Assembly: GCA_965368905.1 (NCBI GenBank)
Contig: CBDUOS010000001.1
Span: 1 to 63,649, forward strand
DNA length: 63,649 bases
Direction: 5' to 3'
Source: an uncultured Bdellovibrionales bacterium
GTDB lineage: Bacteria; Bdellovibrionota; Bdellovibrionia; Bdellovibrionales; JAGQZY01
The stretch's first letter is position 1; each line of letters begins with the position of its first letter. Positions 1 to 63,649 of this stretch are shown here, piece after piece. Under the pieces are notes generated by a model. The model had not been told where the DNA came from. It was given only the letters and a program-made list of their open reading frames with translations, and did no database searches. A program made the translations under genes and the position numbers.

Positions 1-282
1 CTTTTCAAAGCCCTCTTCCAAACCCTTAATTTTAGATTTGAACTCACCCACGGCTGCCATTTCTACGTCAGCAGATTCCCCGTTTTTCTTTTTCTCACCA
101 ATTTTCTGCGAGATCTTTTTTTGCTCGCTTTTTAAAGTTTCAATTTCGTGGGTCTGTTGCTTTCGTTGGTTGTTCAACTCAAGAATTTGTTCGAGCTGCG
201 AGAGATCTCCGCCCCGTGCCTTTAGACTCATTTTGTAATCTGCTAAGTATGTCGCATCTTCTAAATTTTTAATATAGATCAT
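1..282 (-). CDS. serS: Seryl-tRNA synthetase, N-terminal fragment (gene continues beyond the left edge)
   Basis: Absent from the ORF track because it is open at the window edge. My minus-strand translation from the ATG at 282 reads MIYIKNLEDATYLADYKMSLKARGGDLSQLEQILELNNQRKQQTHEIETLKSEQKKISQKIGEKKKNGES... This has the pattern of the SerS N-terminal coiled-coil tRNA-binding arm. Confidence 0.7.
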   Translation of the reverse strand, partial: MIYIKNLEDATYLADYKMSLKARGGDLSQLEQILELNNQRKQQTHEIETLKSEQKKISQKIGEKKKNGESADVEMAAVGEFKSKIKGLEEGFEK

Positions 283-295
283 AAATCATCCAACT

Positions 296-592
296 TTAGG
301 CACCAGGAGCCACTTTAACGTATAACTGCAGTAATGTTCCGACCAATATGCAGAAAAGATTCAATAACACGATCGAGAAAAATCCCCAACCCTTAGTCAC
401 CCGAACTACCGCCCCTGTCATAAGAACAATAACAAAAAGGAATAAAAAATTTTCAAATTCAAATATCAGCTGAAAGAGGTGAGCGAAGACCATTCCAATC
501 CAACCCCCTGTCAGCACCCGAAAGACATAAGTCCCAAAATCACCTGATTTTTTCTTTACCTGAAAATTCACTCGGCTGATCATCTCACCCAT
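296..592 (-). CDS. Small hydrophobic membrane protein, about 3 TM helices, function unknown
   Basis: 98-aa ORF with three hydrophobic stretches. Its start overlaps the stop of the upstream TPR gene by 8 nt, which suggests translational coupling. Confidence 0.5.
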   Translation of the reverse strand: MGEMISRVNFQVKKKSGDFGTYVFRVLTGGWIGMVFAHLFQLIFEFENFLFLFVIVLMTGAVVRVTKGWGFFSIVLLNLFCILVGTLLQLYVKVAPGA

Positions 593-3473
593 CGGGGGAC
601 CCTCCCATTTTGTTGGCAGACTTTATTAAAGCTTCGATCTTTTTCTTGTCGTCCGCATTGGGTCGAAGCTGCAAATATCTCTCATAGCCTTTTATAGCTT
701 TTATAAACGAACCTTTTTCATGGTACAAGGCCCCTAGCTCTTTGTATATATTGGGATTCCCAGATTCTTTGGCCTTGGCTTCGTCCAACATTGTAAAGGC
801 CGAGTCAAAGGCTCCTGCTAGTCGATAACAGCGAGCCAACTTGATGTAGACATCCGCCGTCGTCAACCCTTTGCTTAGTACTTTCTGGTACTCTTCAGTA
901 CAAAGTGGATACTGCTTTTTATTAAAATAGGCATCACCTGCCAGCATATAGGATTCTGGGATATCCGGGTTCATCAATCTTTCTTGATTGGCCATTGCTA
1001 GGGCCTCATCATTGTTTTTCAGTTTTAAGTGAGCCTGCCCTGCATAGTAGTGAGCAAAGGGGTAGTTCGGGTTTACTTTAATGACTTTTTCGAATTGCAC
1101 GAGTGCTTTCCTATATTTTCCGGAGTCTAAATAAAGCTGACCAATAAGAAAAATGGGCTCCGCATCGGTGGGGTCGAGAATGGCCGCATCAAGAAACATA
1201 TCCCTCGCCTCATCAAAGTTTTTCTGACCCTGATAGAGTTTTGCTAAAGACATCAAAATCTTTTTATCTTTCGGGTTTTTCTCAAGAGCATCATAATAGT
1301 ATTGAATGGCTTCTTCATTTCGCTCTTCTTTAGTTAACAATTCGCCTATGGCGCGCATATATACCAATTTCCCATATTTAGAGATTAACGAATCCAAATG
1401 ATCGATTCCTGCATCGGTTCCCTGTAAGGCCGCCAAGATTTGGGCAAATGTTATTTGAACTTCATCATTACTATTATCAAGTTCCAAAGCTCTCTGTAGA
1501 TACTTGAAAGCCTCTTCCGATTCTCCTTGTTCATTCAAAGCTTTGGCTAAAATAACCAATGACTCAATATCGGTGTCGTAGAGATCCAAAGCCTTCTCAG
1601 CAAACCGAACAGCACCTGCGTAGTTGCGTCGACGAAACTCAATTAAAGCAAAACCTCGAAAAATTCCATGATGCCTTGGGTTCACTCGCAGAGCCCCTTT
1701 CAAGGTTTCTATGGCATTGATGTAATCAAACCTTTGGCTTTGAAAATCTGCTAGAATTAAATAACTTCGGATAAACTGCGGGTCAGCATCGATGGATCGC
1801 TTAACCCATTGAATGGCCTCGCTGCTCTGACCCAACTTCCACAGAGCTTCTCCGGCTCTTAAAGCAGCAAAACCATTCTTAGGATTCGCTTCAAAAGCAG
1901 CGCGAAACTCGGCCTGAGCTGCGGTATGATTATTCATCTTCATATATTGTTCACCAAGGTAAACCATATTCACATTGTCGATCGAAATCGCATTCAGAGC
2001 TTTAATTCCACCCATATTTACAATAAGTTTCTGTGCCTCGTCGTTGCTCGAGTCGATTGAAAAAGCTTTCTGTGCGTACTTCAGGCCTTGTTGGTTATTC
2101 CCCTGAAGAATACTAATCTTGGCCAACGTCAAATAAGCTTCGGACTCAATCATTTTGGGTACATATTGTTGACTGGCAATCCCTCCCCCAATGTAATCTT
2201 TGGCCTTGGCAATATTTTGAAATGGATCAAACTCAATGATTCCCAATTCTATTCGAGCCACCGCATGCTGTGGATTGCTGGTTAACAAGCGGCGATAAAG
2301 TTTGATGGCTGTACTATGAATGCCTCGTTTCCGGTACATTCTCGCTTCCTGCAAAATCGATTTCGACCAAACGGGCGGTGGATTCCACAGCTCTCTAACT
2401 TTTGAAAAGTAATATGAAGCCGAACGATAGTCTTCACGAGCTGCATAAATGTCTCCAGTCATATGATTGAAAAAAATCAACCCCGGTGATTGTGATAATT
2501 GGCTATCCATAATACGGAGAGCATCGTCGTACTCCCCTTTCACCCAATGTGAAACGACTAAACAAATATTGGCTGATGGATTCTTCGGATTTATTTTTTG
2601 AATTTGTCGCAAAACTTTTTCAAGAGTGCGAAAATCCCTGGAGTCTTGGTGACTGAATGGCCAAAGTTCACGATAAGTCATACATAAGAAACCAAAGGCA
2701 TCAGGACTACGAGATTTCTGCACAACCTCCACTAGGGCATCTTGAGCGACTAGGTAATTATCGTAACTGTCTTTACGAAAAGCTTGAATGGCTCGTGCCA
2801 TCCCCTGCTGAATCAATCGTTTGTCACCATTTGCAGGTCCTGAAAAGTTGGGCTCCAAAAGATGAATCTTCTTTGCCCCACCGGCTTGCGGTTGTAAAAA
2901 TAAGTAAACAGCGCCAATCACCATCAGAACACTCACGAAAAGAACGACTTGAAGGCGACTTCTTTGATCTCTCCGAGTCGAACGTACTCGGCGGCGTGGT
3001 TTGTGTTGAGAGCTCCGGGTCTTTGGCGCTACTTTTTCATCGACAACCGCTCGTCCCATTCTTGAAGATTCTTTTTCCATTTCAATAATAACAGGGGTTT
3101 TGCCATCCACATCTTCGAAAACAGCTTGTCCCAATGGTTTTTCAACCACTTTGGTTATATCAAAATCATCTTCCTCTTCTTCCTTCTGTTCATGCTCTTT
3201 TTTGATGTTCTCTATTCGTTGGGTAACCTGTGTTCTTTCCTCTTTAGAAGAAACAGGCTTTTCGAATAGCTCTTGCTCAAGTGCCTCGAGAAGAATATTG
3301 AAAAAATTTTCATCGTAAGAAATGGGGTGCCAGCGACCTTCGGGGTAACGAGAAACATACTCTTCACCGTAATAGATTCCTGATCGGATGCGGCGAACCA
3401 CTTCAACAGTGGTCAGAGGCCCTTCGATCTCTCCGCTTTTATTTCGAATGAGCCATTGAATAATTTCATTCAC
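585..3473 (-). CDS. GYF_2-like N-terminal domain, one TM helix, then a long TPR-repeat array
   Basis: The N-terminus, WLIRNKSGEIEGPLTTVEVVRRIRSGIYYGEEYVSRYPEGRWHPIS, resembles the GYF_2/DUF4339 domain. A basic linker and the TM segment LQVVLFVSVLMVIGAVYLFL follow. After that come more than 15 TPR-like 34-aa repeats (A..Y..AL...P....A...LG). Confidence 0.75.
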   Translation of the reverse strand: MNEIIQWLIRNKSGEIEGPLTTVEVVRRIRSGIYYGEEYVSRYPEGRWHPISYDENFFNILLEALEQELFEKPVSSKEERTQVTQRIENIKKEHEQKEEEEDDFDITKVVEKPLGQAVFEDVDGKTPVIIEMEKESSRMGRAVVDEKVAPKTRSSQHKPRRRVRSTRRDQRSRLQVVLFVSVLMVIGAVYLFLQPQAGGAKKIHLLEPNFSGPANGDKRLIQQGMARAIQAFRKDSYDNYLVAQDALVEVVQKSRSPDAFGFLCMTYRELWPFSHQDSRDFRTLEKVLRQIQKINPKNPSANICLVVSHWVKGEYDDALRIMDSQLSQSPGLIFFNHMTGDIYAAREDYRSASYYFSKVRELWNPPPVWSKSILQEARMYRKRGIHSTAIKLYRRLLTSNPQHAVARIELGIIEFDPFQNIAKAKDYIGGGIASQQYVPKMIESEAYLTLAKISILQGNNQQGLKYAQKAFSIDSSNDEAQKLIVNMGGIKALNAISIDNVNMVYLGEQYMKMNNHTAAQAEFRAAFEANPKNGFAALRAGEALWKLGQSSEAIQWVKRSIDADPQFIRSYLILADFQSQRFDYINAIETLKGALRVNPRHHGIFRGFALIEFRRRNYAGAVRFAEKALDLYDTDIESLVILAKALNEQGESEEAFKYLQRALELDNSNDEVQITFAQILAALQGTDAGIDHLDSLISKYGKLVYMRAIGELLTKEERNEEAIQYYYDALEKNPKDKKILMSLAKLYQGQKNFDEARDMFLDAAILDPTDAEPIFLIGQLYLDSGKYRKALVQFEKVIKVNPNYPFAHYYAGQAHLKLKNNDEALAMANQERLMNPDIPESYMLAGDAYFNKKQYPLCTEEYQKVLSKGLTTADVYIKLARCYRLAGAFDSAFTMLDEAKAKESGNPNIYKELGALYHEKGSFIKAIKGYERYLQLRPNADDKKKIEALIKSANKMGGSPDG

Positions 3474-3476
3474 AGA

Positions 3477-4730
3477 CTATTCTTTCACCCTTTTTACGTT
3501 AGCGCCAATGGCCGAGAGCTTATTCTCCAAATTTTCATAGCCTCGATCTAGATGATAAATGCGATTCACCGTAGTCTCGCCGCGCGCGACAAGCCCCGCT
3601 AAAATTAGACTGGCACTGGCTCGTAAGTCTGTTGCCATCACTGGGGCTCCGACCAGTTCAGCTTTGCCATGAACGTGTGCCGTTTTGTCGTTAATATCAA
3701 TTTTAGCACCCATGCGGAGTAGCTCCGAAACGTGCATAAAACGATTCTCAAAAACTTTCTCTGTGATTTGACTCTCACCTTCTGCCTGGGTCATCAGAGC
3801 CATCAGCTGGGCCTGCAAGTCAGTGGGGTAACCCGGAAAAGGTTCGGTAACGACCTCACAGGGTTTTAGTGCTTTATAACCTTTCACGGAAATACTGTCT
3901 TCTGTCCATGACAATTCAACTCCCATGGACTGCAAAATCTCAAGAAAACTAACTAAATGGTCAGGCCGGCAGTTTCGCACTTCAATGTCACCATTGGTAA
4001 TCGCACCCGCAATGACTAAAGTACCGGCCTCAATGCGGTCGGCAATGACCGCATGCTCCTGGGCTTTTAATTGTTCTGCCCCGTGGATTTTGATTGTTGG
4101 TGACCCGGCGCCTTCAACTTTGGCCCCCATTTTCGCAATGTAATCAGCCAAGTCTACAATCTCTGGTTCTCGAGCGGCGTTGTTAATCGTTGTCGTTCCT
4201 TTGGCTAAACTAGCAGCCATCATTATGTTTTCTGTTCCGCCAACTGTTGCAAAAGGTAAATCGATGACTGTTCCCTTTAGTCCTTCCGTCTTTGCCACCA
4301 CGTATCCACCATCCACCTCAATTTGAGCACCCATTTTTTCCATGGCATCCAAATGCATACCGATGGGGCGGGCTCCGATCGCACATCCTCCAGGCAAACT
4401 CACTTTGGCTTTTTTAAATCGGGCCAGCAAGGGGCCTAAAACTAAAATGCTCGCACGCATCTTTCGTACCTGATCGTAATGCGCCAAAGTTTCCAGCTTC
4501 TCGTCCACTTGGATCTCTAAGCAATTGTTTGAAAATTTCGTTTTACACCCCAGAGAATCCATCAAAACCATGGCCGAGTCGATATCACGCAATTGGGGAA
4601 CGTTTTTCAGTTTATGATCTCCTTCAGCGAGTAACGTTGAAAAGATCAAGGGCAAGGCAGAGTTCTTAGCTCCACTAACTTGCACTTGCCCTTTCAATGA
4701 GCCGCCTCCTGTAACCACCATTTTATCCAT
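3477..4730 (-). CDS. murA: UDP-N-acetylglucosamine 1-carboxyvinyltransferase
   Basis: 417 aa, full-length MurA pattern. It contains GAKNSALP and the catalytic Cys loop LPGGCAIGARPIGMHL. Confidence 0.95.
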   Translation of the reverse strand: MDKMVVTGGGSLKGQVQVSGAKNSALPLIFSTLLAEGDHKLKNVPQLRDIDSAMVLMDSLGCKTKFSNNCLEIQVDEKLETLAHYDQVRKMRASILVLGPLLARFKKAKVSLPGGCAIGARPIGMHLDAMEKMGAQIEVDGGYVVAKTEGLKGTVIDLPFATVGGTENIMMAASLAKGTTTINNAAREPEIVDLADYIAKMGAKVEGAGSPTIKIHGAEQLKAQEHAVIADRIEAGTLVIAGAITNGDIEVRNCRPDHLVSFLEILQSMGVELSWTEDSISVKGYKALKPCEVVTEPFPGYPTDLQAQLMALMTQAEGESQITEKVFENRFMHVSELLRMGAKIDINDKTAHVHGKAELVGAPVMATDLRASASLILAGLVARGETTVNRIYHLDRGYENLENKLSAIGANVKRVKE

Positions 4731-4812
4731 AGGAATTCCTTTTAATGAGACTCGTCGTAGTACGATCTATGATATTACAGAGAAGTAGTAAATTAAAGGG
4801 GGATTTCCCGTA

Positions 4813-5652
4813 TCACTGGCTGGTTCTACAGAGATGAAAGAAACGTGGAATCCCTTGGTAGTCTTTTTTTATTTCAAGCACAGAGAAGTCGACCGGGTCG
4901 ATCAAATCTTGAATTTCACCTTCTTGGAATTGTCCAAACTCGAACAAGTAATGACCATCTGCCTTGAGGTGTGTTTTAGCCCAATGCAGCCAATCTTCGA
5001 TGCATTGCAGACCTTCTTTGTCGGCGTACAAAGCCTGATGAGGTTCATAATCGTAAACAGATTTCTCCACGCGCGAGTCTCCCACCGCGATATAGGGTGG
5101 GTTGGCAACGATCAGATCAAAAGGTCCAAACCCTACTGGTTGACCTTGAGTAACTCGGGCCTCTATACACTCTACGTTTTCTAATTTCATACATTCAGCA
5201 TTGGCTCGACATAGGGCCAGGGCATCACTTGAAGCCTCAAACAACTGAACAAAGGCATCTGGCCACTCTTTGGCCAATGACAGTCCAATACAGCCCGATC
5301 CCGCACCCAGGTCAGCAACCTTCATTGCAGGTCTATACAACTCCAATGCCGATTCCACCAGGATTTCTGTTTCAGGACGGGGAATTAAAACACCGGGGCC
5401 AACTTTAAAATTATTCTTGAAGAAGTGCTTTTCTTTTAAGATGTAAGCACAAGGTTGACCAGATTTGAGTTTGTCTAAATCTTTCCAAATGGCCTCGATC
5501 TCGTCATCTTTTACAATATTGTCTGATTTAAGTTGGAGTTCACTCCACGACAGGCCTGTGTGAAAAGTCACAATATCTTCCACATCCCGTCGTTGAATCT
5601 CAAGACTTGGAAATTTTTTTTTAATCTCCGTAAAGAGGCTATTAACCTTCAT
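4813..5652 (-). CDS. prmC: Release-factor glutamine N5-methyltransferase
   Basis: 279 aa with the SAM motif [10 protein letters not shown] and the NPPY motif (IVANPPYI). The gene overlaps the 3' end of prfA by 11 nt. Confidence 0.9.
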
Positions 5653-6721
5653 TGTTTTCCGACTGTTTCAGAGCTTCAGCCTGATAAAAAGCAATCACAG
5701 GATCTATCACCTGTGCCATATTTCCCTTCATGACGTCGTCCAATGAATGCAGGGTTAGTCCAATTCTATGATCAGTCACCCGACTTTGAGGAAAATTGTA
5801 AGTGCGAATTCTTTCCGAACGATCACCTGTTCCAATTTGTAAGAGGCGAGCATCAGAAGCTTCTTTAATCTTTCGCTGCTCTTCCAAATCTTTTAATCGA
5901 GACATCAGAATTTTCATCGCTCGATCTTTATTAGCGTGCTGACTTTTTCCTTCTTGGCAATAAACCACAATCCCTGTCGGATGGTGGGTGACCCGCACAG
6001 CGGAATCCGTGGTGTTCACATGCTGGCCACCAGCACCGCTAGCACGCATCACATCAATTCGAATATCTTTTTGCTCAATTGAGACATCCACATCTTCGGC
6101 CTCAGGGATCACAGCCACTGTCACAGTCGACGTGTGAACTCGCCCTTGAGATTCCGTTTTGGGAACGCGTTGAACTCTGTGCACTCCACTTTCATATTTT
6201 AATCGGGAATAGACCTGGTCACCAGTGATCATAGCAACGATTTCTTTAGCACCACCGACATTACCTGCAGAGAATGACAAGAGTTCAGACTTAAAACCCA
6301 AGCTTGAAGCAAAATGTCCATAAGCAGTAAAAAGCTCTTCTGCAAAAAGGCTAGCCTCATCACCGCCGGCACCTGCACGAATTTCTAGGATAATATTCTT
6401 ATCGTCATTTGGATCTTTTGGTAACAAAGCGATTTGCAGCTTTTCTTCGATTTCAACGATAGAGGATTCGGCTTCGGAAAGTTCCTCTTTCGCCATTTCA
6501 CGCAATTCCTCGTCTTTCTCTTCAACGAGCATCTGCTTATTATCGGCAATGGTTTTTTTGAGCTGTTTGTATTGGCGATAGACTTTGACGACTTTTTCAA
6601 GTTCCGCCTGCTCTTGCATCAGCTGACGAAATTTTTTCTGGTCGTTGGCAACATCAGGATTTTGCAACTGGTGGCAGAGAGATTCGTATTTTTTCTCCAC
6701 TTCACCCAGTTTATCAAACAT
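5642..6721 (-). CDS. prfA: Peptide chain release factor 1
   Basis: 359 aa with the GGQ motif ([16 protein letters not shown]) and the PxT-type RF1 region ([17 protein letters not shown]). Confidence 0.95.
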
Positions 6722-6742
6722 AGAGGGCTTTCTTGGTGAAGA

Positions 6743-6964
6743 TTACTGGTCGTCTTTCTTGTAGTACTTGGCGTATTTCTTTTTGAACTTCTCAACACGC
6801 CCCTCAGTATCTACCAGCTTTTGCTTACCGGTATAAAATGGGTGGCACTCAGAGCAAATATCTATCTTGATCTCTTGCTTAGTGGACCCAGTTGAGAAGG
6901 AATTGCCACAAACACACACCACTTTGGCATCAGTATAATAAGTTGGATGAATCTCTGCTTTCAT
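6743..6964 (-). CDS. rpmE: 50S ribosomal protein L31, Cys-containing form
   Basis: 73 aa: [10 protein letters not shown]...VCVCGNSF...[13 protein letters not shown], the canonical L31 signature. Confidence 0.9.
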
Positions 6965-7183
6965 AACGCGTTACTCCATTTAGAATCCGGAAAACTAACA
7001 CAGGCCCCTATAAAGGTCGAGGTTTTTTTCTATTTTTCCAGCAATTTCGGGAGTTATCCCCACTCAAATGGGTAGTTCCACAGGTTTTTCCACAGGTTAG
7101 GGGGTAGATCTAGGTAGCTACCTGCTGGAACCCACTAAATGCAGAGATTGGATTTGGCATCATGCCTATAAATCTTGCTTAAG

Positions 7184-8695
7184 CTACTGCCCCATCCCGG
7201 ATAAAAAGGTGGCATTGTCCTTGGCATTTTTCAACTTGTCCAAGAGGAACTCCATACTGTCGACCACGTTCATCGGGGCCAAAACTTTGCGCAAAATCCA
7301 GAGTCGGTTCAAGTCCGCTTTCTCGATCAACAGGTCTTCTTTTCGTGTCCCTGACTTGTTGATATCCATGCAAGGGAAGATACGTTTCTCCATCAGCTTG
7401 CGATCCAAATGAATCTCAGCATTACCAGTTCCTTTAAATTCCTCAAAGATCACCTCATCCATGCGAGACCCTGTATCAATCAAAGCTGTGGCAATAATGG
7501 TCAAACTTCCACCCTCTTCAATGTTACGGGCGGCACCAAAAAAGCGTTTAGGTTTATGAAGGGCATTGGAATCCACACCACCAGATAGGATTTTTCCAGA
7601 TGGCGGTACCACTGTGTTGTAGGCTCGCGCCAATCGTGTAATCGAATCCAGAAGGATCACCACATCGTTTTTGTTCTCAACCAAACGCTTAGCCTTTTCC
7701 AAAACCATCTCCGCCACTTGCACGTGTCGGGTTGGAGGCTCATCAAACGTTGAGCTGACCACCTCACCTTTCACATTACGCGACATATCCGTCACTTCCT
7801 CTGGTCGCTCATCAATAAGAAGAACGATCAAACGCACTTCTGGCTGATTTGCTGTGATGGCATTAGCAATATCCTGCAAAAGGACCGTCTTACCCGTTCG
7901 CGGCGGCGCCACAATCAAAGCTCTTTGTCCTTTTCCAATCGGGGCCATCAAATCCACCACCCTTGTGGTGTATTCTGTTGGCTCATGCTCCAATTTCAAA
8001 CGCTCCTCTGGATAAAGAGGAGTTAAGTTATCAAATAGAATTTTCTCTTTGGATTTCATGGGTGGCTGATGGTTCAGCTCTTCCACTTTCAAAAGGGCAA
8101 AATAGCGCTCACCCTCTTTCGGGGGGCGGACTGTTCCGCTCACCGTATCTCCAGTTCGCAACCCAAAACGTCGGATTTGCGAAGGACTCACATATATATC
8201 ATCGGGTCCCGGCAGATAGTTATAATCTGGTTTTCTCAAGAAACCGTAGCCATCAGGAAGGATTTCTAAAACCCCATCTCCAAAGACATCCACCAGTTGA
8301 GCCGCTCGTTTAAGTGTTTCGAAAACAAGCTCCTGACGTCTTAATCCAGCAGCATTTTCAATTTTTAACTTCTGAGCCAGGTTGATCACCTCTTCAATTT
8401 TTTTGGTTTTCAATCCCTTGGAGCTCAGTGCGGCTTTTTCTTCATCGGTCAATTCCACATCAGACAAATCAACGGGTTCAGAGGCACCGGCGATGGGAGG
8501 TAGGTCATCCGAGGCATTATGATCTTGTTTTGGATTACGACCGCGGCCACCACGCCCTTTTTTACTATTGCGCTGGTTATTCCGTCGTTGACGGCCACCG
8601 TTGTCATCTTTCGATCGAGTTTTTCTTTCTATTGGCTCTTTCGCAGGTTTTTCGCTCTTCGCAGCTTTTTCTTCGACAACATCAGCATCTGACAT
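7184..8695 (-). CDS. rho: Transcription termination factor Rho with an N-terminal R/G/N/Q-rich extension of about 105 aa
   Basis: Core Rho motifs are present: the RNA-binding domain ([16 protein letters not shown]), Walker A (APPRTGKT) and the Q/R loops. I place the start at the ATG at 8695 ([10 protein letters not shown]...) rather than at the track start of 8887. The extra 64 aa in the track ORF look non-protein-like. Confidence 0.9.
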
Positions 8696-8964
8696 ACTAA
8701 TACTCCATTTTTTTGGGATTCTTTTAGGTAGGGGATTTAGAGTGGTTGCATTTAACCTCGGCAGATTAGCCAAATTCTTTACCGTCCGAAAGTTAATTCT
8801 CAGTATGATACGATGAGTCAAGTTCTTTGTCGATCTTCTGAACAGGCCTCCAGAACTTGTTTCTATGTGAAACAAAAGCCTGCACAAATGTATAAAACAT
8901 TTCCAAAACCCTTATTAAATCGAAACAACTCTCCGAAGGGTTATATGAAAGATGGAGGAAACAC

Positions 8965-9324
8965 ATGATGGAAAAACCGGCTCCACGCCTGCCTTTACAG
9001 CTTCCCATTGAGTTTCGCAAAAATTATTCGAGAAAATCGGATTATGGGGATTTAAAAAATATCAGTTTAACAGGTGCCTTTTTGATCCATAGCTCGGACG
9101 AAATCACCCTCAATGACAAAATCAATATTCACTTTAAAGTGAGCGGCCGCGAGCGAACGCTCAATGCTTCCGTCGTATGGCTAAGCGAAACTGGTTGTGG
9201 ATTGCAGTTCCACCCTGATAATAATCGCGATGTACAGATCGTGGATGATCTTATGTATTTTGTAAAAGGTCGACGTAGTAAGCATAAAAACGTCTTAGAC
9301 GAAATTTTCGATAAAGTCTCTTAA
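8965..9324 (+). CDS. Stand-alone PilZ-like domain protein
   Basis: 119 aa. The stretches PRLPLQLPIEF...GDLKNISLTGAFL...INIHF...NASVVW match the PilZ beta-barrel pattern (DxSxxG-like NISLTG). The RxxxR motif is degenerate. A GGAGGA SD sits 6 nt upstream. Confidence 0.5.
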   Translation: MMEKPAPRLPLQLPIEFRKNYSRKSDYGDLKNISLTGAFLIHSSDEITLNDKINIHFKVSGRERTLNASVVWLSETGCGLQFHPDNNRDVQIVDDLMYFVKGRRSKHKNVLDEIFDKVS

Positions 9325-9346
9325 GGGCCCAAGCCCGTCCCAAACC

Positions 9347-9376
9347 AAAAAAAGGAACCCTAGGGTTCCTTTTTTT
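9347..9376. terminator. Bidirectional intrinsic terminator between convergent genes
   Basis: Perfect palindrome AAAAAAAGGAACCC-TA-GGGTTCCTTTTTTT, with an A-run and a T-run flanking a 7-bp GC-containing stem. Confidence 0.8.
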
Positions 9377-9412
9377 GTGCCCCGCGAGAAGCATTGGGTA
9401 CGGCGTACCCTT

Positions 9413-11110
9413 TTAGACTTGGGTTTGTGAAAAGTTCACGCGTTTGGCGCGACTTCTTCTGATAAAGATCAACATGATGATCGCTGCTAGTAGAAGTAGT
9501 CCTCCCAAAGCACCCATAATCATATTGTCGTCACCACTGATTGTTGCCAATGGGTCGCTGGATCCCCCGCCCATTTTCGGTGGAGCGGGCTTATTCATTG
9601 GCTTTGGCCCTTTGCTTGGTGGCGGTGGTGGAGCAACCGGTTGCTTAGCCATCGGCGGAGGAGGCGGATTACCAGCTTGTCCCATGGCCGGCGGTGGCGT
9701 GTTATTAAACTCCTCCGGATCATCCAAAGCTTCTGGCTCATCAAGATTCGCCATTTCAGTGGGCTCGTCCATTCCTTCTATAGGCTCGGGTTCTGTAAAT
9801 TCTGTCGGTTCTTCTAATCCAGGATCCGGCATTTCAGGTGGGTCGTCCATAGCAATCGGCTCGGGCTCAGGCATTTCCGTCACCGGCTCAGGCTCTGGCA
9901 CCACAGGCTCTGGTGCCGGGTCGTTCATTGCAAGAGTTTGCTGAGGAGTTCCACCGTCTGGCCAGTAGCGAATCTGCAAGCCAGCTGGAATGCGACCTTT
10001 AGATTCAATGTTGCTATTGGTGGCATAAATTTCCATCCAACTGCGGTCGTGACCTAACAAGTTCTTGGCCACCTTCCTAATATTGTCCCCTTCTTGCGAG
10101 GTATAATACGACGGCGCTAAGCTCACATCCTCATAGTAAGTCTGCATGCTTGGGTCGTTCGGGTTATTAGGAGATTCGTAATAAACTTTGTCACCCACAT
10201 CAAGAGTTCGTCCTCTGTGATGAGAGTTGAAACTGTAAAGCTTATCAGCATTGCCCGAACCATAGATTTTTTGCGCAATATTATCCATATTATCGCCCGG
10301 ACGAACAACATATAGGCGGTTCACATTACCACCAGCTCTTTTATATGAAGCCGGCTTCATTTTTTTCACAGGAACCAGGCTGTCGCTAAAACCAGCGGCT
10401 GGTTCATCATATCCAGTGCCACCATACGAAATCGGATCACTGTAATTCGGTGTATCAACCACAGGATCGAGAGTATCGGTACCAAAAAGGTCTTCCTCTT
10501 GGTTGGCCGTCATTGGTCCTTCAGGAATCCCGCCGCCTTCATCTACGAAGAGTGAGTTATCGGAAGCTGCTGAACTGTAGGGGTCGCTTCCCAAAGAATC
10601 ATCCACCTCGTCACCATCAGAAAAACTGTCATCACTTATATAATCTTCTTTGAATCCATCATCGGCAGCAGCCGCCGCCGTCGTTGTCGCCGCTGCTTCG
10701 TCTCCAAAGCCATCATCAAAACCATCATCAAAACCGTCGCCAAAATCACCACCAATTCCTTCAGCCTCTGTGCCGGCTGTTTTCGCAGCCTCGCCAAATT
10801 GTTCGTCGGGGTACTCGTCGCCAAAGTTGTCTTCGACTTCTACGTCTTCACCGCTCAGATCATCAAAGCCTTCGCCATCATCTTTGGCTACAGCCTCGGC
10901 ATCAAAGTCGTCAGCTTCAAAGTCGGCGCCCGCAGCGTCTCCCATTTCAAATTCGTCACTCGCGAACTCATCCCCATCCTCCGAAAGTTCACCAGACTCG
11001 GCCATTGTTGCCGTTTCTGCTGCTTCCTCATCAGAAGAGAACAATGAGCAACCTGTAATGTTCATTGAGAAAAAAAGTGCGAGAACAATTAATAAGATTG
11101 ATTTTTTCAT
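9413..11110 (-). CDS. Lipoprotein with an acidic D/E-rich region, two LysM domains, a PEPEP/poly-Pro region and a C-terminal TM anchor
   Basis: I place the start at MKKSILLIVLALFFSMNITGC, which has a lipobox. Two LysM-like segments are present: YVVRPGDNMDNIAQKIY...LDVGDKVYY and YTSQEGDNIRKVAKNLL...IPAGLQIRYWP. The C-terminus is GALGGLLLLAAIIMLIFIRRSRAKR. Confidence 0.7.
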   Translation of the reverse strand: MKKSILLIVLALFFSMNITGCSLFSSDEEAAETATMAESGELSEDGDEFASDEFEMGDAAGADFEADDFDAEAVAKDDGEGFDDLSGEDVEVEDNFGDEYPDEQFGEAAKTAGTEAEGIGGDFGDGFDDGFDDGFGDEAAATTTAAAAADDGFKEDYISDDSFSDGDEVDDSLGSDPYSSAASDNSLFVDEGGGIPEGPMTANQEEDLFGTDTLDPVVDTPNYSDPISYGGTGYDEPAAGFSDSLVPVKKMKPASYKRAGGNVNRLYVVRPGDNMDNIAQKIYGSGNADKLYSFNSHHRGRTLDVGDKVYYESPNNPNDPSMQTYYEDVSLAPSYYTSQEGDNIRKVAKNLLGHDRSWMEIYATNSNIESKGRIPAGLQIRYWPDGGTPQQTLAMNDPAPEPVVPEPEPVTEMPEPEPIAMDDPPEMPDPGLEEPTEFTEPEPIEGMDEPTEMANLDEPEALDDPEEFNNTPPPAMGQAGNPPPPPMAKQPVAPPPPPSKGPKPMNKPAPPKMGGGSSDPLATISGDDNMIMGALGGLLLLAAIIMLIFIRRSRAKRVNFSQTQV

Positions 11111-11242
11111 AGCTGTATCCTCAGTTCTATCTATGGTCATCCTGACATCACTATTAGATCATAACTGGGTAGAATCCGGTACGAATCGCAAAAAATCCCC
11201 GACCCATACAACCGTTTTCAGACCAGGGTCTAGGCAAAAAAA

Positions 11243-11272
11243 ACCGTGGTCGGAAGAGACCACCTCTACCAA
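11243..11272 (-). terminator. Probable intrinsic terminator after the DUF192 gene
   Basis: The minus strand reads GGTGGTC-TCTTCC-GACCACGG followed by TTTTTTTT. Confidence 0.55.
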
Positions 11273-11299
11273 AAGTCTAAGAGCAATCCTATGGTCCAG

Positions 11300-11749
11300 C
11301 TACTTGGCGGTAGGAATATTAAATTGGATGGTGTCGCCGACTTTGACTTTATGTTTTTTGAACCAGCCCTGATTGACTTCAAGAGCGTATTGGCACCGAC
11401 ATTGGCTCGGATAACTCTCAACTGTTTGCTCTCGCTCCATAAGGCTTTGCGCCTTCATTTGGTGGATTTCTTTTATGACTTTCTTTTGATCAATGTAAGC
11501 AATGGACAAGGGGATGTAGGTGTTCTTCATCCAAAAACTTAATTTTTGAGGGGCACCGAAAACAAAGAGCATTCCGCTATTTTCAGCCAATTCTGTCCGA
11601 TGCATCAGTCCCCTGGATCTGTCTGAGAAAGACTGGGCCACTTCAACCTTGATCGATTTTCCATTACTAAACTTAAGCGTCGTCTTCTCTAGACCTTGAT
11701 CCTTTGAAAAAACAAATGAAATAAGAAAAGCGCAAATCAAAGCTTTCAT
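11300..11749 (-). CDS. DUF192 family secreted protein
   Basis: 149 aa with a signal-like N-terminus. The DUF192 pattern is present: RSRGLMHR...GMLFVF...FWMKNTYIPLSIAYID...ALEVNQGWF...VGD. Confidence 0.7.
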   Translation of the reverse strand: MKALICAFLISFVFSKDQGLEKTTLKFSNGKSIKVEVAQSFSDRSRGLMHRTELAENSGMLFVFGAPQKLSFWMKNTYIPLSIAYIDQKKVIKEIHQMKAQSLMEREQTVESYPSQCRCQYALEVNQGWFKKHKVKVGDTIQFNIPTAK

Positions 11750-13179
11750 CCTTTTAACTTCTCCTTCAGTAAACGATTGACCACCTCAGGACTGGCCTGA
11801 CCTTTCGATATCTTCATCACTTGTCCAACAAAAAATCCGTACAATTTATCCTTACCATTTCTATACTCAGTCACTTTGGCAGAATTAGTCGCCAAAACAT
11901 CGTCCACCATCTTTTCGATCTGAGAATTATCAGTGATCTGTTCAAGACCTTTTTCTTTAATGATCTCAAGAGCACTTTTCCCTGACTTCCACATCTCTTC
12001 AAAAACATCTTTCGCCATACTACCAGAAATTTTCTTCCCAGAAATTTGTGAAAGCAGCTCAGAGAATTTTTCAACTGTCATGGGAAAGTTTTCCCATGAT
12101 GCATTCTCATCTTCATTAAAGAGACGCAAAAACTCACCAGTCATCCAATTACAAGTCAGCTGACTGTCGCCAGTCTGTTTCGCTACAGACTCAAAAAAGT
12201 CGGCCAATAGTTTCTCTGAAGTGAGGAGTTCACTGTCGTCGGACTTCAACCCATATTCTTCAATAAACCTCTCAAAGCGACGAGTCGGATGTTCGGGTAA
12301 AGTTTTTTTAATTTTTTGAATCTCACTTTCCTGCAGAACCAAAGGCATTAGGTCAGGTTCAGGAAAATAACGGTAATCATTGGCCTCTTCTTTCATTCGC
12401 ATTGAAAAAGTTTTATTTTTTACAGAATCATAAAGTCGCGTCTCTTGAACAATGGTTTCACCAATTTTCTTGCATTGAACTTGCCTTTGAATTTCATACT
12501 CCAATGCTTTTTCAATAAACCGAAACGAGTTGATATTCTTCAACTCCACTTTTGTTCCCAATTCTTTTTGACCTTTCGGTTTTATACTCACATTGCAATC
12601 ACAGCGTAAAGATCCCTCTTCAAGATTTCCATCACAAACCTCGGCATAGCGTAACGCTTGCCGAACAGTTTTTGCATAAGCCGCTGCTTGTTGTGGGCTG
12701 GTTATTTCAGGACGTGAGACAATTTCTAAAAGGGGAATACCTGCCCGATTGAGATTGATTAAGGTGTACTCTCCAAAATGAGTGGACTTACCGGCATCCT
12801 CTTCCATATGGGCTCTTTCAAGATTGACCCTTTGTTTCTCTCCGTCCAAATAAAATTCCACATAACCATTAGTGGCGATCGGTTTGTCATATTGAGAAAT
12901 TTGATAGCCCTTTGGCATATCAGGATAGAAATACTGTTTTCGCGCAAATACGGATTCTTTTTCTATATCGCAATTAAGCACCAAACTTGTTCGAACCGCC
13001 ATTGCAACAGCCGTTTTATTCAAGGCGGGGAGGGTCCCCGGCATTCCAGCACAAATTTCAGTGACGTTCTCATTGTGTCCCACATGAAAGTTGGTAGACG
13101 CTCCAGAAAAACATTTCGACTTGGTCGAGAGCTGAGCATGAATTTCAAGGCCTATTACGACGTCGTATTCATTCGACAT
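11746..13179 (-). CDS. gatB: Asp/Glu-tRNA amidotransferase subunit B
   Basis: [17 protein letters not shown]... is the canonical GatB N-terminus. The ATG at 13179 is preceded by AAGGAGG. The track start at 13200 is a TTG that lies inside that SD. Confidence 0.93.
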   Translation of the reverse strand: MSNEYDVVIGLEIHAQLSTKSKCFSGASTNFHVGHNENVTEICAGMPGTLPALNKTAVAMAVRTSLVLNCDIEKESVFARKQYFYPDMPKGYQISQYDKPIATNGYVEFYLDGEKQRVNLERAHMEEDAGKSTHFGEYTLINLNRAGIPLLEIVSRPEITSPQQAAAYAKTVRQALRYAEVCDGNLEEGSLRCDCNVSIKPKGQKELGTKVELKNINSFRFIEKALEYEIQRQVQCKKIGETIVQETRLYDSVKNKTFSMRMKEEANDYRYFPEPDLMPLVLQESEIQKIKKTLPEHPTRRFERFIEEYGLKSDDSELLTSEKLLADFFESVAKQTGDSQLTCNWMTGEFLRLFNEDENASWENFPMTVEKFSELLSQISGKKISGSMAKDVFEEMWKSGKSALEIIKEKGLEQITDNSQIEKMVDDVLATNSAKVTEYRNGKDKLYGFFVGQVMKISKGQASPEVVNRLLKEKLKG

Positions 13180-14634
13180 GGCAAACCTCCTTAAATCCAA
13201 GAACTTCTTCTACGCTATTTGCAAACATGATCATTTTATCATCCTGAAAGCTTGGGGCGATGATTTGCAAACCCAATGGAAGTTTTTCGCTGTTCAATGC
13301 CATCGGAAGGCTCATCGATGGCAAACCGGCCAAACTAGCAGGAGTTGTAAGAATATCATTGAAATACATAGAGATCGGGTCATTCACTTTTTCTCCAATT
13401 TTGAAAGCTGGAGCCGTGGCTACAGGTCCAACAATAAAATCACATTTTGCAAAAGCATTGGCAAAATCTTTGGCAATCAGTCGCCGCACCTGACAGGCTT
13501 TGTTGTAAAAGGCGTCAAGATACCCTGCCGAAAGCGAAAACGTTCCAAGAAGAACCCGTCTTTTCACCTCAGAACCAAAACCTTGGCTGCGGGTTCGTTT
13601 GTAAAAGTCATCGAGGCCGGTGAGGGGATGACTTTCTACATCCTGCAAGTCTCGCAGGCCATAACGAACACCATCATAACGAGACAGGTTGCTTGAAGCC
13701 TCACTGGCAGCCACTAAATAGTAAACAGGAATAGCGTATTCCGTGTGGGGCAATTCCACTTCAACAATTTCACAACCTTCGCCCTTGAGTTTTTCTAAGG
13801 TGGCATCAAGTTCACCGCGCAATTCTTCGTTTAAATCGGCAGCCATATACTCTTTGGGTAAACCAACACGACAGCCTTTTAAAGAAGTCTTTTTGTCGAC
13901 TTGAAGACTATCAAAAGGCGTTTTTACGTTCGTACTGTCTTTCATGTCTTTGTGAATCATCACCTCTAAGACCCGAGCCGAATCTTCAACGCTGCGGCCA
14001 AACGTGCCAGCCTGATCCAAAGACGATGCAAAGGCAATCATTCCAAAACGAGAAACAGATCCATAAGTGGGCTTGATTCCAACAACTCCACAGAAACTGG
14101 CAGGCTGCCGAATGGAGCCTCCCGTATCGGAACCTATCGAGACCGGAGACAAACCGGCAGCCACTGCTGCCGCAGATCCTCCACTGGAGCCTCCCGGAAC
14201 ATAGTCAGGGTTCCATGGGTTTTTGCATGGCCCAAAAAAAGAGTTCTCATTCGACGAACCCATTGCGAATTCATCCATGTTGGCTTTTCCTAGAATGATC
14301 GCTCCCTCTTGTTGCAGACGCTCAATACAATGAGCAGTGTAGGGGGGCTTAAAGTTTTCTAAAATTCGAGAGGCCGCAGTCGCCTTCATGCCGTTTACAC
14401 AAAAGTTGTCCTTCACTATGATCGGAACTCCAGTCAATCGTCCATTGGCATATTCGCCAGCGTCCACTTTCTTTGCCTGGTCGATGGCTTTTTCTGATAC
14501 CTCTAGCATAGCGTTCAAGATGGGGTTTAGGGATGAAATACGAGACAGAAGATCTTCAATAACGGGAACAGTTTTTAGTTCTTTTTTTTGAACCCCTTCA
14601 ATGTAAGAGTTTAGAGAAGTTTTGAAGAACACTA

Positions 14635-14638
<4 letters not shown>
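13169..14638 (-). CDS. gatA: Glu-tRNA(Gln) amidotransferase subunit A
   Basis: 489 aa with the amidase signature [14 protein letters not shown]...[16 protein letters not shown] overlap with the gatC stop. Confidence 0.93.
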
Positions 14639-17057
<2,419 letters not shown>

Positions 17058-17059
<2 letters not shown>

Positions 17060-17084
17060 AAAAAGCCCTGGAAAGATCCAGGGC
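17058..17084. terminator. Shared terminator hairpin between convergent ligA and the histone gene
   Basis: GCCCTGG-AAAGAT-CCAGGGC. On the minus strand it is followed by TTTTTTT, so it is the better fit as terminator of the histone gene. Confidence 0.7.
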
Positions 17085-17120
17085 TTGAAAGAAAAAACGC
17101 ACAATAATAGCTAAAGTTAA

Positions 17121-17315
17121 TTAAAGATGGTCGATGACGATGTCACGAGCCATTACGGTTTTGCGACCGTCCGCTTGAGCCGACTCAACTCCCTTTTTAC
17201 AAAGTTGCTCGACCGCTTTACTCAACACATCGACCGTTTCAGCAGAAGTGTTACAGCCAGAGCTTTCCTTGATGAACTTTTTAACTTTACTGGTAACAAC
17301 TAATACATTTGCCAT
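17121..17315 (-). CDS. Bacterial histone-fold protein, Bd0055/HBb-like singlet histone
   Basis: 64 aa: MANVLVVTSKVKKFIKESSGCNTSAETVDVLSKAVEQLCKKGVESAQADGRKTVMARDIVIDHL. It has an alpha1-L1-alpha2-L2-alpha3 layout, and GRKTVMARDI parallels the archaeal HMf segment GRKTIKAEDI. From memory it is near-identical in pattern to B. bacteriovorus Bd0055. A strong GGAGGT SD sits 5 nt upstream. Confidence 0.8.
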   Translation of the reverse strand: MANVLVVTSKVKKFIKESSGCNTSAETVDVLSKAVEQLCKKGVESAQADGRKTVMARDIVIDHL

Positions 17316-17475
17316 GATTACCTCCGAATGGTCAGGCGGTTCCTTAAAATACCAGGATAATCTAACGCATATTTCGATCTGAAGACAAAAATATTTCGTT
17401 CTGGCGGCCTACAGCAATTGACGGGTAGCTGGGAAACCCCTGAAAAATGGTGGTTTATGCGCTGCGTACGGAAAC

Positions 17476-18927
17476 TTATTTCCCGTAGAAATAGCCCTTA
17501 ACTTGGCCGTTTTCGACTTTCATTACCGTAGCTATGCGTTGTTTTTCACCAGGTTGGATCCAAATAAAGGTCTTGGCATCCTGCGCAATTGTGCACTCGA
17601 CATCAGCAAATGCCGGCGACCAGGTGCCTGAGTTGAGGTGCTCGACCCCTCCGATCAACTCGTGACGGACATCATGGGTATGACCATAGATGACCCGCCC
17701 GACACCCGTGATCAAACCCGACGTGGTCATGATTTGTTCATTCGGTTGCTTGTAATAACTGATGTAAGAATCCACACCTCGCGCATACAGAATAAAGGGA
17801 GGGAGCAAGACCAGAATGGGGATGAACATCCAAAAGAATGACAAAGCATAGATTTGCTTAATGATAATGAAAATCTGTAAAAGTAGAAATAAAGAAACCA
17901 AAACCAAGAACGCCCTGTCCAACCAAAGTTCTTTCATAATTTTAAGTGGATTAGAACCCGCCGGCTTAACAAACTGAGCGTGAAGTTCACGCACCATTCT
18001 TGGAGTAGCATTGGATCTCTTGGCAATCTTTTCCACTCGTTCTTCCACAGTCAGTGGGTCTGTTAGGGGGTGCTGTAAGTTAGAGTGTATAGTTCGCCAC
18101 AAAATAGCAACACTGCTCCAGAACCAAGTCCAAAGAATCAACGGTTGAGCTCGAACCATGTACTTAAAAAAGTAAGTGACGTACTCACCAAGAGACATCA
18201 CATAGTTGGCCTCGATATGAGGATTAAAGTACCCCATTCCATTAACCAAGTAGCGGCAGGCCCAATCACCAAAAGGTAAACGCACCTGCACTCGGTTGTA
18301 ATCAATGATAAAAGGGTTAATGGGGTCCTCACATAAACAGTAAGGATCATATTGGTTTCCATGCTCAACCAAAGTGTCTTGGTTACTGACATAAAACCAC
18401 TCAACAAAGCGCACTCGTGTTCGTTCTTCTGGAGTCAGGTCAAGAATGTTTAAAATCTCAACCTGCACGGCCTTCCAATGTAGTTCCAAATCATGATTTC
18501 CAATCACAAACACCACGCGGTGCCCCTGCTCTATGAACCAATGAAGAGTGTCACACCACTCAGAATGATCTGACATGATCACTCGAATTTTATCCACAGA
18601 CTTCTCTTCTTCTGGTTCAAGACCGCGAGTCTTTTCTATCCATGAGATATTGTAAGAAGGATGTTCCGGAAGAAAGGTAACACTGTCAAAATCGAAGATA
18701 TCCCCATTCAGAATCAACTCAACCTTTTCATCTCCCGCTTTTTCATGAATATGCTCTAAAAAGACTTTGAACTGGTCGTCAAAAAAGTAATCTCTGGATT
18801 TGTATTTCTTCCACAAAGGGTATTTAGGGTGGGTCGGCTCCGCCTCGCAAAGGTGAAGATCACTCACAATGGCGGTGTACTTTGCCTTAGTAAAGTCAAC
18901 TTCATCGAGATTAAAGTTACTCGCCAT
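17476..18927 (-). CDS. Membrane-associated metallophosphoesterase (calcineurin-like, LpxH-like motifs)
   Basis: Motifs present are SDLHL, NGDIFDFD, IGNHDLE and GHTHD. Hydrophobic TM stretches (LVLVSLFLLLQIFIII, FFWMFIPILVLLPPFILY) are inserted before the final GHTH motif. Confidence 0.7.
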   Translation of the reverse strand: MASNFNLDEVDFTKAKYTAIVSDLHLCEAEPTHPKYPLWKKYKSRDYFFDDQFKVFLEHIHEKAGDEKVELILNGDIFDFDSVTFLPEHPSYNISWIEKTRGLEPEEEKSVDKIRVIMSDHSEWCDTLHWFIEQGHRVVFVIGNHDLELHWKAVQVEILNILDLTPEERTRVRFVEWFYVSNQDTLVEHGNQYDPYCLCEDPINPFIIDYNRVQVRLPFGDWACRYLVNGMGYFNPHIEANYVMSLGEYVTYFFKYMVRAQPLILWTWFWSSVAILWRTIHSNLQHPLTDPLTVEERVEKIAKRSNATPRMVRELHAQFVKPAGSNPLKIMKELWLDRAFLVLVSLFLLLQIFIIIKQIYALSFFWMFIPILVLLPPFILYARGVDSYISYYKQPNEQIMTTSGLITGVGRVIYGHTHDVRHELIGGVEHLNSGTWSPAFADVECTIAQDAKTFIWIQPGEKQRIATVMKVENGQVKGYFYGK

Positions 18928-19664
18928 TACAACTCTTCAGGCTTATGGCCAAACCAATCCACCAAAATGATGGAAAGTTCGTAGAGTCCATAAAGAGGCA
19001 TTACCAACAAAACCATGCTCATCACATCAGGAGGTGTGATGATTGCTGAGGCCACACAAATTAAGATCAATGCATAACGACGAAGCAAGCGAAGAATTGT
19101 TGAATTCACCAACCCCATAATTCCCAAAATGGTCAGAACCAATGGTAGTTCGAAAGCCAGACCAAAAATAAGGGTGGTCGTTGTGAAAAACGAAATGTAT
19201 TCATTAATTGTGATCATTGGTTTATCTGCGGGATCACCCACACTGAACAAAAAGCCATATGCCAACGGATAAACGACAAAGTAAACGAAGAGCACTCCCG
19301 TCAAAAACAATGTTGAGCCAAACAAAATGAAATAAATTCCAAATTTCTTTTCTTTTTGATAAAGGCCCGGCGAAATAAATCTCCAAAACTGATAAACCCA
19401 AATTGGGGTCGCCATGATAACACCCGAAAGAATAGCCACCTTTAAATAACCCATGAATTTTTCTGCAGGCGCTAAAAACTTCAACCCTTCACCGTTCAAA
19501 TAGGGTTCGATGGGTGAGCGGACAATGTCGAAGAAAAACTCCTTAAACTCCCACGCGACCACTGACAAGATTGCCACGGCGATAATGGATCGAATCAATC
19601 GATCTCTCAATTCGGTGAGATGTTCCACCAAAGTGTAATCATCTGGGTGATTAGGTTTTTCCAT
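18927..19664 (-). CDS. tatC: Twin-arginine translocase subunit TatC
   Basis: 245 aa with six TM helices. LVEHLTELRDRLIRS is the canonical TatC N-terminus. The gene overlaps the upstream tatA/B-type gene. Confidence 0.9.
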   Translation of the reverse strand: MEKPNHPDDYTLVEHLTELRDRLIRSIIAVAILSVVAWEFKEFFFDIVRSPIEPYLNGEGLKFLAPAEKFMGYLKVAILSGVIMATPIWVYQFWRFISPGLYQKEKKFGIYFILFGSTLFLTGVLFVYFVVYPLAYGFLFSVGDPADKPMITINEYISFFTTTTLIFGLAFELPLVLTILGIMGLVNSTILRLLRRYALILICVASAIITPPDVMSMVLLVMPLYGLYELSIILVDWFGHKPEEL

Positions 19665-20052
19665 GATCTTTGTTTTCGCTTTCTTGTTCTACTAATTCAT
19701 CGGTTTCTTGTTCTTGCTGGTGGTCATCATGATCCCGTTGTTCTTCAGTAAGGTGATGATCCTCATTGTGATGACCTTCTTCGTGGTGTTCGTGATGGGG
19801 GTCTTCGATATTGGTGACAGAATCCATGATTTTGTGACCCTCGTTAACAATTCCCTGTTTGGTTTCATTGATCGAAGACTTCACTTCGTTGGTAACCTCG
19901 AGCAAGCCTCCACTCAAATCTTGGGTGGCTCTTTTGAGCTCAGATAGAAGACGGCCCACAACTCGGGCGACTTCTGGCAATTGCTTAGGACCAATCACGA
20001 TTAAGGCCACCACACCAATCACTAAAAATTCTGAAAAGCCTATATTGAACAC
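19651..20052 (-). CDS. tatB: TatA/TatB-family translocase subunit with a His/Asp/Glu-rich C-terminal tail
   Basis: MFNIGFSEFLVIGVVALIVIGPKQLPEVARVVGRLLSELKR is the Tat TM plus amphipathic helix. Its length and position upstream of tatC suggest it is TatB-like. The tail reads DPHHEHHEEGHHNEDHHLTEEQRDHDDH. Confidence 0.8.
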   Translation of the reverse strand: MFNIGFSEFLVIGVVALIVIGPKQLPEVARVVGRLLSELKRATQDLSGGLLEVTNEVKSSINETKQGIVNEGHKIMDSVTNIEDPHHEHHEEGHHNEDHHLTEEQRDHDDHQQEQETDELVEQESENKDHGKT

Positions 20053-20112
20053 TTAAAAGTTCCTTTGTCTTAACACCACTTCAAGATATCTTTTGGGAGA
20101 TAAAAGTTCAAT

Positions 20113-20202
20113 GCAGTAAAGGGTACGCCGTTCCTTTTTTAGCAAAAGGTCCCTCCAGCGAGGAATGGAGTGCTAAAAAAGGAACGGCGTACCCTTTACT
20201 GC
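20113..20202. repeat. Perfect 32-bp inverted repeat with a 26-nt spacer, between two co-directional genes
   Basis: The left arm GCAGTAAAGGGTACGCCGTTCCTTTTTTAGCA (20113-20144) is the exact reverse complement of the right arm at 20171-20202. The right arm contains the stop codon of the upstream gene. Confidence 0.9.
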
Positions 20203-20834
20203 TTGGTCTTCTTTTGACTGGAAGAGCTAAAATACCCCTTCTCGGCCAAGGTCTCGCCGAGGAGATTGGAACCGGTTTTAGAGTATACATCCATCATTCT
20301 GAGGATGTTTTCCTCGTCCGTCATTTTCGCTTTTTGACTGATGAGTGCCAAAACATCCACTAAATTTAAAAATTGTTCTGAAAGGTCATGGAAAAGTTTT
20401 GCGAAAGTGTCTTCTCCCACATCTTGCGCAAGGCTACCAAAGGCCATCTTACCCATGTCCACATAGTAATCCACATCGATAATTTTTCTTTGAAACGAAT
20501 CGGAGAAAAAGCCGGAGATATAGAGCGACGTGTCTCCCACCTTTTTTAACTTTTCCGCGCGAATGCGGCCACCCAACTGATTGGCACTCATATACATTTC
20601 AGCCATGGTTTTACGTGTTTTTTTTCCAGCGGTATCTTCTTCATCAAAAAGATTCTCCACAATCAGATAGTGCTTCAAGACATCCACAACATAAGTTTGG
20701 ATATGAGGGTGCATTTCAATCCGGCGCTCTTTAAATGCATCACACACTACTGTTTGAAAGTAAGCATCGGAATCAAAAATCAATTGTGACGACATAAACT
20801 CATCCTCGCTGCGTATCAGTTCCTCGACTTTCAT
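20196..20834 (-). CDS. Hypothetical cytoplasmic protein, no recognisable domain
   Basis: Long ORF with ordinary protein-like composition. I prefer the ATG at 20834 (MKVEELIRSEDEF...). The track start at 20906 is a TTG with no SD. The start is uncertain. Confidence 0.5.
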   Translation of the reverse strand: MKVEELIRSEDEFMSSQLIFDSDAYFQTVVCDAFKERRIEMHPHIQTYVVDVLKHYLIVENLFDEEDTAGKKTRKTMAEMYMSANQLGGRIRAEKLKKVGDTSLYISGFFSDSFQRKIIDVDYYVDMGKMAFGSLAQDVGEDTFAKLFHDLSEQFLNLVDVLALISQKAKMTDEENILRMMDVYSKTGSNLLGETLAEKGYFSSSSQKKTKQ

Positions 20835-21002
20835 TATAACCGAGCCTAAAGTCTTTGTGAGGCTAAGTGGGTTCTTTTTAGCGTTTCGTCTAGAATACTG
20901 TCTCAAAATAAGTCAATAATTCTAGTGTTATAAGGGTCTATTATAGGTTTCATCGAGGAATGTAATAGACCCTGTTGACGAGCCCATGGTAATTACAACG
21001 CC

Positions 21003-22199
21003 ATGAAAAAATTTGGCGCTTACGTCCACATTCCATTCTGTATTCAACGCTGTCACTATTGTGATTTCGCCACCTTCGGAAAAGACCAGATTCAAGCCAA
21101 TGATGAATACATTGATGTTCTTTGTCGTGAAATTGAAATGCGACAAAATCTTTTTATTTCTGACTCACTGGACACTCTTTATTTTGGTGGCGGCACACCC
21201 AGCCTGCTGAGCCCCGAACAATTGAATCGAATTGTGAAAAGCTTTCAAAAAGCTGGAAAAAAAATCACAGATAAAACCGAAGTAACCATCGAAGTAAATC
21301 CTGCAACCTTGGATGCCGACAAATGCTTAGCACTCAAGGAGATTGGGTTTAACCGAGTGAGTATTGGCTGCCAAAGTTTTAATGACGATTTCCTCAAGGC
21401 CTGTAACCGCGAACACTCAGCGGATCAGACTCGCGAAACCATTGAGCTGGTGAATTCACAGTTTGATAACTTTAGTCTCGATCTTTTGTTTGCGCTGCCC
21501 CATCAAAGCCTAAGCCAGCTGGAAAACGATCTGATGGAAATCAAAAGTTTTCAACCCCCTCATGTGAGTGCCTATTGTCTCACCCTTCCGGAGCACCATC
21601 CAATGAACAAAGGACGTGGGAGTGAAGAAGAGCAAGTGGAAATGTTCGAAAGAGTCTTGCACAGTTTTTCTGAAGTTGGACTCACACGCTATGAGCTTTC
21701 AAACTTCTGCAAACCAGGCTTTGAGTCCCAACATAACAATCTGTATTGGACAGACCAGAATTTCTGGGGCGTTGGGTTGAGTGCCCACTCTTACAGAAAA
21801 TCTCCTAACTATGGCTACCGCTTCTGGAATACCAAAAGCTACGACACCTATTTTAAACAAATGAATCAACTCGATGTCTCCAGTTCGATAGAAAACAGCT
21901 TTCCTTCTGAACAGTGGGAAAAGTTGAAGTTTCACGAGTCTTTGACAGACTTTTGCCACACGGGTTTACGTCTGACGCAGGGGTTAGCTTTGCAGTCAGT
22001 GCGTCAAAAATTCGGTAATCTCGCCGCTCAGATGGTCGTTGAGAAACTACAGGGACCTATTGCCAGCGACCTCGTAGAACTTCGAAAGGACCGTTTAATC
22101 CTCACAGAAAAAGGCTTCCTTTTGAGCAATCGAGTCTTCGAAGCCCTCCTAATTCTGCCTGAGGACATTGACAGGCCGCAATCAAACCCCATATTTTGA
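21003..22199 (+). CDS. hemW: Radical-SAM heme chaperone HemW / oxygen-independent coproporphyrinogen oxidase-like protein
   Basis: 398 aa. It has the motifs YVHIPFCIQRCHYCDF (CxxxCxxC), LYFGGGTPSLL and a HemN_C-like C-terminus. Confidence 0.85.
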   Translation: MKKFGAYVHIPFCIQRCHYCDFATFGKDQIQANDEYIDVLCREIEMRQNLFISDSLDTLYFGGGTPSLLSPEQLNRIVKSFQKAGKKITDKTEVTIEVNPATLDADKCLALKEIGFNRVSIGCQSFNDDFLKACNREHSADQTRETIELVNSQFDNFSLDLLFALPHQSLSQLENDLMEIKSFQPPHVSAYCLTLPEHHPMNKGRGSEEEQVEMFERVLHSFSEVGLTRYELSNFCKPGFESQHNNLYWTDQNFWGVGLSAHSYRKSPNYGYRFWNTKSYDTYFKQMNQLDVSSSIENSFPSEQWEKLKFHESLTDFCHTGLRLTQGLALQSVRQKFGNLAAQMVVEKLQGPIASDLVELRKDRLILTEKGFLLSNRVFEALLILPEDIDRPQSNPIF

Positions 22200-22210
22200 G
22201 AGAATTGTAG

Positions 22211-22783
22211 GTGAAAAATATGGCTGATGAAGACAAAGAAAATACAGAAGATTTTGGACAGGCTCATAAAGAGAACATCGATGAGGTCGATAAAACTGAG
22301 CCCAATGGGGTTGAAGAAGCCACTAACGAAGATCTCTCGCTTGAGGATCGCTTCTCCCAGTTAGAAAAAGACCACCTCTATTTGCGTGCTGAAATGGAGA
22401 ATATAAAGCGGCAAAATTTCAAAGAACGCTCTCAGCTTTTGAAATATGGGGCTGAACGCTTAGCGCGAGATCTATTAGACACTCTAGACGTCTTTCGCTC
22501 TGCCTTAGCTGCGGACATCAACCAAGACAACTACCAAGAATTCGTCAATGGCGTTAAAATGACCGAACAGACTTTAAAAACCAACCTGGAAAAACACGGA
22601 ATCATCGAGGTGGACTGTGTTGGTCAACCATTTGACCCCAATACTCAAGAAGCTTTGAGTAGCGAAGCCTCCGATGAGTATCCTGAAGGCCACGTGACCC
22701 AGGTGTTCAAACCCCCTTATCGCTACCACGATAAATTGCTCCGACCTGGACAAGTGATTGTCAGTCGAAAGAAAACTGAATAA
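22211..22783 (+). CDS. grpE: Nucleotide exchange factor GrpE
   Basis: 190 aa with an acidic N-terminus and the GrpE core LRAEMENIKRQ...DLLDTLDVFRSAL...FDPNTQEALS. The track start is the GTG at 22211. The ATG at 22220 (MADEDKEN) is an equally plausible start. Confidence 0.88.
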   Translation: MKNMADEDKENTEDFGQAHKENIDEVDKTEPNGVEEATNEDLSLEDRFSQLEKDHLYLRAEMENIKRQNFKERSQLLKYGAERLARDLLDTLDVFRSALAADINQDNYQEFVNGVKMTEQTLKTNLEKHGIIEVDCVGQPFDPNTQEALSSEASDEYPEGHVTQVFKPPYRYHDKLLRPGQVIVSRKKTE

Positions 22784-22795
22784 CATAAAGCCACT

Positions 22796-23668
22796 TTGGC
22801 TCGTAAAGACTATTACAAAATTCTAAATGTGGACCCGAAGGCCAACTTGAAAGAAATCAAGTCAGCCTATCGCCAGCTGGCCTTGAAATACCACCCTGAC
22901 CACAATCCAGATAACCCAGATGCCATCAGCATGTTCTCTGAAATCAAGGAAGCATACGAAACTTTAACCACAACAGAACTTAAGAAAAATTACGACTCTA
23001 CCTATCGACCCACCCCTAGACCACAACCAAGAGCCGAGCCCCAACCACAACCAAATGGGACAAAAGCCGGCCAGGGAGGCGGTAAAGGTAAAAACCTTCG
23101 TTACAATTTGTTCATTACTCTCGAAGATGTAGTCAGAGGATGCGACCGTACCATTCGGTATATTCGGACCAATAATAATGAAAAAGAAACTGTTCAAATA
23201 AAAGTTCGGGTTCCAAAGGGGGCCTTCCAAAACCAACGATTGAAGTTGGGAGGGTACGGAGACATTTCAAAAGATGGGGCAGGGGACCTGTTTGTCATTG
23301 TCCACATTCAAAACCATCCTATGTTTATTCGTAATGAACTTAATCTTCGAGTGAATGTTCCAATCACATATGCAGATGCGGCCTTAGGCTCTACAATCGA
23401 TGTCCCTTCACTGAATGGTATACGCAAACTGAAGCTGAAAGTCTGTGAGTTTGATGATCTCCAGCATGTTCTGCGCGGCTTTGGTCTGCCTGACCCTAAA
23501 GGAAACTTCAAAGGTGACCTTATTGTTCACTGTTTTATCGAACATCCTAAACGGTTGAGCACTCAAGAGCGAGCCAACCTAGAAAGAAGCCTCAAAACTT
23601 GGCCTCAGGGCGAAATGATGCAACAATACCAGGTCTACTTACGGGAACTAAAAGGGAGCAAAAAATGA
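22796..23668 (+). CDS. Class II J-domain co-chaperone, CbpA-like (no Zn-finger domain)
   Basis: J domain KDYYKILNV...YRQLALKYHPDHNPDN (HPD motif), then a P/Q-rich linker and DnaJ C-terminal beta domains. There are no CxxCxGxG repeats. The start is a TTG. Confidence 0.85.
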   Translation: MARKDYYKILNVDPKANLKEIKSAYRQLALKYHPDHNPDNPDAISMFSEIKEAYETLTTTELKKNYDSTYRPTPRPQPRAEPQPQPNGTKAGQGGGKGKNLRYNLFITLEDVVRGCDRTIRYIRTNNNEKETVQIKVRVPKGAFQNQRLKLGGYGDISKDGAGDLFVIVHIQNHPMFIRNELNLRVNVPITYADAALGSTIDVPSLNGIRKLKLKVCEFDDLQHVLRGFGLPDPKGNFKGDLIVHCFIEHPKRLSTQERANLERSLKTWPQGEMMQQYQVYLRELKGSKK

Positions 23669-25623
23669 GATCTCTGATTCTTTTTTCCACATTATTTTTC
23701 ATGATTTCTTGCTCCACATTCAGTCGCAAAGAAAAACTCAACCAGGCTCCAGAGCCCGTTAAAGTTCAGCTAAACAAAGCCACCCAAGAGTTTCAGCAGA
23801 AAAAATACAGCCAAGCTGTTAAAACACTGAATGGCATTTTAAAATTTCATCGCAGCACAGAGACTGGTGATGATGCGCTTTTCTTATTAGCTAAGACTTA
23901 CTCTCGTATGGAGAATTGGGAAAAATCGCTGAATGCTTACAAGGCGCTTTATGATTCTCAATACTATTCTAGCCGAGAGTCACAGGCTCGAGTAGCGGCA
24001 GCTAAAATTTTCACCTACAAAATTGGTGATTATAAACAGGCTCTCTATTTGGTCGAAAAATCTCTGGATACACGATTAGACCGGGAACAGAAGGGAGACC
24101 TTTTGGAAGTTCGCTTCACTTGTCTGATGCGAACAGGATCACAGTTAGAAGCCTTCGAAACCCTAGTCCAGCTTTCAGAACAACACCCCAATGCTTCAAA
24201 AAGAGAGGGGTTTAAAAGAAAAGCAAAAGCCTTCTTGGATTCTCGCTTAACTGGTCCAGATCTAAAGGACTTCGCCAATGACAGTCGAGAATCTGATTTA
24301 AAAGTCGATGCCATGTACCGCTACGGTGTCCATTTGATGGGGGAAGGTAAATATGGTGAGGCACGCTCTTACTTTGAGAGCGTCATCTCAATGCGACCCA
24401 AAAGTTATGTCAGCACCCAAGCCGCTCAACTTCTCGAACAGCTCTCTGCAAGAGGAAAAGTTAATCAACGAACCATTGGTGTCGTATTACCATTGAGTGG
24501 TCGCTACTCTAGTATTGGCTACCAAGCCTTGTGGGGGTTGCAATTGGCCCTTGGAATCAAGGGCGGTCAGAACACGGAGAACGTGCGCTTAGCTGTGATC
24601 GATAGTCGAGGAAATGCAGAAGAAGCACGCAAGGCGGTGAAGCGCTTAATTGAAGAGGATCATTCCATTGCAATTATCGGCGGGCTGCTCGGTAAAACTG
24701 CCTATTCTGCAGCCATTCAATCACAAGACCTGGGTGTACCTTTTCTCGCTCTATCACAAAAAGAGGGTTTGACCGATATTGGTCCATTTATTTTTCGAAA
24801 CGCTCTCACCATCGATTCTCAGTTGGATCAATTGATTGATACGGCAATGGCGAAAATGAAGTTTAAGAAGTTTGCCATTCTTTATCCCAATGATCCCTAT
24901 GGTGTGAAAATCAGCAATCTTTTTTGGAAGAAGGTACAAGAAAAGGGTGGCCAGATTTCAGGTGCCCAGTCTTATTTGCCTGGCGAAACCGACTTTAATG
25001 AACATATTCAAAAACTGGTTGGTACTTTCTACATTGCCGATCGACAAAAAGAATACTCCAAACGTTTGAAAGAATGGTACGAAAAACAACCCAAAGGATC
25101 TCGACGACGCAAGAAACCCCCTGTCGGCTTACTTCCCCCAATTGTAGATTTCGAAGCTGTTTTTATTCCGGATGGACCAAAAGCGATCGGGCAGATCGCC
25201 CCAATGCTCGCTTATAACGATGTAAACAATGTCTACCTCATTGGCACCAATATATGGAATTCCAATGAGTTTTTACGGCGCGGACAAAATTTTGTTGGAA
25301 AGTCAATTTTTACAGATGGTTTCTATGGAAAAGACGAAAGATTTTTAAGCTCCCGCTTTTACCATAATTACACAGAAACTTTTAACAAAGCCCCTTCTAC
25401 TTTTGCGTTGTTAGGTTATGACTCTGGTCTAGTCCTACGATCTGTTTTATCCCAGGGAGTGGAAAATCGATTGGATTTCGCAAAGGTTATCCAGCAAAAC
25501 AAAGGAGTTCCTGGAGCTCTTAATACTCTTGTTCTTAATAATAAGAAGGAATTCGTACGACCCGTCGTCACATTGACCGTAAAAGAGGGTGAGATTGTGC
25601 CGTTCACAACCGAGGAACTCTAA
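23665..25623 (+). CDS. Lipoprotein with an N-terminal TPR-like domain and a type-1 periplasmic-binding-protein fold (LpoA-like / Leu-Ile-Val-binding-like)
   Basis: I place the start at MRSLILFSTLFFMISCSTF, which has a lipobox, giving an ATGA overlap with the J-protein stop. The N-terminal half is helical-repeat. The C-terminal half (IGVVLPLSGRYSSIGYQALWG...AIIGGL...) follows the Peripla_BP_6-like pattern. This two-domain layout is the one known for the PBP1A activator LpoA. Confidence 0.65.
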   Translation: MRSLILFSTLFFMISCSTFSRKEKLNQAPEPVKVQLNKATQEFQQKKYSQAVKTLNGILKFHRSTETGDDALFLLAKTYSRMENWEKSLNAYKALYDSQYYSSRESQARVAAAKIFTYKIGDYKQALYLVEKSLDTRLDREQKGDLLEVRFTCLMRTGSQLEAFETLVQLSEQHPNASKREGFKRKAKAFLDSRLTGPDLKDFANDSRESDLKVDAMYRYGVHLMGEGKYGEARSYFESVISMRPKSYVSTQAAQLLEQLSARGKVNQRTIGVVLPLSGRYSSIGYQALWGLQLALGIKGGQNTENVRLAVIDSRGNAEEARKAVKRLIEEDHSIAIIGGLLGKTAYSAAIQSQDLGVPFLALSQKEGLTDIGPFIFRNALTIDSQLDQLIDTAMAKMKFKKFAILYPNDPYGVKISNLFWKKVQEKGGQISGAQSYLPGETDFNEHIQKLVGTFYIADRQKEYSKRLKEWYEKQPKGSRRRKKPPVGLLPPIVDFEAVFIPDGPKAIGQIAPMLAYNDVNNVYLIGTNIWNSNEFLRRGQNFVGKSIFTDGFYGKDERFLSSRFYHNYTETFNKAPSTFALLGYDSGLVLRSVLSQGVENRLDFAKVIQQNKGVPGALNTLVLNNKKEFVRPVVTLTVKEGEIVPFTTEEL

Positions 25624-25893
25624 CCTTTGTCCATAGACTTTTGACCCCACGCCCTGTTCTCCAGTACAGGAGCGGGTTTTAAAACTGTCTCTAGACGAAA
25701 CACCATAAATAGAATTTATTTAAACCATTAAAACTCATACTGCAGGTAACCACGCGTTTTCTTTACCAAAGCCTCAAACTGCCTTTATAAGCTCGGAATC
25801 TCGACCTTTTTGGGACCTTTGAAACCTAAATAATATTTTCTATCTTCCGAAAAAATAACTAAGGCAACAGTGAATTTCTGATGGAGGCCGTGA

Positions 25894-28293
25894 ATGGACG
25901 AAAAAAGCCTACAAATACCTGACCAAATACCCATGCTCCCTGTAAGGGACATAGTTATTTTTCCTTACATGATCATTCCACTTTTTGTGGGGCGTGAATC
26001 ATCGATTCAAGCTGTAGAAGATAGCTTGGCAAAAAATCGATTAATCTTCTTAGCATCCCAAATGGACCTGACCGAAGAGTCGCCAACTGAAGAGAGCATC
26101 TACCGGGTGGGTACTGTTGCCATGATCATCCGCATGCGCAAACTTGCAGATGGCCGCGTAAAGATCTTGATTCAGGGAATGGCAAAAGCCAAGATCTCCA
26201 AGTTTCATCAAAACCAACCATTCTTCAATGTGTCTGTAGATAAGATTGAAGAAAAATATGAAGAGTCTGAAGAAATCAAATTGAAAGCAGAAGTTTTGAT
26301 TAGAACAGCCAAAGAGCAACTTGAAAAGGTCATCGCTCTTGGAAAAATTCTTTCTCCTGACATTTTATTAGTATTAGATGATATTACTGAACCTGGGCGA
26401 GTGGCTGATTTGATTGCTTCCAACTTAGGTTTAAAGGTGGAAGATGCACAAAAGATCCTCGAAACAGGAGATCATCTCGATAGACTTCGTTTTGTGAACG
26501 AAATCTTAACAGCAGAAGTTGAAGTTCTTCAGATGCAAGCCAAAATTCGCACCACAGCCAAAGATGAAATGTCGAAAAGTCAACGTGAGTACTTTTTGCG
26601 CGAGCAAATGAAAGCTATAAAGTCTGAGCTGGGTGAAGGGGATTCTAAAAACGATGAAATGGATGAGCTACGACAAAAATTAATGTCTGCAGGCATGCCT
26701 GACGAAGTCGAAAAGGAAGTAATGAAACAATTGGGTCGTTTAGAAAGAATGCACCCAGATGCTTCAGAAGCCTCAATGATTCGCACATACCTAGACTGGA
26801 TGGGCGACCTTCCTTGGAATAAAGAAACTATTGATAGCATTGATATTCTAAAAGCTAAGGAAATTTTGGAAGCCGACCATCATGGTCTTGAAAAAGCCAA
26901 AGAAAGAATTTTGGAATTTTTAGCTGTTAAAAAGCTTAAAGATGAAATGAAGGGCCCTATTCTTTGTTTCTGTGGACCTCCAGGAGTCGGTAAAACCTCT
27001 CTTGGTAAGAGTATCGCCAAATCCATGAATCGAAAATACTTCCGTATTGCTTTAGGTGGAGTTAAAGACGAGGCAGAAATTCGTGGGCACAGAAGAACTT
27101 ATGTTGGAGCTATGCCTGGTAAGATTGTTCAGGCCTTGAAGCAGATCGAAACCAACAACCCAGTGATCGTGCTCGATGAGATAGACAAATTGGGAAGTGA
27201 TTTTCGCGGTGATCCTTCGGCTGCCATGCTTGAAGTCCTTGATCCCGAGCAAAACTCAGCTTTTCGCGACAATTACTTAAATGTAGACTTTGATCTTTCG
27301 AAAGCCTTGTTCATTGCAACGGCCAACGTGGTTGAAAACATCCCAGCTGCCCTGCGTGATCGAATGGAACTTATTCCAATTACTGGTTACACCCAGGCTG
27401 AAAAAGTAGAAATCACTAAGAAACATTTGATTCGTAAACAGATCGATAACAATGGAATCGCTCCTGAAAAAATTGAATTTAAAGAAGAAGGTGTTAACTT
27501 CTTAATTGCCCACTACACACGTGAAGCTGGTGTTCGAAATCTTGAACGGGAGATCGGATCGCTTTGCCGAAAAGTGGCTAAAGAAGTCGTGATGGGAGCT
27601 ACAAAAAATTTCACTATTGATGCTGAACAAGTAATAAGTTTTCTCGGTGCTCCAAGATTCTTAAAAGAAGATAAATTAACAGAAGACACCGTCGGTGTAG
27701 CCACAGGTTTGGCATGGACCCAAGCCGGTGGAGAAGTACTTTATGTCGAAGCATTAAATATGAAAGGAAAAGGGGGATTCACTCTGACCGGTCAAATGGG
27801 AGACGTCATGAAGGAGTCGGCGACAGCCTCGATTTCATATGCTCGCGCTCATTTTGATGAACTTGGAATTGAACCCAAGTGGTTTGAAGAGAATCACATC
27901 CACATTCATATGCCTGCTGGCGGGATTCCCAAAGATGGGCCCTCAGCTGGAATCACCATGACCACTGCCATTGTAAGTATCATTACTAACAATCCTGTGC
28001 GCAAAGATGTCGCGATGACTGGTGAAGTAACCCTTACAGGACGCGTGCTTCCAATCGGTGGTATTAAAGAAAAAGCTTTGGCAGCTTTAAGTCACGACAT
28101 CAACACCGTGATTTGCCCACTTGCCAATAAAAAAGACGTCGATGAAATTGCAGAAGAGATTCGCGACAAAATCAACTTTATCTTTGTTGAGCATTTGGAC
28201 GAAGTTTTGCAAATCGCATTGAAGTCTAAAGTGAAAAGCGCGAAGAAAAAAAGTAGCTCAAGCAAAGACAAAACCACCATGCCTGCTGCCTAA
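25894..28293 (+). CDS. lon: ATP-dependent Lon protease
   Basis: 799 aa with a LON N-domain, the AAA+ Walker [10 protein letters not shown], Walker [10 protein letters not shown], and the protease motif with catalytic Ser in [11 protein letters not shown]. Confidence 0.95.
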
Positions 28294-28309
28294 GTGTCAT
28301 TATTTCTAC

Positions 28310-28341
28310 AACCGTTTAAATTTTAGAGAGTTTAAACGGTT
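28310..28341 (+). terminator. Hairpin downstream of lon, a possible terminator
   Basis: Perfect 11-bp stem AACCGTTTAAA / TTTAAACGGTT with a 10-nt loop. The T-run lies about 15 nt downstream, so this is not a textbook terminator. Confidence 0.45.
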
Positions 28342-28438
28342 ATTAACACTCACTTTTTTCAAAACCCAAATGAATCCCATTTGAAGACAGTTTTTCTGGC
28401 CCCTTCCTTGCAATTCAATAAGCTAGGAAGGATATAAG

Positions 28439-29266
28439 ATGGCCCGATTTTTCATGATATTTTTGTTTCTTTACACCCATGACAGCTTTGCCTTAAATCG
28501 CTGCCCTGAAACTTCAACGAGCAATCACTTGGTCGTCACTCTTGAAGGGCTTGGTGGAGAACTTCTTGGTTCACCGGCATACCGTCTTGCCAATCGAGCT
28601 AACACCAATGGTTATCAGATTGCGCGCTACTCCCACCGACACTCCTCCAGTACAATCGCTGCCTGCGTTCGGCGCTGGCTTTCAAGCACTGGTGGCGGAA
28701 ATGTCTCTATTGTTGGTCACAGCTTAGGAGGCGGTGCTGCCAATCAATTGGCCGCAACTCTTGCCAGCCAAGGCGTAAACGTCCGTGACATGATTGTCTT
28801 CGATGGTCGAGAAGGCAGTGAGATTCGTTGCGGCGGCAATGGTGGGCCAACTTATAATAAACCCGAAAATGTCGACAATGTTTTTAACTTTTATCAATGT
28901 GGAGGACTTCCTGGTCGAACCTATGCGGCGGGCTCCGGAGTTCATAACATGAGATTAAACTCTTCCCATATTGCCTTACCCAGTACAGACGCAGCAAATA
29001 ACCTCGCTGGTCGACGTTTAAATGCTGGGGTCGTCACTCACAGGCAGGAATCGTTAGTTGCGGCGACTGAATCACTGGTCTTTCGTCCTGCTCTTTCAGA
29101 ATTGGGTGTAGCCCTCAATGACGAGGGACGAGGTCGAGCCAGAGTGGGAAATAGTTGGGACAACCACCCCAAAGCGGAACAACCAGCGATTTGCTTTAAT
29201 CATGGTGTTCGCTACGAATGCACGTACGCAGAAGCTTCACGTAATAGCTATGACTCCGCGAGATAA
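28439..29266 (+). CDS. Secreted alpha/beta-hydrolase, lipase/esterase-like
   Basis: 275 aa with a signal-like N-terminus (MARFFMIFLFLYTHDSFA) and the nucleophile elbow VGHSLGGGAANQ (GxSxG). Sampled stretches of the gene are about 50% GC, against about 40% in flanking genes. Confidence 0.6.
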   Translation: MARFFMIFLFLYTHDSFALNRCPETSTSNHLVVTLEGLGGELLGSPAYRLANRANTNGYQIARYSHRHSSSTIAACVRRWLSSTGGGNVSIVGHSLGGGAANQLAATLASQGVNVRDMIVFDGREGSEIRCGGNGGPTYNKPENVDNVFNFYQCGGLPGRTYAAGSGVHNMRLNSSHIALPSTDAANNLAGRRLNAGVVTHRQESLVAATESLVFRPALSELGVALNDEGRGRARVGNSWDNHPKAEQPAICFNHGVRYECTYAEASRNSYDSAR

Positions 29267-29403
29267 GTAAAATTTGAATTTTGTTTTAACGACAGCGTTT
29301 TGCAAAAGCTGAACGTGAATTCATTCACGTTGTCGGCTTCGTGATCAGGTGCTCTTTACCCAGACCCCATGGATCCCTTAGGGTTCCTGATTACGGAGTT
29401 TTC

Positions 29404-29817
29404 TTATTGGCTCTGGTTTCTACCAGATAATTTCTCGTTCTCTCTCTCTAAATACATCACCAAAGTCTTAAGATCAGAGATCTGCTGTTTGAGCTGGATT
29501 ATTTGATCCTCTTTACTCTGCAAACTTTGCATATAGGCTTTCTTCAACTCATCCAATAATGTCTTGGCGGTGTTGAAAGTGGTACCCTCCGCAGGTGAGC
29601 CAAACATTTCGGGCGCTTTAGTATTTGGGACGGGCGTGAAAGTTTGGCTATTTTGGGGAGGCAACTCTTGCCTAGGCAAAAAGTATTTGCCATGAATCAG
29701 TTTGTATTTGATTTTCTTACCTTTAATTCTGCGTCTTAGGGTGGATACGCTAACGCCGTACTCACTCGAATACTCAGCTAAAGACAACCAATCATTTTCT
29801 ACATCTACAGCACTCAT
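29404..29817 (-). CDS. HTH (MerR/excisionase-like) DNA-binding protein with a C-terminal coiled coil
   Basis: 137 aa. WLSLAEYSSEYGVSVSTLRRRIKGKKIKY is HTH_17-like. The C-terminus has heptad-like repeats (LQSKEDQIIQLKQQISDLKTLVMYLERENEKL). Confidence 0.55.
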   Translation of the reverse strand: MSAVDVENDWLSLAEYSSEYGVSVSTLRRRIKGKKIKYKLIHGKYFLPRQELPPQNSQTFTPVPNTKAPEMFGSPAEGTTFNTAKTLLDELKKAYMQSLQSKEDQIIQLKQQISDLKTLVMYLERENEKLSGRNQSQ

Positions 29818-30026
29818 GACTATTCAACACTAGCATATCCAAAAACCAAGACAATGGATAAATTGATATTCACGGCTTTGGGCTTGCTTTTCACCAGGTA
29901 GTCACTTGGTCATCCATGGTCACTAGCGACTAAGTTATTGATTTCACTAAAATGCTGGGGTTAGGGGTTGGCAAAGTCTGTTTTGGGCGAGTACACTCTA
30001 ATCTTAGTACAAATGGACAGTTAGGC

Positions 30027-31232
30027 ATGAAGCTCAAAGGTAAGAAGAAAATTGGACTGGCCCTTAGTGGTGGAGGAATTAAAGCCGCCGCTTTTCATAT
30101 TGGTGTGTGTTTAGCACTCAAAGAAAAGGGCTTTCGATTTGCTGGAGGCACCAAAGAAGAGGTGGCCAGTAAGTACTCAGATGATGACAAGGTGATTAAG
30201 CTATACGTAGGATCCAGTGCTGGAGCTGTTATTAGCACCTTCCTAGCCAGTGGATACTCACTTCAAGCTATTATTTCGGCCTTTGAAAAAGGGGCCGAAT
30301 GGGACCTTAAAGGCCTGCGGCAGGAAGATGATTTCGCAGAATCTTTGCGGCCTATATCTTATACGGACATCTTTGCGATCAATGGAAAAAATTGGCTTAA
30401 AATGGTTCCTAACATGATTAAGAATCGGTCGATTCTGTCAGGTGGCCTCGAAGCCATGGTGAAAAATGGCCTGAAAATCAATGGCCTGGTTACGGCTAAA
30501 GGTCTAGAGAAATATATTCGAAATAATGTTTGGCCAGAAAATACTTTTGAATCCTTAGGTGTAGAATTATATATCGTTGCCACCCAACTCAATCATTCTC
30601 GAAAAGTAATTTTTGGTGATTTTGAAGAGACATCAAAAATTAAACATATTGGGTGGGCCAACTATGCCAAAGTCTCGGAAGCCGTTGCAGCATCAGCGAG
30701 CCTTCCTCCAGTTTTTGCACCTTATGGAATTGTGAATGAACGTGGAAAAGAGATCTTCTATTTTGATGGAGAAATTCGCGACACACTTTCGACACATGTT
30801 GCCAAAGATCACGGTTGTGATCTAGTCATCGCTAGCTACAGCATTCAACCCTATCACTATAATGAAAACATGGGGTCTTTACATGAATATGGAATTCCTC
30901 TAATTTTCAACCAAGCTTTGTATCAAGTGGTACAGCAGAAAATTGAAACTCATATTTCAACCCAAAATGCCGTCGATAAAATCTATCATGCCATCCGCGG
31001 TTACTTTAAACAAAAACAACTGCCCGAAGAAGACATGCATAAACTTCTTAATATTATTGAACAAAGAGCAGACTACCGACCTGATGTGGACTATCTCTAC
31101 ATTCACCCCAATCCACACGATTATGAGATGTTTTTCGCCGATCATTTCAGCCTTAACCCGAAAATCCTTTCAAAGATTGTGCAAACTGGTTTCCGTTCGG
31201 CTATTAATGTCCTAAGAAAGCACGATATATAA
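30027..31232 (+). CDS. Patatin-like phospholipase
   Basis: Oxyanion motif LALSGGGIKAAAFHIGV, nucleophile GSSAGA (GxSxG) and the catalytic Asp motif FDGEIRD (DGx). I place the start at MKLKGKKKIG (ATG at 30027). Confidence 0.85.
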   Translation: MKLKGKKKIGLALSGGGIKAAAFHIGVCLALKEKGFRFAGGTKEEVASKYSDDDKVIKLYVGSSAGAVISTFLASGYSLQAIISAFEKGAEWDLKGLRQEDDFAESLRPISYTDIFAINGKNWLKMVPNMIKNRSILSGGLEAMVKNGLKINGLVTAKGLEKYIRNNVWPENTFESLGVELYIVATQLNHSRKVIFGDFEETSKIKHIGWANYAKVSEAVAASASLPPVFAPYGIVNERGKEIFYFDGEIRDTLSTHVAKDHGCDLVIASYSIQPYHYNENMGSLHEYGIPLIFNQALYQVVQQKIETHISTQNAVDKIYHAIRGYFKQKQLPEEDMHKLLNIIEQRADYRPDVDYLYIHPNPHDYEMFFADHFSLNPKILSKIVQTGFRSAINVLRKHDI

Positions 31233-31242
31233 AGGACCAAGA

Positions 31243-31977
31243 ATGATTAGCCCCTATGGTACAGAACGTGAGTTCACCATCGACCCTGGTTGCCCCTGGT
31301 ATGAAGCTCAACAGACATATGGCCCTCCAAATGTGAATTGGTGCGAACCAACTACTTGTGCCCTCATCAATGAACCCATCAACACTTGGACCAATATGGG
31401 TCTTGTATTGGTTGGAGTTTATATTTTATTTAGGTTTAAAAGCTACTTAGGTCGTTTTTTGGGTGGGACTGTTTTAATGATGGGTGTTTTTTCTTTTATC
31501 TATCACGCTTCAAATAACTTTCTCACCCAGTACCTCGACTTTCTCGGTATGTTTACTGTGATGAGCTTTATCTTTGCCGGATCTCTTTTGCGTTTTTTTA
31601 AAGCCAGCCAAGGTTCATTCTTTAATTGGTATTGGTTTATTTTCGCTATGCACTGTGTGATATTTATGATCTTTCATATCAGCAAAATCCCCGTTCAATA
31701 CATTATGTATGTCAGCCTTGGCCCCGTCATCTTGCTAGAATTGCTTATATTTTTAAGAACAAAACAATTTTCTGAGCAGAAGTTCTTTTTTGCGGGTGTA
31801 TTTTTAACCGTCTTGGCGCAAGTGATCGCGATCACCGATATACAACGGATTTATTGCAATCCTAATGGTTGGATCCACGGTCATGCCCTTTGGCACTTGA
31901 TCGGGGCACCAGCGGCATACTGTCTAGCACGCCACTATGACCATCATTTTCTGAATTCACGATCCAACTGGGTTTAA
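31243..31977 (+). CDS. Alkaline-ceramidase-family (ACER/YPC1-like) 7-TM membrane hydrolase
   Basis: 244 aa with about 7 TM helices. It contains NWCEP...INEPINTWTN, YHASNN and HGHALWHLIG, the hallmark WCE / NT.SN / H..WH motifs of the ceramidase family (PF05875), recalled from memory. Confidence 0.6.
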   Translation: MISPYGTEREFTIDPGCPWYEAQQTYGPPNVNWCEPTTCALINEPINTWTNMGLVLVGVYILFRFKSYLGRFLGGTVLMMGVFSFIYHASNNFLTQYLDFLGMFTVMSFIFAGSLLRFFKASQGSFFNWYWFIFAMHCVIFMIFHISKIPVQYIMYVSLGPVILLELLIFLRTKQFSEQKFFFAGVFLTVLAQVIAITDIQRIYCNPNGWIHGHALWHLIGAPAAYCLARHYDHHFLNSRSNWV

Positions 31978-34010
31978 AAAGAATATTGCGCCCGAGCACC
32001 CCATTGAAGAGGGGTTGCGTTTTGCTCATACAAGCGAGCGTTAAAGTTGGGCGGTTCATTACCAAAAAAGAATCCCCTTTGCGAATATCGCTTATTAAAG
32101 AGGTTTTTACCCCAAACTGAAACTTGTAAGTTTTTTCTCAACTCATAGAGCAAACTGGCATTAAATAATTCGTAAGGTTGGGATTGCTCTTCATGACTAT
32201 TTGAATAATAGAATTGATCGCGACCTGTCGTATTTAAATTAAGTTTTATTTTTGATGAAAAGTTTATTACTACACTCAAACTAAACGTGTAGGTTGGAGA
32301 GTGGGCTAGCTCACGCCCATTGTAGCTTTGATTTCTGAGTTCATAGTCTACAAATTCAGCCCGCATAAGTCCCACACTTCCATGCAGTGAGAAATAAGAT
32401 AGTGGCGTCCATTCACCCTGCCACTCTAATCCATAATGATGACTTTGAGCTGCATTATCGACATATAATGTAAATCGGCTGGGATCACTAATATCATCCT
32501 GGCTTGATGTAGTGATTTGATGATGTCTTCGGTCAAGGTAGAAGAAACCCACTTTGTTCCGAAGTTGTTCTCGTTGATAGACCCAGGACAGTTCATAATT
32601 CATAACATATTCAGGGTTATACTCTTGCTGTTCTGTTGTTAGGTTTGTTTCTGGATTGAATCCTGCCCCTTTAAATCCTCTTGCAACCATCGCATGAATG
32701 GTATGATTTTCGCTCGAATAACTATAGCGAATATTAAAGGCAACCGGATAGTTGCTTTTCTGACTGTGAAAACCACCTGTATCTTGATAATCAATTTTCT
32801 GCTCTTCGATTCTCCCGCTCAAATCTAACTGTGATTTTTTTGACCAATGGTAGTTTGTGTTGAACAGTAGAGCGAACTTGTCTGAAGTGTATTCAGCGAT
32901 AAGATCGTCCCGAAGGATTGAATTTCGAAATGAATTCAAATCAGTGTCTTCAGTTTTTCTGTAATAGTGTATCCCATAGGAAATATCCCAAGATCTCCAA
33001 CGATTTTGAATAATAGATTTCATATGAAAATTTGTTTTTCTTCTATTGTGCTCTTTGAAGTAGTCATAGTTCTTATTCCAACCTGGAACAGAAATCCAAT
33101 AGGCATTGTTGTTCCAATCTTCATCATATGACACATATTGATCTGAATGACTGTAGGAACCTATCAAAAGAAGAAAGGAACTCTCAGACAATGGTGTCGT
33201 CCATTCAATGGAATGACCATGAGTGAGCTGATCATCTTTCCCCTTTTTATCAGAAAGAACTATGTAACTGCTATCGGTATTCCAAAAGTCATTGCCATTT
33301 CTGTTTTCCCCTAAAATATGACTTGTTCGTAAAAAGGATGATCCAATCTCGATTTCCCATCCTAAATTTGCGAATGTTTCAAAACGTTTAGATGTGTCTT
33401 CTTGAAGATACAGATTGTAGAAGAAACCATTGGACTCACTAAGCTGAACACCCGCTTTTACTGAAACAACTTCAGACAACGGAATATTCACTTGTCCGCC
33501 TAACACTTTTTGATCCTGAGACCCCGTACCACCCCAGATCGACATGTTTTTCATCGATGCTTTTGAACTCGTTACAAGTACGTTCCCGCCTAAAGAAGAG
33601 TCGCCATATAAAAAGGTTTGCGGCCCTTTCAATACCTCCACTTGGCTGACATCGTAGAGGGAAACCACACCACTCAACCCACCCAAATCAATATGATCAT
33701 AAAAAAATCCAACAGAATTTGATGGCATAGAGTCGTACTCGCTTCTCTCCCCAATTCCTCTAATATTGAAGTAACGTATACGATTTGTGCTGCTGGAAGT
33801 GTTCATATTTGAAAAATGATCCCATAGATTTTCACTATGGAACAAGCTTTCTCCCTCCACGGTACTTTTCAAAAGCGTTTCATGCGGGGGATTAGCAAGA
33901 TGAAAAAATTCATCCTTTTTTCCTTCGACCCTAATTCTTTCTGTTTCTTCTAAATATGCTTTTGAACTTACCGCAATGACTAGACAAAAAATGCATGTGA
34001 ACACCTTCAC
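31974..34010 (-). CDS. TonB-dependent outer-membrane receptor, thiamine-related cargo predicted
   Basis: 678 aa with a signal peptide, a plug region (FNIRGIGERS, VEVLKGPQTFLYGDSSLGG), a long beta-barrel and a terminal aromatic residue (...AQYSF). The GTG start lies directly downstream of a TPP riboswitch. Confidence 0.85.
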   Translation of the reverse strand: MKVFTCIFCLVIAVSSKAYLEETERIRVEGKKDEFFHLANPPHETLLKSTVEGESLFHSENLWDHFSNMNTSSSTNRIRYFNIRGIGERSEYDSMPSNSVGFFYDHIDLGGLSGVVSLYDVSQVEVLKGPQTFLYGDSSLGGNVLVTSSKASMKNMSIWGGTGSQDQKVLGGQVNIPLSEVVSVKAGVQLSESNGFFYNLYLQEDTSKRFETFANLGWEIEIGSSFLRTSHILGENRNGNDFWNTDSSYIVLSDKKGKDDQLTHGHSIEWTTPLSESSFLLLIGSYSHSDQYVSYDEDWNNNAYWISVPGWNKNYDYFKEHNRRKTNFHMKSIIQNRWRSWDISYGIHYYRKTEDTDLNSFRNSILRDDLIAEYTSDKFALLFNTNYHWSKKSQLDLSGRIEEQKIDYQDTGGFHSQKSNYPVAFNIRYSYSSENHTIHAMVARGFKGAGFNPETNLTTEQQEYNPEYVMNYELSWVYQREQLRNKVGFFYLDRRHHQITTSSQDDISDPSRFTLYVDNAAQSHHYGLEWQGEWTPLSYFSLHGSVGLMRAEFVDYELRNQSYNGRELAHSPTYTFSLSVVINFSSKIKLNLNTTGRDQFYYSNSHEEQSQPYELFNASLLYELRKNLQVSVWGKNLFNKRYSQRGFFFGNEPPNFNARLYEQNATPLQWGARAQYSF

Positions 34011-34013
34011 AAG

Positions 34014-34102
34014 GCCCCCTTTCCTACGCCAGTATTAACCGGATCAGGTTCAAGGGTTCACACAACTGAGTGTATCTCAGGCCAAAGCCACCCCTAGGTT
34101 TG
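34014..34102 (-). promoter_or_regulatory. TPP (THI-box) riboswitch
   Basis: The minus strand reads CUAGGGGUGGCUUUGGCCUGAGAUACACUCAGUUGUGUGAACCCUUGAACCUGAUCCGGUUAAUACUGGCGUAGGAAAGGGGG. It contains the invariant THI-element blocks GGGGUG, CUGAGA, ACCC and GAACCUGAUC.GGUUAAUAC..GCGUAGGAA. Its 3' end overlaps the SD and lies a few nt from the GTG start. Confidence 0.9.
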
Positions 34103-34167
34103 AGAACACCAATAAACTTCACTCAAACAGGAGTCAATATTCATATTTTTGTAATATGTAAGATTAA

Positions 34168-34998
34168 TTAAGAAAGGTCGGGCTCTTTTAATCTGGTAAA
34201 TTCATTCGTCGGACGGGTAATTTTATTGCGAATGAGTATTTGGTTTCCTCTTTCAAAAATATCGGATTGAAAATCTTTTTCAAAGCGAACATCAAAAACA
34301 TAGGCTTTAACTTTCAATCGCATAACCAATTGGTAGTTTTTGTATACTTCCTCGACAATTATTTTGATGGGTTTTTTTAAGAAAACAAACCGACTGGTCG
34401 CTACAACTTGATAGAGGAGAGTTTTTGCTTTGCCTATATCAGCATCTAATGACAAGTGAAAATCACAAACCACCATCATATCTAGAGCTCCTGAGTTTCC
34501 AGATGCTACATATTCCGACATGAATTTGGAGTTGGGTATTGTGACCTCATTGTCATCAAGGGTTTGTAGTCTTACAGCTCGTAAACCGATATTTGTGATT
34601 TCCCCGTAAGTTTCACCAAATGTGACTCGATCACCAACTTGAAAAGGACGATCAAAAAGCAAAGTTACCCCCGCCACGATTGAACCCACTAAATCTTTTA
34701 ATGAGAAACCAATAGCAACAGCGGCAGAGCCACCCAATCCAATCAACAGTTCTTTTGAGGGGCGTAGGACTCCAAAAACTAAACCTACAGTTCCAAAAAT
34801 ATAAAGACAAAATGAAAGAATTGTTGTGATTTGCAAAAACTGAAGTCTGTAGTTCGGAGCAGTCTCACTTAACCTCTCAGAGAGCTGTTTTAAAAGGTTA
34901 CCTACAATGACAACCGCCACCAAGCCCAGAATAACAAAAATAATCTTTTGGAATTGTAAGAGTTGAAAAAAATCCGACAAACTATCCGTTGATTTCAT
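34168..34998 (-). CDS. Small-conductance mechanosensitive channel (MscS family)
   Basis: 276 aa with 3 TM helices and the MscS pore/beta domain GSIVAGVTLLFDRPFQVGDRVTFGETYGEITNIGLRAVRLQTLDDNEVTIPNSKF. Confidence 0.85.
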   Translation of the reverse strand: MKSTDSLSDFFQLLQFQKIIFVILGLVAVVIVGNLLKQLSERLSETAPNYRLQFLQITTILSFCLYIFGTVGLVFGVLRPSKELLIGLGGSAAVAIGFSLKDLVGSIVAGVTLLFDRPFQVGDRVTFGETYGEITNIGLRAVRLQTLDDNEVTIPNSKFMSEYVASGNSGALDMMVVCDFHLSLDADIGKAKTLLYQVVATSRFVFLKKPIKIIVEEVYKNYQLVMRLKVKAYVFDVRFEKDFQSDIFERGNQILIRNKITRPTNEFTRLKEPDLS

Positions 34999-37306
34999 AT
35001 ATTAAGTTTTTCCCTCGTAGATATTTTTTCAAATCATCGATCCACTCTAGGCGAACGGTATACCGCCCCCCCTCTTCCTTTAGAAATCCTTCTTCCAGTC
35101 CACGATAGATAGCCTGTTTAACCATCGCACGCGGTAGATTTGTAGCACGAGAAGCCTCGCTAATATTCAAGTTTTCATGTTTCATCAAGCTCGCATAAAC
35201 AAAATGCATCTCTTGGTGTAACTTTGATAACTCACCGACTGGATTCTCAAAAGGTAGGCAGACTTTTAGATGGTTGGGACCCACTCTCCGCAAACTTTTA
35301 AACCAATAATAGATCGCCAATCCTGGATTGCCATGTGACCTTTCCCAAATAAGATAAAAATATCGATTTTCGGCCGAAGTCACTTCTTCGTTCAGTCTTT
35401 GATTGGAACGAAAAATTTGATCGTAGTCCAGTTTATAGTCTAGCTGACTATGAAAGGTTAAAATCATCTCTTTAATTTCTTGGGCCGACCAACGTGGCAA
35501 AGTCAGCTCTAAACGGAAGTATTGGTTTTCACCCTGAATGCTATTCAAGAATTGCCAAGAATACTCATTATAGGATGCAATCCAAAATATATTATCAAAC
35601 TCTTCAGTCTTTTCTAGAAACATTTGATAGATTTTGAATCCACCAATTGTAGATAGGAACAAATTGTGAGCATTATCTAATAAGACAATCACCTTTTCTT
35701 CTTTAGATTTTTTAAAGACTGGGTCTAACAATTGCTCAAATGATTTTTCTGTGAATACCCTTGGTGGAACCGAAATGGACTCACATCTATAGTTCTTGTT
35801 TTCAAAATAACTAGCCGATTGCTTTAAAAAAACTGATTTCCCAGAACCTTTTGGGCCATAAATGGCGACAGTTTGCTCCATATTCTGGTCTTCGATCCAA
35901 GCTTCAACTTGTCTATCAATTCTTTTAAAAAAATCTTTTTCAAAAACAAAATTTTTCCATGAATCGTTACAGGTTTCCAAAAATTTCTCTTTGTACTCAT
36001 CATCAATTTTCTCGAGACCAGAGGAGTCGCTCCTTGTCGATTCATATTTTACGCGCAGCACACGAGCATATAGAACTTTAGCTAAGTCAAATTGTGAGCT
36101 CCAGCTCACTAATTTTTCAATGGTGAAGTGAAAAACAATCAGAATTAGTCCGGGTAAACTTAAAAATAAAGAGTAACGGTTTTCCATTCGGGCCGCATAT
36201 TTCTGGAAAAAAATAATATTGGTATTCTTCAAGTACTTTTCAATTTCTAGCTCCCAACGAGCCGAAACATAAAACAGCATAAAAAGAATCAATAGGCCGA
36301 AAAAGGGCTCAATTAAAAAGAAAATCAACGATTGGCCAAGAATACTATGAAAAGCAGCTTTCAGAGAATAGATAACCAAAAGTACCGACCCCAAAAACTT
36401 TGAAGTATTTTGAATTTTTTTATTCAAATGTTCCTTGGAATCCATTGGTAACTTAGAAACAAACTCCCGTAACCCTAGTTCCAATGTCACTCGGAATAAC
36501 TTGTAGTATACAAAGTAATAAGCATAAGGCAGCAAATATTTAAACTCTTTGAATTCAGAAAATTCCAATAGGCCAGAAACCATTTCAATCGCTACAAGTG
36601 TAAATAACCAGGGAAGGTACTCACTTAAAACGGGTAGAAAATTGGTTAAATTTCTGTGCCACCGGGATCGAAAACTCAAGTAAAATGATTTTCGTTTTTG
36701 GCTTTCAATTTGTTTTTCAACAACGCGAGATAACCGAATAAAGATAAACGGGATCAATAATAAAGACAGTAGGATTAACAGTTCGAAAACTAAAGAATAG
36801 ACCCCAGATAAACCATCTTTTAACTGGCTTTTAAACCAGAAGGCTTTTTGATAGAAATAAGCAAGAAATTTATAAGGAATAAGAGTGACTTCCATTCCCA
36901 TTCTTCTGAAAGTCTTATTATCTGTATTAAACAAACTGATATTTTGTTTGTTCAATTCTCTCAAATGGTTAGCTCGCACACGACTCACTTTCCGAAGCAA
37001 ACTAAAGCGGCTAGCCACTTCAGCCTGCCAATTTGCCATTGAGGCATTGGATTGAGTCTCGCCTGTATCAGGGACATTATAAAACGAAGCCTTTAAGTGA
37101 TCAGCAACTTTTTCCCAAAGGTCACTCACCTCATTATAGCTTTGTGCAATATTTTTGCTATTCTCAGGTTTACCTAATGTATCAATTTCAATAGCGAGGG
37201 CTTCCGTGGCGGACCGTGCAGAGGTAGCCTCTGCCACTTCTGGAGAGTCTTGTGACCATCCAAAATGAAAAACCAATAGAACCGAGCAAAATGTCGATAA
37301 AAACAT
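34982..37306 (-). CDS. Polytopic membrane protein fused to a cytoplasmic P-loop NTPase and a C-terminal winged-helix domain
   Basis: 774 aa. A signal peptide and a periplasmic coiled-coil-like region of about 140 aa come first, followed by about 8 TM helices. The cytoplasmic part has Walker A AIYGPKGSGKSVF, Walker-B-like VIVLLDNAHNLF and a wHTH-like C-terminus (ISEASRATNLPRAMVKQAIYRGLEEGFL). The gene overlaps the MscS gene by 17 nt. Confidence 0.6.
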   Translation of the reverse strand: MFLSTFCSVLLVFHFGWSQDSPEVAEATSARSATEALAIEIDTLGKPENSKNIAQSYNEVSDLWEKVADHLKASFYNVPDTGETQSNASMANWQAEVASRFSLLRKVSRVRANHLRELNKQNISLFNTDNKTFRRMGMEVTLIPYKFLAYFYQKAFWFKSQLKDGLSGVYSLVFELLILLSLLLIPFIFIRLSRVVEKQIESQKRKSFYLSFRSRWHRNLTNFLPVLSEYLPWLFTLVAIEMVSGLLEFSEFKEFKYLLPYAYYFVYYKLFRVTLELGLREFVSKLPMDSKEHLNKKIQNTSKFLGSVLLVIYSLKAAFHSILGQSLIFFLIEPFFGLLILFMLFYVSARWELEIEKYLKNTNIIFFQKYAARMENRYSLFLSLPGLILIVFHFTIEKLVSWSSQFDLAKVLYARVLRVKYESTRSDSSGLEKIDDEYKEKFLETCNDSWKNFVFEKDFFKRIDRQVEAWIEDQNMEQTVAIYGPKGSGKSVFLKQSASYFENKNYRCESISVPPRVFTEKSFEQLLDPVFKKSKEEKVIVLLDNAHNLFLSTIGGFKIYQMFLEKTEEFDNIFWIASYNEYSWQFLNSIQGENQYFRLELTLPRWSAQEIKEMILTFHSQLDYKLDYDQIFRSNQRLNEEVTSAENRYFYLIWERSHGNPGLAIYYWFKSLRRVGPNHLKVCLPFENPVGELSKLHQEMHFVYASLMKHENLNISEASRATNLPRAMVKQAIYRGLEEGFLKEEGGRYTVRLEWIDDLKKYLRGKNLIYEING

Positions 37307-37334
37307 GGTTTTATTCTACACTGTTCCAGGCAAA

Positions 37335-38834
37335 TTACAGTGATTCTGTTATGGAGCTTTGCACGAAACGGAAAAGACGAGACGACAAAAGACCCAAGAC
37401 CACAACGCCTACAGCCGAGGCCACCACAATCGCTTGTGAAAACATCGCCTCTTTTCTTGCCTTAAAACCTTCACCTTCCACCATGTACATCATCACAACA
37501 GGGCGCAAATAGTAGTAAACACTGATTACAGAACCCAAAACACCGATAAACGTGAGCCAATAGAAGCCTTGTTCAATGGTTGCTGAGAATAGGTAAAACT
37601 TACTGAAAAACCCAACGCTTGGCGGCAATCCGGCTAAGCTGAACAAAAGAAGAGACAAACAAAACGCTAAACCTGGGGAGCTTTTTGACAACCCCTTGAG
37701 ATCGGTCATTAAAATCATTGTGTCTGCATTTTTCTCTAAAACGACTGCTAATGCGAACGTTCCCACTGTCATAACTGAGTAAGCAATCAAATAGAACATC
37801 AAACTCGTAATTCCAGCATCAGAATCCGTACCAAATGAAGCCACGATCACTGCCATAAAAGCATAGCCTGAATGGGCGATACTGGAGTAAGCCAACATTC
37901 TTTTGAAGTTATTCTGCATGATCGCAGCCACATTACCCACTATGACGGTGAGTGCCGCCATCCACTGCATAAACCAAACAAACTTGTCAGAATCTAGTTC
38001 ATAGAAGTCGGCATAAAGGAAGAAGCGTAAGAAAGCGATAAAGGATGCAACTTTCACTGCAGTAGCCATGATACCTGAAATGGGCGAAGCTGCTCCCTGA
38101 TAAACATCGGGAGCCCAAGAATGAAAGGGAACCAAGGCAATTTTAAAGGCAAAACCCACACATGTAAGAATAACGCCAAAACGAAAGAAAACCTCTTTTT
38201 GGAAATCTTGAGATGCCAACCTCCCCATTTCGTGAAGATTGGTACTAGTGTTACCACCCCCACCATAAATAAAAGCAATTCCATAAAGAAGAATCGCTGA
38301 ACCGACGCCTCCCAAAATAAAATATTTAAAAGCTGCTTCTTTAGAAAATAACTTCTCTTTGTTTAAAGCAATCAACAGATAAAGAGAAAGTGACATCAAT
38401 TCAATGGAAATGAAGGTAACGATTAAATTGTTGGACATCACCACAAGAGCCATACCGATGGTCGCATTCAACACTAAAAAAATATGCTCTGAGAATTGGC
38501 GGTCGCGTGTCGCCTTACTGTCATACATAAGGAAAAGACAAAAGCCGACCACCAAATAAATAATATATGAGCCCCAAACGGTGATCCCATCTATTACTAT
38601 CGCTTGAGAAAACGCCTCTACAAAATTCAACTTAGATATTTTCCAAAAACTTTTTACGACCGAAAGGTTTAGAGCCGCAGCACCCACCAAGCCAAAAACG
38701 GCCCACATGAGAGATGTGAAGGGGTTCATCTCTTCCCCATCACGCAATGCTTTCACAGTAAGTGGAATCACACTGGCTATAAAAAGCCAGACAAGAGGAG
38801 CTATTACAATTAGTTCAGATACATTAAAATTCAC
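37335..38834 (-). CDS. nuoN: NADH-quinone oxidoreductase subunit N
   Basis: 499 aa, polytopic antiporter-like subunit. It is last in the nuo order and overlaps nuoM by 11 nt. Confidence 0.85.
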   Translation of the reverse strand: MNFNVSELIVIAPLVWLFIASVIPLTVKALRDGEEMNPFTSLMWAVFGLVGAAALNLSVVKSFWKISKLNFVEAFSQAIVIDGITVWGSYIIYLVVGFCLFLMYDSKATRDRQFSEHIFLVLNATIGMALVVMSNNLIVTFISIELMSLSLYLLIALNKEKLFSKEAAFKYFILGGVGSAILLYGIAFIYGGGGNTSTNLHEMGRLASQDFQKEVFFRFGVILTCVGFAFKIALVPFHSWAPDVYQGAASPISGIMATAVKVASFIAFLRFFLYADFYELDSDKFVWFMQWMAALTVIVGNVAAIMQNNFKRMLAYSSIAHSGYAFMAVIVASFGTDSDAGITSLMFYLIAYSVMTVGTFALAVVLEKNADTMILMTDLKGLSKSSPGLAFCLSLLLFSLAGLPPSVGFFSKFYLFSATIEQGFYWLTFIGVLGSVISVYYYLRPVVMMYMVEGEGFKARKEAMFSQAIVVASAVGVVVLGLLSSRLFRFVQSSITESL

Positions 38835-40380
38835 GACGATCTCCCACTGTGGATGGCTTTTCTTCGGGCGTAGCGCTATAGAGTTTCAAACGATATTCCG
38901 CTTTGTTTTGAACCAAATGATCAATGCTGGCATTAGAATATTTCAAAAATGTTCCCGGAAATAGACCCATCCAAAAAACCATTACGATTAACGGAGCAAT
39001 CGCTAAAAGTTCACGGGGGTTCATATCTTTCATATCAGAGTGACTTTTTACGATATCACCCGCTTCACCGAAAAAGACCTTTTTAACCATCCAAAGCATG
39101 TAAGCTGCACCAAGGATCACGCCGGTCACTGCAATTCCGGCAAAGAGTGCTGAAGTTTGCCACGTTCCAAAAAGAATCAGGAACTCACCAACAAATCCAT
39201 TTGTCATCGGAACAGCGATACTCGAAAAAGTAATAATCATAAAACAAATTGTATAAATCGGCAGGGCCTTCGCTAACCCGCCATAATCAGCAATTTTCCT
39301 GGAATGTGTGCGCTCATAAATAACTCCAACCAACATAAATAGAGCACCAGTGGAAACCCCGTGGGCTAACATCTGAAAGAGAGACCCCTGTAAGCCATAC
39401 ATATTCATGGCAAAAAGTCCCAAAATCACATAGCCCATATGAGAAACCGATGAGTAGGCCACCAGTTTTTTGATGTCCACCTGAACCATGGCCACCAAAG
39501 CACCATACACAATGCCAATCACCCCCAGAGTCATAAAAAGAGGAGTCCAAGTGATCACCGCTTGTGGAAATATGGGCATCACAAAGCGAAGGAACCCGTA
39601 AGTTCCCATTTTCAACATCACACCCGCCAAAATCATTGAACCACCTGTTGGCGCTTGAACGTGGGCGTCAGGCAACCAAGTGTGAAAAGGAAACATCGGC
39701 ACCTTAATCGCAAAAGCCAAACAAAAAATAAAGAACAAGATGTTCTGCGGGCTAATAAAGGTTCCATAAATAAAAGGCAGTCTGAGCTTATAAAAATCTA
39801 GAACACTGGCGCTAAGTTCTCCCAACTGAACATCGCATTGGAAAATCAGATAAATGATTCCCGCCAGCATCAACAGTGAACCTGCCATCGTGTAAATAAA
39901 AAATTTCATTGTTGCGTAGATCCTGTTCTCACCGCCCCAGATTCCTACAATAAAGTACATCGGTATTAGGGAGAGCTCAAAGAAGACGTAAAACAAGATC
40001 GTATCGAATGCGACAAAAGATCCAATCATTGCAGCTTCCAAGATCAGCATGGATATATGGAATGCCTTCACTTGTTTGTTGATCGTCGACCAGCTTGCCG
40101 CGACAACAATTGGAGTTAAAAATGTGGTTAACAAAACCAACCAAAATGAAATCCCATCAATTGCCACAAAGTAAGAAACACCCAACTCTTTTAGCCAAGA
40201 CACTTTTTCTACCAATTGCAAATCGGCAGTTGTCGGATCAAAATGCTTGAACAGCAATAGTGAAAAAGCAAAGTGAACAATTGTTGAAATCAATGTGATT
40301 GGCTTGGTCAGCCTTTGGGGGCCCATGGCCACCAAAATCGCAAAAAAGAATGGTAAAAATATTAAGGCCGTTAACAACAT
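38824..40380 (-). CDS. nuoM: NADH-quinone oxidoreductase subunit M
   Basis: 518 aa, antiporter-like, with the NuoM-type motif FPFHTWLPDAHVQAPTGGSMILAG. Confidence 0.88.
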   Translation of the reverse strand: MLLTALIFLPFFFAILVAMGPQRLTKPITLISTIVHFAFSLLLFKHFDPTTADLQLVEKVSWLKELGVSYFVAIDGISFWLVLLTTFLTPIVVAASWSTINKQVKAFHISMLILEAAMIGSFVAFDTILFYVFFELSLIPMYFIVGIWGGENRIYATMKFFIYTMAGSLLMLAGIIYLIFQCDVQLGELSASVLDFYKLRLPFIYGTFISPQNILFFIFCLAFAIKVPMFPFHTWLPDAHVQAPTGGSMILAGVMLKMGTYGFLRFVMPIFPQAVITWTPLFMTLGVIGIVYGALVAMVQVDIKKLVAYSSVSHMGYVILGLFAMNMYGLQGSLFQMLAHGVSTGALFMLVGVIYERTHSRKIADYGGLAKALPIYTICFMIITFSSIAVPMTNGFVGEFLILFGTWQTSALFAGIAVTGVILGAAYMLWMVKKVFFGEAGDIVKSHSDMKDMNPRELLAIAPLIVMVFWMGLFPGTFLKYSNASIDHLVQNKAEYRLKLYSATPEEKPSTVGDRREF

Positions 40381-40383
40381 CGA

Positions 40384-42327
40384 TCATATCTCCATCAAGA
40401 ACCAAAGACTGCAGACCAGTCCGATTAGAATATATAGGGCGTAAATTTGTAGGTTCCCGGACTGAACCATCTTAAGTCCACCACCGGCATTTTTAACCAT
40501 ATCTGAAATGTTATAAGTCATTCGATCAATAATCTTCACATCAACCTTTGACCAAAGTGCTTGAGAAAAGCGAATCAACGGATTGATCAGCGTTTTGAAA
40601 AACACTTCGTCGACCCAATATTTGTTGTAAATCAAGTTGTATAACCCTTTTAGTTTTTCTTTATTACGCCCTGGTACTTGTGGGTTCGACACATAAAAAC
40701 TGTATGCCAACATGCAACTGACAACTACGCCAAACAAAGTGGCTCCCATCAAGGCAAACTCAATTTGTAGGTCATTTTCACCATGAGGAATATCAAAGGT
40801 TGCCATAAGGGGATGAATCCAATCATCCAAATGGTTGTGCATATGACCAAAAAGAGTCCCAACACCGTGGGGAACACATAACCAACCCGCGAAGACAGAA
40901 AGCAAGGCCAAAACAACCAATGGAACTGTCATAGTCCATGGTGACTCATGTGGGTGAACATCTTCAGACACCCTTGATTTGCCCCAAAAAGTCATGGCCA
41001 TTAAACGTGTCATATAAAATGCGGTAAACAATGCCGCGATCACACCCACGCCCCAAAGAACAACACTGCCGCGAGGAGAGTGATAAGCCATCCACAAAAT
41101 TTCATCTTTTGAGAAAAAACCGGAAAACAGTGGTGCACCGATAATCGCAAGCCATCCCATCACAAATGTCCAATGAGTGATCGGCATATGCTTTTTTAAA
41201 CCACCCATCTTTCGCATGTCTTGTTCTTCATGCATGGCGTGTATGACGGACCCCGAACCCAAAAACATAAGCGCTTTGAAAAAAGCATGAGTCATTAAAT
41301 GCGCCAAAGCTGCTCCAAAGGCCCCAACACCTACTCCCAAAAACATATATCCCAATTGAGATACCGTAGAATAAGCCAACACTTTCTTAATATCATTTTG
41401 TAGGACACCAATGGTTGCCGCCATAAGAGCCGTCGCCGCGCCCACGCAAGCCACAACAAACATGGCATTGGGCGCGATTAAAAAGACTGGGTTTAATCGG
41501 ATTATCATATAGACCCCTGCCGTTACCATGGTCGCTGCGTGAATCAAAGCCGACACCGGAGTTGGTCCTGCCATCGCATCTGGCAGCCATACGTAAAGTG
41601 GAATCTGAGCTGATTTTCCCATCGCACCAACGAACAGAAATAAACATGCTAAGGTCACGGGGGCGGACCAACCACCTGATAGTCCACCATTAGCCAGAAC
41701 ATCAGAATTATTCATGGCAAAGCTATTGATGCCATCAAAACCAATAGTGCCAAAGATAGAAAAGAGACTAAAGATGCCAAGAAGAAAGCCCGCGTCTCCA
41801 ATTCGGTTAGTGATAAAGGCTTTCATACCCGCAGCGGCTTTTGCCGGATCGGTGAACCAGAAACCAATCAATAGATAGGAGCAAAGGCCTACGCCTTCCC
41901 AGCCGACGAACATGACCAGGAGGTTGCTTCCCAAAACCAGGAGCAACATGTTGAAAATGAAAAAATTCAAATAACTAAAGTATTTTGCTGGCCGCTCGTC
42001 ATGATCCATGTAACCCACGCTGAACAAATGAATCAAAAAACCAACGCCTGTGATAATCAGGGTCATAACCATAGAGAGTGGATCAATGGTAAAGGCCATG
42101 GGAGCCGTGAAGTTGCCCACTTGAATCCAGTTGAAAAAATGGAAACTTAAAGCGCGTTCATCAACCGGCAAACCCTTCAGCTTAAAAAAGAATGTGAGTG
42201 CTGATATGAAAGAAATGGCCATGGCTGAACATGCGATGATTCCTGCCACCTTTGCATCTTTACTGCGAAAGCGGACCCCATTAATTAAAAATCCAACGAG
42301 AGGTGCAAAAAGAAGTAAATAAAACAT
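40384..42327 (-). CDS. nuoL: NADH-quinone oxidoreductase subunit L
   Basis: About 647 aa counted from MFYLLLFAPLVGFLINGV (ATG at 42327). It has WLPDAMAGPTPVSALIHAATMV and the long C-terminal extension typical of NuoL. Confidence 0.9.
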   Translation of the reverse strand: MFYLLLFAPLVGFLINGVRFRSKDAKVAGIIACSAMAISFISALTFFFKLKGLPVDERALSFHFFNWIQVGNFTAPMAFTIDPLSMVMTLIITGVGFLIHLFSVGYMDHDERPAKYFSYLNFFIFNMLLLVLGSNLLVMFVGWEGVGLCSYLLIGFWFTDPAKAAAGMKAFITNRIGDAGFLLGIFSLFSIFGTIGFDGINSFAMNNSDVLANGGLSGGWSAPVTLACLFLFVGAMGKSAQIPLYVWLPDAMAGPTPVSALIHAATMVTAGVYMIIRLNPVFLIAPNAMFVVACVGAATALMAATIGVLQNDIKKVLAYSTVSQLGYMFLGVGVGAFGAALAHLMTHAFFKALMFLGSGSVIHAMHEEQDMRKMGGLKKHMPITHWTFVMGWLAIIGAPLFSGFFSKDEILWMAYHSPRGSVVLWGVGVIAALFTAFYMTRLMAMTFWGKSRVSEDVHPHESPWTMTVPLVVLALLSVFAGWLCVPHGVGTLFGHMHNHLDDWIHPLMATFDIPHGENDLQIEFALMGATLFGVVVSCMLAYSFYVSNPQVPGRNKEKLKGLYNLIYNKYWVDEVFFKTLINPLIRFSQALWSKVDVKIIDRMTYNISDMVKNAGGGLKMVQSGNLQIYALYILIGLVCSLWFLMEI

Positions 42328-42340
42328 GATGCGGAACCCC

Positions 42341-42661
42341 TTACCCTTTAAGATGCTCAAAAAATCGAATATTGAGCTCTTTGAAGTTTTTAAACAAATT
42401 CACAACGAGAGCCAACCCAACGGCAGCTTCGGCGGCTGCGATGGCAATAACAAACAAAGTGATGACTGCCCCATTCACATCGTCGAAATAATACCCGAAC
42501 GTAACGAAAGCCAAATTCACCGCATTTAACATCAGCTCAATGGACATCAAAATAACAATAATGTTTTTACGTAAGAGCACGCCCAAAAGCCCGATTACAA
42601 AAAGAGCTCCAGAAACAAACATATAGTGGCCAAGGCCAATGGTTAATGCACTACTCAGCAT
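42341..42661 (-). CDS. nuoK: NADH-quinone oxidoreductase subunit K
   Basis: About 106 aa counted from MLSSALTIGLGHYMFVSGALFVIG, with 3 TM helices and the conserved IAIAAAEAAVGLALV segment. Confidence 0.88.
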   Translation of the reverse strand: MLSSALTIGLGHYMFVSGALFVIGLLGVLLRKNIIVILMSIELMLNAVNLAFVTFGYYFDDVNGAVITLFVIAIAAAEAAVGLALVVNLFKNFKELNIRFFEHLKG

Positions 42662-43175
42662 GGGTTCCCCCTCGTATACGGGATAGGGCCACAGTTCCAA
42701 TGGGAATCACCAAAAGAAGAAGACCCAAGACTTCGAACATGAACAAATAATCGGTGTATAAAACCTTAGCCAAATTGCGCACGTCAAATTGAGGGGCCAT
42801 GGCATCGGTGGGCTGATATTGAAAACTCTCCATTTCAAAAAGAATTGAGAATAAGATCAAGCCAGAAAGGGCGCCTCCAAATAGTATTTTGACGCCGTTG
42901 GCGACGGTTCCATAAGAAAACACCTGACGTTCTTCAGAGCGAATGTCAAATATCATCACTACAAAAAGGAATAAAATAATGACTGCGCCAGCGTAGACTA
43001 ATATCTGCACTAAACCGACAAAGGGAGCGTGCAGATTAAAGAACAGCCCTGACACACCAATCATGGCGGCCACCAAATGCAACACGCTCATAACTGGGTT
43101 TGGGTGAAGTAAAACACCAAGGGCTGCAAACAAGCTTAACCCCGCAAACAAATAAAACATAAACACTTCAGCCAT
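42651..43175 (-). CDS. nuoJ: NADH-quinone oxidoreductase subunit J
   Basis: 174 aa with a NuoJ-like TM pattern (VLHLVAAMIGVSGLFF...LVQILVYAGAVIILFLFVVM). Confidence 0.85.
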   Translation of the reverse strand: MAEVFMFYLFAGLSLFAALGVLLHPNPVMSVLHLVAAMIGVSGLFFNLHAPFVGLVQILVYAGAVIILFLFVVMIFDIRSEERQVFSYGTVANGVKILFGGALSGLILFSILFEMESFQYQPTDAMAPQFDVRNLAKVLYTDYLFMFEVLGLLLLVIPIGTVALSRIRGGTHAE

Positions 43176-43178
43176 AAC

Positions 43179-44294
43179 TTAGCTCCCCATGGAGTTAAAA
43201 AGGACAATCACCACAGCAGTAATCACGGTATTACCCAGTGCAAAAGGCAACATTGTTTTCCAACCCAAATCCATCAACTGATCATATCGAAAACGGGGCA
43301 AAGTCCATCGCACCCAAATAAAAACCCAAAGGAATATTAAAACTTTGCCCATAAACACCAGGTGAGTGGTCAGTGAGTATAGAAAAGGCGATCCAATAAT
43401 TTCTTTTAATCCATCGGAACCAAAAGGAAGATCCCAGCCGCCAAAATAAAAAGTCACAACTAAGCCTGAGGCCACCATCATATGGCCGTACTCACCAATA
43501 TAGAACATGAGCATTTTCAACCCACCATATTCGGTGTGATAACCTGCTACCAATTCGGCTTCCGCTTCGGGTAAGTCAAAAGGAGCTCGATTGGTCTCAG
43601 CAAATGTTGCAGTAAAAAATAGTACGAAGCCGAGGGGTTGATAAAAAATTCCCCAGTTCGGCAAGAAATCCACAACGATTTGATTGCCCAGCAAAACGAA
43701 CCGCATGGGCCCTTGTTGAGCTTTAATAATTTCGGCGAAATCAAAACTACCGTAAATCATTAGGATTCCGACCAAAGACAGGCCAAGTGCCAATTCATAA
43801 CTAATCATTTGAGCACTCGCCCGAATTGCACCCATTAATGAGTATTTGTTTCCTGATCCCCAGCCAGCAAAAAGCAAGGCGTAAGCTCCTAAGGAGGATA
43901 TAGCTAAAACAAATACAATCCCAGCGTTCAAATGAAAACTTTGAAACAAAAAGGAGTATGTTTCACCACCGGACTCTAATGTAAAAGGAGCACCTAAAGG
44001 CAGCGCTCCGAAGGCCAACGCACCGGGAATCAATGCCACAACTGGAGCGGCATAATACATAAATGCTTTGCTTTTAGGGGGACGAAACTCTTCTTTGAAT
44101 AAAAACTTCACAGCATCAGCCAGAAGCTGTGTTAGGCCAAGGGGGCCAACCCGATTCGGCCCAAAGCGGTTTTGGATAAACGCAGAACCACGTCTTTCCA
44201 CCCAAACTAAAATTGGCACCAATTGAACCATCAATAAAAAGATGGCCAACATTTTGACTGTGTTAATTAAGATTTCAAATCCTGTGCTTCCCAT
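43179..44294 (-). CDS. nuoH: NADH-quinone oxidoreductase subunit H
   Basis: VWVERRGSAFIQNRFGPNRVGPLGLTQLLADAVKFLFKE and FAETNRAPFDLPEAEAELVAGYHTEYGG are NuoH/ND1 signatures. I place the start at MGSTGFEIL (ATG at 44294), giving a TAATG overlap with nuoA. Confidence 0.9.
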   Translation of the reverse strand: MGSTGFEILINTVKMLAIFLLMVQLVPILVWVERRGSAFIQNRFGPNRVGPLGLTQLLADAVKFLFKEEFRPPKSKAFMYYAAPVVALIPGALAFGALPLGAPFTLESGGETYSFLFQSFHLNAGIVFVLAISSLGAYALLFAGWGSGNKYSLMGAIRASAQMISYELALGLSLVGILMIYGSFDFAEIIKAQQGPMRFVLLGNQIVVDFLPNWGIFYQPLGFVLFFTATFAETNRAPFDLPEAEAELVAGYHTEYGGLKMLMFYIGEYGHMMVASGLVVTFYFGGWDLPFGSDGLKEIIGSPFLYSLTTHLVFMGKVLIFLWVFIWVRWTLPRFRYDQLMDLGWKTMLPFALGNTVITAVVIVLFNSMGS

Positions 44295-44665
44295 TAATCC
44301 CACTCCAAAGCTTTTGATCGGATTTCCCAAAGCAAACCAAACAAAAAGAATCCGATGAACACAAACATGGTCCAAAAAATATAAGCACCATGCCCGGCAC
44401 TCACGAACTCTTTGTAGGTCAAAGCCCAGGGATACATAAATAGAATTTCAATATCGAAAACAATAAATAAAATAGCAGTCAGATAAAAACGAACAGAAAC
44501 GTTTGTTTTTTCATTTTCCGTTCCGGGGAGACCACATTCGTAAGGCATATACTTAGTACGAGTGTAATGCTTTTTAGGACCCAAAATTGACGACACGAAA
44601 ACCAAGAGGCTGCCAAAGGTTGCAACCACAAGGGTCAGCACCAACACAGGCACAATAACTTCCAT
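44294..44665 (-). CDS. nuoA: NADH-quinone oxidoreductase subunit A
   Basis: NuoA/ND3 pattern (YECG...F.VRFYL.AILFIVFDIEILFMYPWA). The ATG at 44665 is preceded by AGGAAG. The track start at 44671 is a GTG two codons upstream. Confidence 0.88.
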   Translation of the reverse strand: MEVIVPVLVLTLVVATFGSLLVFVSSILGPKKHYTRTKYMPYECGLPGTENEKTNVSVRFYLTAILFIVFDIEILFMYPWALTYKEFVSAGHGAYIFWTMFVFIGFFLFGLLWEIRSKALEWD

Positions 44666-44815
44666 AACCACTTCCTATATTTGCAAATATGTGTGGATCC
44701 TCTATACAACGAGACGGCCTTCTGCTCCAGCATCCACTCGGTGCCGCATAGCATCTTTTCCCAGTCATTTCAGGCCCTTCTTTGACAAGCTGACCCCCAT
44801 TCTAAATAAGAAAAC

Positions 44816-47800
44816 ATGCGAAACTATTTGGATGGATTGGTTCATAATAAAAACCAGTTTTCATTGGACCTCACAACCTCTTTGCCAATTGAATCTTTGG
44901 CTTTTTACCTGGGTACCTCAAAGAAATTACAAGGCCCGCAACTTGTCCTCACTGAAAATGCTGAAAAAGCCAGCAGTTTTGCTGAAAATTTTGCCTTTTG
45001 GAGTGATCGCAAGGTCCACTTGCTTCCTTATTACGACCCCCATGTCTTCGCAGGCGTCCAGATTAGCCATCGGCAAATTCAAGACAGGTTGTCATGGCTG
45101 TTTCATGCACTAAATGAAAGTGAAAATCAGGTGTTTGTGGCGCCAATCTTAGGATTACTCCAGAAAACACTGCCCCCTGAGACCTTTTATGATAACTGTT
45201 TGCAGTTTTCGAGAGGTGATCGAGTTCCCCCTGAAGTTTTCGAAAAGCTTAGTAGTTTAGGATATTTATCTAGCCCTCTTGTAGAGGATCGCGGGCAGTT
45301 CTCTAACCGAGGCGGGCTGATGGATATTTTCTCACCCCAAATGAAATACCCGGTACGAATTGAGCTTTTTGATGATGAGATTGAGAGCTTACGCACTTTT
45401 GACCCAAATACCCAACGTACGGTGGAAGAGGTTGAGCAGTTTACTGTAGCCCCAGCACGAGAAGTCATCTTAGATTCCCATAATTCTGTCAAAGCCACCC
45501 AGAAACTCTTGAAAATAAACCACCCAGAGCTACAGGTTTTGGTCAATCACCTCCGTCGGGATGAATATGGGGAAAACATGGAATACCACCTACCCCTGTT
45601 CCACGAAAAGCCCCTTTCCCCTTTTCATTATTTCCAGAAAAATCCTACGGTTTGGATGGTCGAACATTTGAATATTGAAACATTTCGACAGAAAGAGCTT
45701 TCTCTCTACCAGGGTTTTTTTGATGAGAAACGACATCCATTGGCCCCAGATGATCTATTTTTAGACTACCTTACATTAGAAAAAGACTTTTCGAAGAAAG
45801 TGGTTTTAGAAAGACTCAATATTATCGATACCGCTGCTGCACTCGATGAACAACATGTGGAAGTTTCGTCGAAAAATATCAATTCACCGAAAAGCAAAAA
45901 ATTCAATGAGCGAGTCAGTGAACTGATTGATAAAACCAAAACCTTGCCAGAAAAATCACACAAGATTTTTGCTGTCAAAGGAAAGCCCCAATTCGATCGA
46001 TTGCAATTGGCTTTTGAAAACCAGGGTTTTTCTTGTCTCCTACACGATGAAAATGATTTCGATATCGATAACATTGTTCATGATACTCGCTTCAACCAGC
46101 TTCACTTTTTCCCTCGCAAATTAAAGGGAAGTTTCAGCTTTCCTTCTGAAGATTTGAACGTCTTCAGCTTAGAACAATTTTTAGGTAAAACTTATTCAAA
46201 GTCTGGTCGGAAAGAATCTAGTAAACGAGCCAAGCATCTCAGTTTTGGGGAGTTGAAAGAAAAAGACTATGTGATCCACGCTCTTCATGGTGTTGCACAA
46301 TTTAAAGGATTAATAAAAATGCCTGTTGCTGGCGTTGAAGCAGAATTTTTGTCTTTGGAGTTTAAAGACAAGGATAAATTGTTTTTACCTATCTATCGGA
46401 TTCATCAGATCCACAAATACAGCTCTGAAAAGGTGGAACCCACTCTCGACAAGCTCGGTGGGTCACGATTTACCAATGTAAAAACAAAGACAAAGAAACG
46501 TCTACGCGAAATGGCTCATGACCTGATTAAGCTTTATGCTGAAAGGGTTAACTCGACTCGGCAGCCCTACAAGGTCAATACCGATGACATTGTCGATTTT
46601 TTCAACGCTTTCCCTTATCAGGAAACAGAAGATCAAATGGCCGCCATTGAAAATGTCGTCACCGATCTATCAAACTCAAAACCCATGGATCGTTTGATTT
46701 GTGGGGATGTTGGTTTTGGTAAAACCGAGGTGGCTATGCGGGCCGCATTTATAGCCGCTTCCAATAAGAAGCAAGTGGCTGTGCTGGCGCCCACGACAGT
46801 TTTGACTATGCAGCATTACGAAACCTTTGCAAAACGTTTTAAAGATTGGCCGATTAACATCAAGGTTGTGAACCGACTGCAAAGCACAGCAAATGTTAAG
46901 AAAACACTGGCCTCGGCTGCAAAAGGAGAAGTTGATATTTTAATCGGCACCCATCGTCTCTTAAGCAAGGATGTTGATTTTGCCAACCTTGGTCTTTTGG
47001 TAATTGATGAGGAGCAAAAATTTGGGGTTAAACACAAAGAGAGAATTCGAAAGATGAAAGTTAATGTCGACACAATCAGTTTGTCGGCCACCCCAATTCC
47101 TCGAACACTCAACATGAGTTTATTGAAAATACGTGACTTGAGTTTAATCAATACGGCGCCGGTGGATCGCCTCGAAATTAGAACTTTTATTTGTCGTTTT
47201 GATAAAGAAATTATCAAGCGTGCTATCGAGACAGAGCTACAAAGGGGAGGACAAGTCTTTTTCTTACACAACCGTGTTCAAAGTATATACTCTGTCTGCG
47301 AAGAGCTCCGTGAACTCCTCCCCGGGGTACCCATTGCCGTTGGACATGGTCAACTTAAAGAAAAGGAATTAGAGGCTGTCATGGTTTCGTTCTTTAACAA
47401 TGAAACTAAGGTTTTAGTAGCCTCTGCAATTGTTGAATCCGGTGTTGATATACCCAATGCAAACACCATATTGATCAACCAGTCAGATCGTTTTGGGTTG
47501 AGTCAGCTGTATCAATTGCGTGGGCGGGTGGGTCGAAGTGGGCGTCGTGCTTACTGTTACCTCCTAACTGAACCGAACAAAAAACTCACCGACATCGCAA
47601 AAGAAAGACTAAAAGTTATTCAAGAACACACCACTCTAGGGAGTGGCATGCAAATCGCCCAATATGATTTAGAACTACGAGGCGCTGGAACACTATTAGG
47701 AGAAGAGCAATCTGGATTGATAGATCAGGTGGGATACGAATTCTACATGCAGCTTTTAGAAGAAGCGATTAACGAAGCGAAGGGTGAGTCCAGGGGTGAG

Positions 47801-48244
47801 TCCGTTGAACCCGATATCAATCTAAAAATTAAAGCCTTTATTCCTAATTCTTATATCCCAAATATCCGATTAAGACTTTCATATTATCGTGCACTCACTC
47901 AAATTGAGTATGCCTCAGATATTGACGATCTCGAAGAAGAGTTAAAAGACCAATTTGGAAAACCACCCGAAGAGGTTATCAATCTACTCGGATTGATGTT
48001 GATTCGACATGCCTGCATCCAGCTAGGAGTGAAAGACATATCCAGCGGAAAAGAAAACCTGGTCTTAAGTTTTACTGATCAAACACCTTTGCCTGTCGCC
48101 AAAGTCATCGAATTAACCAGTCAATCCAACAAAAAGTACAGCATCACCCCTGACAATCGACTAAAAATTCGTATGAAAGAGATTTCATGGCCACGTGTTT
48201 TAGAAGAGGTGGAAACTCTACTCCGCTACTGTCCTGATTCATAA
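44816..48244 (+). CDS. mfd: Transcription-repair coupling factor
   Basis: 1142 aa with a UvrB-homology N-terminus, an RNAP-interaction domain, the SF2 translocase motifs GDVGFGKTEVAMRAAF and IDEEQKFGV, the TRG motif region and a C-terminal D7 domain. Confidence 0.93.
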   Translation: MRNYLDGLVHNKNQFSLDLTTSLPIESLAFYLGTSKKLQGPQLVLTENAEKASSFAENFAFWSDRKVHLLPYYDPHVFAGVQISHRQIQDRLSWLFHALNESENQVFVAPILGLLQKTLPPETFYDNCLQFSRGDRVPPEVFEKLSSLGYLSSPLVEDRGQFSNRGGLMDIFSPQMKYPVRIELFDDEIESLRTFDPNTQRTVEEVEQFTVAPAREVILDSHNSVKATQKLLKINHPELQVLVNHLRRDEYGENMEYHLPLFHEKPLSPFHYFQKNPTVWMVEHLNIETFRQKELSLYQGFFDEKRHPLAPDDLFLDYLTLEKDFSKKVVLERLNIIDTAAALDEQHVEVSSKNINSPKSKKFNERVSELIDKTKTLPEKSHKIFAVKGKPQFDRLQLAFENQGFSCLLHDENDFDIDNIVHDTRFNQLHFFPRKLKGSFSFPSEDLNVFSLEQFLGKTYSKSGRKESSKRAKHLSFGELKEKDYVIHALHGVAQFKGLIKMPVAGVEAEFLSLEFKDKDKLFLPIYRIHQIHKYSSEKVEPTLDKLGGSRFTNVKTKTKKRLREMAHDLIKLYAERVNSTRQPYKVNTDDIVDFFNAFPYQETEDQMAAIENVVTDLSNSKPMDRLICGDVGFGKTEVAMRAAFIAASNKKQVAVLAPTTVLTMQHYETFAKRFKDWPINIKVVNRLQSTANVKKTLASAAKGEVDILIGTHRLLSKDVDFANLGLLVIDEEQKFGVKHKERIRKMKVNVDTISLSATPIPRTLNMSLLKIRDLSLINTAPVDRLEIRTFICRFDKEIIKRAIETELQRGGQVFFLHNRVQSIYSVCEELRELLPGVPIAVGHGQLKEKELEAVMVSFFNNETKVLVASAIVESGVDIPNANTILINQSDRFGLSQLYQLRGRVGRSGRRAYCYLLTEPNKKLTDIAKERLKVIQEHTTLGSGMQIAQYDLELRGAGTLLGEEQSGLIDQVGYEFYMQLLEEAINEAKGESRGESVEPDINLKIKAFIPNSYIPNIRLRLSYYRALTQIEYASDIDDLEEELKDQFGKPPEEVINLLGLMLIRHACIQLGVKDISSGKENLVLSFTDQTPLPVAKVIELTSQSNKKYSITPDNRLKIRMKEISWPRVLEEVETLLRYCPDS

Positions 48245-48379
48245 CCGAATGGCCCCAATTACAAAAGTCTGGGCCAAATCAATGACATGGTTTTTCTTCA
48301 CATCTTTTTGATACAATAGAGATGTGTGATTCGTCATGCTTTAGAAACAAAACCCACACGTAGAACAGGGGATCTAGTA

Positions 48380-49960
48380 ATGAAACACATTCTTTTCATC
48401 TCAGTCTTGGTGTTGTCTTCTATAGGATTCGCCAAAGATCACAATGAAACTCGTTCAATTCAACAGATGATTGATGAGATGCCTCTCGAGCAAAAAGTGG
48501 GACAGCTTTTTATTTTCGGATTCACAGGTTCTAAATACTCCCAATCTTTGAAAAAACAAATCAATGAACTTCATCCTGGTGCAATTATTGTATTCGGTCG
48601 CAACATCAAGACACTTAATCAAGTAAAATCACTTAATGAAAAAGCACAAAAAGATTCGATTAAACACACAAAAGTTCCTCTTTTAATCGCAGTCGATCAA
48701 GAGGGTGGAAAAGTGATTCGAATCAAAACCTCACCCTCTCTGCCAAGCGCAAGAACCCTTGCTCTCACTGACAATGAAACTCTAGTACAAGATTCAGGCT
48801 ATGTAACGGGTCAACTTATGACAGCACTTGGGTTTAATATGAATCTTGCTCCTGTAGTTGATATCTCAAATACCAACTTCACAGATTTTCTTGGAAATCG
48901 CTCCTTCAGTGACCAAAAAGAAATTGTAAACAAAATGTCCACAGCTTTTTCAAAAGGTCTGATCGATGCCGGGATTTTACCCACGGCCAAGCACTTTCCT
49001 GGACACGGTGGAGTTCGTACGGATTCTCATTTAAAGACCCCCTATAAACAAATCACTCTCACAGAACTTTTATTTAATGACCTCGCCCCCTACAAAGAAA
49101 TGCTCAATAATCGAATACCGTTTGCAATTATGGCATCTCACATTTCTTATCCACTGATTGATGCGACCAGAAAACCAGCCAGCTTCTCCTCTCTACTGTT
49201 ACAAAATGTTTTACGCCAAGGACTGGGATTTGAAGGAGTTCTTCTGACAGATGATATCCAAATGGGTGGAGCCAAAGCCAATAAAATGTCAATTGGTGAA
49301 AGAGCTGTTCAAGCCATCATTGCTGGCAACGATCTCGTCATGGTGGGATGGAATCACAAGATTCAGAAAAGAGCTGTAAAATCAGTGATTGAAGCAGTTA
49401 AACAAGGAAAAATCAGTATGAGTCGAATTGACGAAAGTTTGTCTCGCCTCTTTCGCTACAAAATGCAGTTTTTCAAAAATCCAGTAAAATCGAGTTTGAG
49501 AAAACAACTAACCAAGATTCCCCTCAAGAAAACTTACGATAAAATTTTCCACGAAGTTATCGCCAATCAAGCCCCAGAAGAAAGTCTCAAAGACAAAGTT
49601 GTACACGTTTACAGCTACTCCTGGCGCTTCCTCACAACTTATAAAGAACAGTTAAAAAGCAAACTCTATCACCTAAAAAACTTTAAAAGTTGGAAACGAA
49701 GCAAAAAAGCCGACGCTATTGTGTATCACCTTAGTGGCCCGATTACTGGAAAAATTCTTCGTTCAGCACCGAGTGATATCAAAAAGAAAATGATAGTCGT
49801 AAATTCGAGCAGTTCTATTTTTCTGACCAACAATAATCTCTACAAAAAAGTAATCAATGTTCATTCTTACCATCCAAAACTTGGAAACTTTGCGGCCTAT
49901 CATTTAAAGAACATAAAACCAGCAGAAATCCGCCATCCCGCCTCGGGGAAAACGAATTAA
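48380..49960 (+). CDS. Secreted glycoside hydrolase family 3 (NagZ-like beta-N-acetylhexosaminidase) with a C-terminal extension of about 190 aa of unknown function
   Basis: I place the start at the signal peptide MKHILFISVLVLSSIGFA. GH3 motifs are present: VDQEGGKVIR, KHFPGHGGVRTDSH and LLTDDIQMGG. Confidence 0.85.
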   Translation: MKHILFISVLVLSSIGFAKDHNETRSIQQMIDEMPLEQKVGQLFIFGFTGSKYSQSLKKQINELHPGAIIVFGRNIKTLNQVKSLNEKAQKDSIKHTKVPLLIAVDQEGGKVIRIKTSPSLPSARTLALTDNETLVQDSGYVTGQLMTALGFNMNLAPVVDISNTNFTDFLGNRSFSDQKEIVNKMSTAFSKGLIDAGILPTAKHFPGHGGVRTDSHLKTPYKQITLTELLFNDLAPYKEMLNNRIPFAIMASHISYPLIDATRKPASFSSLLLQNVLRQGLGFEGVLLTDDIQMGGAKANKMSIGERAVQAIIAGNDLVMVGWNHKIQKRAVKSVIEAVKQGKISMSRIDESLSRLFRYKMQFFKNPVKSSLRKQLTKIPLKKTYDKIFHEVIANQAPEESLKDKVVHVYSYSWRFLTTYKEQLKSKLYHLKNFKSWKRSKKADAIVYHLSGPITGKILRSAPSDIKKKMIVVNSSSSIFLTNNNLYKKVINVHSYHPKLGNFAAYHLKNIKPAEIRHPASGKTN

Positions 49961-49975
49961 ACTCATCACACCCCT

Positions 49976-50563
49976 CTATGTTTTTGTCATCTTAACCAAC
50001 TCCAAAGAAACTTTAAATTTGGGAATTTTCAGTGAAATTTTGTTTTCCAACATCAGTCCTTCAAATAGTTTTCTGCCAGAAACATCTACAGAAAAAGATT
50101 CTCTATTTTTTACAAACCGAAAAGGTTTTTGTTTTCCTCCGGCTAATAGAAATCCTGAAAAATCCCCTTCTTCTTTCAAATCCAGTGTGAGTAACTTAAA
50201 AATCAAAGGCAATGGATCCTGAAGAGGAGATTCTGGAGTGGCGATGAGCCTAGCTTGCTCATTGCCCTTCTGAAACCTTACTCCCTGGCCCTCTGCTCTA
50301 TAGCTTTCTTTGAATTTCACCTTCGGGAAATCAATTGTGTGAGCTGAGAACAGCACATTAGTTTCTGTTAAAATATACGAAGAACTAAAGCGACCGGGAC
50401 TTTTAAAGACTCCAAAACGAACCTCACCCTCTGCATGAAAGTGAACAGTCTCTCCGTGGAACTTAAGGTGGGCCGCAAGATCGACTCCATACAAAAGCCC
50501 TTTACCAAGAATTCTGAATTCAAATGGTGAATGTCGAAAATGATTAAGAGTTTCCAAAATCAT
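49976..50563 (-). CDS. Hypothetical protein, beta-rich, no recognisable domain
   Basis: 195-aa ORF with ordinary composition. It is separated from the upstream operon by a terminator. Confidence 0.45.
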   Translation of the reverse strand: MILETLNHFRHSPFEFRILGKGLLYGVDLAAHLKFHGETVHFHAEGEVRFGVFKSPGRFSSSYILTETNVLFSAHTIDFPKVKFKESYRAEGQGVRFQKGNEQARLIATPESPLQDPLPLIFKLLTLDLKEEGDFSGFLLAGGKQKPFRFVKNRESFSVDVSGRKLFEGLMLENKISLKIPKFKVSLELVKMTKT

Positions 50564-50601
50564 GAGTGAATACTGGCACAGTTAGTAGGGGATTTACAAA
50601 G

Positions 50602-50627
50602 AAAAAGACCCGACAAATTGTCGGGCC
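50602..50627 (-). terminator. Intrinsic terminator of the four-gene lipoprotein operon
   Basis: The minus strand reads GGCCCGACA-ATTT-GTCGGGTC followed by TTTTT, about 30 nt after the stop at 50656. Confidence 0.8.
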
Positions 50628-50655
50628 ATTGTTGCACATCAACAGATATTGTTGA

Positions 50656-53600
50656 TTATTGAATTTTTAGTTCCGCTTCCCAGTTATGTTCACGGTTGAA
50701 AAAACCCTCGGTCACTTCATCAAAGAACTTTTCATATTCCCTTGCAGAATTCTTATAGTTAACGTTCAAACCGTAAACTTCCACAGGCTCCATGTATATG
50801 TTAATACTAACCAAATCTGGGTAATTGTTTTCTTTGATTACAGCCTCTGCAAAATTTTGGGCATTTTTCTCAACTTCAAGTAACCGCTCAAACTTCGGAA
50901 AAACTATATCTTTCATTCTCTTGAAATCATTTTCTACGATTTTATAATCATAGTTAAACATCATTCCAGGTCTCTTTCCTCTAGCCCAAAAAAACTGTTT
51001 GGCTTGTTGACGTTCCCAAACCCAATAGCAGCCATCTCGCATTCCTGCACAACTGTTGTCCATCGGGCGATCATTGCCCTCATTCCTTTTGATGTCCCAA
51101 TTGGTTTGAAAAGTAAGACCCAAAACATCAGCGTCTAAAAGTTGATATGGCAAGTCCATGAGCCCAGCCAAACGTGTATATGGCAATGTCTCTGACATCC
51201 AATTAATGTCCAAAGACATATCAAATTCAATAGCTGTATCCAGAGCTTCGGATCCAACCCATCCTTGAAATCCAGTCAGGTTAAAATAAGCTTGGTCTTC
51301 CTCTGATAATACATAAGACTGAAGAACGTTGCCCATAGTATCAACCAACGTGTCCATACTAGGAGTTTCTTCTCTCACACAGTCATCTCCCAGTTCTTCA
51401 TACTGAGTGACCCAACAGTTTGGCTTGTTAATGTCATAAAATCTTTGTACTGGAATTTGTAAGAAGATTGCCTGCTGTTCCACAACGTAGCGGAATTCCC
51501 AAGCATATTTTCTAAGCTCATATTGATCCCATTGGGTGAATCGAGACCCTAAAATAGCAAATCGACTGTCATCTGTTGTCAACTTAGTAGCCGCTTTAGA
51601 AAACTCATCGACATCTTCTCCAAATTTCAGAGTCCGAAAATTATCAATTGTTGAATTTTGAGAAATATACGGATTATTGCTCGGATCTTCCAAAAATTTG
51701 GGAGGAATCGCAATCTCCAAATAATCACCAACTATGGCTGGAACATTGACTGGCTCAGTATAGGGGGACTGAAAATTCACACTTTCTGTTAAGAATTTTT
51801 TCGTTCTCAACATGTATGTGACTTGTGACAAAGAATAGACCGGATCACCCGCTTCAGAAGCATCGATGGCATCTAAAACTCCTGGGATATTTCCATGAAA
51901 ATCTTGAATAACCTGGTTCGCATCAGCTATTGACAAAGTACCCTCTTTCACGGCCAACATAAGAGGGTGGACGACTTTAGAAAAATACTCATGCTGTGCA
52001 AAAGCTTGTTCACGAATTCTTCTCTTCGCTTCTTTTTCTGCAACAAATAAACAGTCATCAACCTTTTCCATGATGGCTTTTTGAACCCCCAAATAGGTCA
52101 TTTTGAAATGCTCTATCTGCTTAATTTCGCCACGCGCCTCTTCAAGAGTTCCAATATTGAGTTCCGGATGAGCCTCTTTCGCTCTTTCCGCGATTTCCAA
52201 ATACTGATTCAAAGTATAGTAAATTGGTTCAAGCTCTAAACGATAGCGATCATTTGTTTGATGCAAACGTTCAAAGTTCTTAGACTCTTTATAGTAGTCT
52301 CCCCAATAAAAAGATTCCTTGCCGTTTACTTCGTCAAAACCCATGTTAACAATATTGGGAGTAATGTAACTGTTCAGCTCATAAAATGGGATATTTTCAG
52401 GTTCAGGTTGTTGAGATCTGATACCATCGCACCAACGTACCATTTTTGATCCTTCTGAACTTTCATTGAAATAAATCTGCTTTTGAGCCTCTAAAGTGTA
52501 TTCGTACTGCGAGCGTCTTTGCTTGATTAATGTTTCCGCAGTAGCAGCGATAAATTTGTCTGCAGTGATCCCATAGATCTCTGCGGTACGAGTCGTAAAC
52601 ATATAGTAAAGAGCATCGTACATATCAGAACGATAAAGAGTTTTCTTTTCTTCATCCCACCATGATTTCTCTTCCTGCAAGTTGGTAAAGTTAAACCAAG
52701 GACCATAATACTGCCCCGTCATCATGTAATCCATAATGAGGGTTGAATCTAATTTGAATTGAAACCAAAGAATTCTGATAGTGGCTGCCCATTCAGTTTT
52801 CATCATATTGAATGCGAATGCCATCATGTTCGGGTAAGTCACGGCTCGCAAAATATTACGATTGACCGAAGTAAAAAATTCCTGAGTTTTAATTTCGTCA
52901 TATTTGTGGCTGTACCTAATATTCGACTCAATAAATGTCTTAACAGACCACAGTCGAACTGTATGAAACTCTGTCCAAACAGGAATCAAAGTTTTGCTCC
53001 AATCTAACACTTCTTGAAAGTGAGCATTTGTCACCGCATCTTGCTCAGACAAACGATCATGCAGCTTTTCAGTAGATTCAATACCTAGCTGAGCAATATC
53101 CCAGCGAACCAACATTTTAGAGGCCTCAAACATTTCGTCAACAAATGCAGCTTTGTGTTCAATAGAACTCACATAAGAACTTGCGTCTGTAACGGGCACA
53201 TTTTGAAAGTACATTTCTAAGGCCAAATAGGCCACTTCTATAGGACCAGAAAGAAGGCTGTCGATTTGTATATTCGCATAAGCGGGATACTGGCTCAAAT
53301 CTTTACGGCCTGTCTTGATTCTTTCCAAACGCTTTGCAACCTGTTCTTTGATACCCTCTTTTACCGCAGGGCTAATCCGTGAGTAGACAGGAAGAAAGGG
53401 AACAAGCTGCTTTCGAACTGCACTGAGTGCTGTATTAGCATCAGAATCGTATTCCCAGGGCTTAATAAGTTCAAACCAAGCCATTTTGTCAGCGTTTGGT
53501 CGATTCCATTTGTTTTGTACTGTTAAAGCAACAATATTGTTTAAATGAATACGCTGTGTCTCCATTGCAAGTTGTGTGCGACCTTCTTCAACGTCTGCCA

Positions 53601-54222
53601 ATACTAACAAAGCCACTTTCATGTATTCTTGCTCTAGTTTCTCAGAACCACGACGATTTTGCACATCATAAGCCGCGCCAAGTACATTGAGTTTTTCAAT
53701 ATTACCTTCTTTGCTATCAGCAATATTGAGTACAATCCAAAGTGTAGAGGCCTCGTGTCTTAACACTTGCTCTAACATTTCACAGATACTCTGTTCTGTT
53801 CCGAGACATTCGGACAAAAAACGTTCTTCAAACTGTTCCTCAGACACAGCCCATAGTTGTTTCTGCTCACCATTGCCTTGATCAACAATTTGTTTTCCTA
53901 GCTGTACGTAAAGCTCTAGATAAGCTCCATAAGCTGGACTGATGTAAGTGACTTTATCCAAAGATCCTGGACCATATATTCTTCCCTCTAGTTCTTGCAA
54001 AGCTTCGGTCCATTGTCCCTGTTCAATTTGTTCAGCAATCGCTAGATGTGCATCGCTGTATCGATTGGTATCCGGAATTTCACCCTGTTGGGTTACTGTT
54101 TCGACAACTTGATCTCGCGCAACATCATCACGAATCGCTGCCTGCTCATCGGGAATAGTTTTCGGCGTGCATGCAGCCAATGAAGTAAAAACGACAACTA
54201 TCAACAAAAACTTAGAACGCAT
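50656..54222 (-). CDS. Giant lipoprotein (1188 aa), paralog of the 1257-aa protein, no known domain
   Basis: Lipobox MRSKFLLIVVVFTSLAAC. It shares blocks with the 55133-58906 product: VTYPNM...W..F..DS...PWFNF, C..SICE/SCEF and D[LV][KQ]NRR. It overlaps the barrel gene by 11 nt. Confidence 0.7.
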   Translation of the reverse strand: MRSKFLLIVVVFTSLAACTPKTIPDEQAAIRDDVARDQVVETVTQQGEIPDTNRYSDAHLAIAEQIEQGQWTEALQELEGRIYGPGSLDKVTYISPAYGAYLELYVQLGKQIVDQGNGEQKQLWAVSEEQFEERFLSECLGTEQSICEMLEQVLRHEASTLWIVLNIADSKEGNIEKLNVLGAAYDVQNRRGSEKLEQEYMKVALLVLADVEEGRTQLAMETQRIHLNNIVALTVQNKWNRPNADKMAWFELIKPWEYDSDANTALSAVRKQLVPFLPVYSRISPAVKEGIKEQVAKRLERIKTGRKDLSQYPAYANIQIDSLLSGPIEVAYLALEMYFQNVPVTDASSYVSSIEHKAAFVDEMFEASKMLVRWDIAQLGIESTEKLHDRLSEQDAVTNAHFQEVLDWSKTLIPVWTEFHTVRLWSVKTFIESNIRYSHKYDEIKTQEFFTSVNRNILRAVTYPNMMAFAFNMMKTEWAATIRILWFQFKLDSTLIMDYMMTGQYYGPWFNFTNLQEEKSWWDEEKKTLYRSDMYDALYYMFTTRTAEIYGITADKFIAATAETLIKQRRSQYEYTLEAQKQIYFNESSEGSKMVRWCDGIRSQQPEPENIPFYELNSYITPNIVNMGFDEVNGKESFYWGDYYKESKNFERLHQTNDRYRLELEPIYYTLNQYLEIAERAKEAHPELNIGTLEEARGEIKQIEHFKMTYLGVQKAIMEKVDDCLFVAEKEAKRRIREQAFAQHEYFSKVVHPLMLAVKEGTLSIADANQVIQDFHGNIPGVLDAIDASEAGDPVYSLSQVTYMLRTKKFLTESVNFQSPYTEPVNVPAIVGDYLEIAIPPKFLEDPSNNPYISQNSTIDNFRTLKFGEDVDEFSKAATKLTTDDSRFAILGSRFTQWDQYELRKYAWEFRYVVEQQAIFLQIPVQRFYDINKPNCWVTQYEELGDDCVREETPSMDTLVDTMGNVLQSYVLSEEDQAYFNLTGFQGWVGSEALDTAIEFDMSLDINWMSETLPYTRLAGLMDLPYQLLDADVLGLTFQTNWDIKRNEGNDRPMDNSCAGMRDGCYWVWERQQAKQFFWARGKRPGMMFNYDYKIVENDFKRMKDIVFPKFERLLEVEKNAQNFAEAVIKENNYPDLVSINIYMEPVEVYGLNVNYKNSAREYEKFFDEVTEGFFNREHNWEAELKIQ

Positions 54223-55132
54223 AAGTCACCCCTCCTAGGAACACACGACGATATTTATCGTAGTAGCCTAAATCCACTCGTTCGTTTTCTTCATAAGAAT
54301 TATTGATCATGCTGGCAAAAATCTGGAATCCACTAATATTGGCAAATGTTGAAAGGTTGTCACCAAAACTTAAATTCCAACTACCATCTAAATACCGAAT
54401 GGTATCGACTCGCGCATTCCAACGAACACCCCAACGCGGCAAAATCATATAGGTCAGACCGAAACTATCTGAAATTAACCAATCACGGTTCATTTCATCA
54501 TTCGCAAATAATGAAAAGCGTTGTGTGTTCCACAGAAAATTTCCTGTCAAACGATTGAAAACAGAAAAGTTTTTCCAAGAGTAACTTTGCATAAAGTTAG
54601 TTAAAGAAAGGTTTGCAATGTGTTTATCAACCCTAGCTCTTTCACTAACAGGAAGACCAATGTTAAGGGTATTAGAACTTCGACTAACAAAACTTAAAGG
54701 TTTCATTTTTGTATAGACAAGCCCTAAATTGAGATTCGAAATTTGGTGAAACTGATCATTGTCATTATCTCTTACGATGTTCGAGCCATAGGACGCGTGA
54801 CTGAATCCTACAGCACCATAAGAGCTCCAATGTTGGTCAAAACTGTATGTGCCAGCAAAGCTAACCCTATGCCCAACAGTTTTCTGATCCACCTGTTCCA
54901 AATCATCATAAGAAGCCGCATAAGAAACAATCAATCCAAAACTTCTTGCCGAGGGCATAAAGTCTGACTGATCGACTCCGATCTTCTTTTTCTGAGACGA
55001 CTCATCATCTTTTTTAGAGTTAGCCTCATTTTGATCGACCTTCTTCTTAACTTCCGACTTACCAGGCGCTGCGACGGAGACCGCACCTGAAGAAACCAGC
55101 ATTAAAATGAGGAAAAGGTTAAGAAGTTTCAC
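54212..55132 (-). CDS. Small outer-membrane beta-barrel protein (306 aa)
   Basis: It has a signal peptide (MKLLNLFLILMLVSSGAVSVAA) and a Lys-rich linker. Alternating amphipathic beta-strands follow, ending in the OMP C-terminal signature ...FLGGVTYAF. The GTG start directly abuts the upstream stop (TAAGTG). Confidence 0.7.
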   Translation of the reverse strand: MKLLNLFLILMLVSSGAVSVAAPGKSEVKKKVDQNEANSKKDDESSQKKKIGVDQSDFMPSARSFGLIVSYAASYDDLEQVDQKTVGHRVSFAGTYSFDQHWSSYGAVGFSHASYGSNIVRDNDNDQFHQISNLNLGLVYTKMKPLSFVSRSSNTLNIGLPVSERARVDKHIANLSLTNFMQSYSWKNFSVFNRLTGNFLWNTQRFSLFANDEMNRDWLISDSFGLTYMILPRWGVRWNARVDTIRYLDGSWNLSFGDNLSTFANISGFQIFASMINNSYEENERVDLGYYDKYRRVFLGGVTYAF

Positions 55133-58100
55133 TTACTCTTCTCCTTGCTCGGTAGCCACTAGTTCATTGATTTCAGACTGGTAAGTACGCAAAACAGTGT
55201 AGAAGTAGCCACTGGTGTCGTTATTCAACTGCTGAGTGATCCCTTCAAACTTACTATAAATCAAATCACTAATTAACGGCTCCATCGCAACGTTCTTGTT
55301 TTGGCTCCAATCATTCTGATTAGCACCTACAGTATGAACTCGATCAGTTCTGTAACGGAAACGAAAAGCTTCTACATCGTCCTTTTGCGCTTTCACTTCT
55401 TCAAGGAACTCCTGGCTTTTCTTAAAGTACTCGCTAACCCACGCTGAGTAACGGCGTACATAAGCCTCATTGATAAAGTCGGGCGCATCAAAAATAAAAG
55501 TTGAACCTTTAATTTTATGAACAGAGTCTACATACTTAATTAATGTTGGCGCAAACCAAGTCTCTTCAGCAGCGTCGACTCTGGTGTCTGCATAAATTCT
55601 CTTAAACATAAGATCATAATACGAATATAGAACATGCTCATCTTGCTTCTTTATGACTTCTTCATATGTAGAGACGTCGTACTTATTTTCCTTACCAAGC
55701 AGCTCAAGAACCGCCATGTCCCTGTCATCGATATTGATAAATTGAATGGTTCTTTTGTAGTGATCAATCACATCTTTAGCTGAAATTTTCATGCATTTTT
55801 CAACCCGAACTTCTTCGGCTAACTCTGGATCTTTACAGTCAACCTCTGGATCCGTAGAGAGTTCACCAATTTTATAAAGATTGACCAAGATACGACCCTT
55901 TTCTTCGATGTCGCCAATTGGAGTCGTTTTATTGGCCCAGCTCATTTGATTAGCTAGTGCTTTAATACCAGACTTTACAAAGGCTTCCTTGGCTTCCTCT
56001 TTATCTTTTGTCGTCCAGTCAAAGTAAATTAGATCAGGTGATGTTTCCTTGTAAATTCCAGAAGTTTTAAAGTCAGCAGGCATTGTGATCGAGTACTGCC
56101 CAGGAAACAATTCATCCAAATAGGCTCGTACACGAGTGGCTGTATCCATTCGAAACGATGTTAAACGAGAGGGAGTCAACTTATTGTAGCCAAAGCGAGA
56201 TTGGTACTCGGCAGGGTAAGCAGCATCCTGGGTGTTTCCATTAAACTCTTTACGAATTTCTTCTAACTTCTGCATTTCAAGACTGTCGTCTGTAAGAGCC
56301 TGAATCTGTTCTTCTGTCAAAGGCGATAACACATCCCAAACTTTGTCGAACAGGTCACTCAATTCCTCGGCCTCACGGAAAATCATCATGTGAACGATGT
56401 CACGGTCTCTTTGCAAGAATAACCAATCACAGCCTTCAACTTCAGATTGAGCATCTTTAAACAACTTCGCATATTCTGCACGAAGACGATAATACTCCTC
56501 AAATTGTTGCTCGAATATTTCTTCAATTTCAGACTGGTCTCCACCTTTTGTTTGTTTAAAAACGTCAAGGATTGTCCCCAGTTTCACTTCATTTCTAGGA
56601 AATTCGATTCTCATACGCTCAAAGACACCTCGTGTTTTTGATGAATAAATCTTTCCTAGATAATTACCAATTTTATCATTTTTATTATTGGTGCCGTCAT
56701 AAAGGTATGCCCCAATATCGATAAATGCCATTTGGTTTTTAACTCGTCGACGAGGACGCATAGTTTGACGCCACTTCATCACTTCGTACCAGTCGTAATC
56801 TTCACCCAACTGTTCTTTGTAAGCGGCTATTTCTTCAGCCTCCTCTGCTTGCAGACGACGTTCTTCTGCACACATTGTCTGCAACGCACCAGCATTATTT
56901 TTAAACTCTTCAACCTTCTGAAGAAAGCTACGACGATCATTATCAAGTTCTTTCTCCATAGGAAGGAGCATTTTCTTAACAACCGTTTGAAAAAATTCTG
57001 GATGTGAGAAATAAATCAACGGTCGACTCTCGTCTTCTTCTACAGAATAAGTTTCAAAGATTTGAGTCACAAGCGCATAGTAGTAAGTGTACATAATCTC
57101 AGTAGAATCTAGCTTCTCTCCATCATTCCCAAAGTTGAACCATGGAAAGAAGTATCCATCGAAAAACAATGAAATAACAGTCAAGCTATCCACAGTAAAA
57201 GTTCCCCAGAAAGATCGGATTGTATCTTTCATTTCCTGAGAAGCCATCACATACATAAGTGGAAACATGTTAGGGTACGTAACCAAAAATTTAATATTTT
57301 TAGTCATAGCATCTATACTTGAGTTAATTCTCTCGTAAACCTTCGCACTTTCAGGACTCAAGTTGTTTGCATTTACAACACGGGTAATAAAGCTTTTGAT
57401 TGCTTTTGAACGAACAATACTCTTCGTCCAAGCTTTCCTAATTTTACTGGCTTCTTTGTCAGATTCTCTCAACAATTCTATTAATTTCGTGTTTTCATTT
57501 CTGTTGTAAAAATCTTTCATTCTATTGTTCGTTAAAACAATATTGTTAACCAATTGAATCTTTAACAGCTTTTCAATTTCAGCCATTAATCGATCGACAT
57601 TCTTATTGGTGTTACCCCAAAAGGCTGTTGCATCATCTAAGTTGAAGTGACCATAAAAGGCTCTATTCGCAAGATAGAAATACTCGTCCAAATCCTCGCC
57701 CTCGAAACTAACATCAGACAGCATTGTGTTGAGTATGTCTTTACTTTTCCCGCCATATAAGTCGACATCCAGGCCGTTCTCTATTTTAGGAAAAACTTCT
57801 TCTTGTAATGGAGTTAGGTTGCCAACAGGCTCTCCAGCGGCTTTAGCTTCAAGATAGCTCTCATAAGCTTTTTTCCATTCACCACGAATATTGGACTGAA
57901 TAAAATTAACACCTTGCTCGTAGTTTTTACCTACGGAATAGAGAAGCGAAGGAATTACTTCATTTTTTATTTCAGCCGCTAGGTTTCCTTGTTCATCATA
58001 AAGAAGCTGCTGAGAAGCCATTGATAGAATATCTGTCATGGCTGGATTCTTAGCGCTATCCACATTACGAGATAGCATCCAAGGGTTCAGCGCTTTAACC

Positions 58101-58906
58101 AACTCAATATACCTTTGATCGCCATCATAATTATTAATATTTACTTTCAGAATATTCGCGAAAAGATCCGCATCCTGACGACGGCGAATAGGATTTAAGT
58201 TTCCAGCCTGATCTGCATCCAAAGAACCCGCTATTCTTTCTAACAGCATAAAACGAAGGGACGCATCCAATCGTCTATTTTTAAGATCAAATCCAGCGCG
58301 AATTAAACGAAGTTTCTCTGCAGCATCAGTCTCTTGATCATGAATCATTTTAACAATTTGAGACATGTTCACGCTGTCATTGGAACGGAAAAACTTAATA
58401 AATTCGCATGAGCCCTGAAGGTTTTGGTCACAATCCCAAAGAATGGTTTCCTTATACTTCACTAGAAGATCAGTATTAGTAATCATCTCAGGGTTGGATT
58501 CATAAATCATAATCAATGCTTCATTGAACAACACAACCAATCGGGGAACTATATATCGTCCAGATTCTGTCCGTGCATTGCGATTGGCATCAACCATAAG
58601 ATAATTGACGTTGAGAACTACATCTCGCAAGGGGATGATGACTTTTTGCATAAGCATATTGGCATCAACGTTCTCATCAATAACGGCCATTTGACCCATA
58701 ACTATGGCTTCTTTATCTTCCATCATAGTTTGAAGTCTTTGGGTTTCCGCCGATTTTTGAACCACAGGAGTGTCATTTGTTACACCAACAGCTCCGTCTT
58801 GTAGGCTTCTTTTTCTAGTCGAACTCTCTGGTGTACAGTTAGCCAAGACAAAAGCAAGGGCAACTCCACCGACCATCTTAAATATTTTAATACTTGTCGT
58901 TTTCAT
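55133..58906 (-). CDS. Giant lipoprotein (1257 aa), paralog of the 1188-aa protein, no known domain
   Basis: Lipobox GGVALAFVLANC. An AAGGAG SD overlaps the stop of the upstream metalloprotease gene. The paralogy blocks are as listed for 50656-54222. Confidence 0.7.
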   Translation of the reverse strand: MKTTSIKIFKMVGGVALAFVLANCTPESSTRKRSLQDGAVGVTNDTPVVQKSAETQRLQTMMEDKEAIVMGQMAVIDENVDANMLMQKVIIPLRDVVLNVNYLMVDANRNARTESGRYIVPRLVVLFNEALIMIYESNPEMITNTDLLVKYKETILWDCDQNLQGSCEFIKFFRSNDSVNMSQIVKMIHDQETDAAEKLRLIRAGFDLKNRRLDASLRFMLLERIAGSLDADQAGNLNPIRRRQDADLFANILKVNINNYDGDQRYIELVKALNPWMLSRNVDSAKNPAMTDILSMASQQLLYDEQGNLAAEIKNEVIPSLLYSVGKNYEQGVNFIQSNIRGEWKKAYESYLEAKAAGEPVGNLTPLQEEVFPKIENGLDVDLYGGKSKDILNTMLSDVSFEGEDLDEYFYLANRAFYGHFNLDDATAFWGNTNKNVDRLMAEIEKLLKIQLVNNIVLTNNRMKDFYNRNENTKLIELLRESDKEASKIRKAWTKSIVRSKAIKSFITRVVNANNLSPESAKVYERINSSIDAMTKNIKFLVTYPNMFPLMYVMASQEMKDTIRSFWGTFTVDSLTVISLFFDGYFFPWFNFGNDGEKLDSTEIMYTYYYALVTQIFETYSVEEDESRPLIYFSHPEFFQTVVKKMLLPMEKELDNDRRSFLQKVEEFKNNAGALQTMCAEERRLQAEEAEEIAAYKEQLGEDYDWYEVMKWRQTMRPRRRVKNQMAFIDIGAYLYDGTNNKNDKIGNYLGKIYSSKTRGVFERMRIEFPRNEVKLGTILDVFKQTKGGDQSEIEEIFEQQFEEYYRLRAEYAKLFKDAQSEVEGCDWLFLQRDRDIVHMMIFREAEELSDLFDKVWDVLSPLTEEQIQALTDDSLEMQKLEEIRKEFNGNTQDAAYPAEYQSRFGYNKLTPSRLTSFRMDTATRVRAYLDELFPGQYSITMPADFKTSGIYKETSPDLIYFDWTTKDKEEAKEAFVKSGIKALANQMSWANKTTPIGDIEEKGRILVNLYKIGELSTDPEVDCKDPELAEEVRVEKCMKISAKDVIDHYKRTIQFINIDDRDMAVLELLGKENKYDVSTYEEVIKKQDEHVLYSYYDLMFKRIYADTRVDAAEETWFAPTLIKYVDSVHKIKGSTFIFDAPDFINEAYVRRYSAWVSEYFKKSQEFLEEVKAQKDDVEAFRFRYRTDRVHTVGANQNDWSQNKNVAMEPLISDLIYSKFEGITQQLNNDTSGYFYTVLRTYQSEINELVATEQGEE

Positions 58907-58917
58907 CGTATCGCTCC

Positions 58918-61900
58918 TTACTTCTTAATGTACTCATAGATATGCGGCAGGTACCAACCATTCAACGAAAGTGCGGTCGAGCTAATCAGCCCTACGCCGT
59001 TTAATGATTCCTCGCATCCCCATTGGGTTGGAGTTAATCCTTCTCTGCTTTGGTATGCTTCAAATGCGTCATTCAAAGATTTTTCAAAATTCGTCTGCGC
59101 ATCCGGATCGACCGCAATAGATGGATCAATCTGAAAGCCCGTGAACTCTTCATTTGTATTAAAGAAAGTCGCTAAGCCGGCCTGACCCGTAATACATTTA
59201 TCCAGTTCTTGTGTCGTTAATTCAGCAATTGCATTCTTGACTGTAAAACCTTGGAGAGGGTCATCGTAAGAGGTCTTATCGTAAGTCACCTCAAGAGCCC
59301 AAACATAAGCCGCTTCTTGGCTTAAAAATCTCATCTTAGTTAAAGGTAGAATGATTTGTGAGTCATTTCCTCGAACGATCACCTTCTTATCAGGAAGCGC
59401 ATAAGCCTCTGGTAAATCAATAATCTTTCTTTGAGCAAAGTTAAACAACCGTGGACGAAATCCAAATCTTTTGTTTGAAGGTTCACCTGGAATATCAATA
59501 GACTCCAATAGAACGGGGGCAACTTGAACACGAAATTTAGTTTGCGCTTTCAAGTCTTCAATAAAGTTAGTATTGAATCCTCGCGCTTGATTGTCGTTAC
59601 TCCAAAAGTAGGTTCTAAATAAAAAGTAACGCATGTATAGATTAGCTAAGCTCATCGTTGCAGAATCTTGCAATTGAGTTCCACCAAACCCCATATTGTT
59701 CTTCACTGCAGTACCAACAATATCAGTGAACTCTTCTGGATACATAGAAAAGTATCCATACTTTCCTTCGTTGGAGTCGTTATATATTGGTTTTCCAACC
59801 CTCCACCACCAAAATCTGAGGGTTGAAGAAGTGGCCGTCAAAACATCAAGAGCGGCAATCTTCACAGGTAAAAGACCCAATTGATCGTAGGTACCAAAAA
59901 CACGCGAATAGTCAGAAGTCGCCTCACCACCACGCAGACCCGTTGGAACAATTGCAGCATCATAGTTCATGACCGGATGATCGGGGCCTTTCAGGCTTAA
60001 CAATAGTTTAGATATATCTAGTGACTTTTTCGAAGCTCTACAAAGTTTTTGAACCTCAGTGTAAGCCAATCCATTTTCATTTAGCTGCGCTTCCAACGCA
60101 ACAAAACCTTCGTCATCCAACTCGCGAGTGTTTACCTCGCCAAGTATCGATTTATACTTTGCGTACATTGCTCGGTATGAGGAGTTAGTTTGCTGAGCTT
60201 GCAATGATTCTAACGTGTTCACTCCAGATTCAGCATACATAGGTTGTATCGCTAATTTAGTGAACTCTATACCCAAACGATTGTTCGGCGCCATAGAGGG
60301 ATCAATACAGGCTTTAGAAAAACTTAATAAAGCATCTTCATCTTTTTTAATCTTATCGAAAACACTTCGATATAGATCATTATTAGACAACTGATATCTC
60401 ATGTTGTCGTAGAACGTACGGTTGTAGTTCATCAAATTGTAAGTGCTCCACCAAAGACGGTATCTAGCCCAAAAGGGATTTCCACCAGTCGCTTCAGTAA
60501 ACGAATTCAAGCGAGAAATAAAGGAATCCGTGTACTCTTTTAAGTTTTCTTCAACCATCGTTGGGGCATCATGACCACGATCCCATCGACGACAATATGG
60601 ACTCGTTGCCAACCATGCATCAAAATCTGAACACTGTGGCATGTAACGAGTTTGGTATTCTCCAGTTTGGTTTGGAATAACACCATTCTCAGGCACGCTG
60701 TGGAAAGTCCAATCTTCGTCACCCGATTTGTATGAAGAATATTGCTGCTTATAAAGGTAAGTCAGCGTCAACTCATCCTGAGTTCCCATTTTTACTTTTT
60801 CAATAGGTAGTGAAACTTCGGTGTGACCACTCATGTAGTCCATGATGGAAGAGTAGTTAAAACGATCTTCAACCTCAGCTGCTAGTTCATTATAAACTTT
60901 AGGTGGAACCATACCCTTTTCAGGCATTCGGTTTCCTTCGAATTGGTGTCCCAACCCAACAACGTGACCAAATTCATGAAGTGTCACGTTCTTAATCATT
61001 GATTTCGAAGCTTTCAACTTCTCCATTCCGGTCATGCCGGAAACGGCGTTGCTAACAGCATCGAAGTGATTTTCAATACGGTTATCGGCATCGTAAGCTA
61101 AACTTTGATCGCTCAAGAACTCCATTACCAACTCTTCGGCTTTTTCCATTGTCATGGTTGTGCCTTGAACGATATTACGAGACTCTTTCTCTTCATCAGA
61201 ATAACTTACGTCTTGAGTCAATCCAGCAAAACGTGACAAGTCCGAAATAAAGTCTGACTCATCTGCCTGTGCATAAGAAGTGTCAAACACCAAGTCATCA
61301 TCAGACAAGCTTAGCGGCTCTAAGTCATATCCCTCAACATTAAGATTTTCAATGGTGTCGATATCCTGAAGTTGAGAGATTAGCGTCCTAAAAAGTTCAT
61401 CTTTCGAAGATTGATCCATCTCATTAAATTCTTCTTGCGAAATATTTCCAGCGATGGATTCTGCGATCTGTTGGAGCTGTCTTTCTTTAGCAGCAACACT
61501 TGCATCTTTTGAATTGGCGCTTTCTACTATATCCTTCAGGTTGGTAAAGCCTACTGACCAATCAGTGAGTCGCAACTGTGAGGAGAGATCCTCAAAGTAT
61601 GGATTGTGTTTTGCCAATTCCACTTCTTGTAACATGGAATGTGTCTCGCGAGCTAAAGCATCCGCAGTGGATTCACTATCACGATTAACAATATAATCGA
61701 TCAGTCCACCCCAAATTACGGCTCCTCCCCAAAGAATTTCACCGGTTTTGATGTTGGTGTTTACTAATCCAATACCAAGAGGCGCACGAAACGAAAGAAT
61801 CGGATCATCAACCCAAGTGATCGCAGGACAACGTAAGTCAAAATCATACTTGTATTTTTTATCTGAAATGACAAATGCCTTCTGACCTGCTGGAACAGCG

Positions 61901-62877
61901 CCAATTTTGGTCATTGCTTTGTTCATTTCATCGATAACTTCTACTGCAACACCATTATAGTCTCGATTGTCATCGGGAAAACTGTTCAAACAAAATTCAA
62001 CTGGCTTAGAAAGGTCCCAGTGCGCAGCCCAATTTACTTCTTGAGCTCGATTACCCGTTGGTTGGTATCCAAGGATATGAAGAATGTTCATGTGTTTTGC
62101 GTTTCTTGTATTGTAGGGAGTGGGTATAAAATTGGGGTTGTCTTTAATTTCTAGGAAATTAAATCTATATGTATGAGAGAATAAATTTCCATAACGGCCG
62201 TGGGTCATCACACCACTGAAACCAATAAATGTTTTTCCATCTTCAACAGATGTTTCCACATCAAAGGTATCTAAAATTTTTCCACCCCAGTATCCGTAGG
62301 GCCTTCTAAAAATGTCATGGAATTCAATATTGCTTAGATCAAGGTCAATCCATGGACGAACCTTCCATGTTCCACGATCTGTTACTTTTTTGTACTTGTT
62401 CAATTCTCTTCCACGAGAATCCACATCTTTTTCATAATAATAGTGCTGAGTGATATTGATTGAGAACAGAGGCTCCCAGCTTTCAAAGTCATTAGGATAA
62501 TTCAGGTCGACCATCTTACCGATCAGGCTTTTCCCATCTTTTGAGATTCGCATCTCCACATTACAGTGGCGTGATCGATAGGGTGTATTGGATAGTCCAA
62601 ATGCGCCTCGCCATTGTCCACTTTGGGTGACGGGTGCCCAGCCGCAAAGATAGGTTTTCGGTGTGTAAGTGACTTCCAAGCTTTCTTGGCCAATTTGATA
62701 GCCGAAGAAGCTTTTTTTGCAGGAAAGAACACCTTCACGAACCGCACAATTCTCTGTGCTCAGCAGTTCTGGATTTGGATTTTCAGCTTCTGGTGTGACA
62801 TAAGTACAAGAAGTCACAAGAAAAACTGAAATTGATAATATCAATGATGATATGGCAACGGCGAAACATCGTTTCAT
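58918..62877 (-). CDS. Giant metzincin-type zinc-metalloprotease lipoprotein (1319 aa)
   Basis: Lipobox LILSISVFLVTSC. The HExxHxxGxxH motif HEFGHVVGLGHQFEGN lies at residues 634-649 (nt 60946-60978), with a downstream YSSIMDYM Met-turn-like segment. This is the pattern of the DUF4953-type 'zinc-dependent metalloprotease' family (HE.GH..GL.HNF...S.MDY), recalled from memory. Confidence 0.75.
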   Translation of the reverse strand: MKRCFAVAISSLILSISVFLVTSCTYVTPEAENPNPELLSTENCAVREGVLSCKKSFFGYQIGQESLEVTYTPKTYLCGWAPVTQSGQWRGAFGLSNTPYRSRHCNVEMRISKDGKSLIGKMVDLNYPNDFESWEPLFSINITQHYYYEKDVDSRGRELNKYKKVTDRGTWKVRPWIDLDLSNIEFHDIFRRPYGYWGGKILDTFDVETSVEDGKTFIGFSGVMTHGRYGNLFSHTYRFNFLEIKDNPNFIPTPYNTRNAKHMNILHILGYQPTGNRAQEVNWAAHWDLSKPVEFCLNSFPDDNRDYNGVAVEVIDEMNKAMTKIGAVPAGQKAFVISDKKYKYDFDLRCPAITWVDDPILSFRAPLGIGLVNTNIKTGEILWGGAVIWGGLIDYIVNRDSESTADALARETHSMLQEVELAKHNPYFEDLSSQLRLTDWSVGFTNLKDIVESANSKDASVAAKERQLQQIAESIAGNISQEEFNEMDQSSKDELFRTLISQLQDIDTIENLNVEGYDLEPLSLSDDDLVFDTSYAQADESDFISDLSRFAGLTQDVSYSDEEKESRNIVQGTTMTMEKAEELVMEFLSDQSLAYDADNRIENHFDAVSNAVSGMTGMEKLKASKSMIKNVTLHEFGHVVGLGHQFEGNRMPEKGMVPPKVYNELAAEVEDRFNYSSIMDYMSGHTEVSLPIEKVKMGTQDELTLTYLYKQQYSSYKSGDEDWTFHSVPENGVIPNQTGEYQTRYMPQCSDFDAWLATSPYCRRWDRGHDAPTMVEENLKEYTDSFISRLNSFTEATGGNPFWARYRLWWSTYNLMNYNRTFYDNMRYQLSNNDLYRSVFDKIKKDEDALLSFSKACIDPSMAPNNRLGIEFTKLAIQPMYAESGVNTLESLQAQQTNSSYRAMYAKYKSILGEVNTRELDDEGFVALEAQLNENGLAYTEVQKLCRASKKSLDISKLLLSLKGPDHPVMNYDAAIVPTGLRGGEATSDYSRVFGTYDQLGLLPVKIAALDVLTATSSTLRFWWWRVGKPIYNDSNEGKYGYFSMYPEEFTDIVGTAVKNNMGFGGTQLQDSATMSLANLYMRYFLFRTYFWSNDNQARGFNTNFIEDLKAQTKFRVQVAPVLLESIDIPGEPSNKRFGFRPRLFNFAQRKIIDLPEAYALPDKKVIVRGNDSQIILPLTKMRFLSQEAAYVWALEVTYDKTSYDDPLQGFTVKNAIAELTTQELDKCITGQAGLATFFNTNEEFTGFQIDPSIAVDPDAQTNFEKSLNDAFEAYQSREGLTPTQWGCEESLNGVGLISSTALSLNGWYLPHIYEYIKK

Positions 62878-63344
62878 AATAGAGGCCCCTCAAGTTTGTA
62901 CCCCCCCGTTAATCCCAATAATCAGACGATGAAAGTCTCTTTTTAAGGACATTTGGGCAATGTAAATTCTGATGAAAGTAAAGGTTACAGGCCAAAAAGG
63001 GGGTGTTTTGCAAGAAATTCAGCTAGTGATTTCGGGAACTTATGGGACCTATAAGAAAAACTTTGGTTAAAAAAGGGCATTTAAAGCACTTTTACCCTGT
63101 TATTTTTATCCTGTTTTCATCACATTTTTTTCAGAACAAGTGGACCTAAACTGTGACAATCTTTGCGTTTTTTCCGAACAAAGTTTTTTCACTTCTGGAG
63201 TGAAATATTGAGGATTATCACAGTATTTAGTGATTAAAGGGCGTCTCGTGCTGTGAGCACCTCTTTGTTTCGATCTAACTCGCGGCACAATAATTGAACT
63301 CTGATAGGTCAAACCCAAGTTGCCTATATATATGGAGGAGTTTA

Positions 63345-63649
63345 ATGAACAAGTTCAAAATCATCATGGCCGTTCTTGCAGTGGTTGGCTCAACTGCACT
63401 GGTTAACTGTAGTGAATTTCAAGGAAACAACAGCACACCCGGTGATGGTCCAGCCCTCAACTCAGAAGCCCCTGAACCCGGAAACGAACTGGATGAACAA
63501 GCTCAAGCTTACAGACAAAAAATGGAGTATCGCAATGGAATCACTTCAGATTTAAGAAGAATTGGTGATCGTAGCTTTGCCGAGAATCTATGTTCCCAAG
63601 CCGATCAAGATGCTCTCGCAAACCAAGAAGAAGTTATCAATATGGGTTC
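63345..63649 (+). CDS. Lipoprotein, N-terminal fragment (continues beyond the right edge)
   Basis: Not in the ORF track because it is open-ended. The ATG at 63345 is preceded by GGAGGAG. The product starts MNKFKIIMAVLAVVGSTALVNCSEFQGNNSTPGDGPALNSEAPEPGNE..., which has a clear lipobox (LVNC). Confidence 0.65.
   Translation, partial: MNKFKIIMAVLAVVGSTALVNCSEFQGNNSTPGDGPALNSEAPEPGNELDEQAQAYRQKMEYRNGITSDLRRIGDRSFAENLCSQADQDALANQEEVINMG

Follow-up and report, generated by a model that had tools for sequence, protein, structure and literature searches.

An ortholog of the Bdellovibrio bacteriovorus histone HBb encoded beside ligA in an uncultured Bdellovibrionales bacterium

We analyzed a 63,649-nucleotide stretch of DNA (hereafter the window) from an uncultured Pseudobdellovibrionaceae/Bdellovibrionales bacterium. 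Positions 17121..17315 on the minus strand contain a 64-codon reading frame that begins with ATG and encodes the protein MANVLVVTSKVKKFIKESSGCNTSAETVDVLSKAVEQLCKKGVESAQADGRKTVMARDIVIDHL. An in-frame start codon 5' of this ATG was looked for and none was found. The reading frame itself, homology, a Pfam match, an AF2 model and dN/dS values place the product among the alpha3-truncated histones of the 'bacterial dimer' type. Dozens of ORFs of at least 40 amino acids overlap the region, and a length of 64 codons is within chance; the reality of the gene thus rests on homology and on its substitution pattern. Its GC content is 44%, compared to 42% for the window. A 58-amino acid antisense ORF (17127..17303, plus strand) lies wholly within the histone coding sequence and was judged spurious, as the minus-strand frame explains the substitutions.

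The histone gene follows tatB, tatC and a membrane metallophosphoesterase gene, and it is convergent with ligA, beyond which lies gatCAB. The wider neighborhood consists of housekeeping genes (rho, gatCAB, ligA, tatBC, grpE-dnaJ and lon) whose order is conserved across Bdellovibrionales. The arrangement of phosphoesterase, histone, convergent ligA and gatC/gatA is common to the window and five complete Bdellovibrio sp. genomes (L049, L051, L052, L058 and L063; HD100 is not in this set). A scan of GTDB species representatives identified 285 loci with a histone relative, and in 67 of the best 80 of these ligA is convergent immediately 3' of the histone gene. The ligA ORF as listed (14888..17059, plus strand, 723 amino acids) starts too far 5' and would run into the divergent gatC; the ligA gene call on an identical contig, L082, corresponds to window positions 15005..17059 (684 amino acids). 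The phosphoesterase gene (17476..18927, minus strand) overlaps tatC by one base and encodes a 483-amino acid protein whose N-terminal domain is calcineurin-like (Pfam, 32 bits) and whose C-terminal half is hydrophobic. It is found just 5' of the histone gene in 46 of the same best 80 loci.

Several features elsewhere in the window were also recorded. A TPP riboswitch (Rfam RF00059, 63.3 bits) at 34004..34105 on the minus strand lies directly 5' of a gene for a TonB-dependent receptor with Plug and beta-barrel regions (31974..34010, minus strand). This arrangement suggests thiamine-regulated outer-membrane uptake. The listed GTG start of the receptor overlaps the TPP aptamer, and the true start is thus probably further downstream. 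Positions 37335..44375 (minus strand) contain only membrane-arm genes of NADH dehydrogenase: nuoH, nuoJ, (K), L, M and N. Here nuoJ begins 3 nt after nuoH, nuoI is absent between the two, and the upstream side, where a divergent mfd (44816..48244) is found, has no nuoA-G genes, implying that the peripheral-arm genes are elsewhere or absent. Finally, four large tandem ORFs of 1188, 306, 1257 and 1319 amino acids occupy 50656..62877 (minus strand). Apart from a weak Met-zincin DUF4953 match in the last, they have no Pfam match, and they may encode secreted or predation-related proteins.

A phmmer search with the 64-amino acid protein against all PDB sequences returned HBb/Bd0055 (8fvx/8fw7 and 8cmp/9ezz/9f0e) as the top match, with an E-value of about 4e-29. 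Residues 1-64 align to residues 1-64 of HBb without gaps, and 54 of the 64 positions (84%) are identical. A close resemblance to Bd0055 had been put forward in the original prediction, and the search bears this out over the full length of the protein. Far behind HBb in the same search are HTkC (9F2C; E-value 4e-7), HmvA, the M. kandleri histone 1F1E, HLp (3e-3), and Asgard and Pyrococcus histones. Similarity to archaeal nucleosomal histones is marginal (E-values 0.04-0.45; HMfA, 0.44). A family profile built from 51 members sharpens this order, with HBb at an E-value of 4e-40 followed by HTkC, HmvA, HLp, HMk and an Asgard histone. The protein also matches the Pfam family CBFD_NFYB_HMF (PF00808) over residues 10-59, at 24.6 bits (gathering threshold 21.4; E-value 3.1e-5). 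It scores 28.2 bits against the NCBIfam model archaea_histone (NF043032), under the cut-off of 50.

Structure prediction gives a consistent picture. An AF2 model based on the family alignment (mean pLDDT 84.2) contains helices at residues 6-19 and 25-48 and a turn at 56-58. Alpha2 is thus 24 residues long and alpha3 is a three-residue turn, and this combination of a shortened alpha2 with a single-turn alpha3 matches published descriptions of HBb (PMC10627809; PMC11317129). A Foldseek search of the PDB with the model returned HBb chains as all of the top five matches (TM-scores 0.78-0.86, rmsd 1.5-1.7 Å), followed by HTkC and HLp and then by Asgard HHoB, HPhA and eukaryotic H2B/H4. In summary, the fit of the model to HBb has a TM-score of about 0.83 and an rmsd of about 1.6 Å. 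The single-histone-fold pattern first read from this 64-amino acid gene is therefore recovered by the ORF, by PF00808 and by AF2 with Foldseek; similarity search and fold prediction both return a histone, and a non-histone fold did not emerge. The L2/alpha3 motif GRKTVMARDIVI spans residues 50-61, and its proposed likeness to archaeal histones holds in that a GRKT(V/I) motif is common to both. Sequence and predicted structure together identify 17121..17315 (minus strand) as encoding an ortholog of the B. bacteriovorus histone HBb (Bd0055).

The residues on which HBb function has been reported to depend are retained. Hocher et al. (PMC10627809) stressed the RKTV motif of L2, the RD clamp and a bacterial S9-K10 motif; they described Bd0055 as having neither the sprocket arginine nor the tetramerisation histidine, and they found that the changes S45F/A48H/I61L are needed before it brings DNA ends together. 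In HBb crystals, DNA is contacted by K12, T23, S24, A25, K52, T53, R57, T8, S9 and K10 (Hu et al., PMC11317129). The contacts in molecular dynamics (MD) simulations are N22, R57, S9, T53, T8, S24, K10, K12, K52 and K16, the clamp comprises R51-D58 plus D49, and the dimer core is formed by V11, L31, I35, L38 and I59 (PMC11317129). All 10 MD contacts and all crystal contacts are unchanged in the window protein, which also keeps the R51-D58 clamp, D49, S9-K10, and S45, A48 and I61. R51, K52, T53, R57 and D58 are invariant in 158 distinct 64-amino acid family sequences. In the dimer core, V11, L31, L38 and I59 are the same and the sole change is a conservative I35V. Given this near-identity of the core, the window protein probably homodimerises.

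Ten substitutions separate HBb from the window protein (E3N, L14F, K18S, G19S, Q20G, M21C, I28V, I35V, L40K and K47Q), and most fall in the L1 loop and on solvent faces of helices. Net charge (K+R minus D+E) is +2 in both proteins. All ten substituted states are common among the 158 family sequences; at three of the sites (14, 21 and 35) it is HBb that has a minority residue and the window protein that follows the majority of the family. We considered whether the window protein is a functional variant of HBb and found no sign of this, as its ten differences are all common family states. The L1 loop, ESSGCNTS, has no arginine at the sprocket position of nucleosomal histones. Cys21, which adjoins the DNA contacts N22-S24, is found in 138 of the 158 family sequences (HBb has Met), and Cys39 is invariant.

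The histone gene is far more conserved than its surroundings. Identity to Bdellovibrio spp. is 84-86% for the histone, compared to 50-57% for LigA, GatA and the phosphoesterase. Relative to two sister species (L086 and L001), the histone coding sequence has accumulated 19-20 synonymous and 0 non-synonymous changes (dN/dS about 0.01); the histone protein is 100% identical in these species and the flanking DNA ~76% identical. The dN/dS of the gene stays near 0.01-0.09 out to Bdellovibrio spp. Judged by these substitution patterns, purifying selection on the histone is extreme. Two NCBI MAGs labelled Pseudobdellovibrionaceae (GCA_041259715.1 and GCA_964588335.1) encode the identical protein, with flanking DNA ~76% identical to the window.

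Among the best 80 of the 285 loci, all except one carry Bdellovibrio, Bdellovibrionales, Pseudobdellovibrionaceae or similar labels. The exception is a 3,406-bp contig (L057, JBLMWG010000244.1) from a MAG labelled 'Bacillota bacterium', with a histone that is 86% identical. Its gene order is of the Bdellovibrionales type (phosphoesterase, histone, ligA, gatC), and mis-binning, not a Firmicute histone, is the most likely explanation. A scan of IMG/VR identified five predicted viral contigs (L087-L091) with alpha3-type histone relatives that are 33-58% identical and keep RKTVMARD. The published 'phage histone' category is probably where these relatives belong. They are distant from the window gene and are not the same gene, and we saw nothing to suggest that a phage carries the window copy.

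The signals around the gene agree with those first described for it: a near-consensus Shine-Dalgarno sequence, an upstream gap of its own and a terminator. The Shine-Dalgarno sequence GGAGGT (17320..17325, minus strand) was read directly from the sequence 4 nt 5' of the ATG, and this hexamer occurs only 11 times in the whole window. Its pairing with the anti-Shine-Dalgarno sequence (-10.8 kcal/mol) ranks third among 17 neighboring genes, after gatB and gatC, and the site is thus strong, though not unique. GGAGG lies within 20 nt 5' of the start in 60 of the best 80 of the 285 loci. The preceding gene on the same strand (17476..18927) lies 160 nt away. An intrinsic terminator, consisting of a hairpin and a T-run (17056..17086, minus strand), is the only terminator-like site in a scan of 16900..17600. 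Its stem-loop, AAGCCCTGGA-TCTT-TCCAGGGCTT (17063..17086), has a 10-bp GC-rich stem followed by the T-run, and its folding energy of -19.1 kcal/mol corresponds to z = -4.0 relative to shuffled sequences. The T-tail overlaps the final bases of the convergent ligA stop codon. A hairpin with a T-run is present within 90 nt 3' of the histone gene in 69 of the best 80 loci. The stem sequences are unrelated between loci, and it is the structure of the terminator that is conserved.

Upstream-region alignments revealed a conserved non-coding block, TTTTGTCTTCAGATCGAAATATGCGTTAGATTA (17358..17390, minus strand), that is a candidate promoter. It reads as a -35-like TTGTCT (17383..17388), an 18-nt spacer and a -10-like TAGATT (17359..17364), scores 8/12 to the sigma-70 consensus and would give a leader of ~37 nt. 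The block is nearly unchanged in species with only 66-76% identity in the flanking DNA, and it is unique in the window. A sigma-70 scan of 16900..17600 found no site scoring at least 9/12. The block falls below this threshold, and we therefore infer, from its conservation and layout, rather than identify, a dedicated promoter of the histone gene at 17358..17390. A probable 5' untranslated leader (17326..17357, minus strand; putative start) would follow, and the closest species retain its 3' part, CCGCCTGACCATTSGGAGGTAAT. A second conserved upstream element, TTTCAGGGGTTTCCCAG (17429..17445, minus strand), is kept in L001, L004, L005, L007, L009, L081 and L086; it is present as a single copy in the window, and a 17-mer match that allows 3 mismatches could by itself arise by chance.

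Other interpretations of the upstream region were rejected. Each upstream motif occurs once in the window, which argues against a repeated regulatory element. The 163-nt upstream stretch does not resemble a structured leader or riboswitch (folding z = 0.06 relative to shuffled sequences; no Rfam match), and by eye the spacing fits neither the sigma-54 nor the sigma-28 consensus.

The original prediction also held that the gene is expressed highly and independently. The strong local signals favor this claim; it is weakened by the absence of a promoter scoring at least 9/12 and of a terminator separating the gene from the upstream operon. The scan found no terminator between the histone gene and the upstream tatB-tatC-phosphoesterase genes, so read-through is possible and may add to histone transcription. 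In B. bacteriovorus, bd0055 is in the top 6% of transcripts, and Bd0055 ranks 12th of 2,125 proteins in attack-phase cells (PMC10627809). Independent, high expression of the window histone is plausible by analogy, being consistent with these B. bacteriovorus data.

The candidate promoter block contains an imperfect inverted repeat, ATATTTTTGTC / GATCGAAATAT, that overlaps the -35 and the spacer. In B. bacteriovorus, bd0055 mRNA peaks late in growth phase. A cell-cycle regulator that controls when the histone is made could use the repeat as its operator, and Cys21 together with Cys39 could make DNA binding redox-sensitive. That such an operator and such redox features might add a layer of regulation undescribed for HBb strikes us as quite improbable.

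We consider it very likely that the window protein is an HBb ortholog, of the 7-kDa 'bacterial dimer' class, with HBb-like dimeric DNA binding, local bending and a role in the nucleoid. Two chains would pair their alpha2 helices in antiparallel orientation to give a histone-fold homodimer. This dimer is predicted to bind DNA without sequence preference, contacting backbone phosphates across the minor groove through residues of the L1-L2 loops (N22, T23, S24, A25; K52, T53, R57) and of the start of alpha1 (T8, S9, K10, K12, K16). Individual dimers would bend DNA locally, and MD simulations of HBb give a bend of about 84 degrees per dimer (PMC11317129); at very high protein:DNA ratios, dense coating may be possible. 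With S45, A48 and I61 in place of the archaeal tetramerisation residues, nucleosome-like wraps would not be expected to form. The product would be a nucleoid protein that is abundant and nearly essential, and its gene would form a unit capable of monocistronic expression, with a strong Shine-Dalgarno sequence and its own terminator. Abundance, nucleoid localisation and essentiality are carried over from B. bacteriovorus and probably apply here. According to a 2025 preprint, the in vivo function of HBb remains unknown.

The binding geometry of HBb is disputed between a sheath on straight DNA (PMC10627809) and bending (PMC11317129), and the same protein could instead encase straight DNA as an end-on nucleohistone filament. 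In such a filament, each dimer would use a single L1-L2 site and dimers would pack side by side, about one per 2.5 bp, through contacts between a basic ridge and an acidic underside and through exchanged N-terminal tails. This arrangement is seen in a Bd0055-DNA crystal and is consistent with the binding of more than 60 dimers to 147 bp in AUC, with the lack of FRET between DNA ends and with EMSA ladders (PMC10627809). The window protein retains the packing residues, its N-terminal tail reads ANVL (AEVL in HBb) and its net charge is the same, although tail position 3, E in HBb, is N here and varies between D, E and N in the family. The very high attack-phase abundance of Bd0055 would also favor dense coating. 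Against a filament, isolated dimers bend DNA according to TPM, ligase-mediated circularisation and topology assays as well as a second crystal form and MD, and no MNase protection was observed (PMC11317129); later work of structural groups has handled HBb as a bender. The sequence itself does not discriminate between bending and a sheath. We regard the filament as possible but rather unlikely as the main binding mode. We favor bending at moderate occupancy, with dense coating possible at attack-phase concentrations.

Two further explanations depart more sharply from an HBb-like bending dimer. The protein could assemble into tetramers or hypernucleosomes and wrap DNA around them, either as a nucleosomal (HMfB-like) histone or as a face-to-face tetramer of the HLp/HTkC type, with which it has in common the histone fold, an RKT...D motif and weaker, significant matches to HTkC and HLp as well as similarity to archaeal histones. 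We find wrapping highly improbable: S45, A48 and I61 are exactly the residues that had to be changed to F, H and L for Bd0055 to bridge DNA ends, alpha3 is a single turn, L1 has no sprocket arginine, the archaea_histone score is well short of its cut-off, and identity is 84% to HBb but 36-41% to HLp and HTkC. To the idea that the gene is not a genuine resident chromatin gene at all, whether a chance ORF, a contaminant, a recent transfer or a histone fold that does not organise the genome, we assign next to no probability. Short ORFs are frequent by chance, bacterial histones are patchy and some reported cases are contaminants (PMC10627809), and predicted viral contigs carry related alpha3 histones. 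The same 20-kb stretch, however, recurs at 99.98-100% identity in independent assemblies from several samples: window positions 7121..27315 are 99.985% identical to ENA metagenome contig L082, and two further assemblies are 100% identical. The gene also sits among housekeeping genes in conserved order, its GC content is near that of the window, its dN/dS is about 0.01, and relatives are found in 285 species-representative genomes, the best 80 of which are nearly all Bdellovibrio-like. Positional orthology and histone-like conservation together exclude that the ORF is spurious, a contaminant or recently transferred.

The window histone is thus an ordinary ortholog, of a gene kind already known in the lineage where it would be expected. 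Homologs of Bd0055 are found in 67% of Bdellovibrionota genomes and are highly conserved (Hocher et al., PMC10627809). Schwab et al. described a 'bacterial dimer' category within alpha3-truncated histones, and this category was defined by sequence clustering (PMC11390915). In a 2026 paper, Bdellovibrio, Pseudobdellovibrio and Peredibacter are contrasted with respect to their histone genes. Publications of 2023-2025 cover the family and its structure, how widely it is spread within Bdellovibrionota, and its likely essentiality. Novelty is low because such histones are already catalogued in Bdellovibrionota and because the identical protein is present in public MAGs. The gene had been put forward as both a taxonomic marker and a point of interest for chromatin biology; it does serve as a useful taxonomic marker, whereas its wider interest was overrated given the histones already catalogued in the phylum. 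Its presence is a reliable marker of a Bdellovibrio-like predatory bacterium with a histone-fold nucleoid protein. The locus adds a data point on the conservation of HBb-type histones (100% amino-acid identity with neighboring DNA at ~76%), and its promoter-like block is potentially useful for the study of histone expression timing in these bacteria.

The closest known system is HBb/Bd0055 of B. bacteriovorus HD100 (UniProt Q6MRM1; 8FVX, 8FW7, 8CMP, 9EZZ, 9F0E). Both proteins are 64 amino acids long and align without gaps, and they are alike in DNA contacts, predicted fold and ligA/gatCAB neighborhood. Their hosts differ in family-level lineage and in GC content (50.5% for the HBb host, 42% here). 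HTkC (T. kodakarensis, 9F2C) and HLp (Leptospira perolatii, 9QT0) belong to the same alpha3-truncated superfamily, have the RKT motif and a short alpha2 and alpha3 in common with the window protein and reach Foldseek TM-scores of 0.70-0.81 to its model, but their identity to it is just 36-41%. HTkC and HLp are stable tetramers that wrap about 60 bp, whereas HBb-type proteins are strict dimers without the face-to-face (FtF) dimer-dimer residues. In an approximate mapping counted from the RKT motif, the FtF interface residues (Arg and Asn, 6 and 2 positions ahead of the motif's arginine) are absent from the window protein, which has S45 and D49 instead.

The archaeal histones HMfA/HMfB, HPhA and HTkA have the histone fold, minor-groove binding by L1-L2 and the RD clamp in common with the window protein. 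Compared to archaeal nucleosomal histones, the window protein has an alpha2 that is one turn shorter and an alpha3 of a single turn, and it has neither the sprocket arginine nor an H49-type residue of the four-helix bundle (A48 instead). The HBb type forms no hypernucleosomes (PMC10627809). A search of six-frame ORFs of at least 40 amino acids in the 63.6-kb window, which used the family HMM together with E. coli HU, IHF and Fis query sequences, returned only the histone gene itself and found no HU, IHF, Fis or second (Bd3044-like) histone there. B. bacteriovorus has HU, IHF, Fis, Dps and the second histone Bd3044 alongside HBb (2025 preprint). The likeness of the window protein to HU and IHF is one of functional analogy only, as small, abundant, dimeric and sequence-nonspecific DNA benders of unrelated fold, and the TPM values of HBb are comparable to those of HU (PMC11317129).

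Follow-up and report, generated by a model that had tools for sequence, protein, structure and literature searches.

The closest described systems each share some part of their plan with the locus analysed here. In type XI secretion, the gene for the Slam barrel adjoins genes for lipoprotein cargo (TbpB, fHbp, and HpuA) that is beta-rich; Slam itself combines a 14-stranded DUF560 barrel with an N-terminal TPR domain. SusCD and RagAB utilisomes are encoded in operons that join an outer-membrane barrel to surface lipoproteins, an enzyme included, following a logic of enzyme, binders, and channel; SusC, a TonB-dependent transporter of about 1000 aa, has 22 strands and a plug, and SusD, a lipoprotein, is TPR-like and about 550 aa long. 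FapF, a 12-stranded barrel, serves as outer-membrane polypeptide transporter in the functional-amyloid (Fap) system of Pseudomonas, where its partners are amyloid subunits, and type V systems (autotransporter, intimin) have a 12-stranded barrel to which a passenger without a lipid anchor of its own is fused or paired. BepA, YcaL, LoiP, and NlpI-Prc act on envelope proteins on the inner side of the outer membrane by means of a zinc protease and/or a helical lipoprotein adaptor; YcaL and LoiP are themselves lipoproteins, BepA, YcaL, and LoiP are M48 gluzincins, whose domain carries HExxH with a distal Glu and may or may not be joined by TPR, and Prc belongs to family S41. Elongated helical outer-membrane lipoproteins such as LpoA and NlpI are a known route to wall enzymes. 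The COG4313/Pput2725, NanC, and KdgM channels stand alone. DUF4953 (PF16313) proteins are uncharacterised bacterial metzincins with a typical DUF5117-DUF4953-DUF5118 architecture; we found no mention of DUF4953, DUF5117, DUF5118, or PF16313 in the literature searched.

The window (the whole 63,649-nt stretch of DNA that was analysed, from an uncultured Bdellovibrionales bacterium) carries on its minus strand four translationally coupled genes, P1-P2-P3-P4, that matched no described system and probably encode an undescribed cell-envelope machine. ORF calls and direct reading of the junctions show P1 (58918-62877; 1319 aa) separated by an 11-nt gap, its stop overlapped by the SD, from P2 (55133-58906; 1257 aa) (aagTAAGGAGcgatacgATG); P2 abuts P3 (54212-55132; GTG start; 306 aa) directly (gagTAAGTGaaa), and P3 overlaps P4 (50656-54222; 1188 aa) by 11 nt, with AGGAGG ahead (ATGCGTTCTAA). 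An intrinsic terminator on the same strand (50607-50627; GGCCCGACAATTTGTCGGGTC and a T-run, with a 9-bp stem containing six G-C pairs) closes the four-gene unit and persists in four relatives (L001, L006, L003, and L009), in which changes to the stem are compensatory. The first-pass annotation had described one packed operon of envelope proteins with this gap, abutment, and overlap, a terminator at its end, and a 467-nt non-coding region ahead of it; all of these elements were confirmed, and the reading as a single operon of envelope proteins is supported.

P1 carries the catalytic signature HEFGHVVGLGH...SIMDY that had been read from the sequence. The zinc-binding motif HEFGHVVGLGH (residues 634-644; 60946-60978, minus strand) precedes the Met-turn SIMDY (residues 677-681; 60835-60849, minus strand), and this order of an HExxHxxGxxH zinc site followed by a Met-turn assigns P1 to the metzincin clan. 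HExxHxxGxxH is intact in all 55 homologs examined, including a subfamily at 25-30 % identity; S[IV]MDY occurs in 29 of these, almost all being P1-type members, and alignment A6 shows no variation at M679 or Y681. Residues 623-818 match Pfam DUF4953 (Met-zincin) at 28.5 bits (E 1.1e-6), above the gathering cutoff of 24.2 bits, and several P1 orthologs carry precomputed matches to the same family. P1 nevertheless differs from DUF4953 proteins in its length, its predicted lipidation, its match to profile positions 8-194 of 316 only, and the three partner genes that always accompany it. Neither DUF5117 nor DUF5118 matched anywhere in P1 at E<=1, and its N-terminal ~400 aa and C-terminal ~500 aa had no Pfam match. 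An M48 assignment was rejected, there being no Peptidase_M48 match and the extended HExxHxxGxxH motif pointing to a metzincin. Outside the catalytic region, the N-terminal domain of P1 (residues ~25-400) is conserved, the stretch at ~440-600 is variable and in one segment (around 480-540) acidic, and the C-terminal region spans ~500 aa. It contains twelve cysteines besides that of the lipobox, ten of which are invariant among orthologs. The tether motif C-TYVTPEAENPNPxL is conserved, and a protease [ET]-[TN]-P-x-P motif is found in many homologs of both subfamilies. Identity of P1 to its relatives is 77, 79, 67, and 64 %, versus 83, 80, 79, and 76 % for the neighboring Mfd; the conservation of P1 thus comes close to that of Mfd, a sign of purifying selection.

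P1, P2, and P4 have signal peptides ending in the lipoboxes reported previously (LVTSC, LANC, and LAAC, respectively), the lipobox cysteines being Cys24, Cys24, and Cys18, and all three are predicted to be lipidated bacterial lipoproteins. Lipobox equivalents are present in the orthologs of each, and the cysteine is invariant in alignments A1, A2, A4, and A7. TM-like hydrophobic windows occur only where they overlap the N-terminal signal peptides. The lipoproteins could conceivably be retained in the inner membrane.

The two giant lipoproteins, P2 and the faster-evolving P4, are all-alpha proteins whose proposed paralogy is borne out by BLASTP (E 4e-12) and by profile-profile comparison (hhalign; probability 99.2 %, E 1e-19, 769 columns), and which we take to be real, if distant, ancient paralogs on the strength of these alignments. 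Both fall in a small lipoprotein superfamily whose members are mostly 1050–1390 aa long, a lipobox being recognizable in 87 of 104 full-length giants, and P2 orthologs occupy gene position 2 in the other subfamily too. Both proteins have even numbers of conserved cysteines at homologous positions, the six of P2 pairing at positions homologous to those of P4. The AlphaFold2 model of P4, built from 8 sequences only, is confident and helical for residues 50-840 and poorly predicted for the C-terminal 200. As had been suggested, no family could be assigned: 42 superfamily members contained no Pfam family, TPR, HEAT, ARM, and Sel1 solenoid repeats among them; P2 matched neither Pfam nor NCBIfam; P2/P4 profiles matched no PDB sequence; and Foldseek found no fold for P4 in PDB or BFVD at E<=1e-3. 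The best PDB matches of the giant (FANCD2/I, CRM1, and karyopherins) had E>=1.8e-3 and TM of about 0.1 in a whole-chain comparison, which may miss domain-level resemblance.

The set of protease, giant, barrel, and giant recurs in at least 12 genomes of 37–54 % GC, so that the synteny proposed as a check on the system was found strongly, in two subfamilies and two gene orders. The protease-giant-barrel-giant order is seen in the window, L001, L003, L004/L010, L006, L009, L014, L015, L016, L017, and L018, and L007 fits it with a protease gene truncated by the contig end; L012 has two adjacent modules in which the barrel gene has moved first (barrel-protease-giant-giant). The modules span two deeply diverged subfamilies whose proteases share only 25-33 % identity, and they lie in different genomic neighborhoods. 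Among the loci examined, modules were incomplete only at contig ends or in frameshifted assemblies. All named homologs are hypothetical proteins from uncultured Bdellovibrionales-type MAGs. In the window the neighbors of the locus are housekeeping genes (Mfd, Nuo, GH3 hydrolase, Lon, and LigA), which P1 roughly equals in conservation; the operon therefore has the look of a core envelope function specific to its lineage rather than of an island specialised for predation. A predatory lifestyle of the host, itself an uncultured MAG, is suggested only by the taxonomy of related MAGs. None of five proteins searched matched PADLOC (anti-phage defence) or PHROG (phage) families.

P3 is a predicted outer-membrane protein with a signal-peptidase-I type signal peptide that is conserved in orthologs. 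A disordered Lys/Glu linker (about residues 23-46) leads to the highly conserved segment QKKKIGVDQSDFMPSAR (residues 47-63) and, in the AlphaFold2 model (pLDDT 80.5, pTM 0.72), to a 12-stranded barrel (residues 64-306) ending in YAF; residues 14-46 are disordered in this model, and no coiled coil is predicted. No Pfam family was found for P3. Foldseek returned 184 PDB matches at E<=1e-3, of which the 50 listed all belong to outer-membrane beta-barrel proteins. Eight aligned orthologs retain YAF or YVF at the C terminus, with the final Phe invariant in a 32-member family alignment; the signal peptide, even number of closing strands, and C-terminal aromatic residue are those of an outer-membrane barrel. 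The small porin-like barrel anticipated by the first-pass annotation was therefore correct as to the barrel and its terminal YAF, but the model has 12 strands rather than the 16 of a porin. The majority fraction is 0.81 in the N-terminal segment and 0.66 in the putative extracellular loops, the latter equal to the strands; conservation this unusual would be expected if the loops were covered by partners or folded into the lumen.

The reading that we favor, tentatively and at a confidence just short of an even call, is that the P3 barrel forms the base of a dedicated outer-membrane protease complex. The four genes, translated from one coupled mRNA, would supply the subunits of a single outer-membrane-associated complex. 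P3 would sit in the outer membrane as a 12-stranded beta-barrel; P1 would be an active metzincin-type zinc endopeptidase held at the membrane by its lipid anchor; and the anciently duplicated, disulfide-bonded, all-helical P2 and P4 would be arms with no catalytic role, serving as a scaffold for the protease or as holders of its substrates. Each of the three lipoproteins may attach to the barrel, or next to it, by way of a short conserved tether motif ~10 residues from its lipidated Cys, and the assembled complex would cleave proteins at the outer membrane as a lineage-specific, near-core envelope function in Bdellovibrionota-type bacteria. The analysis establishes the structure of the operon, the types of signal, the conserved active site, the paralogy, the barrel fold, and strict co-occurrence; the physical complex, its outer-membrane location and the face on which it works, tether docking, and the proteolytic role are inferred. 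In favor of tethering, a His at +9 to +12 occurs in 34 of the 87 giants (versus a 3 % background). Weighing against this complex, that His has been lost from both P2 and P4 of the window, so that the tether His cannot be essential here. In addition, the metzincin motif does not by itself identify a substrate.

Alternatively, P3 may be a dedicated translocon, akin to Slam, a type V barrel, or FapF, for the three lipoproteins or their unfolded tethers, placing the protease and its helical partners on the cell surface, where their targets would lie outside the cell, prey envelope proteins for example. We consider this unlikely. FapF, a polypeptide transporter, is the top structural match of P3 (5o67/5o65; E 4.5e-9, identity 10-13 %), and the disordered linker followed by the most conserved segment before strand 1 resembles the flexible periplasmic linker plus plug of FapF; the ~10 residues that separate the conserved motifs from the lipid Cys would also, by inferred geometry, be about enough to span a barrel, and related MAGs are classified in predatory lineages. 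However, the TM-score to FapF is just 0.50-0.55, which generic 12-stranded channels equal or better, and the type-2 barrels (277-282 aa) have no long N-terminal extension. Membership in the FapF family was rejected, as neither FapA-E homologs nor an N-terminal coiled coil was found, and where FapF has amyloid subunits as partners, P3 has folded giant lipoproteins with disulfide bonds. DUF560 and TPR domains are absent from P3 and 32 homologs, which excludes Slam identity; P3 has 12 strands and no helical domain, and P2 and P4 are 1200-aa helical proteins, unlike the cargo of Slam. P3 contains no passenger and matches neither Autotransporter nor POTRA families, and its partners are independent lipoproteins, in contrast to type V substrates. 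Folded, multi-disulfide proteins of 1200-1300 aa would also be poor cargo for a 12-stranded lumen, and the housekeeping context and near-housekeeping conservation likewise speak against this reading.

Less likely again is a periplasmic role in wall remodelling or division, in which the lipoproteins, suspended from the outer membrane on its inner side, would extend to the peptidoglycan, where the protease, guided by the giants, would control wall-remodelling or outer-membrane-assembly proteins in the manner of NlpI-Prc, LpoA/LpoB, or BepA. Three contexts contain peptidoglycan-metabolism neighbors, which may hint at a periplasmic role different from that of an outer-membrane complex: a GH3 family hydrolase (possibly NagZ-type) lies convergent downstream of the operon in the window clade, NamZ lies directly downstream of the module in L018, and ftsW-murG-murC-murB-ddl-ftsQAZ begins 17 nt past the module in L016; the L015 module is divergent from ftsW. 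LpoA and NlpI offer a precedent as elongated helical lipoproteins. This association was, however, drawn post hoc from about 3 of 8 contexts, others being tilS/ftsH, a RES toxin, and two-component regulators. Neither in sequence nor in fold do the giants resemble NlpI, LpoA, BepA, or any TPR family, P1 is a metzincin rather than an M48 or S41 protease, and the window proteins are 3-5 times larger than those of the M48 and NlpI-Prc systems, with no detectable TPR and with a dedicated barrel that this role would leave unexplained.

Nutrient harvesting by a TonB-independent utilisome, in which a surface protease cuts external proteins, the giants bind these proteins, and the barrel passes the peptides that result, is improbable. 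P3 does resemble substrate-specific 12-stranded channels, its best TM-scores being to the COG4313 channel (4rl8, Pput2725; 0.59/0.66) and KdgM (0.77, target normalised), with NanC also among the Foldseek matches; charged residues are conserved in P3 loops L2, L3, and L6, and the P1-P4 operon follows the SusCD/RagAB logic. Yet P3 has no sequence-family match to these channels and differs from them in its coupling to lipoproteins, its conserved N-terminal extension, and its conserved loops. A SusCD-type utilisome was rejected, as no TonB_dep_Rec, Plug, or SusD family was found and the operon has no counterpart of SusD; together with the lack of DUF560 and TPR matches and the 12 modelled strands, this upholds the earlier placement of the barrel outside the Slam and SusC families. 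Strict 1:1:1:1 coupling to 1200-aa binders would also be unusual for uptake, and the locus does not adjoin genes for peptide transport or catabolism. Finally, although every member is annotated as hypothetical, it is highly improbable that these are four co-transcribed envelope genes with independent functions, given that all four families are kept together across both subfamilies (25-33 % identity), 37-54 % GC, and changing neighborhoods, with translational coupling retained, and that the set survives rearrangement with the barrel gene first and in two adjacent copies.

The 467-nt region upstream of P1 (62878-63344, minus strand), bounded by a divergent plus-strand lipoprotein gene that begins at 63345, may serve as operator, promoter, and leader. 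It yielded no convincing pair of sigma-70 hexamers. Aligned with L001, L006, L009, and L003, it contains the conserved blocks CTAGCTGAATTTCTTGCAAAA, CTGTAACCTTTAC, and GCATTG and a nearly invariant leader, TTGGGATTAACGGGGGGGxACAAAC..AGGGGCCTCTATTATG. A conserved inverted repeat at 63037-63057 on the minus strand (TTCTTATAGGTCCCATAAGTT; CTTATrG-N3-5-CCATAAG) is putatively operator-like, and its arms are retained in all five aligned relatives, L003 included (CTTATGCTAGCCATAAG).

The metzincin lipoprotein P1, the paralogous giant lipoproteins P2 and P4, and the small outer-membrane barrel P3 are encoded as one coupled, transcript-like unit on the minus strand. P1 (58918–62877, 1319 aa), P2 (55133–58906, 1257 aa), P3 (54212–55132, 306 aa, GTG start), and P4 (50656–54222, 1188 aa) lie exactly where the first-pass annotation had placed them, and its description of the junctions held throughout: an 11-nt gap between P1 and P2 (TAAGGAGcgatacgATG) in which the Shine-Dalgarno sequence overlaps the stop codon, direct abutment of P2 and P3 (TAAGTG), and an 11-nt overlap of P3 and P4, preceded by AGGAGG. 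The terminator that it had noted after P4 is a 9-bp GC-rich hairpin followed by a T-run (50627–50607), and its counterparts after the P4 orthologs are retained in four relatives with compensatory stem changes. The lipoboxes of P1 (LVTSC), P2 (LANC), and P4 (LAAC) and the C-terminal YAF of P3 were also as reported. P3 has a signal of the signal-peptidase-I type, and its GTG start is backed by orthologs whose signal peptides start at the same place; beyond the N-terminal signal-peptide region, no transmembrane-like hydrophobic windows were found in the proteins. The operon comprises three lipoproteins and one barrel.

The 467-nt upstream gap, again as first measured, spans 62878–63344 and is bounded by a divergent gene starting at 63345. 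Within it, an inverted repeat (TTCTTATAGGTCCCATAAGTT, 63037–63057, minus strand) is conserved in relatives, and a G-rich leader (TTGGGATTAACGGGGGGGxACAAAC..AGGGGCCTCTATTATG, 62878–62921, minus strand) just 5' of the P1 start is nearly invariant, suggesting a putative conserved regulator site and leader. No excess of sigma-70 promoters was detected at the locus, nor did an Rfam search of the locus return a match. The divergent gene (63345–63649, plus strand) encodes another lipoprotein (MNKFKIIMAVLAVVGSTALVNC...) and extends past the window end. On the other flank, just past the terminator, P5 (49976–50563, minus strand) is a basic 195-aa product (pI 9.6) of no family. Its synteny is kept in close relatives, yet its identity there is only 26–38 %, indicating very fast evolution; we rejected P5 as an operon member since it lies beyond the terminator, carries no signal peptide, evolves fast, and is missing in other lineages.

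The proposal that the four-gene order might recur in relatives was borne out, both in close relatives and in a second subfamily. The order protease-giant-barrel-giant (M-G-B-G) is kept in Pseudobdellovibrionaceae, Bdellovibrionia, and Bdellovibrionales MAGs (loci L001/L008, L003, L006, L007, in which a contig end cuts the protease gene, and L009), and L004/L010 have the same order with other downstream genes (tilS and ftsH). The deeply diverged second subfamily (L014, L016, L017, L018, and the frameshifted L015; 38 to 54 % GC) also shares this order, with all four components homologous to those of the window. Because P2 is orthologous to its position-2 giant, the giants duplicated before the subfamilies split. 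In L012 (GCA_041259715.1), two divergent modules, one per subfamily, stand back to back (403–9283, minus strand, and 10001–20915, plus strand), and both are reordered with the barrel gene first (B-M-G-G); an 88-aa ORF lies between them. Contig ends and frameshifted assemblies aside, no module without one of the components was seen, and co-inheritance is strict. All named homologs are annotated as "hypothetical protein" and come, where a source is named, only from uncultured Bdellovibrionales-type MAGs and otherwise just from a metagenome. Exact-cluster look-ups aimed at a cultured host likewise gave only entries from MAGs or without a name. Two scans of metagenome contigs, using barrel and protease alignments, yielded no confirmed relative.

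Conservation within the operon can be compared with that of its surroundings, the rest of the window being housekeeping (Mfd, Nuo subunits, Lon, and LigA). Identities to four relatives were 83, 80, 79, and 76 % for Mfd and 78, 82, 76, and 72 % for the GH3 hydrolase; the corresponding values were 77, 79, 67, and 64 % for P1, 73, 75, 57, and 56 % for P2, 72, 77, 64, and 69 % for P3, and 55, 58, 41, and 42 % for P4. This is more what one would expect of a lineage-specific core function than of an accessory island.

P1 is the only member of the operon in a named family. Among Pfam and NCBIfam searches of all four proteins, the sole match was to the "Met-zincin" family DUF4953 (P1 residues 623–818; 28.5 bits against a curated threshold of 24.2), a family that is itself uncharacterised; no papers on DUF4953, DUF5117, DUF5118, or PF16313 were found. 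The catalytic signature recognised at first reading, HEFGHVVGLGH with the Met-turn SIMDY, is present. The 53 clusters returned by a profile search (E below 1e-127 throughout) split into a P1-type group (39–79 % identity) and a second group (26–34 %). HExxHxxGxxH is retained in all 55 homologs checked, which argues that catalysis is under selection; by this signature, P1 is predicted to be a conserved active metzincin. PDB sequence profiles gave the protease family only motif-level metzincin matches (E>0.1). The best-conserved part between subfamilies is the N-terminal 400 residues (33–35 % identity), a region with no Pfam match. Kinship of the non-catalytic regions of P1 with the giants was considered and rejected (hhalign probability below 1 %).

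The giant lipoproteins P2 and P4 constitute a new protein superfamily, with no Pfam, PDB-sequence, or fold match. Their paralogy, initially proposed from sequence, is weak by BLASTP (E 4e-12) and firm by profile-profile comparison (769 columns, probability 99.2 %, E 1e-19); no such kinship links either of them to P1. When 1.84 billion representatives were searched exhaustively with a profile, only 148 clusters (50 % identity) passed E<=1e-3; their full-length members are mostly 1050–1390 aa, and at least 87 of 104 carry a lipobox. A 42-member alignment is invariant at the lipid Cys, at four other Cys, and at a single Pro. Cys pairs 159/167, 679/826, and 1024/1038 of P2 occupy positions homologous to 139/147, 598/724, and 936/948 of P4, a pattern that fits disulfide-bonded extracytoplasmic proteins. 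The earlier statement that the giants belong to no known family was upheld by Pfam (no family and nothing consistent across 42 giants), by PDB sequences (nothing at E<=10 for the P4-family profile), and by Foldseek of a P4 model against PDB and BFVD (nothing at E<=1e-3). That AlphaFold2 model, built on only 8 sequences, is all-helical and confident at residues 50–840 with a poor C-terminus (mean pLDDT 69, pTM 0.55), and its nearest fold matches are generic HEAT/ARM solenoids (TM about 0.1). The sole PDB-sequence match of the superfamily profile, apolipoprotein A-IV (E 0.0065), was read as amphipathic-helix composition and not homology. The operon pairs its protease and barrel with ancient paralogous helical partners.

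The porin-like barrel described for P3 stands as a barrel fold of a generic 12-stranded type, and not as a 16-stranded porin. The model, based on 32 homologs, is confident (pLDDT 80.5, pTM 0.72) and shows a disordered Lys/Glu linker (residues 14–46) and twelve long strands (64–305) joined by short periplasmic turns and longer outer loops. FapF ranks first in Foldseek (E 4.5e-9, TM 0.50–0.55), followed by the COG4313 channel (TM 0.59/0.66), NanC, KdgM, and OmpG. Pfam assigned no family to the 32 barrels, with weak generic OMP_b-brl matches in 4 of them, and the homolog list ends sharply at 43 % identity. Conservation peaks in the segment QKKKIGVDQSDFMPSAR directly before strand 1 (majority fraction 0.81), with loop L3 next (0.79). 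Presumed extracellular loops and strands are equally conserved (0.66 versus 0.66), which is unusual among outer-membrane proteins and suggests that partners may cover the loops or that the loops may fold into the lumen.

Short motifs also recur near the lipid anchors. Many protease homologs of both subfamilies carry [ET]-[TN]-P-x-P after the lipid Cys (C-TYVTPEAENPNP in the P1 of the window), and many of the giants (proteins P0101–P0244) have a His 9–12 residues past it, usually as H-E or H-Q (e.g., C-x8-PRxxHEGP). H[EQ] occurs at +9 to +12 in 34 of 87 giants and anywhere within +23 in 36 of 87, against 3 % of random windows; the His is lost in the window's own P2 (SLQDG) and P4 (IPDEQ). The protease motif and the giant His lie at a similar distance from the lipid Cys, and such conservation at a fixed anchor distance suggests a docking or sorting role.

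From the coupled unit, the lipoproteins and barrel, the conserved metzincin, the ancient paralogs, and the strict co-inheritance, we infer that the four products would form a four-subunit outer-membrane protease complex, a reading to which we give nearly even chances. A more novel reading, which we hold to be less likely, is offered tentatively: an undescribed, Bdellovibrionota-restricted outer-membrane machine in which the 12-stranded barrel might thread or dock the conserved N-terminal tethers of all three very large lipoproteins, so that the metzincin would be displayed at the cell surface together with two helical arms of 1200 aa. Alternatively, the barrel may serve surface display or act as a translocon, the version nearest to the first-pass idea and one that we consider rather unlikely. 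Among known systems, the module as a whole fits none of those compared: P3 lacks DUF560 and TPR and has 12 strands versus the 14 of Slam, the operon has no TonB-dependent transporter or SusD as in SusCD, there is no passenger as in type V secretion, and P1 belongs to a different clan from the M48 envelope proteases; FapF is alike in fold only, its Fap partners being absent.

A periplasmic version, wall- or division-linked, ranks lower. Peptidoglycan genes adjoin the module in three contexts: the GH3 hydrolase in the window clade, NamZ directly downstream in L018, and ftsW-murG-murC-murB in L016 and the related L015. In L016, whose lineage has a GC content of about 51 %, the module (1731–13369) is followed after a 17-nt gap without a terminator by ftsW-murG-murC-murB-ddl-ftsQ-ftsA-ftsZ (13386–22857), a base composition and location that suggest a Bdellovibrio-like host; in L015 the module (8992–21252) is divergent from ftsW. 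These neighbours were recognised post hoc and are a lead only. TonB-independent peptide harvesting is less probable again. That unrelated genes are merely co-transcribed is highly improbable beside their strict co-inheritance.

PADLOC and PHROGs searches of all four proteins for defence and phage functions gave no match, and nothing relevant was found in the literature on Bdellovibrio lipoprotein-protease-barrel systems. We would describe the proposed assembly as a new variation on a general theme, that of an outer-membrane barrel partnered by lipoproteins, and one that includes a new protein superfamily. The operon accounts for some 4000 residues of envelope protein that have near-housekeeping conservation across the Bdellovibrio-like group and no annotation or literature, and the strict four-way co-occurrence turns them into a concrete, testable hypothesis of a new barrel-lipoprotein-protease assembly. 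If surface acting, the assembly would bear on prey-envelope handling by predatory bacteria and on lipoprotein export in Gram-negative bacteria, and a barrel-tether machine, if true, would represent a new way of displaying lipoproteins at the surface and might be a tool for acting on prey envelopes; if periplasmic, the assembly would concern lineage-specific ways of controlling the biogenesis of the wall or outer membrane.

Several neighbouring features were also observed. About 5 kb upstream of the L018 module, a protein of >1600 aa (1–4800, minus strand) combines PTL_trimer with Peptidase_S74, an intramolecular chaperone, and by these domains looks like a putative trimeric fibre protein. Upstream of the L014 module (1–9827) are ExbB-ExbD-ExbD, a 970-aa protein, a TPR protein, an FHA protein, and a PAS histidine kinase, a neighbourhood absent from the other loci examined. 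In the window itself, a TPP riboswitch (RF00059, 63 bits; 34004–34105, minus strand) lies directly 5' of a TonB-dependent receptor gene (ORF 31974–34010; Plug and TonB_dep_Rec), which implies thiamine-regulated outer-membrane uptake.
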